A stretch of 64,000 nucleotides of DNA, taken from Candidatus Thorarchaeota archaeon (lineage in GTDB: Archaea; Asgardarchaeota; Thorarchaeia; Thorarchaeales; Thorarchaeaceae). Below, in pieces: positions 1 through 64,000 of the stretch. A model generated the notes under the pieces. It saw only the letters and a program-made list of their open reading frames with translations. It did no database searches and was not told the origin of the DNA. The translations under genes and the position numbers were made by a program. How positions within the stretch are numbered: the stretch's first letter is position 1; every line of letters starts with the position of its first letter. The stretch lies in NCBI GenBank assembly GCA_021498125.1, contig JAIZWL010000001.1, positions 1,104,099 through 1,168,098 on the forward strand, read 5' to 3'.

Positions 1-819
1 TTTGGGCAGATCATGCTCCATGGTAGACCTGTCGTCCTTCTCGATCCCTATTCCCAGCTCGCGCTATTTGGGTCCTCTCGGATCTTTCTCAACGACCATC
101 TTCCTGAATGTAATAATTCTATTCTCTTGGATAATCTAATCACTTTCTTGCTGGATAATACGCTCACTTGCACGACAAGGTTGGCTGAGAATACTACGCA
201 CTATCCTGTAGGCAGAAGTGTCTTTCTCAATCTGGAAGTCCATGACGTGACTGGTGGTCCAGTTGATGACCTGACTGTATTCATCATCTTTGAGCTACCA
301 AATGGCAGCCAGGCCTTCTTTATTGCAGGATTCGTTGAGGATGGTCTTTACACGTCCCAGTTTGCCCCCAGTTACTGGAAAGACGAGGGGCGAATTAATG
401 GAATCTTCTTTATCCTCAAGACCGAGAAGTATGCAGGGACCTTTGCAAGCATCAGTTTCTGGTTCTATAAGCCTCCTAGTAGTAACGCAACTACAGCGGG
501 TGGGAGTCTACTCACTCTGCCTCAGGTGGCATATCTGACGGCTTTTGGAGTATTCGGTTCGACATTTGTTGCTCTTATCTGGAATCGTTTCCGGAGAAAA
601 CGGCGGCTTAAGATTCCCGAGCTGGACCAGACCTTGGTTGATGACATTGACAACACGCTCAATATGTTGCTTGCGGCCTTTATACAGATCGAGGGGCTCA
701 TTCGTGAAGAGGACATCGACCGTATACAGAAGGTCGAGACCATCAGGGGTATGCTTGATGTTCTCGAACGGGCATTAGACGAATTTGACAAGATTAGCGG
801 GAGGGTTGGTGGTGTCTGA
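1..819 (+). CDS. 5'-truncated membrane-anchored extracytoplasmic protein, possibly an ABC-transporter auxiliary (GldG-like) component
   Basis: The reading frame is open to the window edge (no stop in nt 1-12). A C-terminal TM helix (LTLPQVAYLTAFGVFGSTFVALIW) is followed by RFRRKRR and an acidic helical tail. The stop (817-819) lies in the start region of the downstream ABC ATPase. The GldG-like assignment rests only on a remembered resemblance of the 'NSILLDNLITFLLDN' region. Confidence 0.45.
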   Translation, partial: FGQIMLHGRPVVLLDPYSQLALFGSSRIFLNDHLPECNNSILLDNLITFLLDNTLTCTTRLAENTTHYPVGRSVFLNLEVHDVTGGPVDDLTVFIIFELPNGSQAFFIAGFVEDGLYTSQFAPSYWKDEGRINGIFFILKTEKYAGTFASISFWFYKPPSSNATTAGGSLLTLPQVAYLTAFGVFGSTFVALIWNRFRRKRRLKIPELDQTLVDDIDNTLNMLLAAFIQIEGLIREEDIDRIQKVETIRGMLDVLERALDEFDKISGRVGGV

Positions 820-1804
820 GATTGGTGCACATCCGAGCAGAGAGATCGATATCCGTGACCTGAAGGTCCGCTTTGGAAAGTTCTGGGCACTCAAGGGAGT
901 CTCGTTCTATGCCAATAAACGAGAATTTCTTGGTATCATTGGAGCCTCTGGTGCAGGTAAGACGACAGCTCTGCGAGTTCTCACCGGGCAGATCCGGCCC
1001 ACCTCCGGTCAGGCGTTTGTCGGCGGCCACGATGTCACCAAGAACCGCAAGCTCATCAGTCTACTTGTTGGATACGTGCCGCAGATCGAGCATCTGAGCC
1101 TCTATTATGATTTCAGTGCATTACAGAATGCACAGTTCTTTGGGCGCTGTTTTGGCATGCGCCCGCGGGAGATTGAGGAACGGGCCAGAAACATACTCAC
1201 GATTCTCGGTTTTGATGAGGACCTCATGACAAAACGAGTATCCCGTCTCTCTGGTGGTGAGCGGAAGCGAGTGTCCATCTCTCTTGGTCTCATTCACGAT
1301 CCTGTTCTTCTCTTGCTTGATGAACCCACGACGGGTCTTGATGCGCATCTCCGCCACGAGACCCTCAATTATCTAAAGGAATTGAATTTCGAACTTGGTA
1401 CTACAATGGTCATTATCAGTCACGACCTTGAGATCGTAGACTATTGTTCTCGTGTTGTCCTTCTTGAACATGGACTGGTTTCGCAATTCGGAACCCCCCA
1501 AGACCTCATCTCATCTCTTCCGGGCCATGGTGAGAGCCTGCGTCTGGTGCTTCCGACTTTTAATCCCACTGTGGAAGAGCGTATCCATCAGATTCCTGGG
1601 GTAAAATACGTGGCGACGGCCGGACGAAATACGGTCAAACTTTTCTTGGATAATCCGAAGGAGAAGATGCTTCCGGTAATTCGGCACTTGAATAGTATCA
1701 AAATGCCATTTGAAGAGCTGTCCTTAGTTGAAGCGGACTTTTTTGATTACTTCCAAGTTAAACCTTGGAAAGAAGATTCACAATCTGGAGTGGAATTGAC
1801 ATGA
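812..1804 (+). CDS. ABC-2-type transporter ATP-binding protein
   Basis: Walker A GASGAGKTT, signature LSGGERKRV, Walker B LLLLDEPTTGLD and H-loop ISHD are present. A roughly 100-aa C-terminal extension is typical of DrrA/GldA-type ABC-2 ATPases. The ORF opens at TTG 785. GTG 809/812 lie 4-7 nt after GGGAGGG (799-805), so the start is taken there. Confidence 0.9.
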   Translation: MSEIGAHPSREIDIRDLKVRFGKFWALKGVSFYANKREFLGIIGASGAGKTTALRVLTGQIRPTSGQAFVGGHDVTKNRKLISLLVGYVPQIEHLSLYYDFSALQNAQFFGRCFGMRPREIEERARNILTILGFDEDLMTKRVSRLSGGERKRVSISLGLIHDPVLLLLDEPTTGLDAHLRHETLNYLKELNFELGTTMVIISHDLEIVDYCSRVVLLEHGLVSQFGTPQDLISSLPGHGESLRLVLPTFNPTVEERIHQIPGVKYVATAGRNTVKLFLDNPKEKMLPVIRHLNSIKMPFEELSLVEADFFDYFQVKPWKEDSQSGVELT

Positions 1805-4800
1805 AGCCATACCATATCTTTCTTGCAATCCTGACGATCTCTGTCATCATTATAGTCAACTCTCCCATGGGTGGACCCGCCGCTCTGGGCATCACCCCAA
1901 TTGGTCGGCCATCGGCGCTTGCAGGTCTCTCCCCCTATGAGACCGCATTGGTATGGTCAAATACTACTGGATCTCAGGTCGTTGATCTTGCTACTGGAAA
2001 TTTCGATGGTGACTCTAATACAGAGGTTGCCATAATTTTACAGAATGGTTCACTTGTGTTATTTGATGAACGCGGAAACCGGAATGGAACCCTATCATTG
2101 GGGGCCGCTCCTAATGCATTATCTGTGGTCAACATTGATGGGACCGGATCAATGGAACTGGTCATCGGCACATCAAAGGGACTTCTTGTTGTGGGCGCCG
2201 ACCTCTCGGTTCTGATGAATGTCACACTTCCCAATGAGGTCTGGTCAGTTGCGAGTGGCGATCTGGACGGTACTGGAGATCTGGAGGTCATCGCGGGCTG
2301 TGACGACTCCCTTGTCTACGCCTATGGTCTAAATGGCACACAGGTCTGGAACTATACTTCTAACGCGGCTGTTCGAAGAATTATGGTGGCAGATGCTGAT
2401 GCGGACGGTGTAGATGAGGTCCTTGGCGCATCGCAGTTCAGGCAGCTATTCCTTCTTGATACTAATGGGTCTGCGATCTTCTCTCAGAGCTACACCTTTT
2501 CCATTTCCGCAATTGTTTTTGCTGATCTGGTTGGCGATACCCAGTTAGAGGTAGTCACTGGTGACTCGAATGGGACCGTGGCTGCACGATACAATAACGG
2601 TACTCTATTTGATACAGTATACACCTCGGATGCTGTCACTGCTCTGGTCTCAGGTCAGCTGATGGCCGGAGGCAGTCCTGAGATCATTGTTGGTGCGAGC
2701 GACGGTAGTCTACGGATCTATAACTCTACTCTCGTCCAGCAATGGAATAAGACACTTGGATCTCAGATCGATGTTATTGCACTTGCAGACATTGGAGGGC
2801 TCTCGGATCCTCAGCTTCTTGCTGGTGAGGGCGGCACACTCCATCTCTATAATGCAAGTGGTACTCTTGTGTCCAATACTGATCTTGTTGGTTTTTCAAG
2901 TACCCTGACCACCGGTGACTTGGACTTTAATGGTCTTGATGAGTTTGTAATGGGCACCAATACAGGAGTTGTTCGTGCCTATGGCCGTGACTATGATAAG
3001 GATGGGCTTGCTGACGCACGCGAGACCCTGATTGTGGGTACACTCTGGAATGATGCTGATACTGACAACGACCAACTCAACGATGGTGATGAAGTTCTCA
3101 ACTATAATACAGACCCACTGTCACCCGATTCCGATTCCGATGGTCTGACCGACTTTCAAGAGGTCATCACCTACGGGACCGATCCGAACGATGTCGATAG
3201 TGATAATGATGGGCTCACAGACTATCAGGAGATCTATCTCGGAACTAATCCTAATCGTAGCGATAGTGACAATGATGGTCTGACGGATTACGAGGAGAAT
3301 AACGTAACGCTCACCGATCCTCTGCGTGCGGATTCTGATGATGATGGTACAAATGATGCACAGGACGATAATGATGGTGATGGCCTGACAAACATCCAAG
3401 AGGTTAGGATCACAAAGACGGACCCCAATGATGCAGACAGCGATAGTGATGGCACCTCCGATTATTATGATGATCAGGATGGGGACAACCTTGCGAACTG
3501 GAAGGAGCTCTCCATTGGTACTGACCCACTCGATCCCGATTCTGATGATGATGGTCTCTCGGATGGTGACGAGGTCAAGATATGGAAGACCTCTCCACTC
3601 CAGACTGACACTGATGGTGATCAACTCACTGATTATGAGGAAGTCCATACAGTTCATTCCGACCCGACGGTCTCAGATACCGATGATGATGGTCTCAGTG
3701 ACTATGATGAATATGTCACCTATGGGACCTCTCCTATCAATGCGGACACGGACAACGACTCCCTCTCGGATGGTGCAGAGATCAACACCTACCACACGAA
3801 TGCTACCAATCCCGATACAGATAATGACACGATCTCTGATGGCGCAGAGGTTCATACGTGGAAGACCGATCCCAACTCTAATGATACCGATCTTGACACG
3901 CTTCTCGATGCCGAGGAGATATTCATCTATCACACTAATGCCACCCTTACTGATACTGATGGCGATGGTCTTGATGACGGTGCCGAGATCAAGCAATGGC
4001 ATACCAACGCCACTTCTACAGACACGGACATGGACGGCATCTTTGACAAGGACGAGGTTGACCGCTATCCTGTCTTCAATGCCACCAATGCACATACATT
4101 CAATGCCACTGTAAACGACTATGACTGGGACTATGACTCGGACAATCTCACCAATGGTCAAGAGATCTATCTGACCCTGACCGACCCGACAAAAGCAGAC
4201 ACGAACGGAAATGGGAAGACGGATGATCTTGAAGACTCTGACCTTGACGGTCTCACCAATTATCAAGAATTGTATGTGACACATACTGAGCCTCGGAATC
4301 CCGATACAGATGGGGATAAGGTGAAGGATGGGGACGAGGTGAATATTCTGCACACATCCCCACTTGATACCGATTCGGATGATGACTCGCTCTCAGACTA
4401 TGATGAGGACTTTGATGGTGATACACTCTCCAATGGTGTAGAACTCTATGTCACAAAGACCGACCCCAATGATGCGTACTCTCATGGGACCAGCCAGCCT
4501 CGTGATGACAAGTACGATAATGATGCGGATGGATTACCAAACTGGTTTGAGGTTGACCGTACGAACACAGATCCGCTCTATAACGACACAGATGATGATG
4601 GAGTCCTTGATGGTCTCGAAGATCCGGATAATGATAATATGACCAACATTGAAGAGTTCGAGGCTGGGACCTTGCCTCTTGATCCTGACTCTGATAACGA
4701 TGGTCTATCTGACTGGGAAGAGACCACCCTGACCCATACGAATCCACTTGTTCAAGATACTGATGATGATGGAGTCCGTGATGATCAAGACGATCAGGAT

Positions 4801-7800
4801 AATGATGGACTCACCAATCTCCAAGAAGTACGAACATACCACTCGAACGCCACACTCTGGGATACAGATGGTGACATGATCCGTGATGGTCTAGAGGTGG
4901 ATGTTGGTCTAAATGTGACCAACTCCGACACGGATGGTGATGGGCTCTATGATGGATATAACGACCTGAATCATAATGGTCACTGGGATCAGGGAGAACC
5001 GGGCGAGGATCTGGACACAGATGGTGTTGTCGATTCTGGTGAGACCGACCCATCAAAGGCGGACACAGATGGTGATGGTCTCAAAGATGGGGCTGAGCTC
5101 ACTGCTGGAACTGACGCATTGGACGCGGACACAGATGGTGATGGTCTCAAAGATGGGGAAGAGGTCAATGAATACTCTTGTAACCCCTTACTCAATGATA
5201 CCGATGGTGATGGTCTTGATGATTACACAGAGGTCAAGATAACCGAGACCGACCCTACGACAAACATGACCCATGCTGGTGTGTTAGACTACAATTATGA
5301 CTCCGACGGTGATGGCCTGACCAATGGGCAAGAGATTGATGTATACAAGACATCACCTGGAGATATGGACTCTGATGATGATGGTCTGACCGACTACGAT
5401 GAGGTGAAGGTCTATAGTTCTGATCCCAACAAGAATGATACCGACTCTGATGGTCTGACAGATTATGAAGAGGTGCAGTATGGATCCAATGTCACCACAC
5501 AGGATACTGACGGTGACGGCCTCGACGATTATGTGGAGGTAAAGATTCTAGGTACAAATGCAACTCTCTACAGTACGAATGCCAACGGGACCTGTGACTA
5601 TGATCTTGATAATGACGGTGATGGTCTCTCCAACGGTCTGGAGATCTATGGTTATGGCAGCAACGCCACCGATCCGGACTCGGACCATGATGGGCTTGAT
5701 GACTATACCGAGGTCAAGTTGGTCGGTTCCTCCCCCACTGACAAGGATACGGATAATGATGGACTCAGTGACTATGATGAATATACGATCTACCACACTT
5801 CACCCACACGTTCCGACACAGATGCAGATGGTCTGTCCGACGATTACGAGATCTATACATCTCATACATCACCTAACAAGTGGGACACCGACGGTGATCA
5901 ATTGAGCGATGCGGACGAGGTGAATACCTATCATAGTGATCCCAACTCCCCTGATACAGACAATGATGGGATTCCTGATAAGACCGAGATCGATCTCGGC
6001 ACTGACCTCAACTCGAATGACACTGACGGCGATGGTCTGAGCGATTATGCCGAGTGGAAGACCTATGGGACGGATCCCACGAAGGCCGATGAGGACAATG
6101 ATGGCCTCAATGATAAAGAGGAGATCGAACATGGGACGGATCCCACGAATCCTGATTCGGACTTTGATTCGCTGAATGATGGTGATGAGGTCAATATCTA
6201 TCACACCTCCCCAACGGACGAAGACACAGACCACGATAATATTGCAGATAATGACGAGGTCTGGAACAGTCATACTGATCCCAATTCTGCCGACTCCGAT
6301 GGTGATGGGATCACTGATGACAAAGATGACGAGGATGCAGATGGGATAACCAACTTCCTTGAGATCTATCTCTACGAGACCAATTGTACTCTATTTGATA
6401 CGGATTCCGACTATCTCGGTGATGGCTACGAGATCTTCACAAGTCATACCGATCCTCGTTCGGCTGACACAGATGATGATGGACTTGGGGACTGGGAAGA
6501 GATCTTCCGGTATCACAGTAATCCGAACAATCGTGATTCCGATGGTGATGGTCTCGAAGATGCTGAAGAGGCGCTCACGTATCACACTCTGCTCAACAAT
6601 ACTGACACTGATGGTGACACACTCAGTGATTATGATGAGATCAAGGTCTTTGAGACCGACCCTCTCCAATACGACACGGACGGTGACACGCTCTCCGATG
6701 GTGCAGAGCTCAATGTATACAATACCGACCCATTAGAGAAAGACACCGATTCTGATCTGCTCCAAGATAACCAAGAGATACTGTTAGGGACGAACCCCCG
6801 CTCTTCAGACACTGACAATGATGGCCTCACCGACTATCAGGAGAACAACTTGACGTATACAGATCCCTTGCTCTACAGTACTCAGGGTAACGATGTGTCC
6901 GATGCTGACTGGGATATGGACAACGACACGCTCACCAACCTTCAGGAGATATCGCAGACAAAGACCAATCCTCGGCTTAACGATACAGACGGCGATGGTG
7001 TTATTGATGGTGCGGATGATGAAGATCGTGATCTCCTAACCAACTATCAGGAGTGCGTTCTGACCAAGACCAACCCTCGCAACAAGGACACAGATGGTGA
7101 TGGCACTTCCGACTACAACGATGACGAAGACGATGACGGTCTCAGTAATGGAAATGAGGTCTGGATCTATCACAGTGATCCGTTGGCCAAAGATACTGAC
7201 GCGGACGGTCTAGACGATTACGATGAGGTCACTACCTATAACACAGACATTCTCGATCCGGATACTGACAACGACCTTCTCAGCGATGGTGATGAGGTCA
7301 ACAAGTATGGATCCTCACCCCTGTTGAACGATACTGATGGCGATCTGTTGTCCGATTACGAAGAGGTCATGTTCACAGACACGGATCCTACTACCAATAT
7401 GACTCATGCTGGTGTATTGGACTCGGAATGGGATACGGATAATGATGGCCTCACAAACATTGCCGAGTTGCGTGTCTATGGTACCGATCCGGGAGACCCC
7501 GACTCGGATAATGACGATCTTATCGACGGTGCCGAGATCACCGCAGGTTCTGATCCGTTGCAGCCTGACACGGACGGCGACTCGTTATTGGACGGGGTTG
7601 AGGTCAACATATATCACACGTCACCTCTTCTCAATGATACAGATGGTGATGGTCTCTCTGACTCGGATGAGGTCCTCACGTATGGCACATCTCCTCTCAA
7701 GGTTGATACGGATGGGGACTGGCTCTCCGATGCTGAGGAGATCCTTATCTACCATACCGATCCTCTGAACCCTGATGATGATGGAGATGGTGTGACTGAT

Positions 7801-8535
7801 TATGATGAGGTCATCACTCATGGTACCAATCCTCAACTCCCAGACACCGACTCCGACAGACTGACTGACTACTTTGAGATTATGACCTCCCTGACTGACC
7901 CCTTGAATAATGATACCGATGGTGATGGTCTCTCCGATGGAGTTGAATACCTGACATACCATACAGATCCCCTCAAAGGGGATACTGATGGTGATACGCT
8001 CTCAGATTACTATGAGATCAGACATGGTCTCAATCCGTTGTCGGTCGATACGGATGGGGACTCGATTCCTGATAATGTGGACTTTGATCCGCATATTCAT
8101 GTGGGATACTATCTTGGCGGCGCGATCTTTGGGATTGTTGCACTTGTAGTAGTTGTGAAGACTCTCCGCAAGCGTGTGACCGAAAAGACTTACGTGACTG
8201 AGGCCGAGCCTGCCAGCGAGGGTCTGGCACCAGGGATGGATATTGCTGTAGAATACAAGATTCATGGCGGCAAGGTCATCTTCGGGGTCGTTGTACGTAA
8301 TGGCTCTACCGAGACCATGCAGAATGTCCATGTCGTTCTTGGAATCCCCGATCTCACGGATGCTATCAAGAGCGAGCTGATGGGGACGATCGAACCTGGC
8401 TCGTTGTCCGTCACAGAGGTGGAATTTGAGTTGGAACCCGGTGCTAAAGGTGAACTTGTGGGAATGGTGGAGTATGATACGCTAGAGGGTGAACATAGAG
8501 TGGTAAACCTGCGTCCAGTTGAGATCATAGCGTAG
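1801..8535 (+). CDS. Giant surface protein: signal anchor, 8 FG-GAP/VCBS-like propeller repeats, about 70 thrombospondin type-3 (DxDxDGxxDxxE) Ca-binding repeats, TM helix, cytoplasmic Ig-like tail
   Basis: ATG 1801 overlaps the ATPase stop (ATGA) and is followed at once by a hydrophobic anchor (MKPYHIFLAILTISVIIIVNS). FG-GAP-like units such as 'ASGDLDGTGDLEVIAGCDDSLVYAYG' span about nt 1980-2990. Units of the form 'TDPxxxDSDxDGLxDxxE' run from about 2990 to 8090. A TM helix (YLGGAIFGIVALVVVVKTL) lies at about 8107-8165, followed by a roughly 120-aa beta-rich tail. The ORF track extends to ATG 1765. Confidence 0.9.
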   Translation: MKPYHIFLAILTISVIIIVNSPMGGPAALGITPIGRPSALAGLSPYETALVWSNTTGSQVVDLATGNFDGDSNTEVAIILQNGSLVLFDERGNRNGTLSLGAAPNALSVVNIDGTGSMELVIGTSKGLLVVGADLSVLMNVTLPNEVWSVASGDLDGTGDLEVIAGCDDSLVYAYGLNGTQVWNYTSNAAVRRIMVADADADGVDEVLGASQFRQLFLLDTNGSAIFSQSYTFSISAIVFADLVGDTQLEVVTGDSNGTVAARYNNGTLFDTVYTSDAVTALVSGQLMAGGSPEIIVGASDGSLRIYNSTLVQQWNKTLGSQIDVIALADIGGLSDPQLLAGEGGTLHLYNASGTLVSNTDLVGFSSTLTTGDLDFNGLDEFVMGTNTGVVRAYGRDYDKDGLADARETLIVGTLWNDADTDNDQLNDGDEVLNYNTDPLSPDSDSDGLTDFQEVITYGTDPNDVDSDNDGLTDYQEIYLGTNPNRSDSDNDGLTDYEENNVTLTDPLRADSDDDGTNDAQDDNDGDGLTNIQEVRITKTDPNDADSDSDGTSDYYDDQDGDNLANWKELSIGTDPLDPDSDDDGLSDGDEVKIWKTSPLQTDTDGDQLTDYEEVHTVHSDPTVSDTDDDGLSDYDEYVTYGTSPINADTDNDSLSDGAEINTYHTNATNPDTDNDTISDGAEVHTWKTDPNSNDTDLDTLLDAEEIFIYHTNATLTDTDGDGLDDGAEIKQWHTNATSTDTDMDGIFDKDEVDRYPVFNATNAHTFNATVNDYDWDYDSDNLTNGQEIYLTLTDPTKADTNGNGKTDDLEDSDLDGLTNYQELYVTHTEPRNPDTDGDKVKDGDEVNILHTSPLDTDSDDDSLSDYDEDFDGDTLSNGVELYVTKTDPNDAYSHGTSQPRDDKYDNDADGLPNWFEVDRTNTDPLYNDTDDDGVLDGLEDPDNDNMTNIEEFEAGTLPLDPDSDNDGLSDWEETTLTHTNPLVQDTDDDGVRDDQDDQDNDGLTNLQEVRTYHSNATLWDTDGDMIRDGLEVDVGLNVTNSDTDGDGLYDGYNDLNHNGHWDQGEPGEDLDTDGVVDSGETDPSKADTDGDGLKDGAELTAGTDALDADTDGDGLKDGEEVNEYSCNPLLNDTDGDGLDDYTEVKITETDPTTNMTHAGVLDYNYDSDGDGLTNGQEIDVYKTSPGDMDSDDDGLTDYDEVKVYSSDPNKNDTDSDGLTDYEEVQYGSNVTTQDTDGDGLDDYVEVKILGTNATLYSTNANGTCDYDLDNDGDGLSNGLEIYGYGSNATDPDSDHDGLDDYTEVKLVGSSPTDKDTDNDGLSDYDEYTIYHTSPTRSDTDADGLSDDYEIYTSHTSPNKWDTDGDQLSDADEVNTYHSDPNSPDTDNDGIPDKTEIDLGTDLNSNDTDGDGLSDYAEWKTYGTDPTKADEDNDGLNDKEEIEHGTDPTNPDSDFDSLNDGDEVNIYHTSPTDEDTDHDNIADNDEVWNSHTDPNSADSDGDGITDDKDDEDADGITNFLEIYLYETNCTLFDTDSDYLGDGYEIFTSHTDPRSADTDDDGLGDWEEIFRYHSNPNNRDSDGDGLEDAEEALTYHTLLNNTDTDGDTLSDYDEIKVFETDPLQYDTDGDTLSDGAELNVYNTDPLEKDTDSDLLQDNQEILLGTNPRSSDTDNDGLTDYQENNLTYTDPLLYSTQGNDVSDADWDMDNDTLTNLQEISQTKTNPRLNDTDGDGVIDGADDEDRDLLTNYQECVLTKTNPRNKDTDGDGTSDYNDDEDDDGLSNGNEVWIYHSDPLAKDTDADGLDDYDEVTTYNTDILDPDTDNDLLSDGDEVNKYGSSPLLNDTDGDLLSDYEEVMFTDTDPTTNMTHAGVLDSEWDTDNDGLTNIAELRVYGTDPGDPDSDNDDLIDGAEITAGSDPLQPDTDGDSLLDGVEVNIYHTSPLLNDTDGDGLSDSDEVLTYGTSPLKVDTDGDWLSDAEEILIYHTDPLNPDDDGDGVTDYDEVITHGTNPQLPDTDSDRLTDYFEIMTSLTDPLNNDTDGDGLSDGVEYLTYHTDPLKGDTDGDTLSDYYEIRHGLNPLSVDTDGDSIPDNVDFDPHIHVGYYLGGAIFGIVALVVVVKTLRKRVTEKTYVTEAEPASEGLAPGMDIAVEYKIHGGKVIFGVVVRNGSTETMQNVHVVLGIPDLTDAIKSELMGTIEPGSLSVTEVEFELEPGAKGELVGMVEYDTLEGEHRVVNLRPVEIIA

Positions 8536-8608
8536 TTGCTGCTACCCCGCCAGCATCTTCTACGCTATGCCTTCCATCTCCCTTTGTAAATGTCATGCCT
8601 GATCATGG

Positions 8609-11600
8609 GTCTCAACACGACTACGTTCTTCTGAAACTTTGGTCTGGGTCTTGGATAATTTAGAGAACTATTACGTTTCAACACGACTACGTTCTTCTGA
8701 AACCGGAGTTAGAAAGCACTTTCTCGATGATATCACCGAAGTTTCAACACGACTACGTTCTTCTGAAACTTTATCGGACTCGAGTCCGGCGACTATATTT
8801 TGACCTGGTTTCAACACGACTACGTTCTTCTGAAACGTCAACTGTTTCTAACATTAGACGCGCATTCACGAAGAGTTTCAACACGACTACGTTCTTCTGA
8901 AACTGCTGGCGTTGCTGTTGTCGTGATACTGCTGCTTATGGTTTCAACACGACTACGTTCTTCTGAAACACCTGCCACCCAGTCAAGCCCATAACGTGCT
9001 AACTGTGGTTTCAACACGACTACGTTCTTCTGAAACTTCAGTGACGATGAAGTAGAGCTAAGCATAGAGAAAGCGTTTCAACACGACTACGTTCTTCTGA
9101 AACTTTTTTGAAGCATCAAATCTTATCCTCCAGTCGAGTTTCAACACGACTACGTTCTTCTGAAACTCTCAAGGTCAATCATCATAAAGCGAGTGTATTC
9201 ATGTTTCAACACGACTACGTTCTTCTGAAACATTTTCATGTAAGGCGGATCATAAGTAGCGACTGGTTCGTTTCAACACGACTACGTTCTTCTGAAACTA
9301 GCTTCTCGTACTGATTTTCAAACTCGGTTCTGGTGTTTCAACACGACTACGTTCTTCTGAAACGTTATTGCAGCCGTAGATGGTAGAGTTAATACTTATA
9401 AGTTTCAACACGACTACGTTCTTCTGAAACAGACGTACCCATGAAATTTCAAGTGCGCCACCAGTTGGTTTCAACACGACTACGTTCTTCTGAAACCTTT
9501 CCGAGTGGGTAAAGTACATGACGCCCCTTCAAGGTTTCAACACGACTACGTTCTTCTGAAACGGGAAATACTGCTTGTCCACTGGGCGGACATAGATCCG
9601 GTTTCAACACGACTACGTTCTTCTGAAACTCATAGATTCTTTCCTCTTCGAAAGTTTCACTCCATGGTTTCAACACGACTACGTTCTTCTGAAACGCGGT
9701 ACCTGTAGCTTGGAATCCGACAGCAGTTTTTGAGTTTCAACACGACTACGTTCTTCTGAAACTCTGTTTGCCACGTGGGTTGACATTTCACTGTTGTTTA
9801 GTTTCAACACGACTACGTTCTTCTGAAACGTTAGCGTGGATGGGCTACGTAATCCGAGAGTGCTGTTTCAACACGACTACGTTCTTCTGAAACGCACTAG
9901 TGAAGGACCTATAGGTCCTTCTTCAGGAGAGTTTCAACACGACTACGTTCTTCTGAAACTCGGCTATCATGTCATAGGTGGTCGAGGAATAGGCGGTTTC
10001 AACACGACTACGTTCTTCTGAAACGGACCCAACAATATCTGGTACATCTCTGAGCATAGGAGGTTTCAACACGACTACGTTCTTCTGAAACATGCCTGTC
10101 AGATTGAAGAGAGTTTCCCCACCATCCGGTTTCAACACGACTACGTTCTTCTGAAACCCTTTTGCATTAGATATAGATGGCGAATTTGAGCAAGTTTCAA
10201 CACGACTACGTTCTTCTGAAACGCAGATGAAGAAGTCTGATCCGCGTTTAGGCTGGAAGGGGTTTCAACACGACTACGTTCTTCTGAAACTATCGCGGGG
10301 CGGCAGAGAATCGGGAATGACCGGACCGAGTTTCAACACGACTACGTTCTTCTGAAACAAGCCGATGTTGAGGAGATAGTGGCAGAGTTCAGTGGGTTTC
10401 AACACGACTACGTTCTTCTGAAACTGACAGATTATGGGATAGGTGAAAAGAATGACTGATCGTTTCAACACGACTACGTTCTTCTGAAACACGCTCTATG
10501 AGCAGGTCCTCCTCGTAGCGCAGACCGTGTTTCAACACGACTACGTTCTTCTGAAACGTTCCACAGGGGCATGACATATGCCTCTGGTGTGGATGTTTCA
10601 ACACGACTACGTTCTTCTGAAACCACATGATTCTGATATCTTCTACGATGAAGTATATGATGGTTTCAACACGACTACGTTCTTCTGAAACGCGATTGCC
10701 ATTCAGTACGGTGATGATGCTTTCAAGTTGTTTCAACACGACTACGTTCTTCTGAAACGAACTGTGGGACTGCAACATTGGTAAGAGTTGCGGTAAGTTT
10801 CAACACGACTACGTTCTTCTGAAACTCGATGTTGAAGATGTGATATAAATATACCAAAAGCCGTTTCAACACGACTACGTTCTTCTGAAACATCTTGTCG
10901 AGAGTCGGCAGGATAAGAAGAGATTGATGTTTCAACACGACTACGTTCTTCTGAAACATATTCGAACATCCACAGATGCGTGGGTGTCGTTTGTGGTTTC
11001 AACACGACTACGTTCTTCTGAAACCGTCTGATCTTGATGTAGTCTTCTCTGATCTCTGGCAAGTTTCAACACGACTACGTTCTTCTGAAACTAGAACAAT
11101 CCATCCAAGCCAAAGACTTGCTAGTTTCAACACGACTACGTTCTTCTGAAACCAGTACGGGTCGATACTTCAGATATTTTGACAGTCTTCAGTTTCAACA
11201 CGACTACGTTCTTCTGAAACAAACGATAAGATCTCTGTATGAAGTTTCACGACTAGTTTATATGATAGTTTCAACACGACTACGTTCTTCTGAAACAATG
11301 TACGAGGCTTTGTACCAATCACGCAGCCAGTTAGTTTCAACACGACTACGTTCTTCTGAAACGCTTTTGAAACTAGCAAATTTCATAGGCATTACCTTCA
11401 GTTTCAACACGACTACGTTCTTCTGAAACCTATCATTGGGGGAAAGTTCTCATGTTCCCTGTTTCAACACGACTACGTTCTTCTGAAACGGATCTCATTG
11501 ATGGAAAGATCCCTTCGAACTACTAGTTTCAACACGACTACGTTCTTCTGAAACGATAGAGCAACAGCGCGCTGAGATGGAACATAATATCGTTTCAACA

Positions 11601-13182
11601 CGACTACGTTCTTCTGAAACGTTTCTTTGTACTTTGGAGGACGGGCGCCCCGTGTCGTTTCAACACGACTACGTTCTTCTGAAACGTAGCTAGGAAATCA
11701 GAGCGCACATAGTCGTAGACGCGTTTCAACACGACTACGTTCTTCTGAAACCCTATACGTTATTTTATTCTCCCGGGAGAAGGAGATTGTTTCAACACGA
11801 CTACGTTCTTCTGAAACGTCATCGGGATTGCGACCTATTTCTTGTGGCCCGGCGGTTTCAACACGACTACGTTCTTCTGAAACTTTGATACTTGCAGTGA
11901 CTCGGAACTTGCTACCTATTGGTTTCAACACGACTACGTTCTTCTGAAACGCAAGCCAGTCTATGCATATAGGCGTTCAGGTGATGGGTGTTTCAACACG
12001 ACTACGTTCTTCTGAAACCGCTGTTGACATGATAGTTTCAGCCTCTCTATGATATCCTTGTTTCAACACGACTACGTTCTTCTGAAACTGAACACAAAAC
12101 TATCAAAAACCGAAATCCTGAAACTGTTTCAACACGACTACGTTCTTCTGAAACTGATTCTGTGATGGTTATGAGACCGTCATCTTCATCATGTTTCAAC
12201 ACGACTACGTTCTTCTGAAACGATCTTGACCGTATTGCACCTCTTGAAATATGAATATGGTTTCAACACGACTACGTTCTTCTGAAACTTCTTCACTGAT
12301 TGGATTTCATTTGCAGTTAGTGATAGTTTCAACACGACTACGTTCTTCTGAAACTCCGCCGATCATCTGCACCAGACCCGAAAACAGACGCGTTTCAACA
12401 CGACTACGTTCTTCTGAAACATGAGGTGTTACAAATGACTGATATTGCACGATTCAGTTTCAACACGACTACGTTCTTCTGAAACTCTCGATCTGTTTTG
12501 AACCACAGATCCGAGATGCGGTAGTTTCAACACGACTACGTTCTTCTGAAACCGGAGAACGTCCTCTTGCTTGGAGAGGCAGGAATAGGGTTTCAACACG
12601 ACTACGTTCTTCTGAAACAGGAAATCATCTTGTCGAGGTCGTTGATGACACATCTTGTTTCAACACGACTACGTTCTTCTGAAACATTCTTAAAGGCGTC
12701 GAGAAGATAAGGGTACCCTAGGGTGATGTGTTTCAACACGACTACGTTCTTCTGAAACGAGCCCTTTTTGATTGAATCTGCACGAGACTATGCGCGAGAG
12801 GTTTCAACACGACTACGTTCTTCTGAAACCGACTCGGACTACGCTTGGTACTACTGGTCATTCTTCAACACGCCTTTTTTTTGTTTCAACACGACTACGT
12901 TCTTCTGAAACGCACACGACTACGTGAACCTTACGACTTGTGCGGTGGACATGTTTCAACACGACTACGTTCTTCTGAAACTTTGGGATTTGGGCTGTGT
13001 TGGCATGATCAGATACTGAGTTTCAACACGACTACGTTCTTCTGAAACGAGTATTGTAGGAACCGATCTCAGTCATGAAACACGAGTTTCAACACGACTA
13101 CGTTCTTCTGAAACCTTGCGAATACTTGGTCCGATGGGGATTATCTCTGATTGGTTTCAACACGACTACGTTCTTCTGAAAC
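8609..13182 (-). CRISPR. CRISPR array with 69 repeats of 29 nt (plus-strand GTTTCAACACGACTACGTTCTTCTGAAAC) and 68 spacers
   Basis: I located every repeat by hand. Most spacers are 36-39 nt, with outliers of 31, 32, 34, 41, 41, 42, 44, 47 and 53 nt. The repeat at 8609 is degenerate (GTCTC...), which suggests the trailer end. A 310-nt non-coding AT-rich region follows 13182. The reverse-complement repeat ends in GTTGAAAC, close to the canonical ATTGAAAC 5'-handle source. Minus-strand transcription is therefore inferred, not proven. Confidence 0.97.
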
Positions 13183-13493
13183 TCTTCGTATAATACACGA
13201 AAAACAGGGGAAAAAGCGCTCATAAGTCTTTTCTGTGGAGAGTGTTTGCCGGACTGGCAGTAGTGCACGATCCTTATAAAAGCCGTGCACGCTGGGATGG
13301 TGGTGTAAGAGGTGGCGAGTCAAGAGATGCGAATTTCAGGAATTCCGGGTCGAAGGAGATATGATCAAGACCCGATTTGGTCGAAGGCAAGTGTCTATAG
13401 ATAGTCACAGGCAGGAGCGAAGGTGGTGGCACCAGTACAGGTAGTGAGTAGGTGAATTATCCAAACGCAGATCGTTGTGTGTAGGAGCATAGT
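13183..13493 (-). promoter_or_regulatory. Probable CRISPR leader with TATA-like boxes
   Basis: This is a non-coding stretch next to the intact-repeat end of the array. On the minus strand, TTTTATAA lies at about 13270-13277 and TATTATA at about 13189-13195, just upstream of the first repeat. The right-hand part may also hold the promoter and SD of the TPR gene (AGGAG at 13483-13487). Confidence 0.4.
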
Positions 13494-14852
13494 ATGGTCA
13501 AAAGGAAACAGCAATGGGTCGCGGACGGTCACAAACGTTCACGCTCCCCAAGATTCATATGTCGGTTTCTTCTCTACACTACGGGGACATGTGTGATGGA
13601 GGCCGAAACACTACTAACTACTGTCAGCGAAAAGCTGGAACGCATTGGGGTGGAGGAAGAGATCACTATAGATGATATTCGATCAGTAGCAGTATTTTCT
13701 CCGGTACGACGAGAGCTGGCCGATCTCGAGACCGAGCTGCATCAGGCTCTTGAAGCGATTAAGCATGACGAGCGATTGCCTCGATTGCTCTTTCGCCTTG
13801 CTAATGTTCATCTACGTGAAGGTGATTTTGGTCGAGCTATAGTTCTCTACGAGGTGGTCTTGGGTCTTGATAGCACGATGTTATCAGCATGGATCCACAT
13901 GGGACTCTCCTATCTTCTTGGTGGCGAGCCCAAAGATGCCATCAGTTGTTTTGGAAGTGCTCTCTCTATCGATCCGGAAAATGTGACCGCTTTGGTCTAT
14001 TTGGCCATGGCCTATTTAGAAATGAGCGATTTTGCGAACAGCCGAAAGAACATCGAGCTGGCACTATCTCTTCAACCCACTTATGATCTGGCAATAGTGG
14101 TCAAAGGTGAACTTCTCCGAGCCGAGGGTAACGTACTTGGTGCCATTGCCATGTTCAATCGTGCGCTTGAGCAAAACAGAATGTGCGCGCGTGCTGTGCT
14201 TCGTCTTGGTGAGACCTACATCTCAGAGGGGCAATATCCTGATGCGATAAAGATTCTGACCCCGGGTGTGAAAGCACACCCTGATAATCACCAACTAGTT
14301 GCAGCTCTTGCCGATGCCTATTTTCATAATCATGAATTTCCGGATGCGCTAGAGCTCTATGAGCGCGCTCTCGCTCTCAAGCCCGATGATCCCCATCTCT
14401 GGATTAAGAAGGGCGACGTTCACAGAGCGATGGACAAGTTTCAGCTGGCATCAGATGCCTACCAGAAGGCAATTCATGCAGATCCCGAACTGGTCGAGGG
14501 CTGGTTGCGAAACGCTCAGATTCGTATATTGCTCAATGATTCGGAAGGGGCTCTGGAATATTATAATACTGCTCTTGCACTCAATCCTCATGATGAAGAA
14601 CTGGCGCGACTTCGAGGTCTTCTTCTTCTTGCCATGTCCCGATGGGACGACGCGCTCAAGGATTTTGATACTGCCTTTGCTGCGAATCCGTCTAACCCTG
14701 ATATCCTCTTTTATCGAGCACAGGTATTGGAGCATCTTGGTCGCACTGATGAGGTGCGTCGTACTCTTCAGATCGCTCGTGATTTCTACAAGGCGGCCGG
14801 AAACTCCGTTCGTGCAGCAGAGTGTCTTGCTCGCATGAAACGTCTTGATTGA
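13494..14852 (+). CDS. Tetratricopeptide (TPR) repeat protein
   Basis: About 10 consecutive 34-aa TPR-like units occur (e.g. 'AWIHMGLSYLLGGEPKDAISCFGSALSIDPENV', 'LWIKKGDVHRAMDKFQLASDAYQKAIHADPELV'). AGGAG lies 6 nt upstream of ATG 13494. An alternative start is ATG 13596. Confidence 0.85.
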   Translation: MVKRKQQWVADGHKRSRSPRFICRFLLYTTGTCVMEAETLLTTVSEKLERIGVEEEITIDDIRSVAVFSPVRRELADLETELHQALEAIKHDERLPRLLFRLANVHLREGDFGRAIVLYEVVLGLDSTMLSAWIHMGLSYLLGGEPKDAISCFGSALSIDPENVTALVYLAMAYLEMSDFANSRKNIELALSLQPTYDLAIVVKGELLRAEGNVLGAIAMFNRALEQNRMCARAVLRLGETYISEGQYPDAIKILTPGVKAHPDNHQLVAALADAYFHNHEFPDALELYERALALKPDDPHLWIKKGDVHRAMDKFQLASDAYQKAIHADPELVEGWLRNAQIRILLNDSEGALEYYNTALALNPHDEELARLRGLLLLAMSRWDDALKDFDTAFAANPSNPDILFYRAQVLEHLGRTDEVRRTLQIARDFYKAAGNSVRAAECLARMKRLD

Positions 14853-14888
14853 CGCTGGCTGGCTGGCTATCTTGCTCTGTTCGTGTTG

Positions 14889-17800
14889 CTAACTCCGTGG
14901 CTCAGTCATGTCTTTGATCAGGATCGCATTATCGATTTTAGTTCCGTGGAGGAGCCACCAGCTGCGTTTAGCCTTCTGACCTGATCTGAGTCTAAACTTG
15001 TCGCTCAGCATGAGGAAATGCCCCGCTTCTCCAGTGTGATTGACTATGATATTGCCTCTGGTCTTGCATGTGGAAGCGACACAGAGGACTTCTCCATTTG
15101 GACGTTCGAATGCAAACCATCCGGAACTCGCATCGGGGATCAAATGGACCCCATTAGGTGTGGGTTCGTAGATCGTTCTCTGGCCCAGTCTGACAAAGTG
15201 AAGCCGATCACTCTCATTGACTCCACTTGCGGGTACGCCAACTAATCCCGCCTCGCAGATTCTCCATCGTTTACCTCGATTCTCAATGGTCATGATCACA
15301 TTTACTAGTGGTGTTCCCTTTAGTAACAGGTAGTCGTAGGATAGATGGACTCCCTGCACATTTTCGGCATGCCTGAGCGTGGTCATGATTCTGTAGCCCA
15401 CAAGTGGTCCACGCTCGATTTCTTCCACACTCCATGTTTCTCGTCGTAGGCTGGTCTGCCAGTCCCAAATATGATGGCCTGCAACAAAGGGTGTCATTCC
15501 ACTGTATAGGATATCAAGCCATGCAAATGGTCTCAGCTCAGGGAACGTGTCATAGAACACACTAGGGCCATTCTCAGGGCCATATGCCACTAGGCCTCCC
15601 GCCTGTTCGGGTGAGACCGAGAGTCGGTATCCTCCACTCCTTATCGTATGAAGTGATAGTTCTTGATACTCTTCCCGTGATCGTTGGATCTTGTCGGTCG
15701 AATCATAGCAGACGGTTCTAAGAGGGAACCGTGCTATCCGGTTGGGAAACTCGATGACAATTTCGCCATCCTCTCGAAGCCATGGTCCATCCTCAACGGT
15801 GGTCTCTATCTCCTTTTCAAACGGCTGATCAATGGATGCTTCAAACTTGAATGTCAGTTCTCTCTCTCCGTTGAAAAGGATTCCCGCCGGTGGTCTGATG
15901 TGTGCAGTCGCACTTATCGGATCCTTTTGAATCACACTCACTTGTAACTTCAGCCAATCCTTTACCGCCCTGTCAACCGCAGTCAGCGCCGGGGACATGT
16001 TCTGAATCCAACCAGTTGAAGCTGCAAAGGTCACCTCAAGTGACGAATGTGGTTTGATGGGGTCTTCATTTGCGATGGTCTTGCCATTGAGCTTTGCCCA
16101 CCTATCGCGAATGTCCCGCCATGTGCCTGTTGTGAAATAGAGTCTGATGACTCTCTGTTCTATAGACTCTCCAGGTTGAAGATCACGGAACTTGTATTCC
16201 GTCTGAGGCGGTCTGACGCTACGTTGTGGCTTGATCCGAACAATCCCTTCATGTTCCCAGATCGCACCTAAGAGGTAACCTGCCTCCTCATCAGTGGCTA
16301 CAAACCAGTCCTCGTGATAATATTGTGGCTTGTCCGGCAGTTGCCCGCCCTTCCCCCAATAAGAGTCACTGAGGCTGTAGATCTTCCCATTGAGTGGAAC
16401 ATACAACTTCGTGAGTTGTAGGCTTGCCCAGTTCTCCACATTTAGCCCGAGATTTTCAATAGGCTCCACACCAAGATTTTCTAATCTGACAATGAACTCA
16501 AGCTCGCCACTTCCAGCATGAGCCCGGTAGACGAACTGAACCCGAAGGCCCGGCCTGTCCTTTGAGTCCCCCTCGAAGATGATCTCGGCTGTGTCTCCAT
16601 GATTGTTGTATATGGGGTGATATTCTCTATTTAGCCATTCACCCCCTTCTGGGAATGGATATCCGATCTGAGGCGTCAACATCCACCCCGTTGCAATACG
16701 ATCGACCGTCTTGTACTCAATGGTCTCTACATATGGGAGTGGCCCCTTTCCAAACTCAAGTCTATACTGTTCTGTTTCAAGTACTGCCCGAGTCGAACAT
16801 GACTCGTAGACTACAGCCCCCTGTGTTCCAAGAACGACAACTGATATTGCCGTATCTTTGATTCTTACAGAGTCTTCTTTTTGGATGTAAATTGCGGTGT
16901 CGATGGAGATCACAGAGTTCGTGTCTTCTGTTGAGGTCTCCACCTCCAATTGTTTCATGATCGTGTCCTTTGGCCCGATCTCAAACTCAAACAAATGCCA
17001 GCTCAAGTTATGGCCTCCATTCCCGGCGAGTACGACTCTTCCCTTGATCTGTTCAGGGGTATTGTTTTCGAGTTGTATCTCGATCTCAGCTCTCTCACCC
17101 GGGCTAACGGAAGGATAATCCGGTCCTGTTGAAAATGTGACCGCATCTTTCGGAATAATGCCACTAAACATGTCTACAGACTTGTCTTCGATTCGGAGCG
17201 TCCACTGTGCCCATGTCTTGACTTTCACATATGGTTCAGACACTGAATGTGGCTTGGCTGAGGGCAGAATCTCATACCCTCCAATGATCTCTGTCTCCTC
17301 TCCAATACCGATATTGACCTGAGTTGGTCCTTCGATCAGTGCTCTCAGTTTTTCACTTGGCCTCACGACTACAGAAGCTTGGATATTCTCCTCGGTCTTG
17401 TTCTTAATGTGTAATCGTACTGGTGTAGTGCCTACGGCAATGTATCCGATCTGGGATTCTGGCATGACCGTGGCCTCGATCGTCTTGCCATCGATCGTGA
17501 GAACAAACCCGCAGATTCCTTTTGCATATCTGTCAATGGTGACATCCAATCTGTCCCCGTTATTTCCCTCAAAGTGATACTCATAGACTCCGATTCCGTT
17601 TCGTGAATATTCATCTGGGACCTGATTGATCGTTGGTCTTATACTCTCGTACCAATAATGCCGTTGGAAAAATTCTTCGAAGAGTGGTGTAGTGATGATA
17701 CAAGGAATATACGACTCCATCAGGACACGTGTATCAGGCACCCAGTTGAATCCGATCCTCTTGTAGAGAGGCATGGCCTTCAGATTGCCCCCCCATGTGT

Positions 17801-18191
17801 GAAGATCGATTCTGCGTTTGCCATGCTGTGCAGCAGTCTCCGTTGCTGCAATGAGCATCGCCTTTCCGTACCCTTTCCCCTGATAGTCTGGTCTGACGCC
17901 AAGTAGCCCCACATATGCTCCTTCTCGGTCTAGTTCCGCGTGACACAAGTTGCAGTGTCCTACTATCTTGTCACCATCAATGGCTACAATGGTGCGAATA
18001 TCGTCCGATTTCTCTTTTCGTTCTAGGACGCTCTGGGCTGTTACTTGTATACCTCCCGTGAACCCGCCTGGCCATGAGTCTGAGTCATCAAATGAGTTGA
18101 AACAATCAGCCAATTTAGCCGCATCGTCTATAGTCATTACAAAATCGCGAATTTTATCTCTAGTGTATTTCTCGGCCATTTTGATCACCAT
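14889..18191 (-). CDS. 1,100-aa protein: N-terminal GNAT acetyltransferase domain fused to a roughly 930-aa uncharacterised beta-rich region
   Basis: A GNAT motif A is present ('VGLLGVRPDYQGKGYGKAMLIAATETAAQHGKRRIDLHTW...PLYKRIGF'). The remainder has no motif I recognise apart from Ig/CARDB-like segments. An alternative start, ATG 18179, is preceded by GGTGA. Confidence 0.8.
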   Translation of the reverse strand: MVIKMAEKYTRDKIRDFVMTIDDAAKLADCFNSFDDSDSWPGGFTGGIQVTAQSVLERKEKSDDIRTIVAIDGDKIVGHCNLCHAELDREGAYVGLLGVRPDYQGKGYGKAMLIAATETAAQHGKRRIDLHTWGGNLKAMPLYKRIGFNWVPDTRVLMESYIPCIITTPLFEEFFQRHYWYESIRPTINQVPDEYSRNGIGVYEYHFEGNNGDRLDVTIDRYAKGICGFVLTIDGKTIEATVMPESQIGYIAVGTTPVRLHIKNKTEENIQASVVVRPSEKLRALIEGPTQVNIGIGEETEIIGGYEILPSAKPHSVSEPYVKVKTWAQWTLRIEDKSVDMFSGIIPKDAVTFSTGPDYPSVSPGERAEIEIQLENNTPEQIKGRVVLAGNGGHNLSWHLFEFEIGPKDTIMKQLEVETSTEDTNSVISIDTAIYIQKEDSVRIKDTAISVVVLGTQGAVVYESCSTRAVLETEQYRLEFGKGPLPYVETIEYKTVDRIATGWMLTPQIGYPFPEGGEWLNREYHPIYNNHGDTAEIIFEGDSKDRPGLRVQFVYRAHAGSGELEFIVRLENLGVEPIENLGLNVENWASLQLTKLYVPLNGKIYSLSDSYWGKGGQLPDKPQYYHEDWFVATDEEAGYLLGAIWEHEGIVRIKPQRSVRPPQTEYKFRDLQPGESIEQRVIRLYFTTGTWRDIRDRWAKLNGKTIANEDPIKPHSSLEVTFAASTGWIQNMSPALTAVDRAVKDWLKLQVSVIQKDPISATAHIRPPAGILFNGERELTFKFEASIDQPFEKEIETTVEDGPWLREDGEIVIEFPNRIARFPLRTVCYDSTDKIQRSREEYQELSLHTIRSGGYRLSVSPEQAGGLVAYGPENGPSVFYDTFPELRPFAWLDILYSGMTPFVAGHHIWDWQTSLRRETWSVEEIERGPLVGYRIMTTLRHAENVQGVHLSYDYLLLKGTPLVNVIMTIENRGKRWRICEAGLVGVPASGVNESDRLHFVRLGQRTIYEPTPNGVHLIPDASSGWFAFERPNGEVLCVASTCKTRGNIIVNHTGEAGHFLMLSDKFRLRSGQKAKRSWWLLHGTKIDNAILIKDMTEPRS

Positions 18192-18280
18192 TAGAAGAAG
18201 GCTCTTTTCACTCTCTAGTGTTTCGATAAAAGGCTGTTGGATTACGCGGCAAGGATGTTACGTTTCGTGTTATTGTATAG

Positions 18281-18317
18281 AAAAAGAGAGAGAGGCGCCC
18301 GGCGTGTAGGGCCCTCT
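18281..18317 (-). terminator. Hairpin plus T-tract downstream of the DUF4097-like gene
   Basis: Plus-strand AGAGG-C-GCCC (18291-18300) pairs with GGGC-CCTCT (18309-18317), giving 9 bp with one bulge and an 8-nt loop. On the minus strand it is followed by CTCTCTTTTTC. Confidence 0.45.
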
Positions 18318-18335
18318 TGGCGTGCTGGTCATAAT

Positions 18336-19103
18336 CTATTGTAGTACTGCTTTGATAGAACCTGTTGCTACTGTTGCTGTGATTGTTACCGACTGTGATG
18401 ACGAACTATAGTCGTTAGAATGATAGACGTTCTGCGAGACCTTCGTCCATGTTGCTGTGCTCACATTCATATTTCCTGTAGTCACTACTCCTGTGAAGAT
18501 CATTCCTACAGAAGGTGGTTTGGTGATATTCAAGTAGACCGCCCCACTGACAGCAGTCATCTTTAGTGAGGTATTTCCCACAAAGTTTGCATTATTTTCA
18601 ATTGAGAGATAGAGGGCTCCTGATGTAGTGGATAGGTTCATGTCGCCAATATGCGAATACGAATTCATAGTGGCATTGATTGCTCCGGTGGTAACGTTCA
18701 CATTGAATTTGTATGCTGAGGTACTCCCGAGGAGTACACGTACATGCGCCACCTGATACGTCAGCGTCACTGCTGTATCCGAAAAGGCCACCATGGGAGC
18801 CCCATATTCCGCAACTGCCTCAACTGGTACTTCCATAACAACCTGTGCAATTAAGGCTGGGTCGTCGGTGAAAGAGATATTGACCAGCCCTAACTTGAGG
18901 TTGATATTCAATGCGACTGTATCTGGTGGACTTGGATCGGTGTTCCGGAATGTAAATTTGGTTGTTCTGTTCCAGTCATCGTTGCCGATGTACACCTCTC
19001 CTATTGTGCCATTATACGCAATTATCCCTACCAGCGCCGCACTGATGATGATCACTGCAATGATGCATCCTATCATTGTATTATTTCTCTCATATTCGTT
19101 CAA
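18336..19103 (-). CDS. Membrane-anchored DUF4097-like (putative adhesin / beta-helix) protein
   Basis: An N-terminal TM helix (MIGCIIAVIIISAALVGIIAY) is followed by repeated 'TTGAINATM / TSGALYLSI / VSGAVYLNI / TTGNMNVST / TGSIKAVL' strands, as in DUF4097 proteins. Confidence 0.65.
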   Translation of the reverse strand: MNEYERNNTMIGCIIAVIIISAALVGIIAYNGTIGEVYIGNDDWNRTTKFTFRNTDPSPPDTVALNINLKLGLVNISFTDDPALIAQVVMEVPVEAVAEYGAPMVAFSDTAVTLTYQVAHVRVLLGSTSAYKFNVNVTTGAINATMNSYSHIGDMNLSTTSGALYLSIENNANFVGNTSLKMTAVSGAVYLNITKPPSVGMIFTGVVTTGNMNVSTATWTKVSQNVYHSNDYSSSSQSVTITATVATGSIKAVLQ

Positions 19104-19108
19104 TCCGT

Positions 19109-19777
19109 TTATCTCTCCTTATGCGATCTCATGAATTTGTGCCATTTGTTTCTCAATGAGCGGTATTGCGGGTCCTCCTCAAGGATAAATTTCCGAAACA
19201 GTCGTGATGCATCACGTCTTACTGATTCAGGAAGCTTGTGGTACGCGGCCTCATCCACAATGGGTACATTCCCGCTCACATCATTCTCCTGATCAAGTAG
19301 TTCTCTCAATAGATTCACCGCCTGATCTATCTCCTCTTCTTTAATCCTGATCCCATAGACCGATAACGCGCGGACCATGGATTTGAGTCGGCCCTCTGCA
19401 AATTTCGCCACGCCCTCATCGGCTTGCATCAGTTCGCTGAGTCCAAGTCTGTACTCTCTTGCTGTTGCGCGATAGTATCTCTGAACAATTCCTGTCACTG
19501 TCTGTTCTGTGCGCTCTTGGACGACAAGTCCTGCCTTCTTCAGTTTTTCAATGTGGTGTAGAATGGTGCCCGGATTCTTTCCAAGTGCGTCTGCAAGCTG
19601 TTTGACCGTCATTGCTCCATTTACCAAGTACTTGAAGAGAATTCGTGATCGTGTTGGCTCCATCAGGACCTTGATCGCCTTTGGGTCACTAATGATTGCA
19701 AGGTCTTTCATTGCTGGTACAGTATCCTCGTTTTTCACCAAATCATATCCCCCCAACAACCTCAATATCGCTTGCAT
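19109..19777 (-). CDS. ArsR-family winged-helix transcriptional regulator with C-terminal helical extension
   Basis: The segment 'LMEPTRSRILFKYLVNGAMTVKQLADALGKNPGTILHHIEKLKKAGLVVQ' is a typical ArsR/SmtB HTH. An alternative start, ATG 19711 (MKDLAIISDP...), would remove the 35-nt overlap with the upstream gene. Confidence 0.8.
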   Translation of the reverse strand: MQAILRLLGGYDLVKNEDTVPAMKDLAIISDPKAIKVLMEPTRSRILFKYLVNGAMTVKQLADALGKNPGTILHHIEKLKKAGLVVQERTEQTVTGIVQRYYRATAREYRLGLSELMQADEGVAKFAEGRLKSMVRALSVYGIRIKEEEIDQAVNLLRELLDQENDVSGNVPIVDEAAYHKLPESVRRDASRLFRKFILEEDPQYRSLRNKWHKFMRSHKER

Positions 19778-20663
19778 CTATAGTGTCTATGGGCCAGTCA
19801 TTCTCTCCACTAAGAATTAGATAGACTCGATTGAGTGTGATCGTCACTGCTGGGAAGAAGACAAAGACCAGTATAAGACCATAGATGACCCCGTAGCTTA
19901 TTATTACAGATACATACCCCGTCCCAACTAGTATCACGGGATTTAGAACAAGCATTGGTAGCATTAAGACCACATTGATGATGACAAAGGCAAACCAAGT
20001 ACTAAAGACCCGGTCAAAGTATTTTGTACCATAACGTAGGCTTGTTCGCAGGGCTTGTACGGCCGATTGCCCATCAATTATCGCAGGGAATAGCATTGTC
20101 AGCATTCCTGTGCTGACGAGCAGCCAGATCGTCGAGACCACCGATAATAGGATCAGTGGGCCATCAATTATGACACCCCCGGAGAACATCCCCATGATGG
20201 TCATAAGGACGATTAGTGGCCCTGCTACAATCAGGAAGGCCAAGGTTCCGCCAGCGGCGAGGGTGAGAAACTTTGATTTGTACCATCTGAAGACCCCCTC
20301 TGCTGTCGTGCCATTGCTCTCAATGACTTCGCGACCCATGCCAAACATTGCGCCCCCTGCAATGAATACCGGCAGCAGAATTGGCAGAATTACGAATATG
20401 ATGGCTCCTACTATTATCATTCCTGTAGTATTGTTCATCTCTGTAGATGTCTGAATGATCCACATCACGAACTCTTGGATATTTCCAGCCCATATGAAGA
20501 AGATACCCATGCCTATTGCAATGATCACTCCTAGCAAAACCAGTGAGAGCAGTATGACTCCAATTGCTCCAAGAAAGAATGAGATGAAGTTCCTTAATGC
20601 AAACTTAAACCCAATCTTCACGTCTTCAAGGAGCGTCTTGAAACTTGCATTTTTTGAACTCAT
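19743..20663 (-). CDS. Polytopic membrane protein (paralogue of 20715-21614)
   Basis: It has about 7 hydrophobic helices. GGTGAT lies 4 nt upstream of the ATG. The N-terminus 'FKTLLEDVKIGFKFALRNFISFFLG' aligns with 'IKTIFEDMKTSIGLARQNVLSYFLA' in the neighbouring gene. Confidence 0.8.
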   Translation of the reverse strand: MSSKNASFKTLLEDVKIGFKFALRNFISFFLGAIGVILLSLVLLGVIIAIGMGIFFIWAGNIQEFVMWIIQTSTEMNNTTGMIIVGAIIFVILPILLPVFIAGGAMFGMGREVIESNGTTAEGVFRWYKSKFLTLAAGGTLAFLIVAGPLIVLMTIMGMFSGGVIIDGPLILLSVVSTIWLLVSTGMLTMLFPAIIDGQSAVQALRTSLRYGTKYFDRVFSTWFAFVIINVVLMLPMLVLNPVILVGTGYVSVIISYGVIYGLILVFVFFPAVTITLNRVYLILSGENDWPIDTIDASDIEVVGGI

Positions 20664-20714
20664 GTTATCACCGTGATGGTGGTCGAGGGAATATGTCCCT
20701 CAACCTGTTGTTTT

Positions 20715-21614
20715 CTACACTATTGGGATCGACTCTTGCTCATGGATTGGAATCGAACCTTCTGTCATGTAGTAGTACACTCTGGTGATGGCAATTGTTG
20801 CCATTGGGAACAAGAGAAGGACCCATGCGAGACCTGTCACTCCGAGCCAGACTGTTAGACCGACACGGAGCGGATCGGAGGCTGTGAATGTCCACCCGCC
20901 AGCAGGCGCGGCTCCCATAATAATGGCAGGGATCGCTGAGATAATGAGGAGCACAGTGAACCCTGCCAGAAGGCCGAACACTCTGTCTGGATGTGCACGT
21001 GCCAGATTGACCGAGTCAATGACTGCCTCTTGCACGCTCTTGTTCTTCAGAACTCCTGGGATGACCATTAGGAGCAGTCCCAGTGTTATAAAGGTCCAAA
21101 CAAATGAGAAGATAGAGAGTATTGAGCTTGCAAGACCAGTGATTGGCATCCCGATCAATGTGCCAATAATTCCGAATACCAGTACTTGTGGCAACACAAT
21201 GATCGTGGTCATAATCAATCCCGCACCACCAAGTGATAGGCCCTTGTGACGAAACGTGGAGAACGCTGTTTCGGCGTGCGTGTCATCCGCATCAATGATT
21301 TCCTTGCTCATTCCAAAAATCGATCCGACTAGCATTACATTTAGAGTACCTAGTGGAAGAAGAATCAGAACCGCAGCAATCGCCATCACTAGTGGCTGGC
21401 TTGTCATTGATGCAAGGTTTGTTCCAACGGCTCTCCATTGCGCAGCATTGAATCCGACAAAGAATGTTGCAAAGGGGATTGCTACTGCGGCAATGATCGT
21501 TCCCATCAAGACTAGCATTCCGAGGGTCGCTAAGAAATAACTTAGGACATTTTGGCGTGCTAATCCTATGCTGGTCTTCATATCCTCGAAGATCGTCTTG
21601 ATGTCTACGGACAT
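20715..21614 (-). CDS. Polytopic membrane protein (paralogue of 19743-20663)
   Basis: It has multiple TM helices. The ORF opens at 21665, but ATG 21614 (MSVDIKTIFEDMK) aligns with the paralogue's start and is preceded by GGTGA. Confidence 0.75.
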   Translation of the reverse strand: MSVDIKTIFEDMKTSIGLARQNVLSYFLATLGMLVLMGTIIAAVAIPFATFFVGFNAAQWRAVGTNLASMTSQPLVMAIAAVLILLPLGTLNVMLVGSIFGMSKEIIDADDTHAETAFSTFRHKGLSLGGAGLIMTTIIVLPQVLVFGIIGTLIGMPITGLASSILSIFSFVWTFITLGLLLMVIPGVLKNKSVQEAVIDSVNLARAHPDRVFGLLAGFTVLLIISAIPAIIMGAAPAGGWTFTASDPLRVGLTVWLGVTGLAWVLLLFPMATIAITRVYYYMTEGSIPIHEQESIPIV

Positions 21615-21714
21615 TTCATTCACCATGATTGTTAAACGTTTGACGTTTGTCAAACATTGTACCATATCAAATCTATTTAAACCTTATGCATTCCCGTCTG
21701 GTGATGACTCGCTG

Positions 21715-22365
21715 ATGCAAACTCTCAAACAAGATCTTCATACACATACTACTTTCTCCGACGGTTCTAGCACAGTGGAGGAGGTAATTGGCAGGGCAGC
21801 TCAAGTGCATCTTGATGTCTTAGCAATCACCGATCACTTCTGGCCCTCTCTTGGTGGGATAAAAGGTGGCGTTGAGATCATCGAGGAGCGTCGCACCGCC
21901 ATTGAACAAGCTGCATCTCAATATCCCAAGCTGCGTGTTCTTGATGGTGCTGAAGTTGATATTCAGTCCGATGGCACTTTTGCCTCCGTGGCTGGTGGTC
22001 TTGATCAGTTTGACATCGTGATTGGTTCACTTCATTACTACTGTGACTCAACACAATGGGCCTCTATTATGCTACGTGCCTTACGATTGAACTCGTTTCA
22101 TATTGTTGGTCATTGGGATGGGTACCTCTCTTCATATCGGCCTGAGGATGGTGACATTGTTGCAAAGGCTCTTGCAGACTATGGTGTGGCAGTTGAATTG
22201 AGTTCCCGCTATGTGTCAGAGCACGAGGACTTTTTCATTATGGCTCGTGATTATGGTTGTGTCTTTACTCTTGGAAGCGACTCACATCATGCAAGTACTG
22301 TTGGAGATCTTGATGATCAGCGTGCATTAGCCCAGGCACTGGATCTGCCTCTCCTTGATATCTAA
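21715..22365 (+). CDS. PHP-domain (histidinol-phosphatase family) metal-dependent phosphoesterase
   Basis: The segment 'DLHTHTTFSDGSSTVEEVI...LDVLAITDHF' is the PHP motif I/II. Later motifs are 'GSLHY', 'VGHWD' and 'LGSDSHH'. The ORF track begins at 21568, but the conserved domain begins right after ATG 21715. Confidence 0.8.
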   Translation: MQTLKQDLHTHTTFSDGSSTVEEVIGRAAQVHLDVLAITDHFWPSLGGIKGGVEIIEERRTAIEQAASQYPKLRVLDGAEVDIQSDGTFASVAGGLDQFDIVIGSLHYYCDSTQWASIMLRALRLNSFHIVGHWDGYLSSYRPEDGDIVAKALADYGVAVELSSRYVSEHEDFFIMARDYGCVFTLGSDSHHASTVGDLDDQRALAQALDLPLLDI

Positions 22366-22441
22366 CTCTGATGTTGATATCCGTTCACGATACAGTTCTC
22401 TCAAGACGGTCGTGACTTTGTTGGCGAGTTCACTGAGGTCA

Positions 22442-23083
22442 TTACAGCTTTGATGGAGCTGTTGCCGTTGCTGGGCCTCCGTGGTCGTTCTCTTCGAATT
22501 CTTCCTTAGTGATGATTTTTGCATACATCTGGTTGAGTTCCATGAACATCTCAAGATACTCTTCATTAGAGATCCGCAAGAAGATAAGGTCCTCTCCGCG
22601 ATTCGCTCTCTCAATGAAGATCGCTCGTTCAATGCTCCTTGGAAAGAATCCATACAATAGCAATGCGGAAGTTATTCCAGCAAAGGTGAGAAATACAAAC
22701 GTGTCTAGAACGAGATTGCCGCCATAGCGAAGGTCTCTGCTTATGCATAACAATGAGAAGAGCAAGGGATAGAAGAAAAGAAAGAATCCAATGACTCCTG
22801 TCAATGCAGTACCAAATGTCCTCTTGCTTGTATGATCTTCACAGACGGGGATCCTTAGAACAATTGATGTAGATGAGCCAGACGGAGAATATGGGATACC
22901 TGTTGGTTTTGTGTAAATTGATGCGTACCGGCTAAAATAGACCTCGCCATGGACTTCTTTTTCATTGACTTTTATTTCGAATCGATCATTTGCCGAGGTG
23001 AGGCAGACCGGACACTTCTCTGGGAACTGCATCCTTGACAGTTTGCATTTGATGATTCGTTGTTTCGTGTCGGTTGTGTTCAA
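22442..23083 (-). CDS. Zinc-ribbon / two-TM membrane protein (paralogue of 25371-25952)
   Basis: An N-terminal 'CKLSRMQFPEKCPVC...PVCEDH' segment gives four Cys/His ligands. Two TM helices and a conserved C-terminal 'ERAIFIERANRGEDLIFLRISNEEYLEMFMELNQMYAKI' follow. Confidence 0.75.
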   Translation of the reverse strand: MNTTDTKQRIIKCKLSRMQFPEKCPVCLTSANDRFEIKVNEKEVHGEVYFSRYASIYTKPTGIPYSPSGSSTSIVLRIPVCEDHTSKRTFGTALTGVIGFFLFFYPLLFSLLCISRDLRYGGNLVLDTFVFLTFAGITSALLLYGFFPRSIERAIFIERANRGEDLIFLRISNEEYLEMFMELNQMYAKIITKEEFEENDHGGPATATAPSKL

Positions 23084-23198
23084 CTGATGGCCTTCTTTTT
23101 CATGTTATTGGAGGTCTCAAATCATTATAACTATATGCAATAAGATATAAAGTTTCTTCAGCTCCTCTTGAGCGCTTCTCGCCTTCGCCTGATATTAT

Positions 23199-23225
23199 TA
23201 CTACTACTACTACTGCTGCTGCTGC
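23199..23225. repeat. Compound trinucleotide microsatellite (TAC)5(TGC)4
   Basis: Read directly from the sequence. It lies 6 nt beyond the stop codon (23232-23234) of the beta-helix gene. Confidence 0.95.
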
Positions 23226-23231
23226 TTGCAT

Positions 23232-24431
23232 TCAAAATAGCTTCTTCACTCCAATGATCAATAGCGCGACGCCCACTACGCTAATGAACGAAGAGAAAAT
23301 GATGATGCCCGGATCATCAACTAAACCTATACGAGCGAGTGTCACTTGAACTGTACTACTAGCGGTGTTCCCAGCGCAGTCTTGTACCTGTACTACTATT
23401 ATATTAATTCCAATCCTCAAGTTTTCAGGGGCAAATGAGATCAATCCATTATCCCAATATTGCTCGATAGCGTTGACTCCGTTGATTGTCACATAGTACT
23501 TGTTCGGAAACTCGTCATGTGCTTTCCATTTTAAGATGGGTGGCTTCTGATCGTATCTGATAGAGATATTACCAAAAAATTCGGTTCGAATTATGTGGGG
23601 TCTTTTGTCATCCGTCAATAGTGTAGGGAATCGATCTCTACTGTTAGACGGGCCTCTTATAGAATAGTCGCCAATTCCAGAATAATCGTTCCACATATTA
23701 CCAGTACTAACATTGTTATCCCACAGATTCTCAGTTCCTCCATCTACGGCATTCCACCCGCAGCCAGATGTATCTTGAGGGCCATTCCATCCAAATGTGT
23801 TTGAGAATGTCTGAATGTGTTCCGTGTTCGTGTTTAATGTTATTCCAGCCTGACTATTGCCAAATATTGTGTTTCCCAGAATTATTCCGTTGGATGTATT
23901 GGTTGCAGATACTCCAATCTGGTGCTGATAGACTCTGTTCTCTTCAACGGTGAAGTTGACGGTGTTACTGATACTTATTCCCGTATTGCAGAGTGAAATA
24001 TTATTTACAGTGATTTTGATGTCTTCGGAATTGTCCAGTGAAATTCCTGATGTTGCATTGATGATTACACAGTTTCTGATGACCACATTAATACTATTTA
24101 TTATCTTGATACTTGCTTCGGTCCCTCCGTTAAGATAGCAGTTCCGGATAAGGACATGTTCTGTAGTGTTTTGCAATGAGATTCCAAATGTACTACCTTG
24201 GATGTTGTAGTGTTGTATCAGGAATGGGTGCGCTTCAGTACCATACCCAGGGAAAATCTGTAGGTCCGAATTACCATTGATGAGAATCGGATCTGTCGCG
24301 CTTAAGGCTGTCTGTGATACCATCTGACGATCTATTCTCTCTTGTTCATGTGGAGTGCAGGTCATCCCCATAATTACTATCACAAGTGCTACTGCTATCA
24401 GGCCCTTGTACAGGTACTCTGTCCTCCTCAT
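23232..24431 (-). CDS. Surface protein with right-handed parallel beta-helix (PbH1/NosD-like) repeats, N-terminal signal anchor and C-terminal TM anchor
   Basis: Repeated units such as 'VLIRNCYLNG / VVIRNCVIINATSGISLDNS / ITVNNISLCNTGISISNT / NGIILGNTIFGNSQAGITL' are typical PbH1 repeats. The C-terminus 'IIIFSSFISVVGVALLIIGVKKLF' is a membrane anchor. Confidence 0.75.
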   Translation of the reverse strand: MRRTEYLYKGLIAVALVIVIMGMTCTPHEQERIDRQMVSQTALSATDPILINGNSDLQIFPGYGTEAHPFLIQHYNIQGSTFGISLQNTTEHVLIRNCYLNGGTEASIKIINSINVVIRNCVIINATSGISLDNSEDIKITVNNISLCNTGISISNTVNFTVEENRVYQHQIGVSATNTSNGIILGNTIFGNSQAGITLNTNTEHIQTFSNTFGWNGPQDTSGCGWNAVDGGTENLWDNNVSTGNMWNDYSGIGDYSIRGPSNSRDRFPTLLTDDKRPHIIRTEFFGNISIRYDQKPPILKWKAHDEFPNKYYVTINGVNAIEQYWDNGLISFAPENLRIGINIIVVQVQDCAGNTASSTVQVTLARIGLVDDPGIIIFSSFISVVGVALLIIGVKKLF

Positions 24432-24507
24432 AATGAGTAGATTAGATACTTTCCCCTTAATTGCCTTTGCGCAAGACCTATACCTTTTGGTTGCAAAGGT
24501 ATGAGAT

Positions 24508-25350
24508 ATGGCCTATGAATCATCTCTTCCTGTGACCATCTCTCAGGTCGACGCCTCTCCGGATCTGAAAGAGAGCATTCGAAATGCTCTTGCCCCGCTC
24601 GGCGGTATTGATTCGTTCGTACATTCTGGGGACACTATCTCGCTCAAGCCGAATCTAAATAGTGCTGATCCTTATCCCGCCTCAAGTGATTCGGCATTTA
24701 TTCAGGCTCTTGGAGAAGTGTTCCTAGAAGCCGGAGCCTCCAAGCTGCGTATTGTCGAGTCTGCAATGATTAGTACAAGTACACGCAAGGTCGCCATGAA
24801 GACAGGCCTCCTTGATGTGGCGCAAGCTCTTGGGGCCGACGTGGAATTTCTCGATGAGGGGAACTGGATCCGGACTGAGATTCCACGGGGGACTGATCTC
24901 ACAGAGGTGCATGTTGGAGAAGAGCTCCTAAAGAGCGAAAAGCTGGTCTTGGTGCCATGCCTCAAGACTCACAAGTTTGCACGGTATACTGGCGCGATGA
25001 AGCTCATGATGGGAGGCATTCGGCCTCGTGATCGATTGAAGATGCATGCCCGAGGTCTGGAGGTAAAGATTGCCGATCTCGCTACATTATTCTCTCCGCA
25101 TCTCATTGTCATGGATGCGCGGCGTGTCTTTGTCACAGGCGGGCCGTTCAATGGACAGATAGAGGAGCCCGGTGTGATCATTGCTGGGACGAACATCTTG
25201 GCTGTTGATGTTGTAGGTGTGCGTCTGCTTCAGCGATATGATGCAAAGAACCGGCTTGATATGCCAGTATGGGAGCTCCCGCAGATACGACACGGTGTGG
25301 AGGTTGGTCTTGGTGTATCAACTAACGAGGACATACGTGTAGTCCCTTGA
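24508..25350 (+). CDS. DUF362-domain protein
   Basis: The segments 'ISLKPNLNS', 'LVPCLKTHKFARYTGAMKLMMG' and 'IVMDARRVFVTGGPFNGQ...IIAGTNILAVDVVGVRLL' match the DUF362 pattern as I remember it. Confidence 0.65.
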   Translation: MAYESSLPVTISQVDASPDLKESIRNALAPLGGIDSFVHSGDTISLKPNLNSADPYPASSDSAFIQALGEVFLEAGASKLRIVESAMISTSTRKVAMKTGLLDVAQALGADVEFLDEGNWIRTEIPRGTDLTEVHVGEELLKSEKLVLVPCLKTHKFARYTGAMKLMMGGIRPRDRLKMHARGLEVKIADLATLFSPHLIVMDARRVFVTGGPFNGQIEEPGVIIAGTNILAVDVVGVRLLQRYDAKNRLDMPVWELPQIRHGVEVGLGVSTNEDIRVVP

Positions 25351-25370
25351 CCGGCCACTGCGCAGTTCAT

Positions 25371-25952
25371 CTATGTTGAGATTATTCTTGCATGCATCTC
25401 ATTGAGTTCCAAGAATTGTCTTCTATAGTCGTCATTCCGAATACGGAGCATGACTGTATCTTTGCCACGATTGATTCTCACAAAGATGATTGCTCGTTCA
25501 AGGCCTCTCGGAAGGAAGCCGAAGAGCAGCAGGCCGATCATAATACCACACATCAAAATGAGCAGAACGGTATCTGACAACAGAGGTCCCCCGTAACGAA
25601 CATCACGAATGATTGCAAGAATGAAGAACAGAGCTGGATAAAACAGAATAAAAAATCCTAGCACTCCAACAAATCTCTTCTTCATAGTTCTAATGTGCGC
25701 ATGAATGGCGCACGCCGGAATCCAAAACAGGACAGATGATCGCAGGCCCGGGCTTGCTTCATCTACGCCTGTACCATAGGAATAGACTGCAGCAGTTGAG
25801 TCATCCCCGTCTGTACCATGTTCGTTCTCAAGCACGGTGATCGGAATAAGATCATATGGCTCGTCCATGCAGACTGGGCACGCCTCTGGGAATTTCAGTT
25901 TAGAGAGAGTGCATTTAATGATGCTCTGCGACGTACCATATTCCGTCATCAC
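25371..25952 (-). CDS. Zinc-ribbon / two-TM membrane protein (paralogue of 22442-23083)
   Basis: The segments 'IIKCTLSKLKFPEACPVC', 'IPACAIHAH', 'VGVLGFFILFYPALFFILAIIRDVRYGGPL' and 'ERAIIFVRINRGKDTVMLRIRNDDYRRQFLELNEMHARI' align colinearly with 22442-23083. Confidence 0.75.
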   Translation of the reverse strand: MMTEYGTSQSIIKCTLSKLKFPEACPVCMDEPYDLIPITVLENEHGTDGDDSTAAVYSYGTGVDEASPGLRSSVLFWIPACAIHAHIRTMKKRFVGVLGFFILFYPALFFILAIIRDVRYGGPLLSDTVLLILMCGIMIGLLLFGFLPRGLERAIIFVRINRGKDTVMLRIRNDDYRRQFLELNEMHARIIST

Positions 25953-25979
25953 CTAAGCCTCATTGCCTCTCGAACGATC

Positions 25980-26354
25980 TTACTCTATGGGTGGCATGAC
26001 AACAATCTGAATACTTGTGAATGGTTTTCCTTCAGGGTCCTCTGCATCAAAGGTATCAAAGGCCATCTGGTAGATAAAACGCCCCTCGCGCTTCTTGATC
26101 TCGTGGGCCACACGGACTGCCAGTCCAACACCCTTGAAACCATAGCCTCGGATGGCGACCATGCGATGATCGTTTTTGACCAGATTATGAACCGTCGCTG
26201 CAATCTTACCAATGTTGATCCGTCCCGCAGTGGGTGAGATCTCAAGGAGTACATATTCACTTGTCGGAAAGACTTCGACCTCGTCTTTCATCGTGATTGA
26301 GACTATTGCATCACTCACGCGCAATTGTTCTGGGACTCTCTCTTGGAGGGACAT
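25980..26354 (-). CDS. Alba-superfamily-like nucleic-acid-binding protein (tentative)
   Basis: The segment 'INIGKIAATVHNLVKNDHRMVAIRGYGFKGVGLAVRVAHEIKKR...FTSIQIVVMP' follows the Alba beta-alpha-beta-alpha-beta-beta pattern (compare Sso10b 'IGKKPVMNYV...[24 protein letters not shown]...STIEIAI'). It carries a roughly 35-aa N-terminal extension. Confidence 0.45.
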   Translation of the reverse strand: MSLQERVPEQLRVSDAIVSITMKDEVEVFPTSEYVLLEISPTAGRINIGKIAATVHNLVKNDHRMVAIRGYGFKGVGLAVRVAHEIKKREGRFIYQMAFDTFDAEDPEGKPFTSIQIVVMPPIE

Positions 26355-26480
26355 GTCTCATTTTCATTGCACAAGTGTTAATCAACTTGGCGTTTTCTAC
26401 AGGCAAGTAAACATAGTGTCACTATCTTACCGTTAATATACTGTTCTTGAAACTAGATAGATAATACTGGAGGCCCCCGC

Positions 26481-27461
26481 ATGGATCGTAAAAAGACATT
26501 AGCCTTTAGCGTTGCAATCATAGTTGTGGCTTCAGTCGCTCTTGTCGCGATTTGGAACCCCATCACCCCTCCGGACGTACGAATCGGCTATCTCTCCCAA
26601 GACCTCCACCAGCTTGCCCTGCGTGTTGCTGTGGAGAAAGGTTGGTTTGAAGAGGCCGGACTACGAATCGAGCTTGCCCAATTTGCAAATGGAGCGTATG
26701 AGATGGACGGCTTTCTGGCTGGCCAGATCGATATGGGTTATCTGGGTGCGGCTCCTGCCTTGACAAAATCAATAGCGCAAGGGATCAATATCACAATTCT
26801 TGCAGCCGTCAATCTTGAGGGTTCTGCTCTTATGGTTTCAAAGACCGAATACGATGCAGGTCGTGTGACGAAGGTCGCTGATCTAGCTGGGAAGATAATA
26901 CTTCAGCCGGGACCATCAACGGTTCAGAACTTTCTATTGCGACTGGCATTGAATCAATCCGGATTGACCGTCAACGATGTTTCGCTTGAGACCGCTCGCC
27001 CGCAAGACATGGCAATCTCTCTCAGTACTGAAAAGCCTGCCTTCATTGTGTGGGAGCCATTCCCCTCTCTTGCTGAATATAATGGTGAGGCCGTACCTCT
27101 CAAGTTGTCTGGTGAGATCTGGCCGAAACATCCCTGCTGTGTTGTTGCTTCATCCAACACATTTCTGCGGGATCATCCTGACATCGTGCAGAAGGTCATC
27201 GAGATTCACAAGAGGGCTGAACAGTGGATTGTTGCCAACCCCACTGAGGCTCTTCAGATTGCAATAGACTGGCTTGGTATGGACTCCACCCCTGTCGAAA
27301 CCGCGTTCAATCGGATCATATACGACTACAATGTCAATCGTACAGGTATTCAACGATATCTGGAATTTTTGATCAATCAGAACTTGGTCACTATGGAGTT
27401 AAGTCAGGTCGGTCCGTTCCTTGACCGCTTCATCAATACAACATTTATCGAGAGCGCCTAA
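26481..27461 (+). CDS. ABC transporter substrate-binding protein, NMT1/SsuA/TauA-like (nitrate/sulfonate/bicarbonate family)
   Basis: GGAGG lies upstream and there is an N-terminal anchor. The segment 'IRIGYLSQDLHQLALRVAVEKGWFEEAGLRIELAQFANGAYEMDGFLAGQIDMGYLGAAPAL' is the typical family pattern. The gene is followed by a cognate permease. Confidence 0.8.
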   Translation: MDRKKTLAFSVAIIVVASVALVAIWNPITPPDVRIGYLSQDLHQLALRVAVEKGWFEEAGLRIELAQFANGAYEMDGFLAGQIDMGYLGAAPALTKSIAQGINITILAAVNLEGSALMVSKTEYDAGRVTKVADLAGKIILQPGPSTVQNFLLRLALNQSGLTVNDVSLETARPQDMAISLSTEKPAFIVWEPFPSLAEYNGEAVPLKLSGEIWPKHPCCVVASSNTFLRDHPDIVQKVIEIHKRAEQWIVANPTEALQIAIDWLGMDSTPVETAFNRIIYDYNVNRTGIQRYLEFLINQNLVTMELSQVGPFLDRFINTTFIESA

Positions 27462-27505
27462 CGGTAGAAACAAAAGCCGCTTGTGCTAGCAATAGGTCGA
27501 GTGGA

Positions 27506-28339
27506 ATGGCGCAGACAGAAGATCAAACCGATACGAGACCCAAACATGGGATGTTGGCACGTCTCAAGGCAATGACGTTGCGTGATGTCCTTCTCAAGGG
27601 TCTCATCCCAATTTTTATTTTATTGGCGATCTGGCAGATCGTTGCCTACATTGCACAAGGTATCACTCTGTTAGACATTGGTTATGCCTTTGTGAAACTC
27701 GTTGTTCACGGAGATACTGATGGCCGTACTCTTACAGAACATACCGCTATGAGCCTCTTTCGGGTGACCCTCGGGTTTGTCGCTGCCATTGTCACTGGCA
27801 TTCCCCTGGGCATTGCTACTGGCCGCTACAAGATCGTCGATGCAGTCTTGGGGCCCGTGATAGAAGCAATTCGCCCCATTCCGCCAATTGCATGGATTCC
27901 GCTCTCAATCCTCATATTCCGGACGAACATTATGGGTGCACAGATATTCATTATCTGGATCGGCGCCTTCTTTCCGATACTTCTCAATACGACTACTGGT
28001 GTGAAACGAACTGAACCGGTTCATCTTGATGTGGCACATTCGTTTGGTGCCTCGGAGAACCAGATCCTGACCAAGATCGTCTTGCCCTCAGCAGCGCCCG
28101 AGATCTTTGCGGGTCTTCGATTAGGTTTTGGCATAGGGTGGATGTGTCTTGTGGCTGCTGAGATGATTGGTGGGGGACTTGGACTTGGGTATCTCGTGAT
28201 CATCACAGAACAGCTTGGTCGTACCGGCGAGACCATTTCTGCTATGCTGGTGATCGGGTTCATTGGTTTTCTGATCAGCTATCTCTTTCTGATTATCGAG
28301 CGTAACACAATGAAATGGCGTCGTGAGATTGCCATCTAA
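27506..28339 (+). CDS. ABC transporter permease (SsuC/TauC-like, BPD-transport family)
   Basis: It has six hydrophobic helices and an EAA-like loop ('...VAHSFGASENQILTKIVLPSAAPEIFAGLRLGFGIGW'). Confidence 0.85.
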   Translation: MAQTEDQTDTRPKHGMLARLKAMTLRDVLLKGLIPIFILLAIWQIVAYIAQGITLLDIGYAFVKLVVHGDTDGRTLTEHTAMSLFRVTLGFVAAIVTGIPLGIATGRYKIVDAVLGPVIEAIRPIPPIAWIPLSILIFRTNIMGAQIFIIWIGAFFPILLNTTTGVKRTEPVHLDVAHSFGASENQILTKIVLPSAAPEIFAGLRLGFGIGWMCLVAAEMIGGGLGLGYLVIITEQLGRTGETISAMLVIGFIGFLISYLFLIIERNTMKWRREIAI

Positions 28340-29121
28340 GCACCCTGCCGTGCAAGAGCTTTTTCCTGCTCGACTCTGAGCATGTCAAGAATCCTTGCGC
28401 GATATTCGAGACACACTGTGCTGGCTCGTATCCGTGGTCGCGGTAGGTCCACCTGATATTCGCCAATGATTCTAGCTGGAGTGTTGCTCAAGAGCAAGAT
28501 TCTATCCGACATAAAGACGGCCTCATCGACATTATGTGACACGAACAAGACGGTAGATCCAGTCTCTTTCCAGATACGCAGAAACTCTTCTTGAAGGTAA
28601 TTTCTCGTCTGAGCATCTAGGTTGGAGAGCCCCTCATCTGAAACAAGAATGTCAGGTTTAGTTATGAGGCTTCGTGCCATCTCTGTCTTTCTCGCCTGTC
28701 CGCCCGAGATCTCGTGCGGGTAGTTATTCTCAAGCCCTCTCATTCGAATCAGGTCTATCATCTGATCCGATAGTCTGTGGCGCTCAACCTCAGGGACCCC
28801 TTTGATCTCCAGACCGAACTCGATGTTCTCTCTCACAGTTCGCCATGGAAATAGGCTCTCTTGTTGGAATATATAGCCCACTCGACTATGGCCCATTTCT
28901 ACCTGCGTGTCATCAATGAGCACCTCTCCAGAATCGGGCTTGAGCAGTCCAGCAATTATTTTTAATAATGTGGTCTTACCACAACCTGACGGACCAAGGA
29001 TACTTAGGAATTCTCCCTCTTGGACATCAAACGACAGGTCGTCCAAGACCAATACGCGGTCATCATCCCCATTGTATGCCTTGACCACGTTTCTAACCGA
29101 GAGTTTTGGTCTCTCTTTCAT
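28336..29121 (-). CDS. ABC transporter ATP-binding protein (SsuB/TauB-like)
   Basis: Walker A GPSGCGKTT, signature ISGGQARK, Walker B ILVSDEGLSNLD and H-loop VSHN are present. The gene is convergent with the permease, and the two stop codons overlap (CTAA at 28336-28339). Confidence 0.9.
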   Translation of the reverse strand: MKERPKLSVRNVVKAYNGDDDRVLVLDDLSFDVQEGEFLSILGPSGCGKTTLLKIIAGLLKPDSGEVLIDDTQVEMGHSRVGYIFQQESLFPWRTVRENIEFGLEIKGVPEVERHRLSDQMIDLIRMRGLENNYPHEISGGQARKTEMARSLITKPDILVSDEGLSNLDAQTRNYLQEEFLRIWKETGSTVLFVSHNVDEAVFMSDRILLLSNTPARIIGEYQVDLPRPRIRASTVCLEYRARILDMLRVEQEKALARQGA

Positions 29122-29280
29122 GGGTTTTATTTCAAACCGTTTGGGTTATATACTATCTTATTTGTCATCGGACTTGACAACCTACAAAAGTACAAAAGGA
29201 TACCACTTACGGTATGTACTACGTACCAGTATTGTTGGACGAAATTTACTGTCGTTAAATTGGCACAGAAGGAATGAACA

Positions 29281-31584
29281 TTGGTACAACCACGCGTGTT
29301 GTTAGAAATTGAGGATGATACGAATACGAGCGCAATTGCCGTAGGTGATGTCACGTCATCCGGACGCCCAGAACTTCTTACCGGAGGTCGGGATGGGGTT
29401 CTGAAATTGTATGATGCGAACCAGAGCGAGATCCATCTCTTAGCACAGGCCGATCTTGGTGGTAGCATTCTTGCGGTTCGGATTGCTGATGCCAATAACG
29501 ATGGTCAAATGGAGATAATCGTTGCACGGAGTCTCTCTCCCGGCGAGAGTCCGGGATCTGGAGAGACACTGCAAGTCTATCGATACTCCCCCTCGGGTAC
29601 CTTCGAACTGTTAGGAGCGTATCCTATTGACAGATTTGTGACTACGCTCACGATCACCGACGTGACCGGCGATAATAAGAACGAGATTCTTGCTGGTGGC
29701 AGTGATTCGACGCTCCGTGTCTTGCAGATGGATCCTGACAACAATCTTACCGAGTTTATCAATCATCAGCTACGAGATATGCCTCTGACAATCGGGACCT
29801 GTGATGTTGTTGGTGACGAACATGAAGAGATCGTCATTGGAAACCGTGACAAGACGCTTCATGTGTTGAAGGTTGTTGATTCTTCAATACAAGAGATCGA
29901 TGTGATCGAGCTGCCCAGTCCAGTCATCTCAATTGCTGCCGGTGACCTTCTTGGTGACCGAAAGATGGAGTTGGGTGTAGTCACACATGATGGCTCGATC
30001 CGTGTCTATAGAAATGAAGAGAATAAATTAGAACTCTTCTCCAAACTTGAAAATGCAAATGCTCTCTCGATCCGGATTGCTGAGTTGAATGCGGATCATA
30101 TGGACGAGATCGTTATTGCCACTTCTGATTACAAGATCGACTATTACAATCTGTATATGGCTGAATTGAAAAAGATCGCAACTGTTGAAATTGGTTCAAA
30201 GATCCTCTCGCTTGCGGTTGGAGATGCAGGCGGTGATGACCGACTAGAAGTGCTTGTGGGCATTTCAAATGGTCCTCTCAAGATTGTCGAGGGACTCTAC
30301 CATCTCATTCCACGTTTTCAAGTCAAGCCCAAAGCCGAGTCTGGAACAGGCCTACTTGGAACACTTACCGTACTAAATGTGACCGATCAACCAGTCGCCG
30401 GAGTCACTGGGAAGCTCTACTGGTTCCCGAAAGAGATGATGGAAGTTTCACCTCAGCAGATTCGATTGGACATTGGCCCTCACGAATCGAAGACTATTGA
30501 GATTGATATTCTGCCTCGTGAAGAGGGAACCATTGTCATTCGTCCAATTGTTCTGATGTGGACCGATGAATCGGGAGGTGTCCGACAAGTGACCACTCCT
30601 GAGACCGCGGTCCTTGCTGAGGCTGGTACCGTGACTGCTGCACCAGCTGAAGCACCAGCCGTCACATTGGACGGAGTTGAAGAGTCATCAGCTAGCGATG
30701 AGGCATCCCCTCTCTTCTCTTCTGTCGGTGGAACTGGCTTCAAACCACTTACCGAGGCGGATCGTCAAGAGATTGAGGCACAGGCCTCAGGTACAACAGA
30801 AGATGCAGTACGACAGGCCGAGCAGCTCTTGGACCAGCTCTTTGGCGATGCGAGTACTGATGCACAGGCTGCCCTTGATGATGTGAAACGGATGATCGAG
30901 GGTGAACCCGCCTCTGCTGAGACCGCAACTGCTACAGAAGCTGAGGTCACAGAGGCACCGCCTCCAGTCTCTAATGAGAGCGCACTTGTCGCGGAGATCC
31001 GAAATCGGCCACCCAAGCCTCCTCCACCCAAGGCCGCCCCCGATGCGTATAGTTTCTTGTTTAAGGTCATGATCATTGGTGAGGGTGCAGTTGGTAAGAC
31101 TACCCTCGTCAATCGTTATGTGACAGGTTCGTTCGAACGCGATTACAAGACCACTATTGGTTCTCAGTTTGCCGTCAAGCTGACTCATATCTTCCCACCC
31201 GAGTCAGAGTATGCTGTTGGTATCAAGATACAGGCCTGGGACGTGGCAGGACAGGCGCGATTTGCAGCAGTACGGAAGATGTACTACAGTGGTGCCGCTG
31301 GTGTGATTTTGGTCTTTGATGTCACTCGTCGTCGTTCGTTCACCGAACTGGAAAAATGGGTCAAAGAGGCTGACGAATCAGTTGGCTCGAGAGTGCCAAT
31401 GGTTGTTGTCGGTAACAAGATCGACCTGCCTGATAGAATGGTCAGCGCAGAAGAGGCCAAGAAATGGGCTGAGGATCAAGGGTTTGTGTATATGGAGAGC
31501 AGTGCCAAGACTGGTGAGGGTGTAGCCGACATGTTTACAGTCCTTGCCGAGTTAATGTGGCGCGAGACCAATAACAGCAAATGA
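29281..31584 (+). CDS. Fusion protein: 7 FG-GAP-like propeller repeats, an Ig/CARDB-like domain, an acidic Ala/Pro-rich linker and a C-terminal Rab-like small GTPase
   Basis: Seven units resemble 'AVGDVTSSGRPELLTGGRDGVLKLYD'. In the GTPase, G1 is GEGAVGKT (31078-31101), switch I is YKTTIGSQF, G3 is WDVAGQARF, G4 is NKIDL and G5 is SAKTG. Rab-family-like YYSGAAG and LVFDVT are present. There is no C-terminal Cys. The ORF-track start is TTG 29281, and the true start is uncertain (GTG 29296 is an alternative). Confidence 0.85.
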   Translation: MVQPRVLLEIEDDTNTSAIAVGDVTSSGRPELLTGGRDGVLKLYDANQSEIHLLAQADLGGSILAVRIADANNDGQMEIIVARSLSPGESPGSGETLQVYRYSPSGTFELLGAYPIDRFVTTLTITDVTGDNKNEILAGGSDSTLRVLQMDPDNNLTEFINHQLRDMPLTIGTCDVVGDEHEEIVIGNRDKTLHVLKVVDSSIQEIDVIELPSPVISIAAGDLLGDRKMELGVVTHDGSIRVYRNEENKLELFSKLENANALSIRIAELNADHMDEIVIATSDYKIDYYNLYMAELKKIATVEIGSKILSLAVGDAGGDDRLEVLVGISNGPLKIVEGLYHLIPRFQVKPKAESGTGLLGTLTVLNVTDQPVAGVTGKLYWFPKEMMEVSPQQIRLDIGPHESKTIEIDILPREEGTIVIRPIVLMWTDESGGVRQVTTPETAVLAEAGTVTAAPAEAPAVTLDGVEESSASDEASPLFSSVGGTGFKPLTEADRQEIEAQASGTTEDAVRQAEQLLDQLFGDASTDAQAALDDVKRMIEGEPASAETATATEAEVTEAPPPVSNESALVAEIRNRPPKPPPPKAAPDAYSFLFKVMIIGEGAVGKTTLVNRYVTGSFERDYKTTIGSQFAVKLTHIFPPESEYAVGIKIQAWDVAGQARFAAVRKMYYSGAAGVILVFDVTRRRSFTELEKWVKEADESVGSRVPMVVVGNKIDLPDRMVSAEEAKKWAEDQGFVYMESSAKTGEGVADMFTVLAELMWRETNNSK

Positions 31585-31604
31585 TTACGCACGCTCATGA
31601 TCTC

Positions 31605-32204
31605 TCAGATTGGTCGTAGGTCTTTGACGGCATCTATGCCAGTTGCAAAGGCATTGAGATTCTCAGTAGTCCTTTTACCCATTGACTCGTAGCTCTGTCT
31701 GATAGATCTCTGAGAGATGGGTTGAACCTCAAGACCGACCATTATTCCCACAAGATAGGCGTTGAGAGATCTACTTGCAAGGTCGTTTGTCTGTATTGGC
31801 ACTCTATAGGTCGTTCCACATATTCCCGCAAGATGGGAGAAGATGTCGTCCAGCTCTGGATATTTGATAGTTCCTGCAAGAGTATCCAATGTGTCAACTT
31901 TTAGATCCGAAACTATCGCAATCGTGTTGGCTCCTGCAAAATCAATGGCTGCTCGAAGGCCCTCAAGTGGCTCTAATCCAAGCAGGACATGGAGCGCCCC
32001 CTTGGGAACTAAGGGCGCGACCTGTTGGTCCGCTAATCTGATATGAGTGGTGACAGCCCCTCCTCTCTGCGAAGCACCAAACGTCTGTCCAATTGTGGGG
32101 CTGAGACCATCTGCGATAGCTGCTCTGGCGAGCACTCTGCTGGTCACAAGATTCCCTTGGCCCCCAACACCAGTGATGACAATATTAAACGGTTGTTCGT
32201 CCAC
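31605..32204 (-). CDS. iorB: Indolepyruvate:ferredoxin oxidoreductase, beta subunit
   Basis: The segment 'FNIVITGVGGQGNLVTSRVLARAAIADGL...TFGASQRGGAV' is present. The gene lies immediately downstream of iorA, with a 3-nt gap. Confidence 0.85.
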   Translation of the reverse strand: MDEQPFNIVITGVGGQGNLVTSRVLARAAIADGLSPTIGQTFGASQRGGAVTTHIRLADQQVAPLVPKGALHVLLGLEPLEGLRAAIDFAGANTIAIVSDLKVDTLDTLAGTIKYPELDDIFSHLAGICGTTYRVPIQTNDLASRSLNAYLVGIMVGLEVQPISQRSIRQSYESMGKRTTENLNAFATGIDAVKDLRPI

Positions 32205-32207
32205 CTC

Positions 32208-34094
32208 TTATTCCTCCCTCTGGATTGCCTCATATGGGCAGACATCTATACAGGCCCCGCAGCGAACACATTGATCTTCAAGCACCACAGGAACTCTCTG
32301 CTCGCTATCCCATCCAAGTGCCACACAGGAGTATTGCCTGACACATATGCCGCATTGATTTCCTTTACAGCGATCCTTTCGGATTACGATCCTTGGCTTT
32401 TGTTGATAGATGGCCGGATCACGTCTTTGTTCTTCTAGCCGACACGAGCTTTTCACAATGACCACTTTGAGACCGATCTTGGTTATCATTGAATGGAATG
32501 TGTCTATGAGTTCTGGAATGTTCTCGCCATCTACCGAAGCGATGGCATCTGGTTTTATCGCTTCTACAACTCGCCTAATACTGACGGCTTTCTGGTGGGC
32601 GTTTCCGCCTTCCACTCCAGGGTGTGGTTGGAATCCGGTCATTGCAGTAGTCTTGTTGTCCACAATAATGAACATGACATCCGCATCTGTATGACGCGCA
32701 TTCACAAGTCCCGGTAAGCATGCATGAAAGAATGTAGAGTCTCCAGCAATAGTCGCCACTCTTGCAGAGTATCCAAAACGATGCAGTTGCCCGAGCCCAT
32801 TGGCCGTTCCGATTCCTGAACCCATTGCTTGCATCGTGTCCATTGTCCTATTGTAAAACACACCTAGAGAATAGCACCCGATGTCGCCCGTGACGACAAG
32901 TCGCCCATTAAGGCGTTGCTTTACTTTTCTTAAGGCCCAGTATACGTTCCTGTGAGTGCATCCTGCACAGAACGTTAGTGGGCGAGGAATCAGGATCTTT
33001 AAGGCCTTTGTCAGTATGTCTTCTCTTGGTGTTTTTTTCGGACGTGGCAGTTGAAGCACATCTTGAAGCGCATGAAGTACAATATCTATGGACAGCTCGC
33101 CCCACGAAGGGACTAATCCATCATGTTTTCCATGAAACGTCATTGTCAATGGTGGTATCTCAGTTGCCATGCTCGTGATACCATCCTCGAGGAACGGGTC
33201 CACTTCTTCAACAAAGAGCATCATCTCTTCTGTTTCAGCGATCGTTTTCTTGATCAGCGTTTCTGGTAAGGGATGTGTCGTGACCACTCCCACATGTCTG
33301 ATCCTCCTGTCAGATCCTATTCGCTGTATTGCCTCATTGGCGTAAAGTTGGCCAACCCCCGATGATAGGACTGTTAATCTGGGATCATCCGAATCGAGAA
33401 GCACTCTATTCCATGAGGATTGATCAAACTCTTTTCCGACACGTTTCAGGGTCTCCTGTAGGTCGCGGTCTCGATGATGCGGCCACGGGACATTGAATAG
33501 GCCCTCTGGTATTCTCTCCTCCAGTGCTATAGTCCGCTCTGGAATGTTTCCTAAGGTGACGATTGCTTGCGTGTGGCTCAATCTCGTAGTGCTTCTTATC
33601 ATGACGGGAATCTGTTCTCTCTGGGAGAGCGATATCGCATATGGGATGAGATCTTTGGCCTGCTGTGCTGTGGCAGGTTCTATCAGAGGAATCTTCGCCG
33701 CCTTTGCATAGAACCGCGAGTCCTGTTCATTACTAGAACTGTGTCCTCTCGGATCATCACAGACAACGATGACAAGGCCACCTTTTCCTGTGCCTGATAG
33801 ATTGAGGTTGAGAAGAAAATCGGCCGCCACATTTAGACCGAGTGATTTCATCGGGCAGATTGCAGGGATTCCAACCCAGCTCGCGGCTGCGGCGGTCTCC
33901 AATGCGACCTTCTCATTGACGCCCCATTCCACATACATTCCGGTCTCACGAGACCACTTCATCAATGTGGTCGTGATCTCTGTGGATGGCGTACCCGGAT
34001 ATGAAACGCATACGCCCACTCCTGCCTCAACCGCGCCTCGGGCTATGGCCTCATTGCCGCTCATGAGAATCCTTCGACCATCATCCTGAACCAT
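32208..34094 (-). CDS. iorA: Indolepyruvate:ferredoxin oxidoreductase, alpha subunit (TPP-binding, with 2x[4Fe-4S] ferredoxin domain)
   Basis: The N-terminus is 'ILMSGNEAIARGAVEAGVGVCVSYPGTPSTEI'. The TPP motif is 'IAGDSTFFHACLPGLVNA'. The C-terminus carries 'CKGNQCGICVRQYSC...CVRCGACIDVCPYEAI'. Confidence 0.9.
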   Translation of the reverse strand: MVQDDGRRILMSGNEAIARGAVEAGVGVCVSYPGTPSTEITTTLMKWSRETGMYVEWGVNEKVALETAAAASWVGIPAICPMKSLGLNVAADFLLNLNLSGTGKGGLVIVVCDDPRGHSSSNEQDSRFYAKAAKIPLIEPATAQQAKDLIPYAISLSQREQIPVMIRSTTRLSHTQAIVTLGNIPERTIALEERIPEGLFNVPWPHHRDRDLQETLKRVGKEFDQSSWNRVLLDSDDPRLTVLSSGVGQLYANEAIQRIGSDRRIRHVGVVTTHPLPETLIKKTIAETEEMMLFVEEVDPFLEDGITSMATEIPPLTMTFHGKHDGLVPSWGELSIDIVLHALQDVLQLPRPKKTPREDILTKALKILIPRPLTFCAGCTHRNVYWALRKVKQRLNGRLVVTGDIGCYSLGVFYNRTMDTMQAMGSGIGTANGLGQLHRFGYSARVATIAGDSTFFHACLPGLVNARHTDADVMFIIVDNKTTAMTGFQPHPGVEGGNAHQKAVSIRRVVEAIKPDAIASVDGENIPELIDTFHSMITKIGLKVVIVKSSCRLEEQRRDPAIYQQKPRIVIRKDRCKGNQCGICVRQYSCVALGWDSEQRVPVVLEDQCVRCGACIDVCPYEAIQREE

Positions 34095-34201
34095 TTCTTT
34101 CAGCTCTGTTTGATGTCATTCAGCCTCTCTCAAAACACTTTCGAGTTCTGCTTTACGTGAAAGAAACAGAAATATACTCCTCCTCTCGTCAATACTATGC
34201 A

Positions 34202-35293
34202 ATGAATGACTCTGAGTCGGCACGATCTTCAAAGATCAGTTCGTGCTTTTCTATCTCTCACGATAAAGACGTTGATGGTATTGCTTCTGCGGCCATTGTC
34301 TGGAGGTATGCCAAGAAGAAAGGATTGACCCATGATTTCACGCTCACGGATTATGGTTCTTTTGACAAGGCCTTCTCAAAGACTGCCGAGCTCCGTGACA
34401 CGCTGATAATAGTGACCGATCTTGGTCTAGATAATTCTTCTCGAAATGGTGTTATCGCAAATCTGTCAAAGGCCGTATCACGAGGCTGCCGTGTTGTCTG
34501 GCTTGATCATCATAGGTGGCCAGAGCAATCGATCCGATCCGTTCTTGGTCTGGGTAACAAGCCTGTTCTCAAGATCAACCATGATTATTGCGCTGCAGAA
34601 ATCGCATTCAAAGTCCTTATGCCACATGACAAGATCTCCGAAGAACTTTCGGTGATCGCTCACGATACCGACTTCAACCTGCGCGAGATCGAGGCTGCCA
34701 ACGCTCTGACCGATGCGGTCTCAATAATACGATTTCAGGCTCTTGACAAAAGAGAGGACATAACCTCTGGCCTCTTTCCGTTAGTCAAGGCATTGGCCGA
34801 GGAAGGTCTTGCCGGATTATGGGATGCTGAGCGACAACGATTCAAAGACGATCTGCTTGAGCAACGTGTTCATCACTACCGTAAGGAGAAGACCAAGCGA
34901 ATGCGTAAGGCTCTCTCTGGTCACTGTGATCTTAGGATACATGGCTATCTTGTACGCATTGTAGAGATGCCCACTGGTGTTACCTCTACAGACCTCGGGA
35001 CATACCTGGCCGACCCGAACAATCTGACGGTTGGAGATACCAAAATTCCAGTTGCTGATTTATTGGTCACAATAGGGCAAGGTGGTAAACTAGGCTTTCG
35101 ACGAGGGACTGAGCAGGTTCTCTGTGATGCAGCAGCCAAGCTCTTCAATGGTGGAGGTCATCCTTTCGCTGCTGGTGGTGACTACGGTATGTATGACGAT
35201 TTTGAGGCTGTCTGTGATGACATCTTTGCAACGCTCTCCAGCAATAAGGACTGGATTGTTGAGGGGCCTCAGGAATCAGCAGCATCCAGCTAG
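34202..35293 (+). CDS. DHH/DHHA1-family phosphoesterase (NrnA/RecJ-like)
   Basis: Motifs present are 'HDKDVDGIASAAI', 'IIVTDLG', 'WLDHHRW' and DHHA1 'GGGHPFAAGG'. The ORF opens at GTG 34157. ATG 34202 lies about 20 nt downstream of an AAATATA TATA-like box, so a leaderless start is plausible. Confidence 0.8.
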   Translation: MNDSESARSSKISSCFSISHDKDVDGIASAAIVWRYAKKKGLTHDFTLTDYGSFDKAFSKTAELRDTLIIVTDLGLDNSSRNGVIANLSKAVSRGCRVVWLDHHRWPEQSIRSVLGLGNKPVLKINHDYCAAEIAFKVLMPHDKISEELSVIAHDTDFNLREIEAANALTDAVSIIRFQALDKREDITSGLFPLVKALAEEGLAGLWDAERQRFKDDLLEQRVHHYRKEKTKRMRKALSGHCDLRIHGYLVRIVEMPTGVTSTDLGTYLADPNNLTVGDTKIPVADLLVTIGQGGKLGFRRGTEQVLCDAAAKLFNGGGHPFAAGGDYGMYDDFEAVCDDIFATLSSNKDWIVEGPQESAASS

Positions 35294-35296
35294 TGA

Positions 35297-36250
35297 TCAA
35301 ACGGCCTTTTCTAAAGATGCAGCGACCTGTTCGTTCGAATCTATAGATTGATCCCACAATCTATGCCACGTTAGAAGTGCATCCTTGATCAGTCTTGGTG
35401 TCCCTTTGTTGGTTGAGATTAGAACAAGCTCGGGTCTTGCTACATTTGTCATGAACATTGCAATTCGCTCGCTGTTAAGAGTAATGAAACGATAGGTGCT
35501 GTGAGGTCTAGGAAATATCCGTGTTATTATTCTATTATTACGTGTATGTTCTAACATCTCTTTGTGTTTCATTCGGAAAAAATTACTTGCCTCATCAATC
35601 TCACTCAAATCATCGGTCGTTGGAATGAACAATGATTTGACAATTGCGCCCCTTGCCAGAGCTTTTGCCATCTCCAGTTCCAACTTCCCCGTGTTCACGA
35701 GACCTTTATCGAGAATACGTAGAGGCGTTAGTGATCTGATGATGTCCCCTTCTTGGGCAGCTGCAAATATTGCTTGGGACGCGCTCATCTCCACATTTTC
35801 TGCGCCCTCTATAATGGCCGGGTCCTGGGATAGTCCGTTTTCATCTTCCTTATGCGTCATCAGATTGTAAAAGTCAGTCAAGTCTGTTGTTTCAAGTATC
35901 TCAATTTTACGATCTATTGTTTTGATATCGTCTTCAATTGCCTTGATGGCTCTCAATCTTCGGGCATTAAGAGCACGACATATCATCTCATTCGAAGTGA
36001 GGTAGAGATGTGGTCGTCGTATCTTGTCTGTGACCAGATATCCCTCAGCCTCGAGTTCTGATAATGTCTTGTAGACCCAATTTTTAGACACGCGGCTCTT
36101 TTTTCTTACTAACTCGTGGATGGCCCCAATTGTTGGTGCTATGGAAATGGCACCGTCGAAACATTTCACAACACCTAATGTCTGCATCTCTATTGATTCG
36201 GTATCGATGTCCATTGCCGCAATGACTCTCTCCATCTCTTTTTTCCTCAT
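35297..36250 (-). CDS. TrmB-like wHTH regulator, paralogue 1 (wHTH, coiled coil, TrmB_C-like domain)
   Basis: The wHTH is 'IGAIHELVRKKSRVSKNWVYKTLSELEAEGYLVTDKIRRPHLY'. A coiled coil ('RLRAIKAIEDDIKTIDRKIEILE') follows. The C-terminal domain carries the shared 'GDIIR' motif. Confidence 0.7.
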   Translation of the reverse strand: MRKKEMERVIAAMDIDTESIEMQTLGVVKCFDGAISIAPTIGAIHELVRKKSRVSKNWVYKTLSELEAEGYLVTDKIRRPHLYLTSNEMICRALNARRLRAIKAIEDDIKTIDRKIEILETTDLTDFYNLMTHKEDENGLSQDPAIIEGAENVEMSASQAIFAAAQEGDIIRSLTPLRILDKGLVNTGKLELEMAKALARGAIVKSLFIPTTDDLSEIDEASNFFRMKHKEMLEHTRNNRIITRIFPRPHSTYRFITLNSERIAMFMTNVARPELVLISTNKGTPRLIKDALLTWHRLWDQSIDSNEQVAASLEKAV

Positions 36251-36266
36251 AACGTATGTCCCCTCT

Positions 36267-37127
36267 TCAGATCATTGGTGTCGCTTCTGCGAACTCACTA
36301 TCGAAACTAGTTGTCATATCCTCCAGCAATTTGGGGTTTGCTTCGTGAGGAATATACTGTACCATCGGTTCAGGATAGTAACTGATGACCAAGATTCCTA
36401 TGTCACTGTTCTTCAAAAATGCCTCATAGGTCTTCTCGGTTTTTGAGCGTAGACGTATCTCTACGTTATCTGATGTCACCTTCATTAATTTGTAGAGCCT
36501 TCTCGTCACCTCGTAACTGGCGCGATCTATTAATTTTTTATCCGGTCCAAGTACCTTTACGAACGCGCCACGTACTAATAGGCGTTTCAGCATCTTCATT
36601 GTAACGCCGTCTTCTTTAAAGAAGCCTTTCTCTCCCCACCTCACAGACACCCTTATTATATCCCCTTTTCGTATGCGATTGACAAGTTTTTCATGAAGAA
36701 GCTTGATGAGTTGATTTCCACCTCTAGAGAATGATGACGTAGGTGGTTGTTCTTGTCTTAATAAGCGGGTTATGAAAAATGCGGACGTTTTTTGCATATC
36801 TTCTTGTGTAAGTTCTTCGAGAAGTCTTTTTCTGGCCTCTTGTTCGCGTTTTTGGAGTTTAAGTTCATTGAGCTTGTTTGCTTTTAGTCGGGATATCAGT
36901 GCGCGTACATATACATCATTAGTGTAGTACAATGTGCTGTCCGGTTCACGGATGACCTGAATCACGCCCTCCCTCTGTAGATCCAATAATATCTTGTATA
37001 ACGAAGTCCTTCTTCCGGGAGTATCATGGCGGATCCCTACAAAATCTCCTAATTCATTGAACGTGAGTGGGTGGTTGGCCTTTCCAAGCGTGAAGAGAAT
37101 TTTATATCTCTTGGCTTGTGGATTCAC
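36267..37127 (-). CDS. TrmB-like wHTH regulator, paralogue 2
   Basis: The wHTH is 'LTFNELGDFVGIRHDTPGRRTSLYKILLDLQREGVIQVIREPDSTLYY'. A coiled coil follows. The 'GDIIRVSVRWG...RGAFVKVL' segment aligns with paralogues 1 and 3. Confidence 0.7.
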   Translation of the reverse strand: MNPQAKRYKILFTLGKANHPLTFNELGDFVGIRHDTPGRRTSLYKILLDLQREGVIQVIREPDSTLYYTNDVYVRALISRLKANKLNELKLQKREQEARKRLLEELTQEDMQKTSAFFITRLLRQEQPPTSSFSRGGNQLIKLLHEKLVNRIRKGDIIRVSVRWGEKGFFKEDGVTMKMLKRLLVRGAFVKVLGPDKKLIDRASYEVTRRLYKLMKVTSDNVEIRLRSKTEKTYEAFLKNSDIGILVISYYPEPMVQYIPHEANPKLLEDMTTSFDSEFAEATPMI

Positions 37128-37177
37128 ACCTAGTATCTCTGCAAATTCCTTCAGGCTCTCTCTATATGTAGTCGTTC

Positions 37178-38224
37178 TTATTTCCCCCCTTTCTTGTGAA
37201 TCCTTGCTATTGCTCTAACAATTGGATTGTCTGGTTTCAGACCGATCTTTGTTGCTGTCGCGCTTGTCAATAGTTCAAATGGGATCGCCTTCTTCCATGT
37301 TCGATCAAACACTTGGTTAATGCTGTCTATTAAATCCGCATTGAACTCTCTCGTGAATAATGTTGTCACAACAGGGTTTTCAGTCAGAATCAGTGCAACA
37401 CGTTGATCATTCAGGCTCACATGATTATACGTGCGAGGTCCGTTTGTGACTGCAAGTAAGAACTTTCCTGGGCTCTCTTGATTGATACGATGAATCATTT
37501 GGAAGAACTGTAACATTGCTGACTCATCGAGTATTCCCTCTCTCTCATCAAGCAACTCGAGAAAATCTGATGTGATTATATATCTGACTTCAGCACCATT
37601 CATTGCCGCATCGATAAATTTCCGTGTACGCTCGAACCCTCCACTCACCAATGTTGTCACATACATCGCAGTCGTTCTGATAATGTCCCCCTTGCCAGCT
37701 GGCCTAGTGATATTGTTAAGAAGGAGCCGGTGCATCCCCTCTATCCCCTTGGCGAATCTCGTTGTAATGGAATCTTGTTTCCCCGAGATTGAAAAGACAA
37801 TTGTTTCAGCGAGTTGAGAACAATCCACATTTTTTATTTTCTTTATCTTTTCTGCTATTGCCGCCTGCTTTTGCTCAAGAGACTCCAAAATTTGGTACTG
37901 AATATTTTCAAGTGCATCTACTATAGTATGCACATCTATTATGTACTTGCGGCGTGACGCGGACGGGTCCTCGACTTTGACTATTCCCAAGCGTACAAGT
38001 TCCCTAAGATCACGGTGGAGTCCTACTCTTCCCGGTACGGGGTCTATGTGCTGTGTCTTTAGCTCCTCGTAGATCTCTCCAAATCTCAGAGGCTTGATCG
38101 TACTATCTCTCATAGACAACATAATCTTGATAATAGTGATATAGCGATTCCATTGTTTAGAATCTTGGTCAAGTCCAAGGGCCTTCAGTTCTTTTGCAAA
38201 CTTTTTATGCGTCATGTCGATCAT
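37178..38224 (-). CDS. TrmB-like wHTH regulator, paralogue 3
   Basis: The wHTH is 'LRFGEIYEELKTQHIDPVPGRVGLHRDLRELVRLGIVKVEDPSASRRKY'. A coiled coil ('LESLEQKQAAIAEKIKKIK') follows. The 'GDIIRTTAMY...NGAEVRYII' segment aligns with the other paralogues. Confidence 0.7.
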   Translation of the reverse strand: MIDMTHKKFAKELKALGLDQDSKQWNRYITIIKIMLSMRDSTIKPLRFGEIYEELKTQHIDPVPGRVGLHRDLRELVRLGIVKVEDPSASRRKYIIDVHTIVDALENIQYQILESLEQKQAAIAEKIKKIKNVDCSQLAETIVFSISGKQDSITTRFAKGIEGMHRLLLNNITRPAGKGDIIRTTAMYVTTLVSGGFERTRKFIDAAMNGAEVRYIITSDFLELLDEREGILDESAMLQFFQMIHRINQESPGKFLLAVTNGPRTYNHVSLNDQRVALILTENPVVTTLFTREFNADLIDSINQVFDRTWKKAIPFELLTSATATKIGLKPDNPIVRAIARIHKKGGK

Positions 38225-38348
38225 CCATTGTTCGTACCGATGTCATACTTGTAGCTTTATAACAATCAAAAAACAACATCTCTTTATATCCTTCTAGGAT
38301 GAATAATTTGTTCTTGTACTATTACAGGAATGCATGCGGTGATCGTTT

Positions 38349-38467
38349 GTGCTTTCCAGTTGGAAGGCCCTGACGCGGAAACCTTGCGGGGCACAGGCTA
38401 GAAATAGCCTGCGTTACGAAGCAGGGAAGCGGGGGGCGACCCTGCTTCACTATTTTTCAAGCCCCGC
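38349..38467. ncRNA. Candidate structured RNA element (class unknown)
   Basis: This is a GC-rich patch in a 279-nt intergenic region. Plus-strand hairpins are CTTTCC-AGTT-GGAAGG (38352-38367), CAGGCTA-GAAA-TAGCCTG (38394-38411, a GNRA tetraloop) and GAAGCAGGG-(13 nt)-CCCTGCTTC (38418-38448). The loop GCGGGG (38429-38434) can pair with CCCCGC (38462-38467), a possible pseudoknot. T5 lies at 38453-38457. The strand is undetermined. Confidence 0.3.
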
Positions 38468-38503
38468 TCTCTATTCTTATGAGAGTGGATCATATCACAT
38501 GAA

Positions 38504-39742
38504 TCATAGACCACTGACTGCAATGCTCTTGAGATAACCTTTGCCTATTCTCATTGCCATTGGTAGGAAATCTGTTAACAGCTTCATGACCGTCCCGAGA
38601 CTCACATGGCCCTGAACGACCTCATTTAGGGTAGTTGCATCAAGCTCGCTCAAGACGATCTCGGCTGCCTCAATTGGATCATTGAACATTGCATACTTCG
38701 AGACCGCCCACATGCCCTTTCCTGTATTCTGAATATTATTTGCCAGTTTGGATGCTCTGTATTCTTTCTCATAGCGATAGACGCTCTTCTGTGAAAAGTC
38801 CTGTTCTTCTACCATGCGTCGCGCGTGTCTTGCAAGAAGCGTTCCTGCATGGAGGCATGTTGTTACACCGCCACCCACGATCGATGAGACCTGTCCCGCC
38901 GCATTTCCTACAAGTGCAACTCCTGCATCGGTAAAGCGCGGGATAATTCCTGCGCAGGGGACTACTCCACCATTTATCGCGGCGATCTTGGCATCTCTCG
39001 TCTCAGGATGGGTCTTCATGTATTTGCGTAGCACATCCTGCATTGGAGGTAAACGATTCCATTGGTCTTGGCTCGATGGGACTCGACCTATTCCAAGATT
39101 GACCTCGGTCTCACTGCGCGGGTACAACCAGAGGTAGCCAAGACCCACATCGCGCCCGACATAGAAGTACGCGGTGTTTGGATCTATTCCTTTGCACCCT
39201 TCGAGTTTAAACCTGTACCCATAGCTGAGAAGCCATTTGGGGTGAGTGAATCCCGCGGTGGCCGATACTCGACTGAAGGACCCATCTGCGCCGATGGTGA
39301 GTGGCGCTTGGACTTCTTCGGAACGATTGTATACCACTCCTGTGACCTGATTATCTTTCTTGATCACCCTGTCCACCCGTGCTTGGTACCTGAACTCGGC
39401 TCCATCTGCAATGGCTCTGTCTCTCATCAGCTCTTGGCACTTGTCCTCGTCAAGCAGGTATGAGTTTCCAAGGAGTGATCGGTCAACCACGATATTCGCT
39501 CCGGTATCGAGGCTTTCTCCAATGATCGCAGTGAACTTGTTGCCAACATACTCGGAGTCCGGTTTAATCCGCAGTAATTTGATGGCCTTATCCGTGACCA
39601 GCTCTCCCATCAATGAATCTGTCACTTTCGCTCTCTTTTCGAGAACCAGCGTCTTCAATCCTCGTGCTGCTGTCTGTTCAGCAGTCTTTAATCCAGCAGG
39701 GCCTGTGCCGGCCACCACAATGTCATAGGTCATCTTTAGCAC
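38504..39742 (-). CDS. FAD-dependent geranylgeranyl reductase family protein (archaeal lipid/isoprenoid saturation)
   Basis: The Rossmann motif 'YDIVVAGTGPAGLKTAEQTAARGLKTLVLEK' is present, with 'GADG' and 'LVGNAAGQVSSIVGGGV' motifs in GGR-like positions. Confidence 0.8.
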   Translation of the reverse strand: MLKMTYDIVVAGTGPAGLKTAEQTAARGLKTLVLEKRAKVTDSLMGELVTDKAIKLLRIKPDSEYVGNKFTAIIGESLDTGANIVVDRSLLGNSYLLDEDKCQELMRDRAIADGAEFRYQARVDRVIKKDNQVTGVVYNRSEEVQAPLTIGADGSFSRVSATAGFTHPKWLLSYGYRFKLEGCKGIDPNTAYFYVGRDVGLGYLWLYPRSETEVNLGIGRVPSSQDQWNRLPPMQDVLRKYMKTHPETRDAKIAAINGGVVPCAGIIPRFTDAGVALVGNAAGQVSSIVGGGVTTCLHAGTLLARHARRMVEEQDFSQKSVYRYEKEYRASKLANNIQNTGKGMWAVSKYAMFNDPIEAAEIVLSELDATTLNEVVQGHVSLGTVMKLLTDFLPMAMRIGKGYLKSIAVSGL

Positions 39743-39872
39743 CTTACGAATTATAACACAACGAGAAGCTAGTGTTCTTATCTGTTACTGCTACAGGTAG
39801 ATACACATAAAATGGACACATTAAAAGGGCGTTGTTGCGACTATACCTTTACCTCTCAGCGAGTGGTCAAGA

Positions 39873-40757
39873 ATGAAGGCCCGAACAATTCTCTACTCCC
39901 TCTATATGGTATTCTCCATACTGATCAGTATCACAGTTGCGGCATTTCCTACAAGCCTTCTCTTTCTCATTCTCTTTCAGAATGTGGATTCCGCACTTGA
40001 TCAGTTCGGCTTTCTCTTCCCATGGCTCAAGACAGAGTTCCAGACTATTCTGGGTCCCATAATCCCTCAGTTCTTCCTTCAGCATCTCTGGTTCTTTGTG
40101 TTCTTTATTCCCATAGCCTTTCTCTGCTATGCGATATTTTTGGGAACTTTGCTGGGGATGTTCCTTCTGTCTCGACGAGGTATTCCATTCCTGAAGGATG
40201 GGTACTATCCGATGGAGACCGAGGCTTGGCTGCTCTACGAGTATTATGAGATCTACTATGTCATCTTTCCTTACTTTGCATGGTTCTTTTCGGTCTTCTT
40301 AGATACCCGCCCGCGTCATACGCTATTCGGGGCCAAGATCGGAAAGAACACAGTTGTTGGAAATGGGCGACTATTCAATCCCGAACGAACCATTATTGGG
40401 GACAACTGTTTCTTTGGGTATGATGCGATATTAAGTGGCCATGTATATGAGAGTGGCCGTCTATATCTTAGAGAGGTACGTCTGGGTAACAATGTCACGA
40501 TTGGTGCCAATGCAGTGGTCCTTGCAGGTGCGGATATTGGCGATAATGTCATAGTTGCAGCCAATAGTACTGTTCCCAAAGACAAGAAGGTCCCTCCCGA
40601 CACGATCTGGGTGGCCGGAAGAGCCATACCTCGCAAGAAGACCCTGACGCTTACCGAGCTCGCACGACTGGGTATTCCTGCTGTTCCTCCTGCTGTCAGT
40701 TCTGAGATCATCGATGATACACAGGATGAACACACGGAAGAAACAACTGAGCAGTGA
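39873..40757 (+). CDS. Membrane-anchored hexapeptide-repeat (left-handed beta-helix) acyl/acetyltransferase
   Basis: About 5 N-terminal TM helices precede 'IGKNTVVGNGRLFNPERTIIGDNCFFGYDAILSGH...VRLGNNVTIGANAVVLAGADIGDNVIVAANSTVPKD'. Confidence 0.8.
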   Translation: MKARTILYSLYMVFSILISITVAAFPTSLLFLILFQNVDSALDQFGFLFPWLKTEFQTILGPIIPQFFLQHLWFFVFFIPIAFLCYAIFLGTLLGMFLLSRRGIPFLKDGYYPMETEAWLLYEYYEIYYVIFPYFAWFFSVFLDTRPRHTLFGAKIGKNTVVGNGRLFNPERTIIGDNCFFGYDAILSGHVYESGRLYLREVRLGNNVTIGANAVVLAGADIGDNVIVAANSTVPKDKKVPPDTIWVAGRAIPRKKTLTLTELARLGIPAVPPAVSSEIIDDTQDEHTEETTEQ

Positions 40758-40767
40758 AGGTGAACTT

Positions 40768-41166
40768 ATGATATTGTTGATGTTTCATCTAGAGAGTTTT
40801 TGGTATCGGCCGAACGAGGCCGACGAGGCGATCAAGGACGAGCACCGTTATGGTGATTCTATACTCGTCTGGATTCAAGCAGAGGAGCGCGACGAGGAGA
40901 ACAGGACTGCGGTCTTGAGAAAGATGGTGAAGAACATTCGTTGGCTTGCCCAAAAGGTCGGCACAAAGACTGTCATCCTACATTCGTTTGCTCATCTCGG
41001 TCCGAGCAAGGCTGACCCCAAGGTGGCTGACGAGATCATCGAGGAAGTTGCGGAACGATTGCGGGCCCGCGAGTTCGAGGTTCATATCGTTCCATTCGGG
41101 ATCTTTCACGAGTTTGCCATGCATGTGCGGGGACCATCCATTGCGAAGGTCTACAAGGCTTTCTAG
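40768..41166 (+). CDS. Free-standing homologue of the archaeal threonyl-tRNA synthetase editing domain (tRNA-Thr_ED / DTD-like fold)
   Basis: GGTGA lies upstream of ATG 40768. The segments 'LLMFHLESFWY', 'ILVWIQAEERDEENRTAV', 'VILHSFAHLGPSKADPKVA' and 'VPFGIFHEFAMHVRGPSIAKV' are colinear with the remembered Pyrococcus ThrRS N-terminal domain ('LLIHSDYIEY', 'VLVAFISVEKVDEKN', 'VFVYPFAHLSSELAKPSVA', '[21 protein letters not shown]'). Confidence 0.55.
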   Translation: MILLMFHLESFWYRPNEADEAIKDEHRYGDSILVWIQAEERDEENRTAVLRKMVKNIRWLAQKVGTKTVILHSFAHLGPSKADPKVADEIIEEVAERLRAREFEVHIVPFGIFHEFAMHVRGPSIAKVYKAF

Positions 41167-41207
41167 ATGACTTCTTAACGGCTCGTGACGATGAGATACT
41201 GAAACCG

Positions 41208-42623
41208 ATGACCGAGACAAAAAGCAAGTACACTCCACGTGGATATCAGGAGTATCTCCTTGACAGGATTGTTCAATTGAAGGGGACCAATCTTCTACTC
41301 GAGCTTGATTGCGGTCTCGGAAAACGATTCATCACCCATCAGATAATCACAAAGCGGTTCCCGGATCTAAAGTTCATTATTGTTGTACATTCCTCATCAT
41401 CGCTTGTTGAGACCGTTGACTACCTTCGTGGAGAGTATGGGGGTCTTGATGACGAGCTTGGAGAACTGTCCTCTCGCGTCCCGAGTCGACGGCGTGTTCA
41501 GATGCTCGAAGATAACCGGATCATCGTATCTACACCCCAAGTTCTTGCTGGAATGCTCCAGAAACATCTGGACCACTTTGAGTCGTTCGATGCCGTGCTG
41601 ATCAATGAGGTCGATACTCTGATCAGAAGGACCAGTGGCCGCACCACGCTGATATTTCCATGGCCTACTATTCTCTCACTTACCGAGGGGAAGTGGATAA
41701 TTGGAATGAGCGGCACTCTGCGGGATGATCATGCAGTCTTCAATGAAGAGCAGATCGAGATTCGTAGAGAGTTGGTCACTCTCCAGAAGCATATCCGCGA
41801 TGCTGTAGTGATCTCCATGGATGAACTCTACGGGACCGATGTGGAGGACTTTCTGGAACCAACTCTCCTGAAGGTCGAGCCCGTGGCCGATACTAAGATT
41901 CGATCGATAGCCCACGTCATTGACGAGATCATTCGTGACACACGTGGGGAGATTCGACAGCAACTTGACGAGGAGGGGAATCTTCACCTTATCGGTGATG
42001 ATGTTCGACGGATCCATCTTATGCTCGAACGGCTGCCCATTGACGATGAACTGAAGGGTCGCTATTCAGGTCTTCTGATGCTACGAAAATACATCTATGC
42101 TATGCCACCCCACCAGTTCCTGCGTATGTTCCGTGGCAAGACCATCACCCACTACTTCGATGTCGCCGCACTTCGTCGCACGTTTCCAAAGGTCTCCTCA
42201 AAGACTTGGAGAGTCGTGGAGATCGCTAAAGATCACACAAAGACGCTTGTCCTGACCTCCTATCTTGAGATGGTCTCTCAGATCAAGTGGGCTCTTGAAA
42301 AGGCTGGTCTGCAGGCGCTCACGATCACCGGGCAGACGCGAAATGCGCGGGATGTTCTACGCCAGTTCCGTGAGGATGTTGATGCTCGGGTCTTGGTACT
42401 CTCCCCTGTTGGCGAACGCGATCTGGATATTCCTCAGGCTGAGGTCATGGTCGTCTGTGACACGATCAACACGACCAAGACAATGTATCAGAAGTTCAAG
42501 CGTACCCGCGGTGGTCTTGTTGTGCTTCTTGTCTATCAAGGAACGTATGAAGAACGAAAGGCGCATTATCTGCTCAAATCGGTGGCCGAAAAGTATCCGT
42601 GGTCTGTGACGATCGCGGAATAG
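41208..42623 (+). CDS. Superfamily-2 helicase-like protein with non-canonical motifs I and II
   Basis: 'PRGYQ' is present. Motif I is 'DCGLGKRF' (Arg where Thr/Ser is expected). Motif II is 'LINEVD' (Asn where the first Asp of DExx is expected). Motif III is 'MSGTL', the motif V region is 'VLSPVGERDLDIPQAEVMV' and motif VI is 'QKFKRTRG'. There is no HD or nuclease domain. Confidence 0.7.
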   Translation: MTETKSKYTPRGYQEYLLDRIVQLKGTNLLLELDCGLGKRFITHQIITKRFPDLKFIIVVHSSSSLVETVDYLRGEYGGLDDELGELSSRVPSRRRVQMLEDNRIIVSTPQVLAGMLQKHLDHFESFDAVLINEVDTLIRRTSGRTTLIFPWPTILSLTEGKWIIGMSGTLRDDHAVFNEEQIEIRRELVTLQKHIRDAVVISMDELYGTDVEDFLEPTLLKVEPVADTKIRSIAHVIDEIIRDTRGEIRQQLDEEGNLHLIGDDVRRIHLMLERLPIDDELKGRYSGLLMLRKYIYAMPPHQFLRMFRGKTITHYFDVAALRRTFPKVSSKTWRVVEIAKDHTKTLVLTSYLEMVSQIKWALEKAGLQALTITGQTRNARDVLRQFREDVDARVLVLSPVGERDLDIPQAEVMVVCDTINTTKTMYQKFKRTRGGLVVLLVYQGTYEERKAHYLLKSVAEKYPWSVTIAE

Positions 42624-42675
42624 TGAGATATGGCCTTCGGAGACCGTGTTTTCTCATTCCTCCCAAGAGTTATTT

Positions 42676-43896
42676 ATGTTAGTACGAATTATTTCGATGA
42701 TTGGAATGAGGAAATCTGTGCTCGTTTGTCTTATTGCGTTCATGATTGTGTTTGCAGGTGTGATATTATATTATTATACGCATCGGCCAATACATCTCAA
42801 TGCTACAGTTGTCTCACAACTGACAGGCCAAGATGCGCTTAACAATACGCAGACTGTTGATGTCAATGGAACAGACCTTGGGATTGTGTTCGATCATCAA
42901 GGTATGCTCTACTACATGTTTGGCGACACGTTCGGTTGTGGTACTGGGTTCGCGTTGAACTGGCGTTCTAACACACTGGCCTATTCTACTGACACCGATC
43001 CAAGTGATGGGATCATGCTCAAAGGCTGGATCATCCAACCACGCTCAACGTATGCAAAGGAATTGATTGGAAGTCTGAAACAGGATAATGTCGAGATGAC
43101 CTCCATTCCCACAGCCGTCTATTCTGACAACCACACGATCTACGTCTACTATATGAGTGTCAAACATTGGTCCTCAACTGGTGGAATGTGGACATGTAAC
43201 AATGCAAGTATTGCGTACTCTACAGACAATGGTCAGAACTTTGTCAAGGCGGGGAATATCAGCTGGCCCGGCGACAGTAATTTTGTGCAATTCGGTGTTG
43301 CTCAAGGAGCTCCTTCTGATCAACTCATATCCTCTGGTGACTACATCTATCTGTTGGCCACCGGAAGTGGTCGTTTCAAGGGGGCCTATTTGATGCGTGC
43401 TCCCAGAAATGCCCTGCTCAATCAGCTTGGTTACTCGTATTTTGCAGGTCTCAATTCGAGTGGTGGTCCCACTTGGACATCGGACATGACTCAGGCTCAG
43501 TTGGTTCTCCAGAAACCTGTTGGTGAACTCTCAGTGATGTGGAACTCGTACTTGAACAAGTGGACTGTGTGGTACACTAATAATGTAGCCTTTGCAATAA
43601 CACTACGAACTGCTGATAATTTATGGGGCCCATGGAGCGATCCGGTCATCGTGGCCGACGCCAAGACATACCCTGGTCTATACGGATCATATGTGCATCC
43701 TTCTCTTGTAGAAAAGAGTGGTTCTGTTGTATATTTCATTATGAGCCGTTGGAGCGTCTACAACACCTTTGTCATGCGTGTTGATCTATCTCCGATAGGG
43801 CCACCTGTCAGGGCCACAACTCTATCTCCCCAAATGTATGCAATTCCCCGATCGCAGTTTCGAGACCTCTTCTTCGCTTCAACATTACGATTATAA
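42676..43896 (+). CDS. DUF4185-domain protein (sialidase-like beta-propeller, putative glycan hydrolase), membrane-anchored
   Basis: An N-terminal anchor (VLVCLIAFMIVFAGVILYYY) is present. The segment 'VNGTDLGIVFDHQGMLYYMFGDTFG...WRSNTLAYSTD' matches the DUF4185 hallmark. The ORF opens at GTG 42646, and the first ATGs are at 42676, 42697 and 42706. Confidence 0.6.
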   Translation: MLVRIISMIGMRKSVLVCLIAFMIVFAGVILYYYTHRPIHLNATVVSQLTGQDALNNTQTVDVNGTDLGIVFDHQGMLYYMFGDTFGCGTGFALNWRSNTLAYSTDTDPSDGIMLKGWIIQPRSTYAKELIGSLKQDNVEMTSIPTAVYSDNHTIYVYYMSVKHWSSTGGMWTCNNASIAYSTDNGQNFVKAGNISWPGDSNFVQFGVAQGAPSDQLISSGDYIYLLATGSGRFKGAYLMRAPRNALLNQLGYSYFAGLNSSGGPTWTSDMTQAQLVLQKPVGELSVMWNSYLNKWTVWYTNNVAFAITLRTADNLWGPWSDPVIVADAKTYPGLYGSYVHPSLVEKSGSVVYFIMSRWSVYNTFVMRVDLSPIGPPVRATTLSPQMYAIPRSQFRDLFFASTLRL

Positions 43897-44377
43897 GCTC
43901 TGTCTGTTTGATTGCCAGCGAATCACATTGTCTTTGGAATTGGGTTCGAGCATAGGCATTGGATTGGACATTGCAGAGGTCAATAGGTTTCGAAGCTTGG
44001 GTGTCACACACCCCTTCTTTACACGTGTCTTTACGGTTTCCGAACGCGACTACTGCATGACATACTCCGACCCATTTCCCCATTTTGCAGGGCTATTTGC
44101 TGCAAAGGAGGCCGTGATAAAAGCACTCTCTCATCAGGCATATCTTCCCCTACAGAGAGTTGAGATCCAACATTCTCCCTCAGGTTCCCCTCAGGTCAGT
44201 GTCCCTGTTACTATTACACGGTCTATCATTCTGAGTATATCTCATTCCAGCCAGTATGCTGTTGCAGTGGCTCTCTCCCTGAGCCCGAATGGCACCATCG
44301 ACCCCGACGAATTGCATCTCATGATCGAGACTCTTGCTACTAAAGCACTGCCAATGGAGGTTTCCCAAAGTGAGTGA
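43838..44377 (+). CDS. acpS: Holo-[acyl-carrier-protein] synthase (AcpS-type 4'-phosphopantetheinyl transferase)
   Basis: The segments 'IGIGLDIAEVNRF', 'VFTVSERDYC', 'FAGLFAAKEAVIKAL' and 'ISHSSQYAVAVAL' fit the AcpS pattern. The conserved domain starts near TTG 43928/43940, so the true start is probably downstream of ATG 43838, which overlaps the previous gene by 59 nt. Confidence 0.75.
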   Translation: MQFPDRSFETSSSLQHYDYKLCLFDCQRITLSLELGSSIGIGLDIAEVNRFRSLGVTHPFFTRVFTVSERDYCMTYSDPFPHFAGLFAAKEAVIKALSHQAYLPLQRVEIQHSPSGSPQVSVPVTITRSIILSISHSSQYAVAVALSLSPNGTIDPDELHLMIETLATKALPMEVSQSE

Positions 44378-46199
44378 GAAACTTGCCAAACTATTAGGAG
44401 TCGTCCGGACAGATCCTTCCTATCTTAACTTATGGAGCACCTACAAACGAATCCAGACAATGGATCTCCCCACCCCAGACGACCTTAACAAGATCGTACG
44501 GCTTGCAGTCATTGGGTCATCTACACTCGAACCGCTGGCAGCCTGTGTGGATGTCAAGACACGACTGCTTGGATTATTCCCCATCACCTTTGTTGGTGGT
44601 TTCAACACCTATCGGCAAGAGGCCCTTGATCCCTCTTCTCCATTGTATGCTCACAATGCTGATGTGATCATTCTATCCGTGGACGCTTGGTCTCTGCTAG
44701 GTCAGATGTTTATAGCCGAGTTTGTGAGAATGTCTTCTGACGATAGGCGTGCCGCCTTTCAGAAGATTGTTGATGATGTTGCTTCTGTGGCCGAGGCTCT
44801 TGAAACGAAGACATCCTCTCTCATCCTCGTCAATAATTTCATTGTTCCAACTTTTACTCCCTTGGGTCTTGTGGATAACAAACAGGCGTATGGTCTTCGT
44901 GATCTCTTTCGAGAGGCGAATGCTCAACTAGAAGAGCGATTTCGTGCCACGAGCCGAGTCTTCGTTGTGGATCTTGATACTGTCGCAGCCTCTTTTGGTA
45001 AGGCGAATGTAGTCAATTGGAATACCTACTATCGTGGCTCAGTCCCGTTCAGTGAGGGATTCACGCCCATACTTGCGGATGAGTATTTACGGTATATCCG
45101 GGCTCTAAAAGGCCTGACGAAGAAGTGCATAGTTTTGGACTTGGACAATACGCTCTGGGGCGGGATCATCGGGGAAGACGGCATGGAAGGGATCAAGCTT
45201 GGAAATACCTCTCCCGGTAACGAGTTTGTAGATTTTCAGAGAGCATTACTCTCACTGTACAATCGTGGTGTGATTCTTGCTGTCAATAGCAAGAACAATC
45301 CTGATGATGCTCTTCAAGTGCTTCGGGAGCACCCGTATCAAGTGCTTCGTGAGGAGCATTTTGCAGCTCTCAGGATTAACTGGCAGAGTAAGGTGCAAAA
45401 CCTCATAGAGCTTGCTCATGAGATCAATATCGGTCTTGACAGCATGGTCTTCATAGACGACAATCCCGTTGAACGTGAGCAGGTCCGACAGGCACTGCCA
45501 GAGGTTCTGGTTGTAGACCTTCCAAAGAATCCACGCCTCTATCGCGCCACACTTGAGGATCTTCATGTCTTTGATGTTCTCTCCCTCACGGCTGAAGATA
45601 TGCGTCGTGGGGAGATGTACGTGGGTAAGCGGAAACGTGCCGAGCTAGAGCGATCAACAGGGTCTCTTGAGGATTTTCTCAAAACACTGGATCTGAAAGT
45701 TCGCATTAAGCTTGCTGACGATTTTGATACCCCGCGAGTGGTTCAACTTATCGGCAAGACCAACCAGTTCAATCTCACGACCCGCCGGCACACCGATGCC
45801 GAAGTCCAGCAGTTTCGCAAGTCGCCTGATCACCGTGTCTATAGTCTGGCTGTCCGCGACCGCTTCGGGGACGAGGGAGTTGTCGGTGTGGCGATTACTC
45901 GTGCTGAGAAGACTGACTGGATCATTGACACACTTCTGATGAGTTGCCGTGTCATAGGTCGTAACATCGAGACCGCCTTTCTTGCGAAGATTATTGCTGA
46001 TGCACGCGAGGCAGGTGCGAAGCGTCTTGTCGGAGAGTACATTCCAACAAAGAAGAACGCTCCAGCGAAGGACTTGTATGAGAGGCACAACTTTACGCTT
46101 CTCGGTACTGAAGGCGATGTGACACGTTGGGCCTTGGATATCACAGAAAAGACCATTGAAGTACCTGAATACATAGAACTTGTCGAGGAATGGCCATGA
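44334..46199 (+). CDS. FkbH-like HAD-IIIC phosphatase / acyl-ACP loading enzyme with C-terminal GNAT-like domain
   Basis: The HAD motif I is 'CIVLDLDNTLWGG' (about 45127-45165). The segments 'ILAVNSKNNPDDALQVL', 'INWQSK' and 'MVFIDDNPVEREQV' match the FkbH/TIGR01686 pattern. An alternative start, GTG 44370, overlaps the acpS stop. Confidence 0.75.
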   Translation: MLLKHCQWRFPKVSEKLAKLLGVVRTDPSYLNLWSTYKRIQTMDLPTPDDLNKIVRLAVIGSSTLEPLAACVDVKTRLLGLFPITFVGGFNTYRQEALDPSSPLYAHNADVIILSVDAWSLLGQMFIAEFVRMSSDDRRAAFQKIVDDVASVAEALETKTSSLILVNNFIVPTFTPLGLVDNKQAYGLRDLFREANAQLEERFRATSRVFVVDLDTVAASFGKANVVNWNTYYRGSVPFSEGFTPILADEYLRYIRALKGLTKKCIVLDLDNTLWGGIIGEDGMEGIKLGNTSPGNEFVDFQRALLSLYNRGVILAVNSKNNPDDALQVLREHPYQVLREEHFAALRINWQSKVQNLIELAHEINIGLDSMVFIDDNPVEREQVRQALPEVLVVDLPKNPRLYRATLEDLHVFDVLSLTAEDMRRGEMYVGKRKRAELERSTGSLEDFLKTLDLKVRIKLADDFDTPRVVQLIGKTNQFNLTTRRHTDAEVQQFRKSPDHRVYSLAVRDRFGDEGVVGVAITRAEKTDWIIDTLLMSCRVIGRNIETAFLAKIIADAREAGAKRLVGEYIPTKKNAPAKDLYERHNFTLLGTEGDVTRWALDITEKTIEVPEYIELVEEWP

Positions 46200-46432
46200 G
46201 CAGCACCGATGAACGACTGGTAGAGATCGTTAGCAAGGTCCTCTTGCTCGATTCGGAACAGGTGACAGACAGTCTCCGCAGAAAGGAGTATGAGCCGTGG
46301 GACTCCATGGCCCACCTTGTCCTCATCTCGGAGATCGAGAACGAATTTGGAATCTTCTTTGAAGACGAAGAGGTCGCTGATATCTGGACAGTAGGTGACT
46401 TGAGAAAAGTTCTGGCCTCAAAGATCAGTTAG
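46190..46432 (+). CDS. Acyl carrier protein (phosphopantetheine attachment WDSM motif)
   Basis: The protein is 80 aa, acidic and four-helix-like. In 'EPWDSMAHLVLISEIENEFGI' the Ser codon is at 46304-46306. The start overlaps the FkbH stop (ATG 46190, or ATG 46196 forming ATGA). Confidence 0.75.
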   Translation: MAMSSTDERLVEIVSKVLLLDSEQVTDSLRRKEYEPWDSMAHLVLISEIENEFGIFFEDEEVADIWTVGDLRKVLASKIS

Positions 46433-46898
46433 TCTCGTTTTGCTTTACGGGCTGGCGTTCAAGTCTCTGGACCATTCTTGCAGGATTCCCGGCGACCATT
46501 GTCCACGCTTGGACATCACGGCTGACCACTGCTCCAGCCGCCACAATTGCTCCCTTTCCGATTCTGACCCCGGGCAGGATAATTGCTCCACTGGCGATCC
46601 ACGCGCCGTCCTCAATGACGACCTTCTTTGGCGGATTGCTATAAGCTCCTGTAAACCTGTGGTATGGACTTGTTCCCGAATGGGCCATGATCTGCACGCC
46701 CGGACCTAATGAGACCCAATCGCCAATCTCGACCATGTCTGGATGTTCACTGTCGATCTGAACAAGATAACCCATAAAGACCCCCTTGCCAATCTTGACA
46801 CCACATCTTCGATGCACCGCTGCACGAAATTGCCAGAACGGCGAGAGCCACGCCAAGACTCTGAGAAGTCGTCCCATCAGTTTACCCATTCTAATCAC
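46425..46898 (-). CDS. Hexapeptide-repeat O-acetyltransferase (WcaF/Maa-like)
   Basis: The segments 'VKIGKGVFMGYLVQID...VEIGDWVSLGPGVQIM' and 'VVIEDGAWIASGAIILPGVRIGKGAIVAAGAVVSRDV' are present. Confidence 0.8.
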   Translation of the reverse strand: MIRMGKLMGRLLRVLAWLSPFWQFRAAVHRRCGVKIGKGVFMGYLVQIDSEHPDMVEIGDWVSLGPGVQIMAHSGTSPYHRFTGAYSNPPKKVVIEDGAWIASGAIILPGVRIGKGAIVAAGAVVSRDVQAWTMVAGNPARMVQRLERQPVKQNETN

Positions 46899-47739
46899 TT
46901 CTTGTCAAATAGTATTTCCAGATCTGTCTGCGTAGGTAATCTGAGAACACCCAATTATCAATGTCTCCTGTCAGAAGAAGACAAAATGAGGCACCATCTC
47001 TCCATTCACCCTTTTGTTTCCATTGTTGTACAGCCTCTGTTGGAGTAGGACACCACCCGTTTAGCTGTGTAGCATATTCGACAAGTTCTCTCAGGCAGCC
47101 AACATATTTCCGCTGGCCGATTCTGATTGGGTGCAGGTCGAACATGATGACCCCTCTATGCATGGATGCCTTCTTGACCTCATGCTTGAGCCGACGTGTG
47201 ATCTGTGGCGGCGTCATTCCAAGCGTGTCGATCATTCTATCATCGCTCCACACATTTAATGGAATGAAGACTGTGTCCGATTGCCTGCCATCGATAGGTA
47301 CCTGAAAGAACTGTGTTCTCTCCCGGTGTTCAGGTCTATACCCGAGACCTCCGTCCCAGATTAGTCCGTGTCTATCTATGAGTTCCGGCATGTCGTCTGT
47401 GTAATTATCATAGGGTGCACGAAAGCCTGTGATCTTCACGCCTATCTTTTGAAAGGCCTGCAGGCTTCTACGAAAGTCCTCTTCTCTTGCACTCGCTGAG
47501 ATCTGTGGATATCTGATATGATTGAACCCATGACTGGCCACTTCGTGACCCGCATCAGTGATCATTCTGATAAGGTCAGGTCTCATAGTGGCAACAGCAG
47601 CCACCGTGGGAAATGCGAACTTGGCATCGAAGGGTTTGAGGGTCTCAATTATATTGTTTAATAATTCTTTGAATGGTCTTCTATGAAGACTCATCATCTT
47701 GATAAATTGACGTGGGGCTCTGACGCCCCAACGTTTCAC
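46891..47739 (-). CDS. Polysaccharide deacetylase (NodB homology / CE4 family)
   Basis: The segment 'FAFPTVAAVATMRPDLIRMITDAGHEVASHGFNHIRY' and a later 'FRAPY' are characteristic NodB motifs. Confidence 0.8.
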   Translation of the reverse strand: MKRWGVRAPRQFIKMMSLHRRPFKELLNNIIETLKPFDAKFAFPTVAAVATMRPDLIRMITDAGHEVASHGFNHIRYPQISASAREEDFRRSLQAFQKIGVKITGFRAPYDNYTDDMPELIDRHGLIWDGGLGYRPEHRERTQFFQVPIDGRQSDTVFIPLNVWSDDRMIDTLGMTPPQITRRLKHEVKKASMHRGVIMFDLHPIRIGQRKYVGCLRELVEYATQLNGWCPTPTEAVQQWKQKGEWRDGASFCLLLTGDIDNWVFSDYLRRQIWKYYLTRSD

Positions 47740-47834
47740 GAGTTGTTGTGCATACCTTCCCGTGGACAGATCTCAGACCTCACCATTTTGTACATGCTGA
47801 ATCATCGTATGCATTTCATAAGAGTTGCGGACTC

Positions 47835-48743
47835 TCATTTGGCAATGAATTCATGAGCAATGAGTTCAAACAGCTCGTCTGTATATTGACGATCGACCTT
47901 TGCTTGGATATAGTTGCAGAGTTCAATGAAGTCCTTTGTTCTTGCATCTGCATCTGCACTACTGGCCAATATCTTCTTGGTAGTCTTGACCACCTGTCGA
48001 ACGACATTTTTGGCATGTTTGTACTCCTTCACAACCTTTGCAGTCTCCTGTTCAATCCTCTGTATCTGGCTCTTTATCCTGATGTCTGAGATCTTGTCAC
48101 TTCCTAGCGACTTAACGAGATCCATCAATACATCAAGGATGCCGTTCTGAAGCCCCGCTATTAATGCCTCGATCTCATAGGCTGTGAACTTTATCTCGGT
48201 CTCATTTACGGTGATCGACCATTTCAGATCACTGCTTCTATTGATTGTGATTTCTCGGTCGTCTATGTTCATATGTTCGACATAGAACCTGCTATCAACG
48301 CTGCTCACCAGAGAAGTCTTGAGCAGTGCCGCCTCCGTAATCTTGATCTTGGCACTCTGTCCACCATTCATGATGACAAGACAGAGACCGTTCTGTGGCT
48401 TGACCTTTTGGACATAATCTGATGCAGGGGCGACCTCGACAGGTGGAAGATTCTTGAGCAATTTTGCGAGATCACGTACTTCCCTTTCAGTCATGAAGTA
48501 CTGCTGGTTATCACCTGCAATCACGATAGTTCCATCTTCACTTCGTTCAAACTGAATTTTGTTGCCTCCGCCTACACCCGTTGTCTTGTGATAGACCTGT
48601 TTGTAGTTTCGGGCGGTCTGAGCAAGTTTCTCTAATGCTGCTGCTACCATATGGGCTTCTCCATACCCAATTGTGATCTCAGCAGATCCATCCGTGGCGC
48701 GACCGATGCCTAATGCACCATCTCTCCTTATCTTGACGTACAT
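47835..48743 (-). CDS. Hypothetical protein with three repeated beta + helix modules and a helical C-terminus
   Basis: It is a long ORF on the same strand as the two upstream genes. Recurrent units are 'AEITIGYGEAHMVAAALEKL', 'YFMTEREVRDLAKLLKNL', 'AKIKITEAALLKTSL' and 'IKFTAYEIEALIAGLQNGI'. The ORF opens at 48812, but ATG 48743 (MYVKIRRDG) is the likelier start. Confidence 0.6.
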   Translation of the reverse strand: MYVKIRRDGALGIGRATDGSAEITIGYGEAHMVAAALEKLAQTARNYKQVYHKTTGVGGGNKIQFERSEDGTIVIAGDNQQYFMTEREVRDLAKLLKNLPPVEVAPASDYVQKVKPQNGLCLVIMNGGQSAKIKITEAALLKTSLVSSVDSRFYVEHMNIDDREITINRSSDLKWSITVNETEIKFTAYEIEALIAGLQNGILDVLMDLVKSLGSDKISDIRIKSQIQRIEQETAKVVKEYKHAKNVVRQVVKTTKKILASSADADARTKDFIELCNYIQAKVDRQYTDELFELIAHEFIAK

Positions 48744-48854
48744 GATTAGACCCACTCTGACGTACGGGTTACTACAAAAAACTGTTGTGCATACAACATC
48801 AAGGTAGAACAAGTGCGCAGAAGGCTGTCCACCTTCTGCGAAATCAACTGTATA

Positions 48855-49214
48855 TCATATCGAGTCAGTGACATCGAACTTGAGGGTTCCTGCCTCCTTA
48901 GTCTTCAGGGCGATGTCGATCTTGTGTTCGCCTGCTGCTAAGGGATCCCCCTCAACTCGTAAGGTGATGTCTACCCCGACCTTTATCATGAATGGGCTGC
49001 TCTCAGAGACCTCTGAGGCCTTGACCTCAACGCCTTCCGCCTCGATAAAGGTGCTATCTAGAGGAATCTCCACATCGTCAATCTTGATTGGCTCCATCCC
49101 GATGGCTGTGCCTTGGGAGAGAGCGTTTTTCAGTTTGAATGAAAAGCCCTTGTCTGTATTAGTAAGGCTTTTCTTGACATAGAGCTTCCTCAATAGGAAA
49201 CTTGGAATCTGCAT
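48855..49214 (-). CDS. Hypothetical small beta-rich protein (119 aa)
   Basis: GGAGGA lies 7 nt upstream of ATG 49214, and a TATAAAAA-like box lies about 40 nt upstream on the minus strand. I recognise no motif. Confidence 0.6.
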   Translation of the reverse strand: MQIPSFLLRKLYVKKSLTNTDKGFSFKLKNALSQGTAIGMEPIKIDDVEIPLDSTFIEAEGVEVKASEVSESSPFMIKVGVDITLRVEGDPLAAGEHKIDIALKTKEAGTLKFDVTDSI

Positions 49215-49360
49215 AATTGTTCCTCCATATAGACGTACTTAATTTTCACAGCCCCCTCATTTTTATACATTCCGAACTGCATTATTCTCAATTACAATTT
49301 TGTTCTCTTATCTATTGGCTCGTGTGATCGAGAACTGGCCTGACTGTGTGAGCGTCAGTC

Positions 49361-49394
49361 TAAAATAAATAAATGACGCGGACTCGCCGCGTCA
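49361..49394 (-). terminator. Perfect 8-bp hairpin plus T-rich tract after the 1,086-aa gene
   Basis: TGACGCGG (49374-49381) and CCGCGTCA (49387-49394) flank a 5-nt loop, 8 nt beyond the TAG stop (49402-49404). On the minus strand it is followed by TTTATTTATTTTA. Confidence 0.5.
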
Positions 49395-49401
49395 CATTCG
49401 T

Positions 49402-52400
49402 CTATAAATCGCCAGGCTTGAGAAGTCTTGTCCGGGCTTGGAATATTGGTCCCGAGATTCCCATCACTATTTTTACGAAGTCTGGATCCTCGCTGACAAG
49501 CCCGATCACATCCCGGTCGTTCGCGGAGGCAGGGGCAAGCATGATCTCTTCGCTGTCCATGATACATGCATAGATGTCCTTCTCATTGCGAACTCTCACG
49601 CGCACATTACCTCGGCCGACTAATGGACCCGCTCGTTGTTCGAGTGGTCCTCCTTCCGTCACTACGAGTTCGACTCCCACGCTCGATTTGAGTTCAACAA
49701 GTAGTTCGGTGGGAATATCGTTCGGGTCGGGGATGATCATCGTGACCTTTGATTTGGCACGTTGGACCATGTCTTTCATGTGCGCGAGCACTGCACGGCG
49801 TGTGACGACCATCCATGTCTTTCTTGCACCCGGATAGTCTGACTTTTGTAAGGTGTCAAGTACCGTGGTCAGAATATTGGCTACCTGTGAGCCGCTATCT
49901 ACAGACGTTCCCGCAAAGGCCTCCTCTAATGTCTGTTCCGTGAGACCCAGCATTGGACTGCTCTCCGTCTCTGTGAGGAGTTTCTCCAGCGTAGTCTTGG
50001 CCTCGGCCACACTGCCCTCAAGTGCATTATATCCCTCAGTGATCATATCCACCAGAGCACTCTTGAGGGCGTCGAGAGAACTGGTCGTCTTGTCAAGGCT
50101 TGCGTCTACGAGCTCCACCGCCCGTGTCTTAAGTTTATCACCAGCGTCGGATCCGGTTCTCTTCAGTCGTTCTCCCAGCTCGTCCATGTTTGTGCGTGCC
50201 TCCTCGATTGTGGACTCGACCGCTGAACTTCTCTGTGATACGACTTTGTCTACTTCGCCCTCAGAGCGATTCACAATGGACTCTACGTGCGTTCGCATCT
50301 CTGTGGCCTTTTCGCCCAGATCCGTCTTGACCCCTTCAAGTGTAGTATTGATTCCTGATGTGAATGCAGTCTTTGCTTCTTCGAGAGCGGCTGCTACCGA
50401 GCTGAGGTCGTTATTGACAGTCTGTGATGTCGTCTCAAGAGCGCCACTTGTGGTGTTCTTTGTCTCGGCAAGTCGCTGTTGTGCTTCCTGATCGATCTCA
50501 CTTAGACGATCCATAATGGACGTCTTGGCAGATGTGCTCTCTTGGTGAAGCGAAGAGGTCCCATCCTCAATGGTGCCTGTGAGCGCTGTTGAGATGGACT
50601 CTACAGTCTGTTGGACCGAGTCATGTAGTTGTTGTGAGTCCTGCGAGACCTTCTGGAGGGCGGCCTCTGTGGCCTCCGCAGTCGTGCGTGTAAGATGATT
50701 GACTGTTGCGCTCGTCTTGGACTTTGTAGTAGTCACTGCTTCTGCGATATTGGTTGTGATGTTCTCGAGAATTGTTCTGGTTTCGGTGGCCGTCTGTTCC
50801 ATTGTCTGACGGCTTGCTGCAATGGTCTCCTCATGTCTGAGCTGCACGTTATTGACGGTCTGTTCCTTGACAGTTCTAATCTTATCTAACATTGCAGTTC
50901 TAGACTCAGCAGTCCTCCCAAGTAGTGTACTCACGGACTCGGCCTCACGAGATATCGCTGCATTAATGGAGGACTCAATCCGTCTTGACATATCATCATG
51001 TGCAGTCCTGTACGTGGTGAGTTGTTCCGAAAGTGCGTTCTCGATCTGTTGGAGCTGGTTCTCAACAGCCTGCATGATCTCAGAGACCGCAGACTCCGCC
51101 ATCGACTGTATTTGCTGTGTCGCCTGACTGGTGGCTGCTTGAATTCGTGACTGAAGATCCTCTGTCAGTGTTTTCAGTTCGTCTGTGGTCTGCGACGCAT
51201 AGGCGTTGACCTTTGACTTGAGGCTCTCTGATATGGTTGTGAGTTCACGAGAGAGTGTTGCTCTTGTATTATCAAGGAGTTCGGTGTTGGTGTTGAGCGA
51301 TTGTCTATTCAGTTCAGTTAATGAGTTGCCCGTCTGATGGAGCGAGTCTTCAAGGGCGCTCTTCAGTTCTTCAAGGCTGGCCTCTGTGGAGCTGATGAAC
51401 TCGTTGGTAGCCACCTCTGAACTTCCCACTAATGTGTTGCCAGCATCTTTGGCTATCGTGCTGAGAGATTCCGAGGTGCTGACAATGGTCTGGTCCTCAA
51501 CACGTAGGAACCCTTCGATCTGATCCGAGAGCGAGTTCTTCGCTGTGTCCACTGTAGTGGCAAGCTCGGCCATTGTTGTATCTAGATCGGTTCTAAATTC
51601 TTCAGTGAATCTTTCATGATCTTGGCTCATCTGTTGGACTATCTGTTCCAACTTTGATTTGTGATCCACGAGTAGACCATCGGTACTACTCTGAAGTTCC
51701 TCTAACTGGGATACTCCCTGATTCTTTACAGTGTCAAGGCCCTCGGCCATACGACTGGTGATGTTATCAATGATTGTACCCAACGTGTTCTTGGCATCTG
51801 TGACTGTGGACTCAATTCTCTTTGTTGCATCTTCCACTGTCGCTGTGGTAGAAGTCCCGGCCGTTCCGATGTATTGAGTGACATTTTCTTTTGCGGAGTG
51901 GATAGACGCTACAGCCCTACTGTATTGTGTTTCGGCAGTCTCCTGAACAGTCAATCCTTGAGCATCAATGCTTGATCCCGCTCTCTCCTCAAAGGTGTCC
52001 ACCACCGAGTGCAGGTCATTTGACGTATCCCCTGTGATGCTCTTTGCGGAAGATGCCCATGACTTCATGTCGGCTATCAGTGAGTTGGCAATGCTGGCGA
52101 TACTGTTCTTTGTATCTGCTATGACCGGATCGATCATGTGTGGCAGTTCGCTCTCCCATTCACCAAGGGTCGCTTCTGCTTGAGTTGCAAACACCCGCTT
52201 GTCCTCGGCTAATGTCCCTTTTGCGGAGGTGAGCGAATTCTCCACTTGTGAAACGCTCTCACCTTTCTTGGAGGCCATCCTCTCCGCCTGTGCTGTCAGA
52301 TCCCCTGAGGCCTTGCCTGCACTCTCTACCAGTGCATCACGTACTTTCTTTGAGGCCTCAGCGACCTGCGACTTCAGATCATCCCGGATCTTCCCAATTT

Positions 52401-52662
52401 GGGTTCCCAGATCTCTCAACTCAGCAGCGAGCCCCTCGAAGGGCGGAACTGCTTGGTAACGCGGAATTATCCCCGGTAACTCGATTGCGAGTTTCATGTC
52501 AACAAGGTTCTTCACTAGTTCCTCAGCCTTATCATAATCGACATCAAGTAATAGGCTCACATCGCCTGTTGTGATGTTGCCAGTTGCAAGCATGAGCGAG
52601 TATGTCTTCATTCCGTGCTCATCGAGTCCGGTAATTTTATCCACGGCATTCTGTTCTGTCAT
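49402..52662 (-). CDS. Giant TrmB-like protein: N-terminal wHTH, roughly 800-aa Ser/Thr/Glu/Ala-rich helical repeat region, C-terminal TrmB_C-like domain
   Basis: GAGGAG lies 4 nt upstream of ATG 52662 (the ORF opens at 52692). The wHTH is 'TYSLMLATGNITTGDVSLLLDVDYDKAEELVKNLVDMKLAIE'. The C-terminus is 'VTMIIPDPNDIPTELLVELKSSVGVELVVTEG...VRVRVRNEKDIYACIMDSEEIMLAP'. The middle is continuous amphipathic-helix-like low-complexity sequence. Confidence 0.75.
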   Translation of the reverse strand: MTEQNAVDKITGLDEHGMKTYSLMLATGNITTGDVSLLLDVDYDKAEELVKNLVDMKLAIELPGIIPRYQAVPPFEGLAAELRDLGTQIGKIRDDLKSQVAEASKKVRDALVESAGKASGDLTAQAERMASKKGESVSQVENSLTSAKGTLAEDKRVFATQAEATLGEWESELPHMIDPVIADTKNSIASIANSLIADMKSWASSAKSITGDTSNDLHSVVDTFEERAGSSIDAQGLTVQETAETQYSRAVASIHSAKENVTQYIGTAGTSTTATVEDATKRIESTVTDAKNTLGTIIDNITSRMAEGLDTVKNQGVSQLEELQSSTDGLLVDHKSKLEQIVQQMSQDHERFTEEFRTDLDTTMAELATTVDTAKNSLSDQIEGFLRVEDQTIVSTSESLSTIAKDAGNTLVGSSEVATNEFISSTEASLEELKSALEDSLHQTGNSLTELNRQSLNTNTELLDNTRATLSRELTTISESLKSKVNAYASQTTDELKTLTEDLQSRIQAATSQATQQIQSMAESAVSEIMQAVENQLQQIENALSEQLTTYRTAHDDMSRRIESSINAAISREAESVSTLLGRTAESRTAMLDKIRTVKEQTVNNVQLRHEETIAASRQTMEQTATETRTILENITTNIAEAVTTTKSKTSATVNHLTRTTAEATEAALQKVSQDSQQLHDSVQQTVESISTALTGTIEDGTSSLHQESTSAKTSIMDRLSEIDQEAQQRLAETKNTTSGALETTSQTVNNDLSSVAAALEEAKTAFTSGINTTLEGVKTDLGEKATEMRTHVESIVNRSEGEVDKVVSQRSSAVESTIEEARTNMDELGERLKRTGSDAGDKLKTRAVELVDASLDKTTSSLDALKSALVDMITEGYNALEGSVAEAKTTLEKLLTETESSPMLGLTEQTLEEAFAGTSVDSGSQVANILTTVLDTLQKSDYPGARKTWMVVTRRAVLAHMKDMVQRAKSKVTMIIPDPNDIPTELLVELKSSVGVELVVTEGGPLEQRAGPLVGRGNVRVRVRNEKDIYACIMDSEEIMLAPASANDRDVIGLVSEDPDFVKIVMGISGPIFQARTRLLKPGDL

Positions 52663-52828
52663 GTTTCTCCTCATCCCAAGAATTACGGTCAATCTTTTTT
52701 GAGCCCTGTTCCCAATATCTCTTGTGTATTTTTTCTTTACAGAGCCGCATTGAATACTCGTTTCTTATCTGCGAAAAGTTATATGTGGATTTGGAATGAC
52801 ACACTCAAACGCCTCAGTGGGGAAAATA

Positions 52829-53176
52829 ATGCAATTCTTTAATCCATTTGATATGTCCGGAATATTTGGTTTCGCAATGCTGATGTTTCTTATACCAATC
52901 ATCTTTTTTGTTATCATTCTCATTGTGGTCCTAAAGTTCGCAACTGGTGCTGGCAATGCGGTAAGCACGTTTGTAACAAGTATGCCAAGTTTTGCCGATG
53001 CGAGTGCTCCCTCTGTACGTTCAGATGGTGCTGATCTTCGTACTGTGCGCTTACCTGCCAAGTGTCCATCCTGCGGGGCCGATCTCTCGACTGAGAGCAT
53101 TGACTGGGTGGGGCCGCTTGAGGCAAGGTGTTCCTATTGTGGCGCGACTGTGCGAGCCAAATTTGAACGCGTGTGA
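52829..53176 (+). CDS. Small membrane protein with C-terminal zinc ribbon
   Basis: A TM helix (IFGFAMLMFLIPIIFFVIILIVVLKF) is followed by 'CPSCGADL...CSYCGATV'. The ORF opens at 52796. ATG 52829 follows GGGG. Confidence 0.6.
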   Translation: MQFFNPFDMSGIFGFAMLMFLIPIIFFVIILIVVLKFATGAGNAVSTFVTSMPSFADASAPSVRSDGADLRTVRLPAKCPSCGADLSTESIDWVGPLEARCSYCGATVRAKFERV

Positions 53177-53291
53177 CAGTAATATTTTAAATATGACCTT
53201 ATTAGAATTGATAGGCTATCAAAGTCCATCCGACAACATTACATGATATTACCTGGAAAACATCATAGTTATTAGACCTGTACTGTTATGA

Positions 53292-53576
53292 ATGAGGTAC
53301 GTGACCACCGTGACCGTAGCGCTAGAAATGAAACATGATGGGACATCCTCCCAAATAGACCTCTCCATTAATGATCTAAAGGCCGATAAGGTCTATTGTG
53401 TTGTTGATGAGAAGAACCGATCTATCTATATTTGGCAGGGCCGTGATGCTGGAGTGCGCCACAAGTTCGTAGGTGCCACAGTTGCCCGGGAGCTCCGCCT
53501 TGAACAGGGGCCGCACTTTCGAGTAAAGGCTGTCCAACAGGGCGAAGAACCACAATCGTTCCTGCAATTATTATGA
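53292..53576 (+). CDS. Single-domain gelsolin/cofilin-like protein (Asgard 'ProGel'-type, tentative)
   Basis: The segment 'LKADKVYCVVDEKNRSIYIWQGRDAGVRHKFVGATVARELRLEQG...FRVKAVQQGEEPQSFLQLL' follows the gelsolin-repeat pattern (L.s.d.yil....iy.W.G..a...e...a...a..l......v.eG.EP..F..lF). Confidence 0.6.
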   Translation: MRYVTTVTVALEMKHDGTSSQIDLSINDLKADKVYCVVDEKNRSIYIWQGRDAGVRHKFVGATVARELRLEQGPHFRVKAVQQGEEPQSFLQLL

Positions 53577-53650
53577 TCTGTGACTCGCCACAACATTCTA
53601 TAGAGCTTCATCTCTCCTCATTGATGAGGTAAGCCCTATTGAGAGGTCTA

Positions 53651-54682
53651 ATGAAGACTGCAAGAGGTCCAGATAATCTGGAGTTACGCGAAGTTGATGA
53701 ACCTTCACCTCATCGTGGTGAGGTGCTTGTGGAGGTGGCAGCCGCAGGGATCTGTGGTTCTGATGTCCACATCAAACACGACACTGCTTTCTATACGCCT
53801 CCTGTGATTCTCGGTCATGAATATTCGGGGCGTGTAATTGCAGTTGGGGAAGGTGTTGAGAACATCCAAGTTGACGATCAAGTTGTAGGTCCTGCCACAG
53901 CGTATTGCGGTCAGTGCTATCACTGCAAGACTGGCCACATGAATCGATGTACTGCTCCTGACAAACGGATTATTGGTGTATCCCGTGCTAATGGTGCATT
54001 TGCAAAATACGTGGTCATTCCCGAATATATTGTCCACAAGATCCCAAAGGGTCTCTCACTGGAGGAGGCAGCTCTGTCCGAGCCCACTGCCTGTGTAGTA
54101 CATACTCTTGTTGAGGAGACCCCCATTAAACCTGGTGACACTGTATTGGTGCAGGGTCCCGGCACGACTGGTCTTCTCTCTATTCAGATTGCCAAGGCCA
54201 TGGGTGCTTCACGTGTCATTGTTACAGGTGTCACATCTGATCGTTGGAGGCTCGACATTGCAGAGAAGATCGGGGCGGATCTGACAATTGATGTTCAGGC
54301 GGAAAAAGATGCTGTCGATATAGTACGTGATTATACCGATGGTATTGGTGCAGATGTTGTCATTGAGGCCTCAGGTGCAGGGCCCGCAAGGCGACAGGCC
54401 TTTGAGTTTGTCAAGGTGACAGGCTATATCTCCCTCATTGGTCTACAGGGACGACCTGTCGATGTGAACCTTGATGATATTGTGACAAAGGAACTTCATG
54501 TGCTTGGGACCTGGGGAACACTCCCCTCTACGTGGGTGACCACACTCAAGATGATGGCCTCTCGGCAGATTGATGTTGCCCCCCTGATCACCCATCGTAT
54601 CAGTCTGAGTGAGTGGAAGAAGGGATTTGAGTTGATGGAGTCCCAACAAGCGATAAAGGTCCTATTTACCGACCTGAACTAG
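53651..54682 (+). CDS. Zn-dependent medium-chain alcohol/polyol dehydrogenase (threonine/sorbitol dehydrogenase-like)
   Basis: The catalytic Zn site is 'GICGSDVH...GHEYSGRV'. The structural Zn site is 'CGQCYHCKTGHMNRC'. The NAD fold is 'VLVQGPGTTGL'. The ORF opens at TTG 53639. Confidence 0.9.
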   Translation: MKTARGPDNLELREVDEPSPHRGEVLVEVAAAGICGSDVHIKHDTAFYTPPVILGHEYSGRVIAVGEGVENIQVDDQVVGPATAYCGQCYHCKTGHMNRCTAPDKRIIGVSRANGAFAKYVVIPEYIVHKIPKGLSLEEAALSEPTACVVHTLVEETPIKPGDTVLVQGPGTTGLLSIQIAKAMGASRVIVTGVTSDRWRLDIAEKIGADLTIDVQAEKDAVDIVRDYTDGIGADVVIEASGAGPARRQAFEFVKVTGYISLIGLQGRPVDVNLDDIVTKELHVLGTWGTLPSTWVTTLKMMASRQIDVAPLITHRISLSEWKKGFELMESQQAIKVLFTDLN

Positions 54683-54686
54683 AAGG

Positions 54687-55034
54687 TCATTTCTTTCGCG
54701 GGGCCCATTCATCAAGAGCATCTTGCACATGTGCGATGTGTGACACTGCTGGGCCACCGCCCATTACAATGGCAACACCACAGGCCTCCATGATCTCATC
54801 TCGTGTTGCGCCCGCCTCAATCGCCTTTTTAGTATGATATACAATGCACGACTCACAAGGTGCAAGAACTGAGGCGACAATGCAGATGATCTCCTTAAAC
54901 TTGGCTGGTAGTGCACCATCCACATGAACGGTCTTGAGAAGATCCGTGTACGCATTGCGTGTGTCGGGAATATCTCTGTTTAGTGCTCCGAAGTGTCGCA
55001 TGAAGCTCTTCAGGGTCTTTTCCACATCATTCAT
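54687..55034 (-). CDS. Carboxymuconolactone decarboxylase / AhpD-like family protein
   Basis: The segment 'LPAKFKEIICIVASVLAPCESCIVYHTKKAIEAGATRDEIMEA' carries the CxxC motif in the AhpD-like position. Confidence 0.75.
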   Translation of the reverse strand: MNDVEKTLKSFMRHFGALNRDIPDTRNAYTDLLKTVHVDGALPAKFKEIICIVASVLAPCESCIVYHTKKAIEAGATRDEIMEACGVAIVMGGGPAVSHIAHVQDALDEWAPRKK

Positions 55035-55064
55035 CGCAAGGTCTCCGTGCTAGCTGGTGAGGGT

Positions 55065-55862
55065 CTATCGTGATACGGGATAGCCCAGATTCCACTCTGG
55101 CTTCGAGTAGCGAGTTCGATATAAAGCCTCTGCAAGGTCCATCTCATTCCTCTTCCACGAACCCCTCTCTAGCTCGCACTGAGTGATCTTCTCAATCACA
55201 TTAATTATGGTGTTCTTGATCTCATCTGACGATGGAGGATCTTGTAGCTCCCGAATGATTGTCGTGACGGTGTCCCTCTTACTCTCTAGGCACCTCGTCA
55301 TATTGGGCTCCCGTAAATAGACTGGCTGATTCTCTGATGGCATGAGCGACATCGCAAGCCTGTCAAGATCCGCATCAATCAAAAGTGTCCCGTGGATAAA
55401 TGACACCCCTCGTTTTATCCATCCTGCAGTTCCAGTGATTTTTTTCCCATTAATTCTGATGCACGATCTGTACGAGTCGAATGTGCTTGGAATTCCGATC
55501 TCTCTGAGACCAGTTGCTATCCCACCTATGAAATTGAAGTATAGCTCTGGCAATGTTCGTGACACGTACTGTTCTGACTGATCCATGCATAATGCGAAAT
55601 TAAGATTCCCAAGATCGTGGAATACTGCTCCGCCTCCTGTAAATCTTCGCGCAATCGAAATATTATTATTATTGCAGTACTTGAAATTCACTTCTTTATG
55701 AGAGCACTGAAACCTTCCAATGACGACCGCGGACTCGGCCCTCCAGAATCTTAGTGTGCTGATCTTCTCATGGCGCTGGGCATTTGTTCTCGCAAGTGCC
55801 TCCTCAAGGGCAAGACTGTGGAATATGTCTTCTTTTCCCTCATCGATGAGTCGCCATGTCAC
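55065..55862 (-). CDS. lplA: Lipoate-protein ligase A, catalytic (N-terminal) domain only
   Basis: The segments 'LALEEALARTNAQ...LRFWRAESAVVIGRFQ', 'RRFTGGGAVFHDLGNLNF' and 'INGKKITGTAGWIKRGVSFIHGTLLIDADL' are present. Confidence 0.85.
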   Translation of the reverse strand: MTWRLIDEGKEDIFHSLALEEALARTNAQRHEKISTLRFWRAESAVVIGRFQCSHKEVNFKYCNNNNISIARRFTGGGAVFHDLGNLNFALCMDQSEQYVSRTLPELYFNFIGGIATGLREIGIPSTFDSYRSCIRINGKKITGTAGWIKRGVSFIHGTLLIDADLDRLAMSLMPSENQPVYLREPNMTRCLESKRDTVTTIIRELQDPPSSDEIKNTIINVIEKITQCELERGSWKRNEMDLAEALYRTRYSKPEWNLGYPVSR

Positions 55863-55979
55863 TAATCATTCCTCTCGTTTCAGGAATCAACAAATTGTAC
55901 ATCTTGTGAACAATGGGGGTTTTTGCTTCACGTTCCACGATCGAGATTTAACCGCATTAATGGACGGGCCTATACGCGC

Positions 55980-56246
55980 TCATATGTCAGGAAGAAACTC
56001 TCTGATGTGTTTTTCCCATTTTGGTGCTAGGATGAGGACCTTACGAGCACACTCTTCAGCCTTGGCCTTCTGGCCTAGCTGATGATGGAGTTTTGCCTTG
56101 TAGTACCATGCCTTTGCAAAGCCCGCGTCGAGCGCAATTGCCTCTTCATATGCCTCCAATGCTTTGTCAAACTCGCCTTTTTGTTCGTATACCCGTGCAA
56201 CATTGAACCAATCGTACTGTGTTCTCTCTTCAATTTCGGCAGCCAT
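55980..56246 (-). CDS. Small TPR-repeat protein
   Basis: Two TPR units are present ('WFNVARVYEQKGEFDKALEAYEEAIALDAGFAKAWYYKAKLHHQLGQKAKAEECARKVL'). Confidence 0.7.
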   Translation of the reverse strand: MAAEIEERTQYDWFNVARVYEQKGEFDKALEAYEEAIALDAGFAKAWYYKAKLHHQLGQKAKAEECARKVLILAPKWEKHIREFLPDI

Positions 56247-56473
56247 AATGACCTCTCCTTTTACACATAATCTGAATGGTCCCTTATTAATTATGAGTCA
56301 CTGTCACTCTCTGGCGGTGGGAGTGGACATCCAGAAGGAGATGGTGGTCGCCGGTGACTGCCGATCACCGGCTTAGCAGATGTCGTTTATGAGGCAAGAC
56401 ACGGGATGATGACGAAGCACCGTGTCACTTGTTGATGCTCATAATGCAATTTAAGGTCGCCATAATTAAGCGG

Positions 56474-57730
56474 TTAGATTTTCAGAAAGAACGGATTCTC
56501 AAGAGTATCCTTTAGAGCCGCAAGGAATTGTCCAGCAGGTGCACCATCGAGAATGCGGTGATCAACAGCGCAGCTTGCCATCATCATGTGTCTGATGACT
56601 ATCTCATCGTCCACAACAACTGGCTTCTTCTTGATCTGTCCTAATGCCAGAATGGCGGACTCTGGGGGATTGATGACCGGAATGAAGAGGTCAACACCAA
56701 ACGATCCAAGATTTGATATGGTAAAGGTCCCTCCTGAGAGGTCGCCTGCGTCAAGGGATCCCTCGCGTGCTTTCCTTCCGAGGGCCTTTGTTTCCTGAGC
56801 TATCTGAGATATTGATTTCTTATTTGCCGCTTTTACAACAGGCACTATGAGACCATTGTCTGTAGCCACTGCAACACCAATGTTGATGTCCTTGAACAGT
56901 CGGAGCTCATCTCCGACAAGAGTAGCATTGAATCGTGGGAATCGCTCTAAGACATCGGCAACGGCCTTTATGATTATATCATTGAATGAGACCCGAATCC
57001 CAAGTTCTCTGGTCGTGCGCTCATTGATCTCCTCTCGGAGGGCGACAACCTCTGTCATGTCGATCTCCGTGATCATGGTGATGTGTGGGTTCTGGGCGCT
57101 CTGAGTCATGCGGCGGGCAATCATCTTTCTTAGGGGTGTTAGGGTCTCAACACCTGCAATAGTCCTCTCGTCAGCCGCATCAATTGCGGGTACAGCTGCT
57201 GGGGTCGGTGATGACTCTGCTGCTGCAACGACATCTTTCTCGACGATTCTGCCATCAGGACCAGTTCCCCGGACATATCGCAGATCCACTCCAAGCTCCT
57301 GTGCTCGCTTCTTTGCGCGCGGAGAGGCCTTGATCCTCCCTGTTGATGGGACTGTTGTCGTCACTGGTTCTGCCTTACTGGTCGCGGCTGTAGGCTCCTG
57401 AGCGGTCTGGGTTGTTGTTGTAGGTGCGGCTGATGCTTCCGTCGCCTTTGAAGGATTAAGTTTACGAGGTCGTGCGTCAGGGATTTTTTCACCCGGTTCT
57501 CCGATGTATGCGATTGGTTCACTGATTGGAATCTCGTCATCCACATCTGCAAGAATCTTGAGGATTACTCCATCAGCAGGTGCCTCCAGCTCGAACTCAT
57601 TCTTTTCACCAAAGATCTCTACAACGGGGTCTCCCGCCTTGACCTTGTCGCCCTCTTTTTTCAACCACTTGAGGATGACTCCATATTCCATGGCAACACT
57701 CATTCGTTGCATAATCATTGTTGTGACCAT
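56474..57730 (-). CDS. Dihydrolipoamide acyltransferase (E2 component of a 2-oxoacid dehydrogenase complex)
   Basis: The lipoyl domain is 'GVILKWLKKEGDKVKAGDPVVEIFGEKNEFELEAPADGVI'. The E3/E1-binding domain is 'ASPRAKKRAQELGVDLRYVRGTGPDGRIVEKDV'. The catalytic motif is 'DHRILDGAPAGQFL'. The ORF opens at 57868, but the first 46 codons encode a basic low-complexity peptide. The start is taken at ATG 57730 (ATGs 57718 and 57712 are also possible). Confidence 0.85.
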   Translation of the reverse strand: MVTTMIMQRMSVAMEYGVILKWLKKEGDKVKAGDPVVEIFGEKNEFELEAPADGVILKILADVDDEIPISEPIAYIGEPGEKIPDARPRKLNPSKATEASAAPTTTTQTAQEPTAATSKAEPVTTTVPSTGRIKASPRAKKRAQELGVDLRYVRGTGPDGRIVEKDVVAAAESSPTPAAVPAIDAADERTIAGVETLTPLRKMIARRMTQSAQNPHITMITEIDMTEVVALREEINERTTRELGIRVSFNDIIIKAVADVLERFPRFNATLVGDELRLFKDINIGVAVATDNGLIVPVVKAANKKSISQIAQETKALGRKAREGSLDAGDLSGGTFTISNLGSFGVDLFIPVINPPESAILALGQIKKKPVVVDDEIVIRHMMMASCAVDHRILDGAPAGQFLAALKDTLENPFFLKI

Positions 57731-57889
57731 GATTTTGACCCCGTGATTCACTTGTGTGTTCTTTTGATTTCTTACGGATGAGTTGGTTGCTGGATTTGGC
57801 TTTTTAATGGTACTGTTTGGTTTGTTCTGTTCTGGTTCGCCTTTACGTTTATAGGGGCGCTTAGTCATTGAAGTATTGTGAATTTAGTA

Positions 57890-60085
57890 ATGACCATTGA
57901 AACGCAGATCGTTGACTTGTTTCGAGAAGTTCTTGGTGGCGCAGAAGTTGTAACAGTATCCGGACGTACAGCTCTCCTGAATCTACGACGACTATATTTT
58001 CAGCAATCAGTAGAGCCGTTTCTCTCACAGGTTCTCGCCAACGTTCCTCACACTTCGTCACGCCCAATGGTATTGCAAATGGTTCACGATTTCTTTTCAA
58101 TAGCCTTTGAGATACTGTATCACTGTAAGACATCTGAGATGATCCGTCTGAAATTGTGTCCAAAGAATTCTCTACCCTTCTGGGTTGCGGATCAGTTCTA
58201 CTTCATGAAGACTAATCCGGACACCCATCCTTTGGATATGACAGTAGATGATATTGTCTTTAGATTTGACACGATCCGAGTCGAGGCCAGTATTGAAGCC
58301 GTGCCCAAGCTCTCTTACTCGTTTGAGGGGATTAAACAAGGGGTCGTATACATTGGAGTGATGAGGTCTCGACGGGTATGGAAAGGGGTACATCGTCTCA
58401 CACAAGATATTCGTAAGGCAGGACTAACTGTTTCAAAGAACGCCGTCTCAAAGGCGATCCGTATTTTTGAACAGCAGTTTCAAGTTGACTACTTTCTTGC
58501 GAAAGACCCGGTGCGCCTTCTCCTTCATTTACTTCAAGGCTGGTCAGTTGAAAGGATGACCACTTTTCGGGATGAAGCTGCTGTGATCGATACTTTCGAA
58601 GATGTGGTCCGTTCTCTCATTGATATTATCGCTCCTTTCGAGCAGGCACTCACGAGACTCTGGGAGCGACCAAAGCCTGTGAACTCCCCACATTATGTGA
58701 TTACACTCGATAAGATAGCTGCAAAGTCTCCTGAGATATTGATAGCACTCTTTCGTCATCGCGGAATGATTCAACAATTAGGTGAATGGATTGACCTCGG
58801 GTTAGTTTCTTCTGAGGACATACTTGATGCAATACTGGTCGCTTCCACTTCTGGCCCGCCTCATCTCAATGAGCAATACGTCCATCTGCCTATTGATACA
58901 CGATACTTTCCGGAACTTGAGTCTTCCATCGGCGATCTCTTGGACAATGATGATGAATTAGACGGTTGGCTTGTACATAGTGATAATTTTCAGGCGCTCA
59001 ACACGCTTCGCGAACGTTTTGAAGAATCTGTCAAGACCATCTATGTGGATCCTCCGTTCAACAAAGACTACAATGCAGGATTTTCTTACACGGTCAACTA
59101 TAGTGACAGTGCTTGGGTCACATTACTTGATAACCGCTTTAGGATCGCACGAGGTCTTCTTCGCTCAGATGGTTCTATACTTGTTCGCTGTGATTCAAGT
59201 GGAAATATGTATGTGCGACTATTAATGGATGACATCTTCGGACGTGATAACTTCAGAAATGAGATCCATGTCAGGCGCTTCAGGAAAAATGTCACGAGTC
59301 AAGTGGTTCGTAAATTGCCTGCCGGACTGGACACGATCTTTGCCTATGCCAAGTCTGATGCCTTTGCATATGTGAATCCGGTCAGGCCACGGAAAAAGAT
59401 CCGTAAGGGCTTCTGGAGACATATGAATGACTCCTCTGGAGCTGGAACCCCCAAGACATTTTTCGGAAGAACGATTGCGCCGCCTGTTGGAAAACATTGG
59501 AAATATTCACAGCGACGGATCGACAAGATGATTGAGGAGAATAAGATCGTCCTTCAATGTGGACAATGCGGGCATTTGCATACCCGTGACGATGGGCAAT
59601 GGGATGGCTGTCCAAAGTGCGGTGCCGATGATCCTGTACCACGATATTGGGTGAGTGAGAAGGATGTCGATGTTCTCGACTCCAATTGGAGTGATATCTA
59701 CGGGTACTCTACAACTTGGGGCTTTCAGACCGAAAACTCGGAGCCGCTCCTGCAACGGATCATTGAGACCACAAGTCATGTTGGTGATCTCGTGATGGAC
59801 TTCTTTCTTGGAAGCGGAACGACCGTTGCTGTGGCGCAGAAACTACATCGTCGTTGGATCGGTGTCGAGATGGGCGATCACTTCTTTACGACTGTGCTGC
59901 CTCGAATGAAACAGGTTCTTGCAGGAGAGCAATCTGGGATCTCAAGCGAGGTCGGTTGGCGTGGTGGTGGGGCTCTCACGTATTTTTCAGTGGCACAATA
60001 TTGGGATGTTGTTCAGCATGCAATTCTGAATGGTTCCCAAATATATGAAAAAATTAGTAAGGCCGAAACAAGAGGTTCGTCATGA
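57890..60085 (+). CDS. Beta-class N6-adenine/N4-cytosine DNA methyltransferase (N6_N4_Mtase family) with a long N-terminal domain
   Basis: Motif IV 'VDPPF' (about 59045-59059) precedes motif I 'DFFLGSGTT' (about 59798-59821), the beta-class order. A zinc ribbon 'CGQCGH...CPKCG' is inserted at about 59560-59625. The ORF opens at GTG 57878, and the first ATG is at 57890. Confidence 0.85.
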   Translation: MTIETQIVDLFREVLGGAEVVTVSGRTALLNLRRLYFQQSVEPFLSQVLANVPHTSSRPMVLQMVHDFFSIAFEILYHCKTSEMIRLKLCPKNSLPFWVADQFYFMKTNPDTHPLDMTVDDIVFRFDTIRVEASIEAVPKLSYSFEGIKQGVVYIGVMRSRRVWKGVHRLTQDIRKAGLTVSKNAVSKAIRIFEQQFQVDYFLAKDPVRLLLHLLQGWSVERMTTFRDEAAVIDTFEDVVRSLIDIIAPFEQALTRLWERPKPVNSPHYVITLDKIAAKSPEILIALFRHRGMIQQLGEWIDLGLVSSEDILDAILVASTSGPPHLNEQYVHLPIDTRYFPELESSIGDLLDNDDELDGWLVHSDNFQALNTLRERFEESVKTIYVDPPFNKDYNAGFSYTVNYSDSAWVTLLDNRFRIARGLLRSDGSILVRCDSSGNMYVRLLMDDIFGRDNFRNEIHVRRFRKNVTSQVVRKLPAGLDTIFAYAKSDAFAYVNPVRPRKKIRKGFWRHMNDSSGAGTPKTFFGRTIAPPVGKHWKYSQRRIDKMIEENKIVLQCGQCGHLHTRDDGQWDGCPKCGADDPVPRYWVSEKDVDVLDSNWSDIYGYSTTWGFQTENSEPLLQRIIETTSHVGDLVMDFFLGSGTTVAVAQKLHRRWIGVEMGDHFFTTVLPRMKQVLAGEQSGISSEVGWRGGGALTYFSVAQYWDVVQHAILNGSQIYEKISKAETRGSS

Positions 60086-60190
60086 CTACATGCTGCGAGA
60101 GCAATCTTACAGACATATGCCCTCTTCTTGCCCTGCATGTTTCGGCCAATCACATTATATGCTCTGTTTCATCGCATAGATCATTGGTTG

Positions 60191-62872
60191 CTACGAGTCT
60201 TTCGATTTAATTACTATTATAACGACTATTGCCACTACTCCAAGTCCTATTACAGCTCCCAATGGAATCATTGTCGAAGGTGATGCAAGGATTTCAGGAT
60301 TCTCTATATTTGTAGTATTGCTGGCAGTAGAACTACTAGTTGTAGTAGAATCAACTGTGGTAGTGCCACTAGTGGATGTCTGTTGTCCGGTTGTTGTGGA
60401 TGTTGTTATTGGTTCATTGACCGCAAGTGACACAACTTTATTGTATCCTGTTGATGTTTCCGCCGAAATTGTATGCTCATCACTAGATGCAGTGATATCT
60501 GGAAAGGTACCAACATCAAAGTTCATGTCTTCCACAAATCTGTTTAATGTATTTGTAAAATTGACATTGACCTGCCAGTCGGTTGCAAAGTTTAGATTGT
60601 ATTTCATATTTGTCAGTTTGACTCCGGAATTTTTGGTCCCACCAATAACATCAATTTTGACATCATGGTGTGTTTTTCCCTCAGTAAAGTCGAGTTTTGA
60701 TTTACTTAGTTTGATTGCAGCATTTTCGGTTTCCAAGTTTGCTGTCATTGAACCTGAAATTTTAGGTTGGGCAACAATGTATACATCTGATACAAAATAC
60801 TTCAAAGTGTTTATCGCCCCACCAACTGTTGATGCGCCCAAAAGGTCTGAGAGGATACGCAATAGATGTATCTTTAATGTGCAATCAAGCATCGTTGAGA
60901 GAAGATCCGCGCTTGTGGAGAAGTCTGATACTGTGAACCACCCTTGGTGATAGTTTCCTGTCAAACTTTTTCCAGAAAATCCTATCGCAGATACAAGTTC
61001 AGCAATATCGTCTAGGTTTACGGATAATTCGTAATTGCCCTTATATGTTGCATTTTTCTCGAAGTGAATGAACCACCAATGGAAGACATATCCAAGGTTA
61101 ATTTCGTAGTCAAATTTAATGATGATTTTGTTTTGTGACAAGGTCAGATCAATACCCATATCATATGTATTTCCTGCAGTAACTGTACTTGGAATATTCA
61201 ATGAGATTGTTGCTGGGACTATAAATGATAGCCCCAAATCGATATCATAATACAATCCATTTTGTTTGTAATTTTGAGCAGATTCGGTATAATGCACTAC
61301 CTCTTCATAACTATCAACAACATATGGAAATACAAAGGGATTATGTAACATATCCAAGGTCAATGACATATTCTCTGGAACTCTATAATCCGCTCCATTC
61401 CATAGGTTGGCCCCCTCATAGACATTTATGTCTGATTGAAATGCTTCATCCAGATGTAGATACCCTTGATCGATAATATCCTTTGTCAAAGGTTCCAAAT
61501 AGGGCAAAGTGGCCTCTACACTTCCAAGAGGTATTCCTAATTCCATCTGATGATATGTATTTGTTATCGACAAAATTGGTACCTGCATGTAGGGTGTCAC
61601 TCCATGAGTAGTGGACCAGTGGTATGCAGGTTCGGAAAAATACGTATCAGTTACAGTATAGGAAACGTTGCACGAATCTCCTAACAATGGGGTCAAATTT
61701 TCTGAAACTGACATGTATGCGATTCCTGTTTTTGATGAAGCATATTGGTCTTGAATAACAAGTTTTGGAGGTAGTGTGTGTGATCCCACATCTCTGTAAA
61801 CAATTCTGTAGGGCTCTGAACCAATACTCTTCACAAAAAGCAGCAACGGTTCGTAGTCATAATAATGTCCAAAATTCACTCCAAAATTATCTGTTTCATG
61901 ATCCCAGTAAAATAAGTAATAAATCACATATGCATTTTGACTGATAGAGGAATCGTATCCATAATACACCTGTTCGTAAATGGCCTTTATTGGTACATTA
62001 TCTGCTGCATCAAAATGGTCCAAATAGATTTTCGGCAGATACACATTAGCAATAAGCCACGATCCATCGGCAGATGTTGTAAAATCTGATGGGAATGATA
62101 AGGTTTCGATATTGGAAAATGAAATGGTAATGTATACTGCTAGTTGGACATCGTTATTCCCTCCATCTGGGGGATAATCATTCAGATATACCCACCCACT
62201 ACTGGATCGGGAAGAATATCCATTTAGATTATACCAGATGATCTCACCACCCATGTAGTCATCATAATCCACATCAGACTCCCATCCATCAATTTTGATG
62301 GAGAACCAGCCATTCATACTATAGAGTCCTTTATCAATTGAAATAGATGTGGATATGTAATCCCCGTCATTTCCTACGTAGAAGTTTCCGTCATTATCAC
62401 ATCTATAGTCCGCATAATCGTAATCATTAAGGCGAATATTAAGGTAAACTTCTCCTGCTCCAAAGTCGCGGTCTTCGATGATGTGTATTTTTGTAATAGA
62501 TATGCTCACATCGGTATAGACAACATCTACGTCAGTTACTCGTGTTACTCCATCTGGTAGGTAGTCTTCTATGCTATTGATGACATCCTCTGCTGAACGT
62601 GGGCCATAATCCTTTTGATCAATATAATTACTGGCATGGAATGATTTTGTCAATTGAAATTCAACATCACGTGAAACAGAAGTATATGCAATTTGTTTCA
62701 TATCATTTGGGGATATGTTCTGATTTTGGATATCTCCTGTTCCAGACACACTTGGCGCAAAGGCTGTAAAACATACTATAATCATTACTAGTGCAATAAT
62801 TGCCCTCAACCGTATCACCAAAGAATAATTATCATAGTCACTATTATATATTATGTGTTGATATTCATACAA
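60191..62872 (-). CDS. Large secreted surface protein with Thr/Ser-rich stalk and C-terminal TM anchor
   Basis: A signal-like N-terminus (AIIALVMIIVCFTAFAPSVSG) is present. The C-terminus is 'TTSTTTGQQTSTSGTTTVDSTTTSSSTASNTT' followed by 'IPLGAVIGLGVVAIVVIIVIKSK'. The DNA is markedly AT-rich. Confidence 0.8.
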   Translation of the reverse strand: MYEYQHIIYNSDYDNYSLVIRLRAIIALVMIIVCFTAFAPSVSGTGDIQNQNISPNDMKQIAYTSVSRDVEFQLTKSFHASNYIDQKDYGPRSAEDVINSIEDYLPDGVTRVTDVDVVYTDVSISITKIHIIEDRDFGAGEVYLNIRLNDYDYADYRCDNDGNFYVGNDGDYISTSISIDKGLYSMNGWFSIKIDGWESDVDYDDYMGGEIIWYNLNGYSSRSSSGWVYLNDYPPDGGNNDVQLAVYITISFSNIETLSFPSDFTTSADGSWLIANVYLPKIYLDHFDAADNVPIKAIYEQVYYGYDSSISQNAYVIYYLFYWDHETDNFGVNFGHYYDYEPLLLFVKSIGSEPYRIVYRDVGSHTLPPKLVIQDQYASSKTGIAYMSVSENLTPLLGDSCNVSYTVTDTYFSEPAYHWSTTHGVTPYMQVPILSITNTYHQMELGIPLGSVEATLPYLEPLTKDIIDQGYLHLDEAFQSDINVYEGANLWNGADYRVPENMSLTLDMLHNPFVFPYVVDSYEEVVHYTESAQNYKQNGLYYDIDLGLSFIVPATISLNIPSTVTAGNTYDMGIDLTLSQNKIIIKFDYEINLGYVFHWWFIHFEKNATYKGNYELSVNLDDIAELVSAIGFSGKSLTGNYHQGWFTVSDFSTSADLLSTMLDCTLKIHLLRILSDLLGASTVGGAINTLKYFVSDVYIVAQPKISGSMTANLETENAAIKLSKSKLDFTEGKTHHDVKIDVIGGTKNSGVKLTNMKYNLNFATDWQVNVNFTNTLNRFVEDMNFDVGTFPDITASSDEHTISAETSTGYNKVVSLAVNEPITTSTTTGQQTSTSGTTTVDSTTTSSSTASNTTNIENPEILASPSTMIPLGAVIGLGVVAIVVIIVIKSKDS

Positions 62873-63255
62873 TGTTTCCGAATCAAATAATCCCCTTACA
62901 ATCGAGATTTACTGGAACTATCTAGATGTTGTTGATGAACGAGTCACATCACCTATCTCCACAATGACATGAATTCAGGATTTGCGATTACTACTGACTT
63001 TTCTCTAATTTGTTAGTCCCACCATATGATTGCTTTAATGCTTTTGAGTTGTGGTTTCATCAGTTCCTGATTCTACTCTCTCAATCAATTTGTCCTCATC
63101 TGATGAAGTGTGGGCATTAGACGTAATGTACGTTCTCAGTAGTTATTTTATTAAACTTCCCACTATGTAATTCGGTATTTGCGGTTTGACCTAAAGTAAG
63201 TCATTGTAAGAAATGTTCATAACGCTCATCTTTTCTGCAAATAGTGGTCACTACA

Positions 63256-63795
63256 ATGGGCGAGAAAATTCTGATCTGTTACGGGACACGTTATGGTACC
63301 ACTGCCAAAATCTCCGAATTCATGGCCAATGTTCTTCGCGAGCAAGGTGCTGATGTAGAACTTGTTGATCTAAAGCGCGACCGACCACAACAGGCGCTAG
63401 ATACATACTCACTCATTTTGATTGGAAGTGGTATTCAGATGGGGCGATGGACTGGTGAACCGCTCAAATTTATAAAAAACAATGAGGCCGCATTAGCAAG
63501 GGCACGAGTTGCTATCTATGTTGTATGTGCCTTTGCCGCGAATCCCGAGAAATGCGATTTTGTACAAACAGAATTCATTGACAAGGTCTTGGCAAAGTAT
63601 CCTTCCCTGCGACCAGTCGCAACCACTTATTTTGCCGGAATGTATGACTTCAGCAAGTATAACCGCTTTATTCGTGCACTGGTGAGAAAGATCATTAAAA
63701 GTGAGAACAAATTCACTGAGCCAATCCCCGAGAAGATTGACTACCGCGATTGGGACAAGATCCGAGAATGGGCGGTCGGACTGGTTGCAGCATAA
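63256..63795 (+). CDS. Flavodoxin-like protein (HemG/flavodoxin_5-like)
   Basis: The segment 'KILICYGTRYGTTAKISEFMANVL...LILIGSGIQMGRW' is a flavodoxin FMN-binding pattern. The ORF opens at GTG 63244. Confidence 0.75.
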   Translation: MGEKILICYGTRYGTTAKISEFMANVLREQGADVELVDLKRDRPQQALDTYSLILIGSGIQMGRWTGEPLKFIKNNEAALARARVAIYVVCAFAANPEKCDFVQTEFIDKVLAKYPSLRPVATTYFAGMYDFSKYNRFIRALVRKIIKSENKFTEPIPEKIDYRDWDKIREWAVGLVAA

Positions 63796-64000
63796 GTGAT
63801 GATCACATTCGCGCTCTCCGACGCAGGTGATAGCCGCACTTGTTCCTATGATTGAATCACTGATGGCCTTATGATATTCAATCTTGTTTCTTGCCTTTGG
63901 TTGATTGTACGAGTGTGCAAAATTAGCACAATGTTTTAATTCTTTCATATCGAATTATTGGTATTAATCAGGTGGGGACATACTAATGACTACTGTTACG

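Follow-up and report, generated by a model that had tools for sequence, protein, structure and literature searches.

CRISPR arrays remote from cas genes and type III systems that borrow crRNAs are already a well-known arrangement. In Pyrococcus furiosus, studied by the Terns laboratory, it reportedly comprises seven dispersed arrays, one Cas6, one adaptation module and three effector complexes, including Cmr (III-B); the repeats are said to be about 30 nt long and weakly structured, the single Cas6 to leave an 8-nt 5' tag ending in TTGAAA(G/C), and the effectors, III-B among them, to share the crRNAs. The III-B system of Marinomonas mediterranea reportedly uses I-F arrays, i.e., a type III system borrows the crRNAs of type I. 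The locus analysed here, from a Thorarchaeota genome, is a useful example of this known arrangement rather than a new principle, with one exception: its own matching cas operon is missing.

A large array inserted without cas genes

The window, i.e., the whole stretch of 64,000 nt that we analysed (C1:1104099-1168098), carries a CRISPR array between two genes unrelated to cas:

1765 to 8535, plus strand: left flank, gene of a TSP3-repeat surface protein (adhesin) of 2256 aa, identified by Pfam and synteny; not cas
8550 to 13535 (approximate), no strand assigned: insertion relative to congeners, made of a short trailer, the array and about 340 nt on the leader side
8609 to 13182, minus strand (probable crRNA strand): CRISPR array, 69 repeats of 29 nt and 68 unique spacers
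8609 to 8637, minus strand: variant repeat at the trailer end, reading GTCTCAAC... on the plus strand; the sole mismatched repeat among the 69
13494 to 14852, plus strand: right flank, gene of a TPR protein, identified by Pfam and synteny; not cas; its conserved start is probably near 13595

Our recount of repeats and spacers agrees with the initial annotation, which had also named an adhesin and a TPR gene as the neighbours, as indeed they are. On the plus strand the repeat is GTTTCAACACGACTACGTTCTTCTGAAAC (GTTTCAGAAGAACGTAGTCGTGTTGAAAC on the minus strand), present in 69 copies between 8609 and 13182, and a reversed-pattern control had no match in the entire genome. The spacers, all 68 distinct, are 31-53 nt long, with a mode of 37-38. 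Regular, near-identical repeats, unique spacers, and a leader opposite the degenerate repeat mark the locus as a CRISPR array, and one that looks maintained, with 68 of the 69 repeats identical and the usual variant at the trailer end. Three points together suggest that crRNAs are encoded on the minus strand: the variant occupies the end at 8609, the leader is on the 13183 side, and the repeat, read on the minus strand, finishes in GTTGAAAC. In another genome (G014) a related array, taken in the same orientation, likewise carries a degenerate repeat on its 3' side. Read on this probable strand, the end GTTGAAAC fits the (A/G)TTGAAA(C/G) rule of the Cas6-processed I-B / III-B class, with its 8-nt 5' tag ...TTGAAAC.

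The one sample containing the locus has at least eight repeat-flanked spacers that are missing from the assembled array, at depths like those of the flanks; these may belong to a different strain or to an array that was not assembled. Parts of the array lack cover in the one DNA sample, which is uninformative given the filters applied.

The earlier claim that the 64-kb window holds no cas gene was borne out by four kinds of search. Pfam found no Cas family in the 30 largest ORFs, PADLOC found none in ten ORFs (six of which had no Pfam match), and whole-genome HMM searches for Cas1, Cas2, Cas6 and RAMP proteins gave zero matches within the window. The fourth, a tblastn search, used about 70 queries, comprising some 40 Cas proteins from this genome and its relatives and the remaining ORFs of the G013 locus described below, and returned no Cas-related match there. 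The helicase-like gene at 41208-42623, previously judged not to be cas, encodes a generic ResIII/Helicase_C protein. Three unannotated ORFs at 35297-38224 were considered as diverged Cas proteins and rejected, having no Pfam, PADLOC or BLAST support, and a 29-nt-like sequence at 58477-58505 (seven mismatches) was dismissed as a second array: it is a chance single copy within a type III methyltransferase gene. Elsewhere in the window, a Rab domain has "Thorarchaeota Rab" as its best solved-structure match, consistent with the Asgard attribution.

In three congeners (G002, G003, G004) the gap between the adhesin and TPR genes spans only about 90-190 nt, and both the repeat and any cas gene are absent from it. 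Since the flanking genes are adjacent in these genomes, the array and its leader represent an insertion.

Cas loci elsewhere in the genome

The genome (3.1 Mb in 14 contigs, completeness 98.24%) carries the array in the middle of a 1.55-Mb contig. Its only detectable cas1-cas2-cas4 set belongs to a complete type I-D locus on contig 9. The nearest cas genes to the array form a type III-B (Cmr) locus on the same contig, at C1:856-870 kb, 242 kb upstream, in which Cas10/Cmr2 retains the GGDD cyclase motif, and contig 7 has a type III-D-like locus plus a stand-alone cas6. No array lies near either the III-B or the III-D-like locus. The initial annotation had left a choice between service in trans and an orphan array. 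The former is the better option: the three cas loci just described, together with a total of two cas6 genes, rule out a genome-wide orphan. Nor did we find a cas operon with a matching repeat just outside the window, as had been envisaged, the closest locus being the array-less III-B one.

One of the two cas6 genes is within the I-D locus. The other, alone on contig 7 (C7:24363-25136), encodes a full-length protein, which scores 135.6 bits where the cut-off is 58.65; in relatives, its orthologues stand at the head of type I-B operons. In G012 an orthologue lies beside an operon orthologous to the Cmr operon of this genome, which we count in favour of the reading proposed below. A search for relatives of this Cas6 in the genome contig collection returned none. 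A cognate array of the enzyme, with only three repeats, is at C5:36292. Because of this small array the stand-alone Cas6 need not have been kept for the array of the window, and we dropped the argument that the enzyme has no other substrate.

Arrays adjacent to cas genes in this genome carry only a differing, 37-nt repeat. The three I-D arrays hold 30, 31 and 7 spacers, together exactly as many as the array in the window. The largest array of the genome is the one without its own operon. Two contig ends lie within or next to CRISPR arrays; the 29-nt repeat occurs at none of the contig ends.

A repeat family accompanied by a type I-B-like operon in a relative

A second copy of the 29-nt repeat family, at C5:123257-123522, is decayed, with two to six mismatches per repeat. 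Allowing up to three mismatches, the repeat was found in none of 86 other genomes of the order, and a degenerate pattern had no match in the genome or metagenome contig collections; a looser, gapped pattern recovered the family in five relatives and four metagenome contigs. The family is absent from IMG/VR viral contigs. The best curated family in Rfam is CRISPR-DR41 (RF01350; 30.4 bits, E = 4e-4), of which the repeat is not a member, the score being below the gathering score of 36.

The array with the closest related repeat is in G013, another Thorarchaeota genome (G013:C48). Its 30-nt repeat, GTTTCAACACGACGATCGTTCTTCTGAAAC, differs from that of the window by one inserted base and two substitutions, its spacers are 35-39 nt long, and it directly adjoins a type I-B-like operon, cas6-cas8-cas7-cas5-cas3-cas4-cas1-cas2 (genes named by their resemblance to those of the I-B operon annotated in G004). 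We found no trace of a counterpart of this operon in the genome studied here. Its type of Cas6 also occurs in G014 and G015 and is absent here, where the nearest protein is the stand-alone Cas6, at 29% identity. Cross-processing of the 29-nt repeat by the stand-alone Cas6 is nevertheless plausible. The I-B arrays adjoining orthologues of this enzyme have repeats ending in GTTGAAAC, or in ATTGAAAC / GTTGAAAG. The repeats of the window and of the I-D arrays share both ends (GTTTCAA... and ...TTCTTCTG..AC); the fold of the 29-nt repeat is weak and non-significant, and the I-D repeat has an internal hairpin.

The spacers have no self-target in their own genome. The whole array had zero matches at E <= 0.05 among 50,697 phage records, a comparison with 86 related genomes gave nothing convincing, and the newest spacer, the only one searched in IMG/VR, had no exact match there. 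Matches of 24 nt in G002 and G005 were rejected as targets, as they span a repeat-spacer junction and are due to chance.

A leader resembling those of the type I-D arrays

The leader of the array comprises the following features:

13183 to 13300, minus strand: leader, which aligns with other array leaders of the genome and is missing from the same intergenic site in the three congeners
13195 to 13240, no strand assigned: leader block (leader positions 13-58), containing CTCATAAGTCTTT at 13219-13231
13263 to 13290, no strand assigned: element with a TATA-like box, TTATAAAA, at 13274-13281, about 90 nt from the first repeat and framed by a 7-bp inverted repeat, GTGCACG...CGTGCAC

Homologous leaders precede four other arrays of the same genome. 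The leader block is about 78% identical to that of the genome's type I-D array leaders, at an equal distance from the first repeat; local alignment of the block gave z = 9.6 and 5.4 for two of these leaders (C9b and C9a, respectively), a score reached by none of 300 shuffles. The same comparison with the leaders of alpha-type I-B arrays of relatives gave z < 1. The element at 13263-13290 is a putative array promoter and regulator site, and seven other leaders (in G000, G003, G013 and G055) have a TATA-like box 75-105 nt from the repeat.

How the array may be used and extended

We think it probable that the array is intact and working and that a Cas6 and the type III effectors read it; the I-D adaptation module possibly supplies its spacers. 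Transcription would start from the TATA-like box of the leader and proceed on the minus strand toward 8609. A Cas6 would then cleave 8 nt from the 3' end of every repeat, so that each crRNA bears the tag GUUGAAAC. Of the two enzymes, the stand-alone one is the better candidate: like the repeats next to its orthologues, the 29-nt repeat is short and has little structure, and it lacks the I-D hairpin. The crRNAs would load the Cmr (III-B) complex, perhaps the III-D-like complex too, and complementary RNA would be targeted. If spacers are still being added, the I-D Cas1-Cas2-Cas4 may be responsible, by recognising the I-D-like block of the leader. Spacer lengths run from 34 to 39 nt in the 37 oldest spacers and from 36 to 53 nt in the newest 17, and the I-D arrays behave alike, a post hoc and weak comparison. 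Several observations count against this reading. The leader bases adjacent to the repeat are TCTTCG in this array and CCGG or TGGG in those of the I-D system, whose integrase ordinarily duplicates repeats of 37 nt, against 29 nt here. The type of Cas6 encoded beside the repeat family in G013 is absent, and the stand-alone enzyme, just 29% identical to it, has a small array of its own. Our searches found no protospacers for the array.

The absence of spacer targets in our searches also speaks for a silent relic, i.e., an array of a G013-like, I-B-like system that lost its operon and is now unprocessed, unused and unextended. The operon of G013:C48 indeed lacks a counterpart here, and the alpha I-B operon was also lost from this genome, leaving just its cas6 and the 3-repeat array. 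We nevertheless regard a relic as unlikely, because the repeats are nearly all identical, in contrast to the visibly decayed sister copy on contig 5, and because the leader retains the TATA-like box and the block common to the active-looking I-D arrays. A relic would also have to hold as many spacers as the three I-D arrays combined, and the array came to this site without cas genes, so that no local deletion stranded it here. Alternatively, the matching cas operon might lie outside the assembly, in a gap or on an unbinned plasmid or mobile element, in which case we would be seeing an ordinary system incompletely. The fragmentation into 14 contigs, two of whose ends are in or beside CRISPR arrays, and the unassembled repeat-flanked spacers with depths like those of the flanks speak for such an operon, but the high completeness, the lack of any operon fragment at contig ends or anywhere else, and the position of the array in mid-contig, with no 29-nt repeat at contig ends, make this improbable.

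It is just as improbable, in our view, that the array directly serves the type I-D system, with the I-D Cas6 cutting the 29-nt repeat and the I-D effector loading the crRNAs for DNA interference. Both repeat types share a 5' CAGAAGAA stretch and a 3' TTGAAAC tag in the transcribed orientation, and their leaders are related, but the hairpin directly before the cut site of the I-D repeat is missing from the 29-nt repeat, the two lengths are 8 nt apart, and in relatives the repeat family accompanies a type I-B-like operon, not I-D. A bolder reading, less likely than not, is a "partner-switched" history. A leader and repeat unit of the I-B class may have been seeded in, or moved to, a conserved intergenic site without cas genes, may have grown there to 68 spacers by the action of the I-D Cas1-Cas2-Cas4 (given the I-D-like leader block, and on a repeat 8 nt shorter than the integrase's own), and may now have type III effectors as its sole readers, by way of a Cas6 that outlasted a third, lost system. 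If true, such a history would be natural evidence for cross-subtype adaptation and for the founding of arrays away from cas loci.

Significance and comparison with known systems

Few viruses are known for Thorarchaeota (PMC13700489; bioRxiv 10.1101/2021.07.29.453957). The 68 spacers of this array, together with a similar number in the I-D arrays, provide a usable record of the mobile elements that a Thorarchaeota lineage has met. The genome also offers a clean natural case of the exchange of CRISPR parts, with one adaptation module and two Cas6 set against three repeat families and three effector types, and the locus shows that an array and its leader can reach a new chromosomal site without cas genes.

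The array resembles isolated or orphan arrays generally in bearing a leader and having no adjacent cas genes while cas loci exist elsewhere in the genome; it departs from typical ones by its 68 spacers, its near-perfect repeats, and its membership of a repeat family whose cognate Cas6 and Cas1 we did not find in the genome. Unlike the array of G013:C48, which adjoins its cas operon, it has no cas genes for at least 240 kb. The presence of array-less type III loci alongside type I arrays, with Cas6 encoded elsewhere, recalls borrowing of the Marinomonas mediterranea type, but in such cases the type I owner of the array is present, whereas here the presumed owner is absent and the sole adaptation genes are those of a different type I system, I-D. 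As in P. furiosus, the array is far from cas genes and its weakly structured repeat is about 30 nt long. In P. furiosus, however, all arrays have one repeat with cognate Cas6 and Cas1, whereas this genome combines three repeat families and lacks the type of operon that matches the repeat in a relative.

The array and its orientation

The initial annotation had described a large and regular CRISPR array whose spacers all differ, and the array proved to be real, with exact coordinates (window 8609-13182). It holds 69 copies of the 29-nt unit GTTTCAACACGACTACGTTCTTCTGAAAC, 68 of them identical, the sole variant being the copy at 8609, with one change (GTCTCAAC). Repeat-to-repeat spacing is 60-82 nt, mostly 65-68, and the 68 spacers, of 31-53 nt (mode 37-38), are all distinct. 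The reversed repeat pattern, used as a control, gave 0 matches in the whole genome.

All arrays of this genome have their degenerate repeat on the left and, on the right, a related flank, in which a TATA-like box lies 75-100 nt from the first repeat; such a box occurs at a similar distance (~95-105 nt) in the I-D leaders of three relatives (G003, G013 and G055), and the degenerate repeat of a related array in G014, when oriented as the window array, lies at its 3' end. From the degenerate repeat on the left and the related, TATA-bearing flank on the right, we infer that the leader begins at 13183 and that the crRNA strand is the minus strand. On that strand the repeat reads GTTTCAGAAGAACGTAGTCGTGTTGAAAC, and its 3' end is the usual 8-nt tag region (...TTGAAAC). 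It folds weakly (z = -1.1), whereas the 37-nt repeat of the other large arrays has an internal hairpin immediately ahead of the tag.

The oldest 37 spacers are narrow in length (34-39 nt) and the newest 17 wider (36-53 nt), as in I-D arrays (Spearman p = 0.049), a hint only, the cut points having been picked post hoc. Three over-long spacers, at 11221-11267 (47 nt), 12830-12882 (53 nt) and 12912-12952 (41 nt), contain forward repeat fragments (GTTTCA-CGACTA, TTCAACACG and ACACGACTACGT). Fragments of at least 9 nt occur in two spacers against 0.38 expected from shuffles, which suggests imprecise integration or recombination.

Viruses of Thorarchaeia have so far been found chiefly by spacer matching (bioRxiv 10.1101/2021.07.29.453957). 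The initial annotation had proposed such a search for the spacers of this array; no target was found in the source genome, in related genomes or in phage records, and the newest spacer, the one searched in IMG/VR, had no exact match there.

cas genes in the window and in the rest of the genome

That the 64 kb lack any cas gene was borne out throughout: no Cas family appeared in a Pfam scan of the 30 largest ORFs, nor any Cas in a PADLOC run on ten ORFs, of which six had matched nothing in Pfam; tblastn with ~70 queries (~40 Cas proteins of this genome and its relatives, plus the remaining ORFs of the G013 locus) gave no Cas-related match in the window; and none of the matches of genome-wide HMM searches for Cas1, Cas2, Cas6 and RAMPs falls inside it. 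The helicase-like gene at 41208-42623, which according to the initial annotation lacks an HD domain, is a generic SF2 helicase. Pfam identifies the two neighbours of the array as a surface protein with TSP3 repeats and a TPR protein.

Among other window genes, a type III restriction-modification methyltransferase (57878-60085, plus strand; PADLOC MTase_III, E = 9e-153) lies beside an 893-aa gene (60191-62872, minus strand) that could be its partner, and contains, probably by chance, a 29-nt stretch (58477-58505) that differs from the CRISPR repeat at 7 positions. A propeller-Rab fusion protein is encoded at 29281-31584; the best solved-structure match of its GTPase domain is 'Thorarchaeota Rab' (7ezb, E = 3e-43), above eukaryotic Rabs, in agreement with the earlier Asgard attribution.

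CRISPR-Cas is the commonest defence system detected in Asgard genomes, present in 27% of them, and types I and III are the most prevalent among its class 1 systems (2026 survey, PMC13700489). The source genome, in which the window is C1:1104099-1168098, encodes the following.

cas loci and arrays outside the window (C, contig; L, stretch of DNA examined)
C9:86776-97838, complete type I-D locus: Cas1, Cas2, Cas4, Cas10d, Csc2, Csc1, Cas3', Cas6, Csa1
C1:856-870 kb, 242 kb upstream of the window array, type III-B module: Cmr1-6 with Cas10/Cmr2 (RAMP search)
C7:107.6-115.3 kb, type III-D-like module: Csx10, Csx11-like Cas10 in two ORFs, Cmr4-like (RAMP search)
C7:24363-25136, second cas6, stand-alone (135.6 bits)
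C9:98233-100582 (L013:16959-19308) and C1:861065-863386 (L025:9066-11387), paralogous CARF-regulator gene pairs
C9:1-2456, C9:84215-86626 and C6:128350-128897, other large arrays, of a different 37-nt repeat, GTTTCAATCCCCTCAATCTGGGATCTTCTTCTGCGAC
C5:36292-36458, array of 3 repeats and 2 spacers, third repeat family (31 nt), GTTCAAATCAGACTACAAGTAGGGTTGAAAC

Whole-genome HMM searches found one Cas1 and one Cas2, both on contig 9. The GGDD motif of the III-B Cas10/Cmr2 is intact, and a simple motif search matched no HD-type motif in that protein. The initial annotation had left the choice between an array served in trans and an orphan, and had allowed for an operon just outside the window. The nearest cas locus is the III-B one, and a simple array finder, applied genome-wide, placed no array close to either type III locus. 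Cas loci that could serve the array thus exist elsewhere, but none adjoins the 29-nt repeat.

The Csx11-like Cas10 is encoded by two ORFs, of 543 and 464 aa, that directly abut (contig 7, ~109989-113014; L027:9990-13015), both scoring under the family cut-off; the split could be natural or due to a frameshift or sequencing error. In the contig-edge array C9:1-2456, spacers 1 and 21 are the same, as are spacers 2 and 5, and a 129-nt 'spacer' conceals a degenerate repeat; internal duplication or an assembly artefact could explain both. Beside the I-D and III-B loci, a Csa3-like CARF and winged-helix regulator (216-246 aa) is paired with a ~545-aa protein, which has a winged-helix match in the I-D copy and no Pfam match in the III-B copy. 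Homologues of the pair adjoin cas6 in G008, and one of the ~545-aa protein lies ~9 kb from cas6 in G012.

The system to which the repeat belongs

Among the other genomes of the order, none has the exact 29-nt repeat; a looser pattern recovers the family in five (G007, G013, G014, G015 and G037). On contig C48 of G013, a 30-nt version directly follows a cas2-cas1-cas4-cas3-cas5-cas7-cas8-cas6 operon (beta), whose Cas6 type is also found in G014 and G015 and has no counterpart in the source genome, the nearest protein being the stand-alone Cas6, at 29% identity. Orthologues of this stand-alone Cas6 (alpha), 45-55% identical to it, are encoded in G004, G007, G008, G012, G013, G014 and G020, and four further genomes have weaker matches (31-39%). 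The alpha gene stands at the head of a type I-B operon in all seven closer genomes but G014, where it is solitary, as in the source genome; the whole operon (cas6-cas8b-cas7-cas5-cas3-cas4-cas1b-cas2) is shown in G004, G008 and G013. It adjoins arrays of 31-nt repeats ending (G/A)TTGAAA(C/G) in G004, G007 and G056, and in G012 it stands beside a Cmr operon orthologous to that of the source genome, which has no alpha I-B gene other than cas6. The leader of C5:36292-36458 is clearly homologous to that of a type I-B array in the congener G004, and this small array and the stand-alone cas6 look like what is left of a type I-B system that has been lost. Because the 29-nt family adjoins beta in G013, and the beta Cas6 and the remaining alpha genes are missing here, we assign the window array to a repeat family of type I-B class, the cognate operon of which was not found in the assembly.

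Insertion and probable dispersal

In the congeners G002, G003 and G004 only ~90-190 nt, containing no repeat and no cas gene, separate the adhesin gene from the TPR gene, and the conserved intergenic sequence picks up again near window 13535. Since the two genes adjoin there and conservation resumes at that point, the array and ~340 nt on its leader side are a lineage-specific insertion that arrived without cas genes. A decayed mini-array of the same family (C5:123257-123522, L010:1258-1523; three repeats with 2-6 mismatches, irregularly spaced) has a leader related to that of the window array and is missing from the matching site in G002 and G003. On three metagenome contigs (L089, L090 and L091: FWPU01004843.1, FWPU01011771.1 and FWPU01022024.1), which come from a relative (67-72% nucleotide identity), GTTTCAACACGACTA(C/T)GTTCTACTGAAAC, 1-2 bases off the window repeat, occurs singly or in pairs, and the 5-13 kb around it contain no cas genes; the L091 copy is framed by the direct repeat CTAGATTAGTCC. 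Because the contig-5 copy, too, is absent from the congeners' matching site and the metagenome copies lack cas genes, leader-repeat units of this family seem to be dispersed.

Probable upkeep and use of the array

Window 13195-13240, which is positions 13-58 of the leader and includes CTCATAAGTCTTT, can be aligned at an unchanged offset with the leaders of the source genome's I-D arrays (z = 9.6 and 5.4; a score attained in 0/300 shuffles). The alpha-array leaders of relatives fail to align with the window leader (z < 1), and the only match in the beta leader of G013 is 14 nt long and lies at another offset. The 29-nt and 37-nt repeats have both ends in common (GTTTCAA... and ...TTCTTCTG..AC). 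As the I-D leader of G003 has CTCATAAACCTTT at the place that corresponds to the leader block, the block is an I-D leader feature that is shared by the window array, and it could be a binding site for a Csa3-like regulator or an integration signal.

We think it rather probable that this is a living array that works in trans. Transcription would start in the array's own leader, a Cas6, for which the stand-alone protein is the better candidate, would cut the transcript, and the Cmr complex, which has no array, and perhaps also the III-D-like one would read the crRNAs. New spacers might be taken up through the I-D Cas1-Cas2-Cas4, the weakest link, because the 29-nt repeat is 8 nt shorter than the I-D integrase's own. 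That the I-D system uses the array directly is improbable: the leader block and the common repeat ends speak for it, this same difference in length and the lack of the I-D repeat's hairpin against it. A silent relic, with which the lack of spacer targets might be reconciled, strikes us as unlikely; the repeats are nearly identical throughout, against the decay of the sister copy on contig 5. The one public sample that contains the locus, with flanks matching at 100%, yields eight or more spacers between copies of the repeat that the assembled array lacks, at a depth of 2-21 against ~10-12 for the flanks. The community thus holds more spacers for this repeat than the assembled array, perhaps from strain variants or an unassembled array. 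A matching cas operon missing from the assembly, which spans 3.11 Mb in 14 contigs at 98.24% completeness, we consider a slim prospect.

Use in trans would fit what is established of other systems: remote arrays can be shared by several effector types, and type III systems can borrow crRNAs. The general arrangement is therefore already known, and what is modestly unusual in the window array is 1) the missing cognate operon; 2) the I-D-like leader block; and 3) the clean insertion without cas genes.

Follow-up and report, generated by a model that had tools for sequence, protein, structure and literature searches.

The locus studied here raises the question of what a small GTPase of the Rab type is doing at the end of a polypeptide that begins with an FG-GAP beta-propeller, and of whether such a protein is related to the propeller-containing adaptors of eukaryotes. 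Rab-, Arf- and Rag-like GTPases are numerous in Asgard archaea, whose cells lack an endomembrane system, and in this case the partner that evolution has selected for the Rab-like switch is part of the same chain. The gene lies in a Candidatus Thorarchaeota window, that is, the whole stretch of 64,000 nucleotides that was analysed, and its domains had first been proposed in a reading made from the sequence only.

Gene layout and the Rab-like GTPase domain

The open reading frame, on the plus strand, is monocistronic, with a divergent gene upstream and a convergent gene downstream, both on the opposite strand. An SD-like GAAGGA is located 7 nt 5' of the TTG start codon, and the homologues begin with M, L or V at the same aligned position. 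The 767-residue protein comprises four parts (propeller, Ig-like sandwich, linker and G domain), and the features referred to below are the following:

29281..31584, plus strand: complete open reading frame, 767 aa plus stop, TTG start at a position common to homologues
29293..30291, plus strand: seven-bladed FG-GAP_3-type beta-propeller, residues 5-337, from Pfam, AlphaFold2 (AF2), Foldseek and invariant columns
30304..30621, plus strand: Ig-like (E-set) beta-sandwich, residues 342-447, from AF2 strands and weak profile matches
30637..31047, plus strand: acidic, Ala/Glu/Pro-rich, predicted disordered linker, residues 453-589, from composition and pLDDT
30730..30741, plus strand: linker motif GTGF, residues 484-487, from the family alignment
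30805..30846, plus strand: predicted helical linker motif AVRQAEQLLDQLFG, residues 509-522, from family conservation
30976..31032, plus strand: pre-G-domain motif ESALVAEIRNRPPKPPPPK, residues 566-584, from conservation and a pLDDT of 64-67 at residues 561-580
31048..31581, plus strand: Rab-like small GTPase domain, residues 590-767, from Pfam Ras and PDB matches
31078..31101, plus strand: G1/P-loop GEGAVGKT, residues 600-607, invariant in the family
31144..31161, plus strand: switch I/G2 YKTTIG, residues 622-627, continuing into the RabF1-like IGSQF
31240..31254, plus strand: G3/switch II DVAGQ, residues 654-658, with Gln658 at the catalytic position, from motif search
31414..31425, plus strand: G4 NKID, residues 712-715, from motif search
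31501..31509, plus strand: G5 SAK, residues 741-743, from motif search

Neither a signal peptide nor a transmembrane segment was found in the 767 residues, the maximum 19-residue Kyte-Doolittle mean being 1.35, in agreement with the sequence-only reading, which had predicted a cytoplasmic propeller. The absence of a prenylation cysteine, also proposed in that reading, is borne out by the fact that the single cysteine of the whole protein is C174, the C-terminus being ...LMWRETNNSK. A hypervariable C-terminal tail with a prenylatable cysteine is missing in this protein, and a cysteine within the last 15 residues is found in only one of 121 family members. As the protein has no signal peptide, transmembrane segment or lipidation cysteine, contacts with proteins must account for any localisation that it has. 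A search with the PADLOC anti-phage defence models rendered no family at E<=0.01, and a role in a defence system was therefore dropped.

The Pfam Ras family (PF00071) matched residues 595-758 with 160.6 bits (E=3e-47). All five G motifs and the switch II glutamine are present and invariant within the family, and the Rab-like elements TIGSQF, KIQAWDVAGQARF, YYSGAAG and LVFDVT, which had been pointed out beforehand, were all recovered, being nearly invariant across the 121 members. The best 60 PDB sequence matches are all Rabs (114-156 bits), with no MglA among them; the first is the Thorarchaeota Rab 7EZB (155.7 bits, 44% identity in the G domain), followed by Rab14 (41% identity), Sec4 and Rab25. 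Comparison with reference sequences gave scores of 113.7 bits for Rab5A, 112.7 for Rab1A, 102.6 for Rab7A and 87.9 for Ran, and lower ones for HRas (76.1), RhoA (50.2), MglA (34.6) and Arf1 (31.7); the Rab scores in this comparison agree with the PDB search. Judged by sequence scores, the order of similarity of the G domain is Rab, with Ran well behind, then Ras and Rho, and MglA and Arf much further down, so that the domain is placed with the Rabs and not with the MglA-type proteins that had been named as the alternative. The RabF1 to RabF5 consensus reportedly given by Pereira-Leal and Seabra in 2000 is IGVDF, KLQIW, RFRSIT, YYRGA and LVYDIT; the equivalents found here, IGSQF, KIQAW, RFAAVR, YYSGA and LVFDVT, are near-invariant within the family and coincide with this consensus at 16 of 27 positions, with several conservative changes and a weak RabF3 (2 of 6).

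The best PDB match, Thor-Rab (7EZB; Tran et al. 2024, PMC10933270), has been crystallised, binds nucleotide and has a G domain of the same type. Together with the Lokiarchaeum Rab-like family (Surkont & Pereira-Leal 2016, PMC4915359) it shares with the present protein the RabF-like motifs and the lack of a C-terminal hypervariable tail and prenylation cysteine that have been reported for archaeal Rab-like proteins (PMC10933270, PMC4915359). Those proteins, however, are stand-alone GTPases of ~180 aa, whereas the G domain of the fusion makes up only the last quarter, at the C-terminus, of a chain of 767 aa. The SMTZ1-45 MAG, from which Thor-Rab comes, carries the fusion on another contig, and therefore Thor-Rab and the G domain of the fusion are paralogues.

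The propeller, the sandwich and their relatives

The seven FG-GAP-like repeats that had been recognised in the N-terminal part were well supported. Pfam FG-GAP_3 (PF13517 class), whose cut-off is 26.9 bits, reached 72.5 bits in six stretches, and the AF2 model of residues 1-451 (pLDDT 90.9, pTM 0.85) contains 28 strands that make up seven four-stranded blades. We interpret the N-terminal strand 6-10 of the model as closing blade 7 in the manner of a velcro. In the A-B loops of the propeller there are D-x-x-x-D-x-x-x-E motifs; related, highly conserved loops are found in all blades, and that of blade 2, DANNDGQME, is a canonical Ca-binding-like sequence. The conserved residues of the propeller correspond mostly to repeat-signature positions, a pattern that points to maintenance of the fold rather than to an identifiable binding site. 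Directly after the propeller comes the sandwich, with strand 333-336 followed by strand 342-350 and no helix between them according to DSSP of the AF2 model. The strands of the sandwich have a pLDDT of 80-94, and the domain coincides with the Ig/CARDB-like sandwich previously located at 30315-30615 (residues 346-445). Weak matches to ASH were found in 16 of 18 members (best E 1.7e-5), and other sub-threshold matches, to Transglut_C, BatD/DUF11, fn3_6 and NPCBM_assoc, came from Pfam and PDB searches carried out with single sequences and profiles; no match to the GAE family appeared among the sequence-profile matches. By sequence, the sandwich is detectable within the propeller-Rab fusion family only.

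It could be the case that the protein is a sensor-coupled signalling GTPase similar to the large Rabs or to the ROCO proteins, in which the propeller would sense Ca2+, through loops of the type D-x-N-x-D-G-x-x-E, or a ligand, either soluble or a protein, and would tune the output of the GTPase. The effectors would then possibly be cytoskeletal, recruited by the basic polyproline stretch, and the propeller would not be a trafficking scaffold. Eukaryotic large Rabs (Rab44, Rab45/RASEF and Rab46/CRACR2A) have EF-hand Ca sensors N-terminal to the Rab domain, as well as coiled coils, and keep the prenylation cysteine, while the ROCO protein LRRK2 contains a Roc GTPase and a C-terminal WD40 propeller. 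Large Rabs and ROCO proteins resemble the present protein in that one chain holds a Ras-superfamily G domain together with a long sensor or scaffold region at the N-terminus and a segment that is flexible or rich in Pro. Besides the conserved loops, of which that of blade 2 is the clearest, a Pfam Roc match of 109.7 bits and a conserved PKPPxPG immediately before the G domain would fit such a function. The Roc score is nevertheless below that of Ras, ROCO proteins need a COR domain, which is absent from the Pfam output for this protein, the chain ending at the G domain, and the loop motifs are the generic signature of FG-GAP_3 repeats, in which Ca binding is putative. We therefore consider a sensor function of this kind unlikely.

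A second possibility concerns the BBSome. A single-sequence search of the N-terminal region against the PDB rendered nothing significant, and with the family profile the best match among PDB sequences was ITFG2 (E 2e-6), BBS7 and BBS2 having E values of 0.004 and 0.04. In Foldseek, ranks 1 to 10 are all occupied by BBSome subunits (BBS2/9/7/1, with E values between 7e-18 and 7e-13), whose alignments are 473-614 columns long and run past the end of the propeller, and after them come integrin alpha (rank 11 and below) and ITFG2. The Pfam models Beta-prop_BBS7 (58 bits) and BBS2_Mid (50 bits) pass their gathering cut-offs, and there is an Itfg2 match of 28 bits. The protein could accordingly be a true relative of the BBSome and coat adaptors, its propeller-Ig part being the homologue of the propeller-GAE part of BBS1/2/7/9 and its fused GTPase taking the role of ARL6; it would then represent a pre-eukaryotic form, tethered in cis, of a cargo adaptor recruited by a GTPase. 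The BBSome proteins BBS1/2/7/9 (6VBU, 6VOA; PMC7018513) are alike in having a cytoplasmic seven-bladed propeller of the same structural class, closed by a velcro strand at the N-terminus, with an Ig-like sandwich after it, and the functional principle, in which a propeller is engaged by a small GTPase, would also be common to both. BBS1, composed of a beta-propeller, a helix and an Ig-like GAE domain, has been documented to bind ARL6-GTP on blades 1 and 7 of its propeller, and the BBS2 propeller binds Ca2+ (PMC7018513).

However, in a control seven FG-GAP_3 proteins matched BBS2_Mid, Beta-prop_BBS7 and Itfg2 with scores of 36-88 bits, as high as those of the query or higher, and ten unrelated FG-GAP_3 proteins from the distant search likewise matched these models as strongly or more so. 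Because ordinary prokaryotic FG-GAP_3 propellers score equally or better on the BBS models, the sequence signal is a class-wide one, the BBS resemblance of the propeller-sandwich points to class-level similarity and not to BBSome ancestry, and the three Pfam matches were discarded as evidence of such ancestry. Moreover, the E values of the profile against BBS7 and BBS2 are only 0.004 and 0.04, the sequence of the sandwich matches ASH/E-set families and not GAE, and the AF2 models do not contain the heterodimerisation helix, platform or coiled-coil domain of the BBSome subunits. The GTPase of the BBSome is Arf-like and acts in trans, whereas the one found here is Rab-like (103-114 bits, against 32 for Arf) and fused in cis, and the family is limited to Thorarchaeota and one deep branch. 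A true BBSome relationship thus appears quite improbable.

ITFG2 (9V6E, 9O5A), which KICSTOR contains as its FG-GAP propeller subunit, is also cytoplasmic, and its pathway regulates small (Rag) GTPases. Of the matches it superposed best as a rigid body, with an rmsd of about 4.2 A across about 350 columns and a TM of about 0.69 on the target; in contrast to the present protein it has no Ig domain or fused GTPase, and the sequence match to it covers only blades 1-3 (residues 5-151). The earlier statement that FG-GAP propellers are classically extracellular was incomplete, since cytoplasmic members of the class, BBS1/2/7/9 and ITFG2, exist and are the closest solved folds; a cytoplasmic location of the propeller is therefore unsurprising in itself. 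An extracellular, integrin-like adhesion propeller whose C-terminal domain would not act as a cytoplasmic GTPase is scarcely credible: integrin alpha headpieces, which combine a propeller with the thigh Ig domain, do appear among the structural matches and many FG-GAP proteins are secreted, but the similarity to integrin alpha is at the level of the fold only, no integrin was rendered by the profile-sequence search, the chain has no hydrophobic segment, and the conserved GTP-binding site fits only the cytoplasm.

The linker and the distribution of the fusion

The linker contains 19.7% Ala, 12.4% Glu and 10.9% Pro, has a pI of 4.05 and ends in RPPKPPPPK, and its pLDDT of 27-43 in the full-length AF2 model indicates disorder. 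The acidic Ala/Pro-rich linker ending in PPKPPPPK that had been described is thus present, with a length of ~137 aa instead of the ~150 estimated at that time. Its identity across the family is 19-42%, with indels and variable length, but its description as plain low-complexity sequence did not hold, since it includes three short conserved motifs. In addition to GTGF, there is the motif AVRQAEQLLDQLFG, whose consensus in the family is SLKAAExLLDQLFG; in it A513, E514, L520 and F521 are invariant, L516, L517, D518 and G522 are kept in at least 90% of the members, and a helix is predicted at residues 507-521 with low confidence in the full-length AF2 model. The third motif, ESALVAEIRNRPPKPPPPK, is made up of a short helix and a basic polyproline stretch, and it is the sole linker motif kept in the deep-branch homologue P0122.

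The fusion is found as one intact open reading frame in 63 of 70 species-representative genomes, the other seven copies being cut by contig ends, with no stop or frameshift at any of the 70 loci. Two closed chromosomes, CP070658.1 and CP070761.1, carry it intact, and the architecture recurs, with lengths of 741-826 aa, in over 120 clusters at 90% identity. The possibility raised earlier of a chimera of two genes, produced by assembly or annotation and joined through the linker, whose low complexity and variable length would favour such an error, is effectively refuted by its recurrence in independent assemblies and by the conserved linker motifs, and we give it practically no weight.

The gene is single-copy at its locus and present across the whole class. 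It is under strong purifying selection, identity within the family being ~90% in the G domain and 60-90% in the propeller. When 1.84 billion representatives were searched exhaustively with the profile, no more than ~3 clusters at 50% identity contained the full module. Outside Thorarchaeota this search detected the fusion only in P0122 (GCA_053994715.1), a deep-branch relative that is 42% identical and has the same architecture in a different synteny, and a follow-up search seeded with P0122 added none. The neighbouring genes, which encode an ABC transporter, an indolepyruvate oxidoreductase-like IorB-IorA pair and a DHH protein, lie on opposite strands, and this synteny, metabolic in nature, is kept in 53-67 of the 70 loci. 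No gene for a roadblock, longin, TRAPP or GAP/GEF-like protein was found next to the fusion at the loci examined; the genomic context therefore gives no clue to function.

Databases label the protein simply as 'GTP-binding protein'. A literature search found no published description of a propeller-Rab fusion, and the word 'propeller' occurs 0 times in the texts of Tran et al. 2024 (PMC10933270) and of the Liu et al. 2020 preprint (10.1101/2020.10.19.343400). The combination thus appears to be undescribed, consistent with the sequence-only reading, which knew of no such architecture. Its kin are the known multidomain Asgard GTPases, Rag/Arf-like proteins fused to longin or roadblock domains (PMC10933270; Liu et al. 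2020 preprint 10.1101/2020.10.19.343400), which are alike in that a small GTPase is joined to a domain with a putative role in regulation or as a scaffold, and differ in that theirs are Rag-like with longin/roadblock.

A possible switch-plus-scaffold protein

The protein is a cytoplasmic single polypeptide, Thorarchaeota-specific and conserved, in which a C-terminal Rab-like G domain with a complete set of catalytic motifs is linked via a disordered segment to a rigid propeller-sandwich. On balance, we favour the interpretation that it is a switch-plus-scaffold protein, in which the Rab-like GTPase gates a propeller-sandwich platform in cis, and which originated from domain shuffling in Thorarchaeota. 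The G domain would cycle between GTP and GDP like other Rab-like proteins, and the propeller-sandwich would be a platform for protein interactions that provides in cis the localisation or partner binding that eukaryotic Rabs obtain from the prenyl tail and from separate effectors, its action being gated by the nucleotide state. In a cis mode, the GTP form of the G domain, or the helix and polyproline motifs of the linker, may dock within its own chain, on either the propeller or the sandwich, leading to autoinhibition and release. In a trans mode, docking would take place onto another copy and result in nucleotide-dependent self-assembly, which would parallel the binding of ARL6-GTP to the BBS1 propeller. 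A ligand-binding propeller may thereby be coupled to a switch of the membrane-traffic type, as first proposed from the sequence. The full-length AF2 model, with its disordered linker, has a pTM of 0.57 and no confident inter-domain packing, and it is poorly modelled in the P-loop/switch I region (pLDDT <50 at residues 586-627); it was therefore set aside for domain packing, and the cis-docking idea is left without computational support, either way.

With respect to its origin, domain shuffling inside the Thorarchaeota lineage is the most likely source of the family, and not common descent with a eukaryotic complex; the protein resembles an invention of this lineage and not a form from which a eukaryotic trafficking complex directly descended. 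In Asgard archaea, trafficking-type proteins have been described as undergoing extensive domain shuffling of a lineage-specific kind (Liu et al. 2020 preprint, 10.1101/2020.10.19.343400). There is a slim chance that the protein is instead a pre-eukaryotic, cis-tethered GTPase-adaptor whose propeller-Ig part shares ancestry with BBS1/2/7/9 and ITFG2, in which the GTP-bound Rab-like domain would bind the propeller or Ig part of neighbouring copies or free a platform held in autoinhibition, so that a scaffold under nucleotide control would assemble on membranes or cargo. If this doubtful reading were true, the protein would be the first archaeal relative of the BBSome-type subunits and a minimal model for the control of coat-like adaptors by a GTPase.

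The implications depend on this relationship. If the propeller-Ig part is specifically related to the BBS proteins and ITFG2, the origin of this class of adaptors would move before eukaryogenesis. If it is not specifically related, the family would be a clean example of Asgard domain shuffling, yielding the kind of coupling between GTPase and scaffold that eukaryotes build from separate subunits. As a single-copy, constrained and class-wide protein, it represents a tractable entry point to a switch-coupled propeller of the BBSome/ITFG2 class.

The fusion gene and its Rab-type G domain

Features of the propeller-Rab fusion gene and its linker
29281-31584 (+): fusion ORF, 767 codons, TTG start
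Residues 484-487: GTGF motif in the linker, conserved in the family
Residues 509-522: SLKAAExLLDQLFG helix in the linker, conserved in the family
Residues 566-584: ESxLVxEIRxRxPKPPxPG motif in the linker, conserved in the family

The TTG start is credible, since the target ORF and its homologues share the start position in the alignment (M, L or V, followed by xSP[KR][IV]L) and a GAAGGA element precedes the TTG by 7 nt. Pfam, motif, composition and hydropathy checks found all the elements listed for this ORF in the sequence-only reading where that reading had placed them. They include the five G motifs (GEGAVGKT at residue 600, YKTTIG at 622, DVAGQ at 654, NKID at 712 and SAK at 741) and the lack of a prenylation Cys, the only cysteine being C174 and the C-terminus reading ...LMWRETNNSK. 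A missing prenylation Cys and a short tail are the rule in archaeal Rab-like proteins (PMC4915359; PMC10933270). As had also been predicted, there is neither a signal peptide nor a membrane span, since the Kyte-Doolittle mean does not exceed 1.35 in any 19-residue window.

Pfam assigns residues 595-758 to the Ras family (E 3e-47, 160.6 bits), with lower scores for Roc (109.7 bits) and Arf (54.8), and NCBIfam recognises a generic small_GTP domain only. Among all PDB sequences the best match of the G domain is the 'Thorarchaeota Rab' 7EZB (155.7 bits), followed by Rab14, Sec4, Rab25, Rab30, Rab21, Rab2, Rab5, Rab11, Rab35, Rab8 and Rab1; the best 60 matches are all Rabs, and over ca. 170 aligned residues 7EZB is 44% and human Rab14 41% identical to the domain. 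Against reference sequences, for which the Rab scores reproduce those of the PDB search, the domain scored 113.7 bits with Rab5A, 112.7 with Rab1A, 102.6 with Rab7A, 87.9 with Ran, 76.1 with HRas, 50.2 with RhoA, 34.6 with MglA and 31.7 with Arf1. This order, with Rab highest, argues against a grouping with MglA, and the Rab-like assignment made earlier therefore stands. RabF-like motifs (IGSQF, KIQAW, RFAAVR, YYSGA, LVFDVT) are recognisable and nearly invariant in the family, and agree in part with the RabF consensus, at 16 of 27 positions. The MAG that yielded the crystallised Thor-Rab carries the fusion gene on another contig, so that Thor-Rab and the propeller-Rab fusion are paralogues.

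Structural class of the propeller and sandwich

Six stretches of FG-GAP_3 repeats cover the N-terminal 340 residues (Pfam, 72.5 bits). An AlphaFold2 model of residues 1-451, built on a 25-sequence family alignment (pLDDT 90.9, pTM 0.85), turned the seven FG-GAP-like repeats of the earlier reading into seven four-stranded blades (28 strands, residues 6-336), the N-terminal strand being placed as a velcro closure; a beta-sandwich at 342-447 follows directly, without an intervening helix. Among 18 family members the sandwich gave recurrent weak matches to ASH (16 of 18, best E 1.7e-5), Transglut_C, BatD/DUF11, fn3_6 and NPCBM_assoc, in agreement with the Ig/CARDB-like fold proposed before, and no GAE signal was found in these sequences.

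In 121 sequences the conserved propeller residues belong mostly to the repeat signature, which every A-B loop carries as D-x-x-x-D-x-x-x-E. The few non-repeat invariants, around blades 4-5 (DMPxxIGTCD, LPSPVIS, YRNEE), may lie on one face of the propeller. The loop of blade 2, DANNDGQME, resembles a canonical Ca-binding loop. Less probable than the tethered switch proposed below is a signalling GTPase of the 'large Rab'/ROCO kind that would sense Ca2+ or a ligand.

A lower probability is also given to a genuine ancestor of the BBSome type. In a Foldseek search of the PDB with the propeller-sandwich model, ranks 1-10 were all BBSome subunits (BBS2, BBS9, BBS7, BBS1; E 7e-18 to 7e-13, alignments of 473-614 columns), followed by integrin alpha headpieces (about 1e-12) and then ITFG2 of KICSTOR, which gave the best rigid fit (rmsd ca. 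4.2 A, ca. 350 columns). The family profile matched the PDB sequences of ITFG2 (2e-6), BBS7 (0.004) and BBS2 (0.04), integrin being absent from that search, and the target exceeds the Pfam gathering cut-offs of Beta-prop_BBS7 (58.2), BBS2_Mid (50.1) and Itfg2 (28.0). However, a control Pfam scan covered ten unrelated FG-GAP_3 proteins (330-500 aa) taken from the distant search, and seven of them matched BBS2_Mid, Beta-prop_BBS7 and Itfg2 at 36-88 bits, at least as well as the Thorarchaeota protein does. The sequence signal is thus a property of the whole FG-GAP_3 class, and the Pfam matches were rejected as a sign of BBSome ancestry. The N-terminal FG-GAP-class segment of a giant 2256-aa ORF (window 1765-8535, +), which bears bacterial thrombospondin type-3 (TSP3_bac) Ca-binding repeats (436 bits), also matches BBS2_Mid (33 bits) and again illustrates how generic such matches are for propellers. 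Moreover, BBS1/2/7/9 are ordered as propeller, helix and Ig-like GAE, with a platform and coiled coil added in BBS2/7/9, whereas the target lacks the inter-domain helix, the GAE signal, the platform and the coiled coil; the BBS1 propeller binds ARL6-GTP through blades 1 and 7, and that of BBS2 binds Ca2+ (PMC7018513).

We conclude that the propeller-sandwich module shares its structural class with BBS1/2/7/9 and ITFG2, cytoplasmic adaptors of eukaryotes, a likeness at class level that does not establish specific common ancestry. The earlier premise that FG-GAP propellers are extracellular is weakened by this, and an extracellular adhesin, to which the integrin matches might have pointed, is excluded.

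Distribution, neighbourhood and novelty

A search of 5.8 billion protein clusters with the target protein rendered 168 matches. The best 120 are all 741-826 aa long and 62-95% identical and have one Pfam set in common; 'Candidatus Thorarchaeota' MAGs are the source of almost all, under the names 'GTP-binding protein', 'small GTP-binding protein' or 'hypothetical protein'. The target protein itself has an entry in NCBI nr, from a 1.55-Mb contig. When one genome of each GTDB species was scanned with two peptide patterns, the gene was found in 70 genomes, two of them closed chromosomes, nearly all labelled Thorarchaeota and a few Promethearchaeota, Hermodarchaeota or uncultured archaeon. The fusion ORF is uninterrupted and full-length in 63 of the 70 loci and cut by a contig end in the other seven, and in none are the two halves separate genes; a chimera of two genes, raised earlier as a possible artefact, is thereby excluded and the fusion is genuine.

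The patterns would miss divergent members such as P0122, a deep-branch homologue (GCA_053994715.1; 42% identical over its full length, same architecture, different synteny), for which an exhaustive profile search compensates. Run on 1.84 billion representatives with the propeller-sandwich alignment, that search found the whole module in only ca. three clusters at 50% identity, P0122 being one of them; below these, scores fall off from 452 bits, first to fragments and next to giant generic proteins of FG-GAP repeats, which match in the propeller only. A search with P0122 as query found no further relatives of its branch. The family is thus narrow, essentially Thorarchaeota, yet old enough to predate the P0122 split. 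In 121 sequences identity to the target is ca. 90% in the G domain and, per 20-residue block, 54-91% in the propeller; it is 46-85% in the sandwich and 19-42%, with indels, in the linker.

At the window locus the fusion gene stands alone. On its upstream side lie genes for the substrate-binding protein and permease of an ABC transporter (+) and for an ATPase (-, divergent, gap of ca. 160 nt); on its downstream side come two convergent genes, interpreted as the beta and alpha subunits of an indolepyruvate:ferredoxin oxidoreductase, and then a DHH-family protein. Between 53 and 67 of the 70 loci keep this order, a reflection of the general synteny of these genomes. Genes for GTPase regulators (roadblock, longin, TRAPP or others) do not adjoin the fusion gene, and PADLOC gave no defence-system match for the target. 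At the P0122 locus, two genes downstream from the fusion and past a DHH/DHHA1 gene, lies the gene of a 319-aa protein with a GTPase domain of the Arf family (L071 11794-12753, -); this neighbour is absent from the Thorarchaeota loci.

Elsewhere in the window, a large CRISPR array (8609-13182, +; 69 copies of the 29-nt repeat GTTTCAACACGACTACGTTCTTCTGAAAC, period ca. 66 nt, 0 chance matches expected) lies between the 2256-aa TSP3-repeat protein and a TPR protein, with no Rfam family at threshold and no recognisable adjoining cas genes. A 1100-aa ORF (14889-18191, -) has a recognised N-terminal GNAT acetyltransferase only (residues ca. 53-150), the other ca. 950 residues being without annotation. 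The match of a 1096-aa ORF (49402-52692, -) to Apolipoprotein A1/A4/E amphipathic-helix repeats (105 bits, cut-off 90; also DUF6674) is unusual for an archaeon, and a lipid- or membrane-coating protein is possible. The segment 57878-64000, where GC falls from ca. 0.48 to 0.38-0.40 past 60 kb, holds a 735-aa protein with a DNA methylase N6_N4_Mtase domain (57878-60085, +) adjoining an 893-aa ORF without Pfam match (60191-62872, -), and may be foreign or mobile, or a restriction-modification island.

Multidomain Asgard GTPases, such as longin and roadblock fusions to Rag-like GTPases (PMC10933270; Liu et al. preprint), and extensive lineage-specific domain shuffling are already known. No description of the propeller-Ig-Rab architecture was found in the literature searched, in line with the earlier impression that the combination is undescribed: searches combining Asgard with FG-GAP and GTPase, with Rab-like, propeller and domain architecture, or with BBS2/7/9/ITFG2 yielded no paper joining these subjects among those listed, and the word 'propeller' is absent from PMC10933270 and the Liu et al. 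preprint, the likeliest to mention such a fusion. The sequences themselves became public with the first Thorarchaeota MAGs, under generic names, e.g. AM326_07550 of SMTZ-45.

A proposed tethered switch

The composition of residues 453-589 (19.7% Ala, 12.4% Glu, 10.9% Pro; pI 4.05; terminating in RPPKPPPPK) bears out the acidic Ala/Pro-rich linker described from sequence. In a full-length AlphaFold2 model (40 sequences; overall pTM 0.57) the propeller and sandwich are retained and the linker is disordered (pLDDT 27-43, moderate confidence at 561-580). The P-loop/switch I segment is poorly modelled, which we treat as a limitation of the shallow, highly similar alignment; the G-domain sequence aligns end to end with the crystal structure of Thor-Rab. 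Given the low pTM, the disordered linker and this poorly modelled segment, nothing in the model speaks for a fixed interface between propeller and GTPase. Three short motifs (GTGF, AExLLDQLFG, R-x-PKPPxPG; window 30730-31032) stand out within the otherwise variable, acidic linker; those containing Phe-Gly and the basic polyproline stretch may resemble eukaryotic short linear motifs for appendage-type or profilin/SH3-type domains. ESxLVxEIRxRxPKPPxPG, directly followed in the family by a Rab1-like xDxYxFLFK entry into strand beta1, is the only one of the three that P0122 retains.

One gene across the whole archaeal class thus encodes a complete, highly constrained, cytoplasmic Rab-type switch that lacks a lipid anchor and is permanently tethered, through a flexible acidic linker, to a rigid platform of propeller and Ig domain. 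The platform would bind partners or localise the protein and would be gated by the nucleotide state of the G domain, either intramolecularly, with the G domain or linker motifs docking on it, or intermolecularly, with the G domain binding the platform of another copy, by analogy with ARL6 and BBS1. Since ASH-type Ig domains act as Rab-binding modules in OCRL1, the sandwich is a candidate docking site.

Follow-up and report, generated by a model that had tools for sequence, protein, structure and literature searches.

We found that a set of five genes, spanning positions 43928-47739 of the window (the whole stretch of 64,000 nt analysed, from a contig of Candidatus Thorarchaeota archaeon), encodes an AcpS-type phosphopantetheinyl transferase, a long-form FkbH-like loader, a dedicated acyl carrier protein (ACP), a hexapeptide (LbH) acyltransferase (Hex) and a CE4-fold deacetylase-like protein. 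The probable role of the set is to attach a small acyl group derived from glycolysis to a sugar of the cell surface. Chances look about even for the more specific reading, in which the locus is a self-priming, carrier-protein-dependent acylation module that places a glyceroyl-type decoration on an N-glycan or on another surface glycan. Such a module is unusual, as archaea are thought to manage almost without acyl carrier proteins.

Gene layout and protein identities

An earlier note on this DNA had described a self-contained cassette of three overlapping, tightly coupled genes for AcpS, an FkbH-like enzyme and ACP. All three ORFs are present on the + strand, with overlaps of 8 nt (AcpS/FkbH) and 4 nt (FkbH/ACP) and with the catalytic residues of the three proteins intact; profile searches support all three identities. 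Still, the cassette is not self-contained: the convergent hexapeptide transferase gene and the CE4-like gene also belong to it, so the module ends at 47739, not at 46432. The features are as follows.

43928..44377, + strand: AcpS-type (group I) 4'-phosphopantetheinyl transferase, ~149 aa (PF01648, TIGR00556, alignment to B. subtilis AcpS)
44356..44360, + strand: GGAGG Shine-Dalgarno-like motif, 9 nt upstream of the FkbH GTG, read from sequence
44370..46199, + strand: long-form FkbH-like loader, 609 aa (TIGR01686, 3slr match, AF2 fold search)
45138..45152, + strand: HAD motif I DLDNT with Asp257/Asp259 (invariant columns, alignments A1 and A5)
45288-45299, + strand: HAD motif SKNN (invariant columns, A1 and A5)
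45456-45467, + strand: HAD motif DDNP (invariant columns, A1 and A5)
45945..45947, + strand: Cys526 codon in SCRVIGR, candidate acyl-S-enzyme site (invariant in A1 and A5)
46196..46432, + strand: dedicated ACP, 78 aa (PF00550 at cutoff; full-length alignments to solved ACPs)
46304-46306, + strand: predicted phosphopantetheine-site Ser, TCC, in EPWDSMAHL (matches the DSL serine of type II ACPs)
46425..46898, - strand: Hex, LbH (hexapeptide) acyltransferase of WcaF/Maa/YvoF type, 154-157 aa (PF00132 3e-14; NCBIfam YvoF, WcaF)
46891..47739, - strand: CE4-fold deacetylase-like protein (PDA), 282 aa (PF01522 5e-15; AF2 fold matches)
46957..46971, - strand: C-terminal TGDID motif of the CE4-like protein (invariant columns, 35-sequence alignment A4)
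47128-47142, - strand: CE4-like motif FDLHP (invariant columns, A4)
47410-47421, - strand: CE4-like motif RAPY (invariant columns, A4)
47518-47535, - strand: CE4-like motif SHGFNH (invariant columns, A4)

The AcpS protein matched PF01648 with E=3e-17 (63 bits; cutoff 25) and TIGR00556 with 62 bits (cutoff 45). In the alignment with B. subtilis AcpS (1f7t, E=4e-10) its Mg-binding Asp (GIGLDI) and the Glu/Lys of AAKEAVIK are kept. The longest AcpS ORF, 179 aa from ATG 43838, runs into the upstream DUF4185 gene, and relatives are 149-150 aa long; most likely, translation starts not there but at TTG 43928, 43934 or 43940, giving 145-149 aa.

The FkbH-like protein has an N-terminal FkbH_N domain (2e-9), a HAD-IIIC phosphatase domain (1e-22) and a C-terminal GNAT-fold acyltransferase domain; the match to TIGR01686 has E=2e-97 (326 bits; cutoff 147). 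GTG 44370 is its most likely start, with an overlap of 8 nt rather than 44 nt at the AcpS stop; the length of 609 aa compares with 604-611 aa in >100 homologues. PDB entry 3slr was matched by sequence at 3e-47 and, in a fold search of the AF2 model (mean pLDDT 76), by the N-domain plus HAD at 3e-23; the C-terminal domain matched GNATs with target-normalised TM mostly of 0.55-0.75. Cys526 directly precedes the GNAT RxxGxx pantetheine-binding motif and has an equivalent in 148 of 150 family representatives, including FkbH domains that in some members are embedded in megasynthases.

The ACP had been described as 80 aa long; its identity held, but the most likely start is ATG 46196, in an ATGA overlap with the FkbH stop, giving 78 aa. 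The score against PF00550 (20.9 bits) is barely at the cutoff of 20.8, and solved type II ACPs align with the protein over its full length (2ehs, E=1e-6). The phosphopantetheine serine codon had been placed correctly: TCC at 46304-46306 is in line with the DSL serine position and corresponds to Ser37 of the 78-aa ACP (Ser39 of the 80-aa ORF). The EPWDSMAHL-type motif is kept in all module ACPs.

Hex, starting at GTG 46898 or ATG 46889, is convergent with the ACP gene and shares 8 nt with its 3' end; its conserved His sits in MAHSG. The CE4-like gene lies directly upstream of Hex in a shared operon, and its AF2 model (pLDDT 92) matched the CE4 folds 3rxz, 3cl6, 3qbu and 8t0j. The canonical N-terminal TFDD motif (CE4 motif 1) is absent from this protein; we infer that it has probably been moved by circular permutation and is represented by TGDID, just before which the model has a beta-strand (252-257).

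Conservation and genomic neighbourhoods

The five genes, often accompanied by a gene of the VOC/glyoxalase type, are found again in Thorarchaeia, Heimdallarchaeota, Hodarchaeales and a Bathyarchaeota-labelled genome. All five are co-orthologous (36-66% identity), with 65-85% identity within Thorarchaeia. Their order and orientation vary between lineages, and the genes remain together: AcpS-FkbH-ACP >< Hex-PDA in Thorarchaeia, PDA-AcpS-FkbH-ACP >< VOC-Hex in the Heimdall-type loci L008 and L091, PDA-Hex-FkbH-ACP >< AcpS in locus L094 and VOC-PDA-Hex >< ACP-FkbH-AcpS in the Bathy-type order. The CE4-like family is narrow (317 matches), and every relative whose context was examined adjoins the module.

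Every archaeal module locus examined has the ACP gene coupled to FkbH, as do most loci of the wider sample, where ACP is directly downstream, within 30 nt, in 55 of 77 non-Thor loci. AcpS adjoins FkbH in seven of the 77 (GTDB sample), four of these loci being from Nanoarchaeota, Micrarchaeota, Methanospirillaceae and a CPR bacterium and three from ordinary bacteria; among module-bearing archaea, Heimdall LC_3 is the one examined locus where it is not adjacent. As the earlier note had stated, most archaea have neither ACP nor AcpS (PMC3533463; bioRxiv 10.1101/2024.07.05.601840).

The neighbourhoods point to glycans. In four archaeal lineages (loci L087/L088, L091, L092 and L094) the oligosaccharyltransferase of N-glycosylation, STT3/AglB, is encoded beside or close to the module, and locus L089 has genes for GT4, UDP-Glc dehydrogenase and a sugar nucleotidyltransferase as neighbours; within the 64-kb window itself we found no AglB or glycosyltransferase gene. 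In the bacterial sample, the two nearest genes per side encode mainly GTs, sulfotransferases, epimerases, MBOAT, SDR, MaoC and hexapeptide transferases, with PKS megasynthase domains not prominent among them. These observations fit the earlier suggestion of a glycan, not a polyketide, as the destination of the unit. We know of no glyceroylated archaeal glycan. In Campylobacter jejuni the fkbH-domain gene cj1302 lies within the flagellin glycosylation locus (PMC7099621), and the flagellin bears glyceric-acid derivatives of pseudaminic acid (PMC3068675).

Proposed acylation route and alternative readings

For the substrate, the acyl unit, the ACP-offloading enzyme and the acceptor we infer the following scheme. 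AcpS would convert the dedicated 78-aa apo-ACP to holo-ACP at the serine encoded by 46304-46306; the module would need its own AcpS because the archaeal host is without a fatty-acid-synthase ACP system. FkbH would take a phosphorylated C3 intermediate of glycolysis, most likely 1,3-bisphosphoglycerate, form an acyl-S-Cys526 intermediate on the GNAT-fold domain, remove the 3-phosphate at the HAD domain (Asp257/Asp259) and pass the glyceryl group to holo-ACP. Substrate and product of the long form (~600 aa) are thus extrapolated from 366-aa PKS-type enzymes; the OzmB route runs from 1,3-BPG through phosphoglyceryl-S-enzyme and glyceryl-S-enzyme to glyceryl-ACP (PMC9057759). Hex, which we propose as transferase for the ACP-borne unit, would move it onto a sugar of a glycan precursor, nucleotide-linked or dolichol-linked, and the CE4-fold enzyme, despite its missing N-terminal TFDD, would probably ready the acceptor by taking off an acetyl group, a deacetylate-then-reacylate logic that recalls LpxC/LpxD.

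The role of Hex is where the scheme meets its strongest competitor. Hex is most like acetyl-CoA-dependent O-acetyltransferases (WcaF, Maa, YvoF), not the acyl-ACP-dependent LpxA/LpxD, and to our knowledge no Maa-type LbH enzyme uses acyl-ACP. Hex and the CE4-like protein might therefore perform ordinary acetyl-CoA-dependent O-acetyl/deacetyl tailoring of a glycan in the same pathway and leave the ACP untouched, in which case the N-terminal domain of FkbH, or an enzyme whose gene lies elsewhere, would do the offloading. The N-terminal domain might itself catalyse this step; only the long form has it, and in the sampled loci this form occurred mostly away from PKS contexts. Also, most sampled bacterial FkbH-ACP loci have no adjacent Hex. 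Yet outside Thorarchaeia no module gene is as well conserved as Hex (co-orthologous across all module loci at 53-66% identity), several gene arrangements have it overlapping FkbH or ACP, and no further candidate acyltransferase is conserved alongside the module. Module-type Hex proteins, moreover, form a distinct group with a score gap to other relatives, the nearest examined non-module one being from a Mycobacterium aminosugar locus with DegT aminotransferases. We consider acetyl tailoring rather unlikely.

Modification of membrane lipid, in which the LbH transferase would esterify the ACP-borne unit to an isoprenoid ether lipid, at its glycerol or head group, has lower odds. The best single NCBIfam match of Hex is heptaprenylglyceryl phosphate O-acetyltransferase (3e-19, far below cutoff), a geranylgeranyl reductase gene lies 4 kb upstream of the module in all Thor loci, and the fold matches of the CE4-like protein include ArnD, a CE4 enzyme acting on a lipid-linked sugar. 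However, Hex scores equally for WcaF and YvoF, and the reductase neighbourhood is restricted to Thorarchaeia, with AglB/STT3 and sugar-nucleotide genes instead in Heimdall and Bathy loci. A dolichol-linked glycan intermediate would reconcile the lipid and glycan readings. The lipid case can be likened to B. subtilis YvoF, which acetylates heptaprenylglycerol.

It is very unlikely that the ACP module supplies a secondary-metabolite pathway of polyketide or tetronate type whose enzymes are encoded elsewhere, as in canonical FkbH pathways, even though every biochemically characterised FkbH enzyme serves PKS pathways (PMC7489565, PMC9057759) and megasynthase-embedded family members exist. In agreement with the earlier note, which saw no PKS, NRPS or KS genes adjacent, there are none in the 64-kb window, nor among the genes of the conserved synteny; KS, AT, KR-module and FabH-like genes, as well as the dehydrogenase and methyltransferase genes of the methoxymalonyl pathway, are absent from the window and from all archaeal module loci. 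The module is conserved class-wide like housekeeping genes, unlike accessory biosynthetic gene clusters.

We give still less credence to ACP and AcpS serving fatty-acid, lipoate or biotin metabolism, e.g. by providing octanoyl-ACP for the lipoylated E2. At 55-58 kb of the window, 10 kb away, there are indeed genes for a 2-oxoacid dehydrogenase E2 and for a lipoate ligase of LplA type; but the ligase uses free lipoate, no KS, MCAT or LipB was found, the ACP is under all housekeeping AcpP cutoffs, and all archaeal module loci examined have it coupled to FkbH.

Most members of the FkbH family are bacterial, and this makes a bacterial origin plausible, though old and unproven; no bacterial donor can be named. 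The strong candidacy for horizontal acquisition claimed earlier survives in this deep sense and not as a recent event, given the conservation across Thorarchaeia, the sharing with Heimdall, Hod and Bathy lineages and the host-like composition (tetranucleotide signature versus the window r=0.84, 54th percentile; GC 0.49). A bacterial contaminant, a chimeric assembly or a very recent transfer, as the family's distribution and an ACP and AcpS atypical for archaea might suggest, has next to no probability as the source of the segment, being contradicted by that signature, by archaeal genes on both flanks of the segment, by the 1.55 Mb contig on which the window's FkbH protein is recorded, and by synteny in many Thor genomes from independent assemblies, including the 3.16 Mb record CP070761. 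The archaeal context in the window includes an archaea-specific ThrRS editing domain, geranylgeranyl reductase and a Ras-family GTPase fused to a propeller, and homologues of window proteins are labelled Thorarchaeota.

Relation to known systems

With the FkbH/OzmB-type glyceryl-ACP loaders of actinomycete polyketides (methoxymalonyl-ACP, tetronate) the module shares a strong FkbH match, HAD DxDxT, the conserved Cys, a small dedicated ACP encoded next door and the predicted chemistry (1,3-BPG to acyl-S-Cys, dephosphorylation, glyceryl-S-ACP). The canonical enzymes have ~366 aa, whereas the module enzyme has 609 aa with an extra N-terminal domain of ~250 aa; its host is archaeal, and it is accompanied by an LbH transferase and a CE4 enzyme in place of PKS, FkbI/K-type dehydrogenase, FkbG methyltransferase and FabH-like proteins.

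Closer in architecture is B. fragilis BF1531 (PDB 3slr), which has the N-domain plus HAD in common with the module enzyme (E=3e-47). BF1531 and cj1302 are long-form genes in a glycan setting, not in a PKS cluster, and in the sampled bacterial loci ACP directly follows the FkbH-like gene, as in the module; the tie of bacterial glycan-locus modules to glyceric-acid sugar modifications is circumstantial. The usual partners of bacterial FkbH modules are SDR, MaoC or VOC enzymes, not a CE4 and LbH pair, and most of these modules have no adjacent AcpS because the host has one.

Compared with bacterial type II fatty acid synthesis, the AcpS has the PPTase fold and catalytic residues of the housekeeping enzyme, but it falls below the NCBIfam equivalog cutoff (48.8 versus 59.8) and carries a C-terminal extension of ~30 aa. 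The ACP, similar to AcpP in size and in having a DSx serine, is likewise below its equivalog cutoff (33 versus 71) and has EPWDSMAH instead of GADSLD; FAS genes are absent.

The likeness to LpxC/LpxD of lipid A, where a deacetylase frees the sugar amine and an LbH transferase re-acylates it from acyl-ACP, is an analogy only: LpxC is not homologous and its fold differs from CE4, Hex is on the Maa/WcaF branch rather than the LpxA/LpxD branch, and the predicted acyl unit is C3, not a 3-hydroxy fatty acid. The Dlt system (DltA/DltC/DltB/DltD), which D-alanylates teichoic acids, differs in having an adenylating enzyme as loader where the module has a HAD/GNAT enzyme, and in transferring through a membrane MBOAT, absent from the archaeal module, to an extracellular polymer. 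Common to both are a small dedicated carrier, a dedicated loader and a small acyl unit destined for a cell-envelope polymer; MBOAT genes do adjoin some of the bacterial FkbH-ACP pairs.

Carrier protein, activator and loader

The analysis started from three plus-strand open reading frames (ORFs) read in an earlier note as a holo-ACP synthase, an FkbH-like enzyme and an acyl carrier protein (ACP). All three ORFs exist, and profile searches back the assigned identities. Their maximal extents are as follows.

43838–44377, plus strand: AcpS-type phosphopantetheinyl transferase (PF01648, E = 3e-17, 63 bits against a cutoff of 25)
44334–46199, plus strand: FkbH-like loader (TIGR01686, HAD-IIIC, FkbH_N)
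46190–46432, plus strand: ACP (PF00550-type PP-binding, marginal at 20.9 bits against a gathering score of 20.8)

The lengths of homologues and the ribosome-binding motifs indicate that the genes are shorter than these ORFs. The fkbH gene most likely starts at GTG 44370, 9 nt beyond a GGAGG motif (44356–44360); it encodes 609 aa (more than 100 homologues span 604–611 aa) and shares 8 nt with the end of the AcpS gene. The ACP gene most likely starts at ATG 46196, its start codon and the FkbH stop codon sharing the sequence ATGA. The AcpS start is probably one of three TTG codons at 43928–43940; AcpS relatives measure 149–150 aa, and the ORF extension up to 43838 runs into a DUF4185 gene. The three genes are therefore indeed tightly coupled, and they are so in relatives as well, where gaps within AcpS-FkbH-ACP range from -4 to +6 nt.

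The DUF4185 gene (3e-82; 42646–43896, plus strand) sits between a helicase gene and the AcpS gene; it was not at that position in the other thorarchaeal loci examined. A TATA-like element, ATTATAAG, was spotted by eye at 43890–43897, inside the 3′-end of this gene and ∼30 nt before the likely AcpS start. A scan for sigma-70 promoters and terminators was discounted, the bacterial model being inapplicable to an archaeal host.

The AcpS protein scored above the TIGR00556 cutoff (62.4 versus 45.35 bits), while it missed the equivalog cutoffs for housekeeping holo-ACP synthases (TIGR00516, 48.8 versus 59.8; NF000832, 53 versus 107). In comparison with solved structures it aligned to Bacillus subtilis AcpS (1f7t/1f80) at E = 4e-10, with the catalytic residues kept: the Mg-binding Asp near the N-terminus (GIGLDI) and the Glu/Lys pair (AAKEAVIK). 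Judged by its sequence, the enzyme is a divergent, module-specific group I phosphopantetheinyl transferase (PPTase). The ACP had 60 matches among ACPs of the PDB, the best at 1e-6 over residues 4–77, and its whole length could be aligned with type II ACPs, e.g. Aquifex 2ehs (E = 1e-6). The serine of its WDSM motif, codon 46304–46306 as the earlier note had it, falls on the DSL serine position and is aligned with ADSL of Aquifex and other ACPs. The housekeeping AcpP equivalog level was missed; the best NCBIfam ACP model gave 33 bits versus a cutoff of 71.

The FkbH-like protein matched TIGR01686 (FkbH domain) with 326 bits against a cutoff of 146.65 (E = 2e-97), as well as HAD-IIIC (1e-22) and FkbH_N (2e-9). 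In two FkbH alignments the HAD motifs are invariant (DLDNT at 257, SKNN at 307, Lys341 and DDNP at 363); TNQFNLTT is also invariant across diverse FkbH proteins. Invariant too is Cys526 in SCRVIGR, which 148 of 150 family representatives have, FkbH domains embedded in megasynthases of 2,500–5,600 aa among them. Cys526, a candidate for the acyl-S-enzyme residue, directly precedes a GNAT RxxGxx pantetheine-binding motif. An AF2 model of the 609-aa protein had mean pLDDT 76. Its N-terminal and HAD domains fit Bacteroides fragilis BF1531 (3slr; Foldseek E = 3e-23), the only structure returned by the PDB sequence search; the C-terminal domain of ∼170 aa was recognised by fold search and resembles many GNAT acyltransferases (target-normalised TM mostly 0.55–0.75).

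The 366-aa enzyme OzmB converts 1,3-bisphosphoglycerate (1,3-BPG), via phosphoglyceryl-S-enzyme and glyceryl-S-enzyme, to glyceryl-ACP (PMC9057759), a glyceryl-loading step shared by tetronate pathways (PMC7489565). With the HAD motifs and Cys526 present, the FkbH of the window would carry all the sequence features that OzmB-type chemistry requires. By extrapolation from OzmB, the long-form FkbH may use 1,3-BPG to make glyceryl-S-ACP. Short PKS-type FkbH enzymes do not have the N-terminal domain found here. The partners typical of methoxymalonyl-ACP and tetronate pathways (FkbI/FkbK dehydrogenases, FkbG O-methyltransferase, FabH-like tetronate synthase and PKS) were found neither in the window nor in archaeal loci with the module. 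No PKS, NRPS or ketosynthase (KS) gene is adjacent, as had been noted from the sequence; KS and other carrier-protein-dependent domains (AT, adenylation and condensation) are likewise absent from the 64-kb window.

A five-gene module and its neighbourhoods

The first reading took the three genes to be a self-contained cassette. Their coupling stands; however, the cassette turned out to be half of a five-gene unit completed by two minus-strand genes, Hex (46425–46898, a hexapeptide acyltransferase of the LbH fold) and PDA (46891–47739, a CE4 deacetylase-like gene).

Hex matched the hexapeptide repeats of PF00132 with 52 bits against a cutoff of 27, and its best profile matches are CoA-dependent enzymes of the WcaF, Maa and YvoF types. 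The acyl-ACP-dependent LpxA/LpxD subfamily is not indicated (LpxA model 3e-8, far under the cutoff). The conserved His of LbH transferases is kept (MAHSG). Hex proteins of the module type, at least 53% identical, are set apart from the next relatives by a score gap; one of these relatives, from Mycobacterium, is part of an aminosugar locus that has two DegT aminotransferases and neither FkbH nor ACP.

The CE4-like protein has an AF2 model (pLDDT 92) with the CE4 (beta/alpha) barrel; by Foldseek it matched 3rxz (9e-11, TM 0.71). The fold matches are to the ∼300-aa PuuE/HP0310/PA1517 subgroup of CE4 and also to ArnD, the deformylase of lipid-linked aminoarabinose. An alignment of 35 sequences had HxxxH, RAPY and DLHP invariant and the canonical N-terminal TFDD absent. 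We had considered a possible pseudoenzyme devoid of motif 1; this idea was dropped once the same alignment revealed an invariant TGDID near the C-terminus, after a beta-strand. The TGDID may be CE4 motif 1 relocated by circular permutation. The family is narrow (317 hits).

The Hex and CE4-like pair, convergent on the ACP gene, is kept in all thorarchaeal loci. As synteny inside one class is weak evidence, we traced each partner beyond Thorarchaeia, with the following arrangements found (>< marks convergent genes; VOC, a VOC/Glyoxalase_4 gene).

Bathyarchaeota-labelled genome and two further archaea: VOC-PDA-Hex >< ACP-FkbH-AcpS
Heimdallarchaeota CP070760 (locus L091) and a related genome (L008): PDA-AcpS-FkbH-ACP >< VOC-Hex
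Heimdallarchaeota LC_3: PDA-Hex >< ACP-FkbH-VOC
GCA_016840025: PDA-Hex-FkbH-ACP on a single strand, Hex overlapping FkbH; AcpS convergent
Hodarchaeales: Hex-VOC, a gap of ∼3 kb, then PDA-AcpS-FkbH

A constant gene set kept despite shuffled order and orientation is a classical sign of functional coupling. The five proteins are co-orthologous across lineages at 36–66% identity, Hex being the best conserved outside Thorarchaeia. In four archaeal lineages (loci L087/L088, L091, L092 and L094) the module adjoins or lies near a gene for the AglB/STT3 oligosaccharyltransferase. In locus L089 its neighbours are a GT4 phosphosugar transferase, a UDP-glucose dehydrogenase and a sugar nucleotidyltransferase, and a thaumarchaeote of Marine Group I has FkbH next to Hex, a gene of the CE4 family, two nucleotidyltransferases and a GT2.

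For a wider view we used GTDB species genomes, mostly of Bacteria; the loci are the best 80 of more than 600 tblastn matches to a Heimdallarchaeota-type query and make a sample, not a census. Among 77 non-thorarchaeal loci of this best-match sample, the ACP gene lies directly 3′ of FkbH in 55. The two nearest genes on each side encode mainly glycosyltransferases, sulfotransferases, epimerases, MBOAT proteins, methyltransferases, SDR/KR proteins, MaoC dehydratases, VOC proteins and hexapeptide transferases; PKS/NRPS megasynthase domains are not prominent at these positions. AcpS is adjacent in seven of the 77 loci: four belong to Nanoarchaeota, Micrarchaeota, Methanospirillaceae and a CPR bacterium, and three to ordinary bacteria. 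This pattern partly fits the idea that the module supplies a PPTase of its own in hosts that lack one.

The VOC/Glyoxalase_4 gene, which encodes a small protein, often joins FkbH-ACP loci as a sixth member (L087, L089, L091, L092, L095, L008 and ∼10 bacterial loci). Methylmalonyl-CoA epimerase belongs to this family, and the VOC protein may be an epimerase acting on an ACP-bound 2-hydroxyacyl unit. Sought in the window, the gene was absent; another thorarchaeal locus, L009, has one (11208–11792).

A gene for a 325-aa protein with no Pfam match (47835–48812, minus strand) lies immediately 5′ of the CE4 gene and in the same orientation. It is kept there in thorarchaeal genomes (E about 1e-114 to 1e-124) and absent from the Heimdallarchaeota and Bathyarchaeota module loci; it may be a Thorarchaeia-specific addition to the operon, or unrelated. 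A stand-alone 119-aa protein (48855–49214, minus strand), kept at the same position in other thorarchaeal loci, matches the N-terminal domain of HMG-CoA reductase only (PF25653, 1.5e-23).

A proposed glycan-tailoring pathway

Carrier, activator and loader are all encoded by the module, with their catalytic residues intact, and AcpS-FkbH-ACP is inherited jointly with the LbH transferase and the CE4 enzyme, often near AglB. The earlier suggestion that the ACP-bound unit is destined for a glycan or lipid was largely right though incomplete; the evidence favours glycan tailoring linked to N-glycosylation.

We propose the following steps. AcpS would very probably prime the ACP. FkbH would then load a glyceryl unit from 1,3-BPG by means of Cys526 and the HAD phosphatase, a step to which we give slightly better than even chances; the chances are evenly balanced that Hex would move the unit off the ACP onto a sugar. 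More tentatively, by analogy with LpxC/LpxD, the CE4 enzyme could ready the acceptor by deacetylation. The acceptor would rather probably be a precursor of an N-glycan or another surface glycan. In lineages with the VOC gene, which the window does not have, the unit may also undergo epimerisation.

A related case comes from Campylobacter jejuni, in which the flagellin glycosylation locus holds an fkbH-domain gene, cj1302 (PMC7099621), and flagellin bears glyceric-acid derivatives of pseudaminic acid (PMC3068675); we infer that cj1302 causes this modification. Taken in full, the joint reading is of an ACP-dependent glyceroyl or C3 decoration of an N-glycan or dolichol-linked sugar in Thorarchaeia, Heimdallarchaeota, Hodarchaeales and a Bathyarchaeota-labelled lineage, with a Maa/WcaF-type Hex switched from acyl-CoA to acyl-ACP as donor and a permuted CE4 deacetylase; we regard this combination as rather unlikely to hold in every part. 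The use of acyl-ACP by a Maa-type LbH transferase is itself a prediction, and the public sequencing runs that we found are of DNA only.

The module belongs to the known FkbH-ACP loading modules; what is new is its archaeal, Asgard-wide and AglB-linked setting. If the joint reading were true, it would be the first carrier-protein-dependent pathway kept across whole archaeal classes and a new, AglB-linked type of archaeal glycan modification. An ACP with its own activator and loader is kept across an entire Asgard class and is common to the Heimdallarchaeota and Hodarchaeales lineages, the closest known relatives of eukaryotes. The module apparently serves glycan tailoring beside AglB rather than fatty-acid synthesis. 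Because an ACP found there need not mean that fatty acids are made, the ‘bacterial-type lipid genes’ of Asgard archaea need rereading. The module also predicts a sugar modification as yet unseen, and its compact five-protein system is an opportunity for the first assay of the long-form FkbH family, whose bacterial members number in the thousands and occur in loci for capsule, LPS and flagellin glycans.

Host, origin and other features of the window

Of the findings that the earlier note had said would refute it, failed profile searches and a bacterial contaminant or chimera, neither was borne out. The FkbH copy is recorded on a 1.55 Mb contig, and the order helicase, AcpS, FkbH, ACP is seen again in separate assemblies, one of them the 3.16 Mb record CP070761. 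The module is typical of its host both in tetranucleotide signature, with r = 0.84 to the window (54th percentile among windows of the same size), and in GC content (0.49). The window has archaeal, Asgard-type markers: a ThrRS editing domain specific to archaea, a geranylgeranyl reductase and a fusion of a Ras-family GTPase to a BBS/FG-GAP propeller. More than 120 FkbH clusters (at 90% identity) lie at 65–85% identity to the window copy, and nearly all of those with a name carry the label Thorarchaeota.

Most archaea have neither ACP nor its synthase, with sporadic acquisitions from bacteria (PMC3533463; bioRxiv 10.1101/2024.07.05.601840). In the literature searched we found no description of FkbH-like genes in archaea, of ACP in Thorarchaeota or of the five-gene module. 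The horizontal acquisition proposed earlier is plausible only as an old event, the FkbH family being mostly bacterial; the module is clade-wide and long established, not a recent import, and the trees give neither donor nor direction. The long-form family has 15 225 representatives at 50% identity (E ≤ 1e-3); in the GTDB sample, from which the taxonomy was taken, most members are bacterial and the archaeal ones are scattered. In neighbour-joining trees, with deep nodes unresolved, the thorarchaeal FkbH clade appeared in 100% of bootstraps. Thorarchaeal, Bathyarchaeota-type and one Heimdallarchaeota-type FkbH grouped at 96% before two more Heimdallarchaeota sequences joined the tree; monophyly of all module-bearing archaeal FkbH was recovered in 29 of 60 bootstrap replicates. 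Copies from Nitrososphaeria, DPANN and Methanospirillaceae were placed elsewhere, among bacteria. This topology would fit several inter-domain transfers in the FkbH family and, for the five-gene module, a single old origin, after which lineages of Asgard archaea and Bathyarchaeia inherited or exchanged it. One locus, L005 (GCA_048885165.1, JBHLQD010000041.1), carries the NCBI label Odinarchaeota, yet it has thorarchaeal synteny and its FkbH falls within the thorarchaeal clade; the label is probably a taxonomic mislabel or reflects a binning issue.

Rfam and tRNA scans of the window gave no matches. A large CRISPR array (8609–13182, plus strand) contains the 29-nt repeat GTTTCAACACGACTACGTTCTTCTGAAAC 69 times (chance expectation 0), the spacers being ∼37 nt long; scanning of flanking ORFs revealed no recognisable cas genes. 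The array accounts for the atypical composition and the missing long ORFs at 8–14 kb. An N6/N4 DNA methylase gene (57878–60085) adjoins an 893-aa ORF (60191–62872, minus strand) with no Pfam match and a markedly low GC (0.38 versus 0.48); the region 57878–62872 may form a restriction or defence island of foreign origin. The GTPase fusion lies at 29281–31584 (plus strand) and joins a Ras-family small GTPase (Pfam Ras, 3e-47) to an FG-GAP/BBS2/BBS7-like beta-propeller, while a 2256-aa protein (1765–8535, plus strand) combines bacterial TSP3 repeats with a BBS-like propeller; both look like ‘eukaryotic signature’ architectures of the Asgard type.
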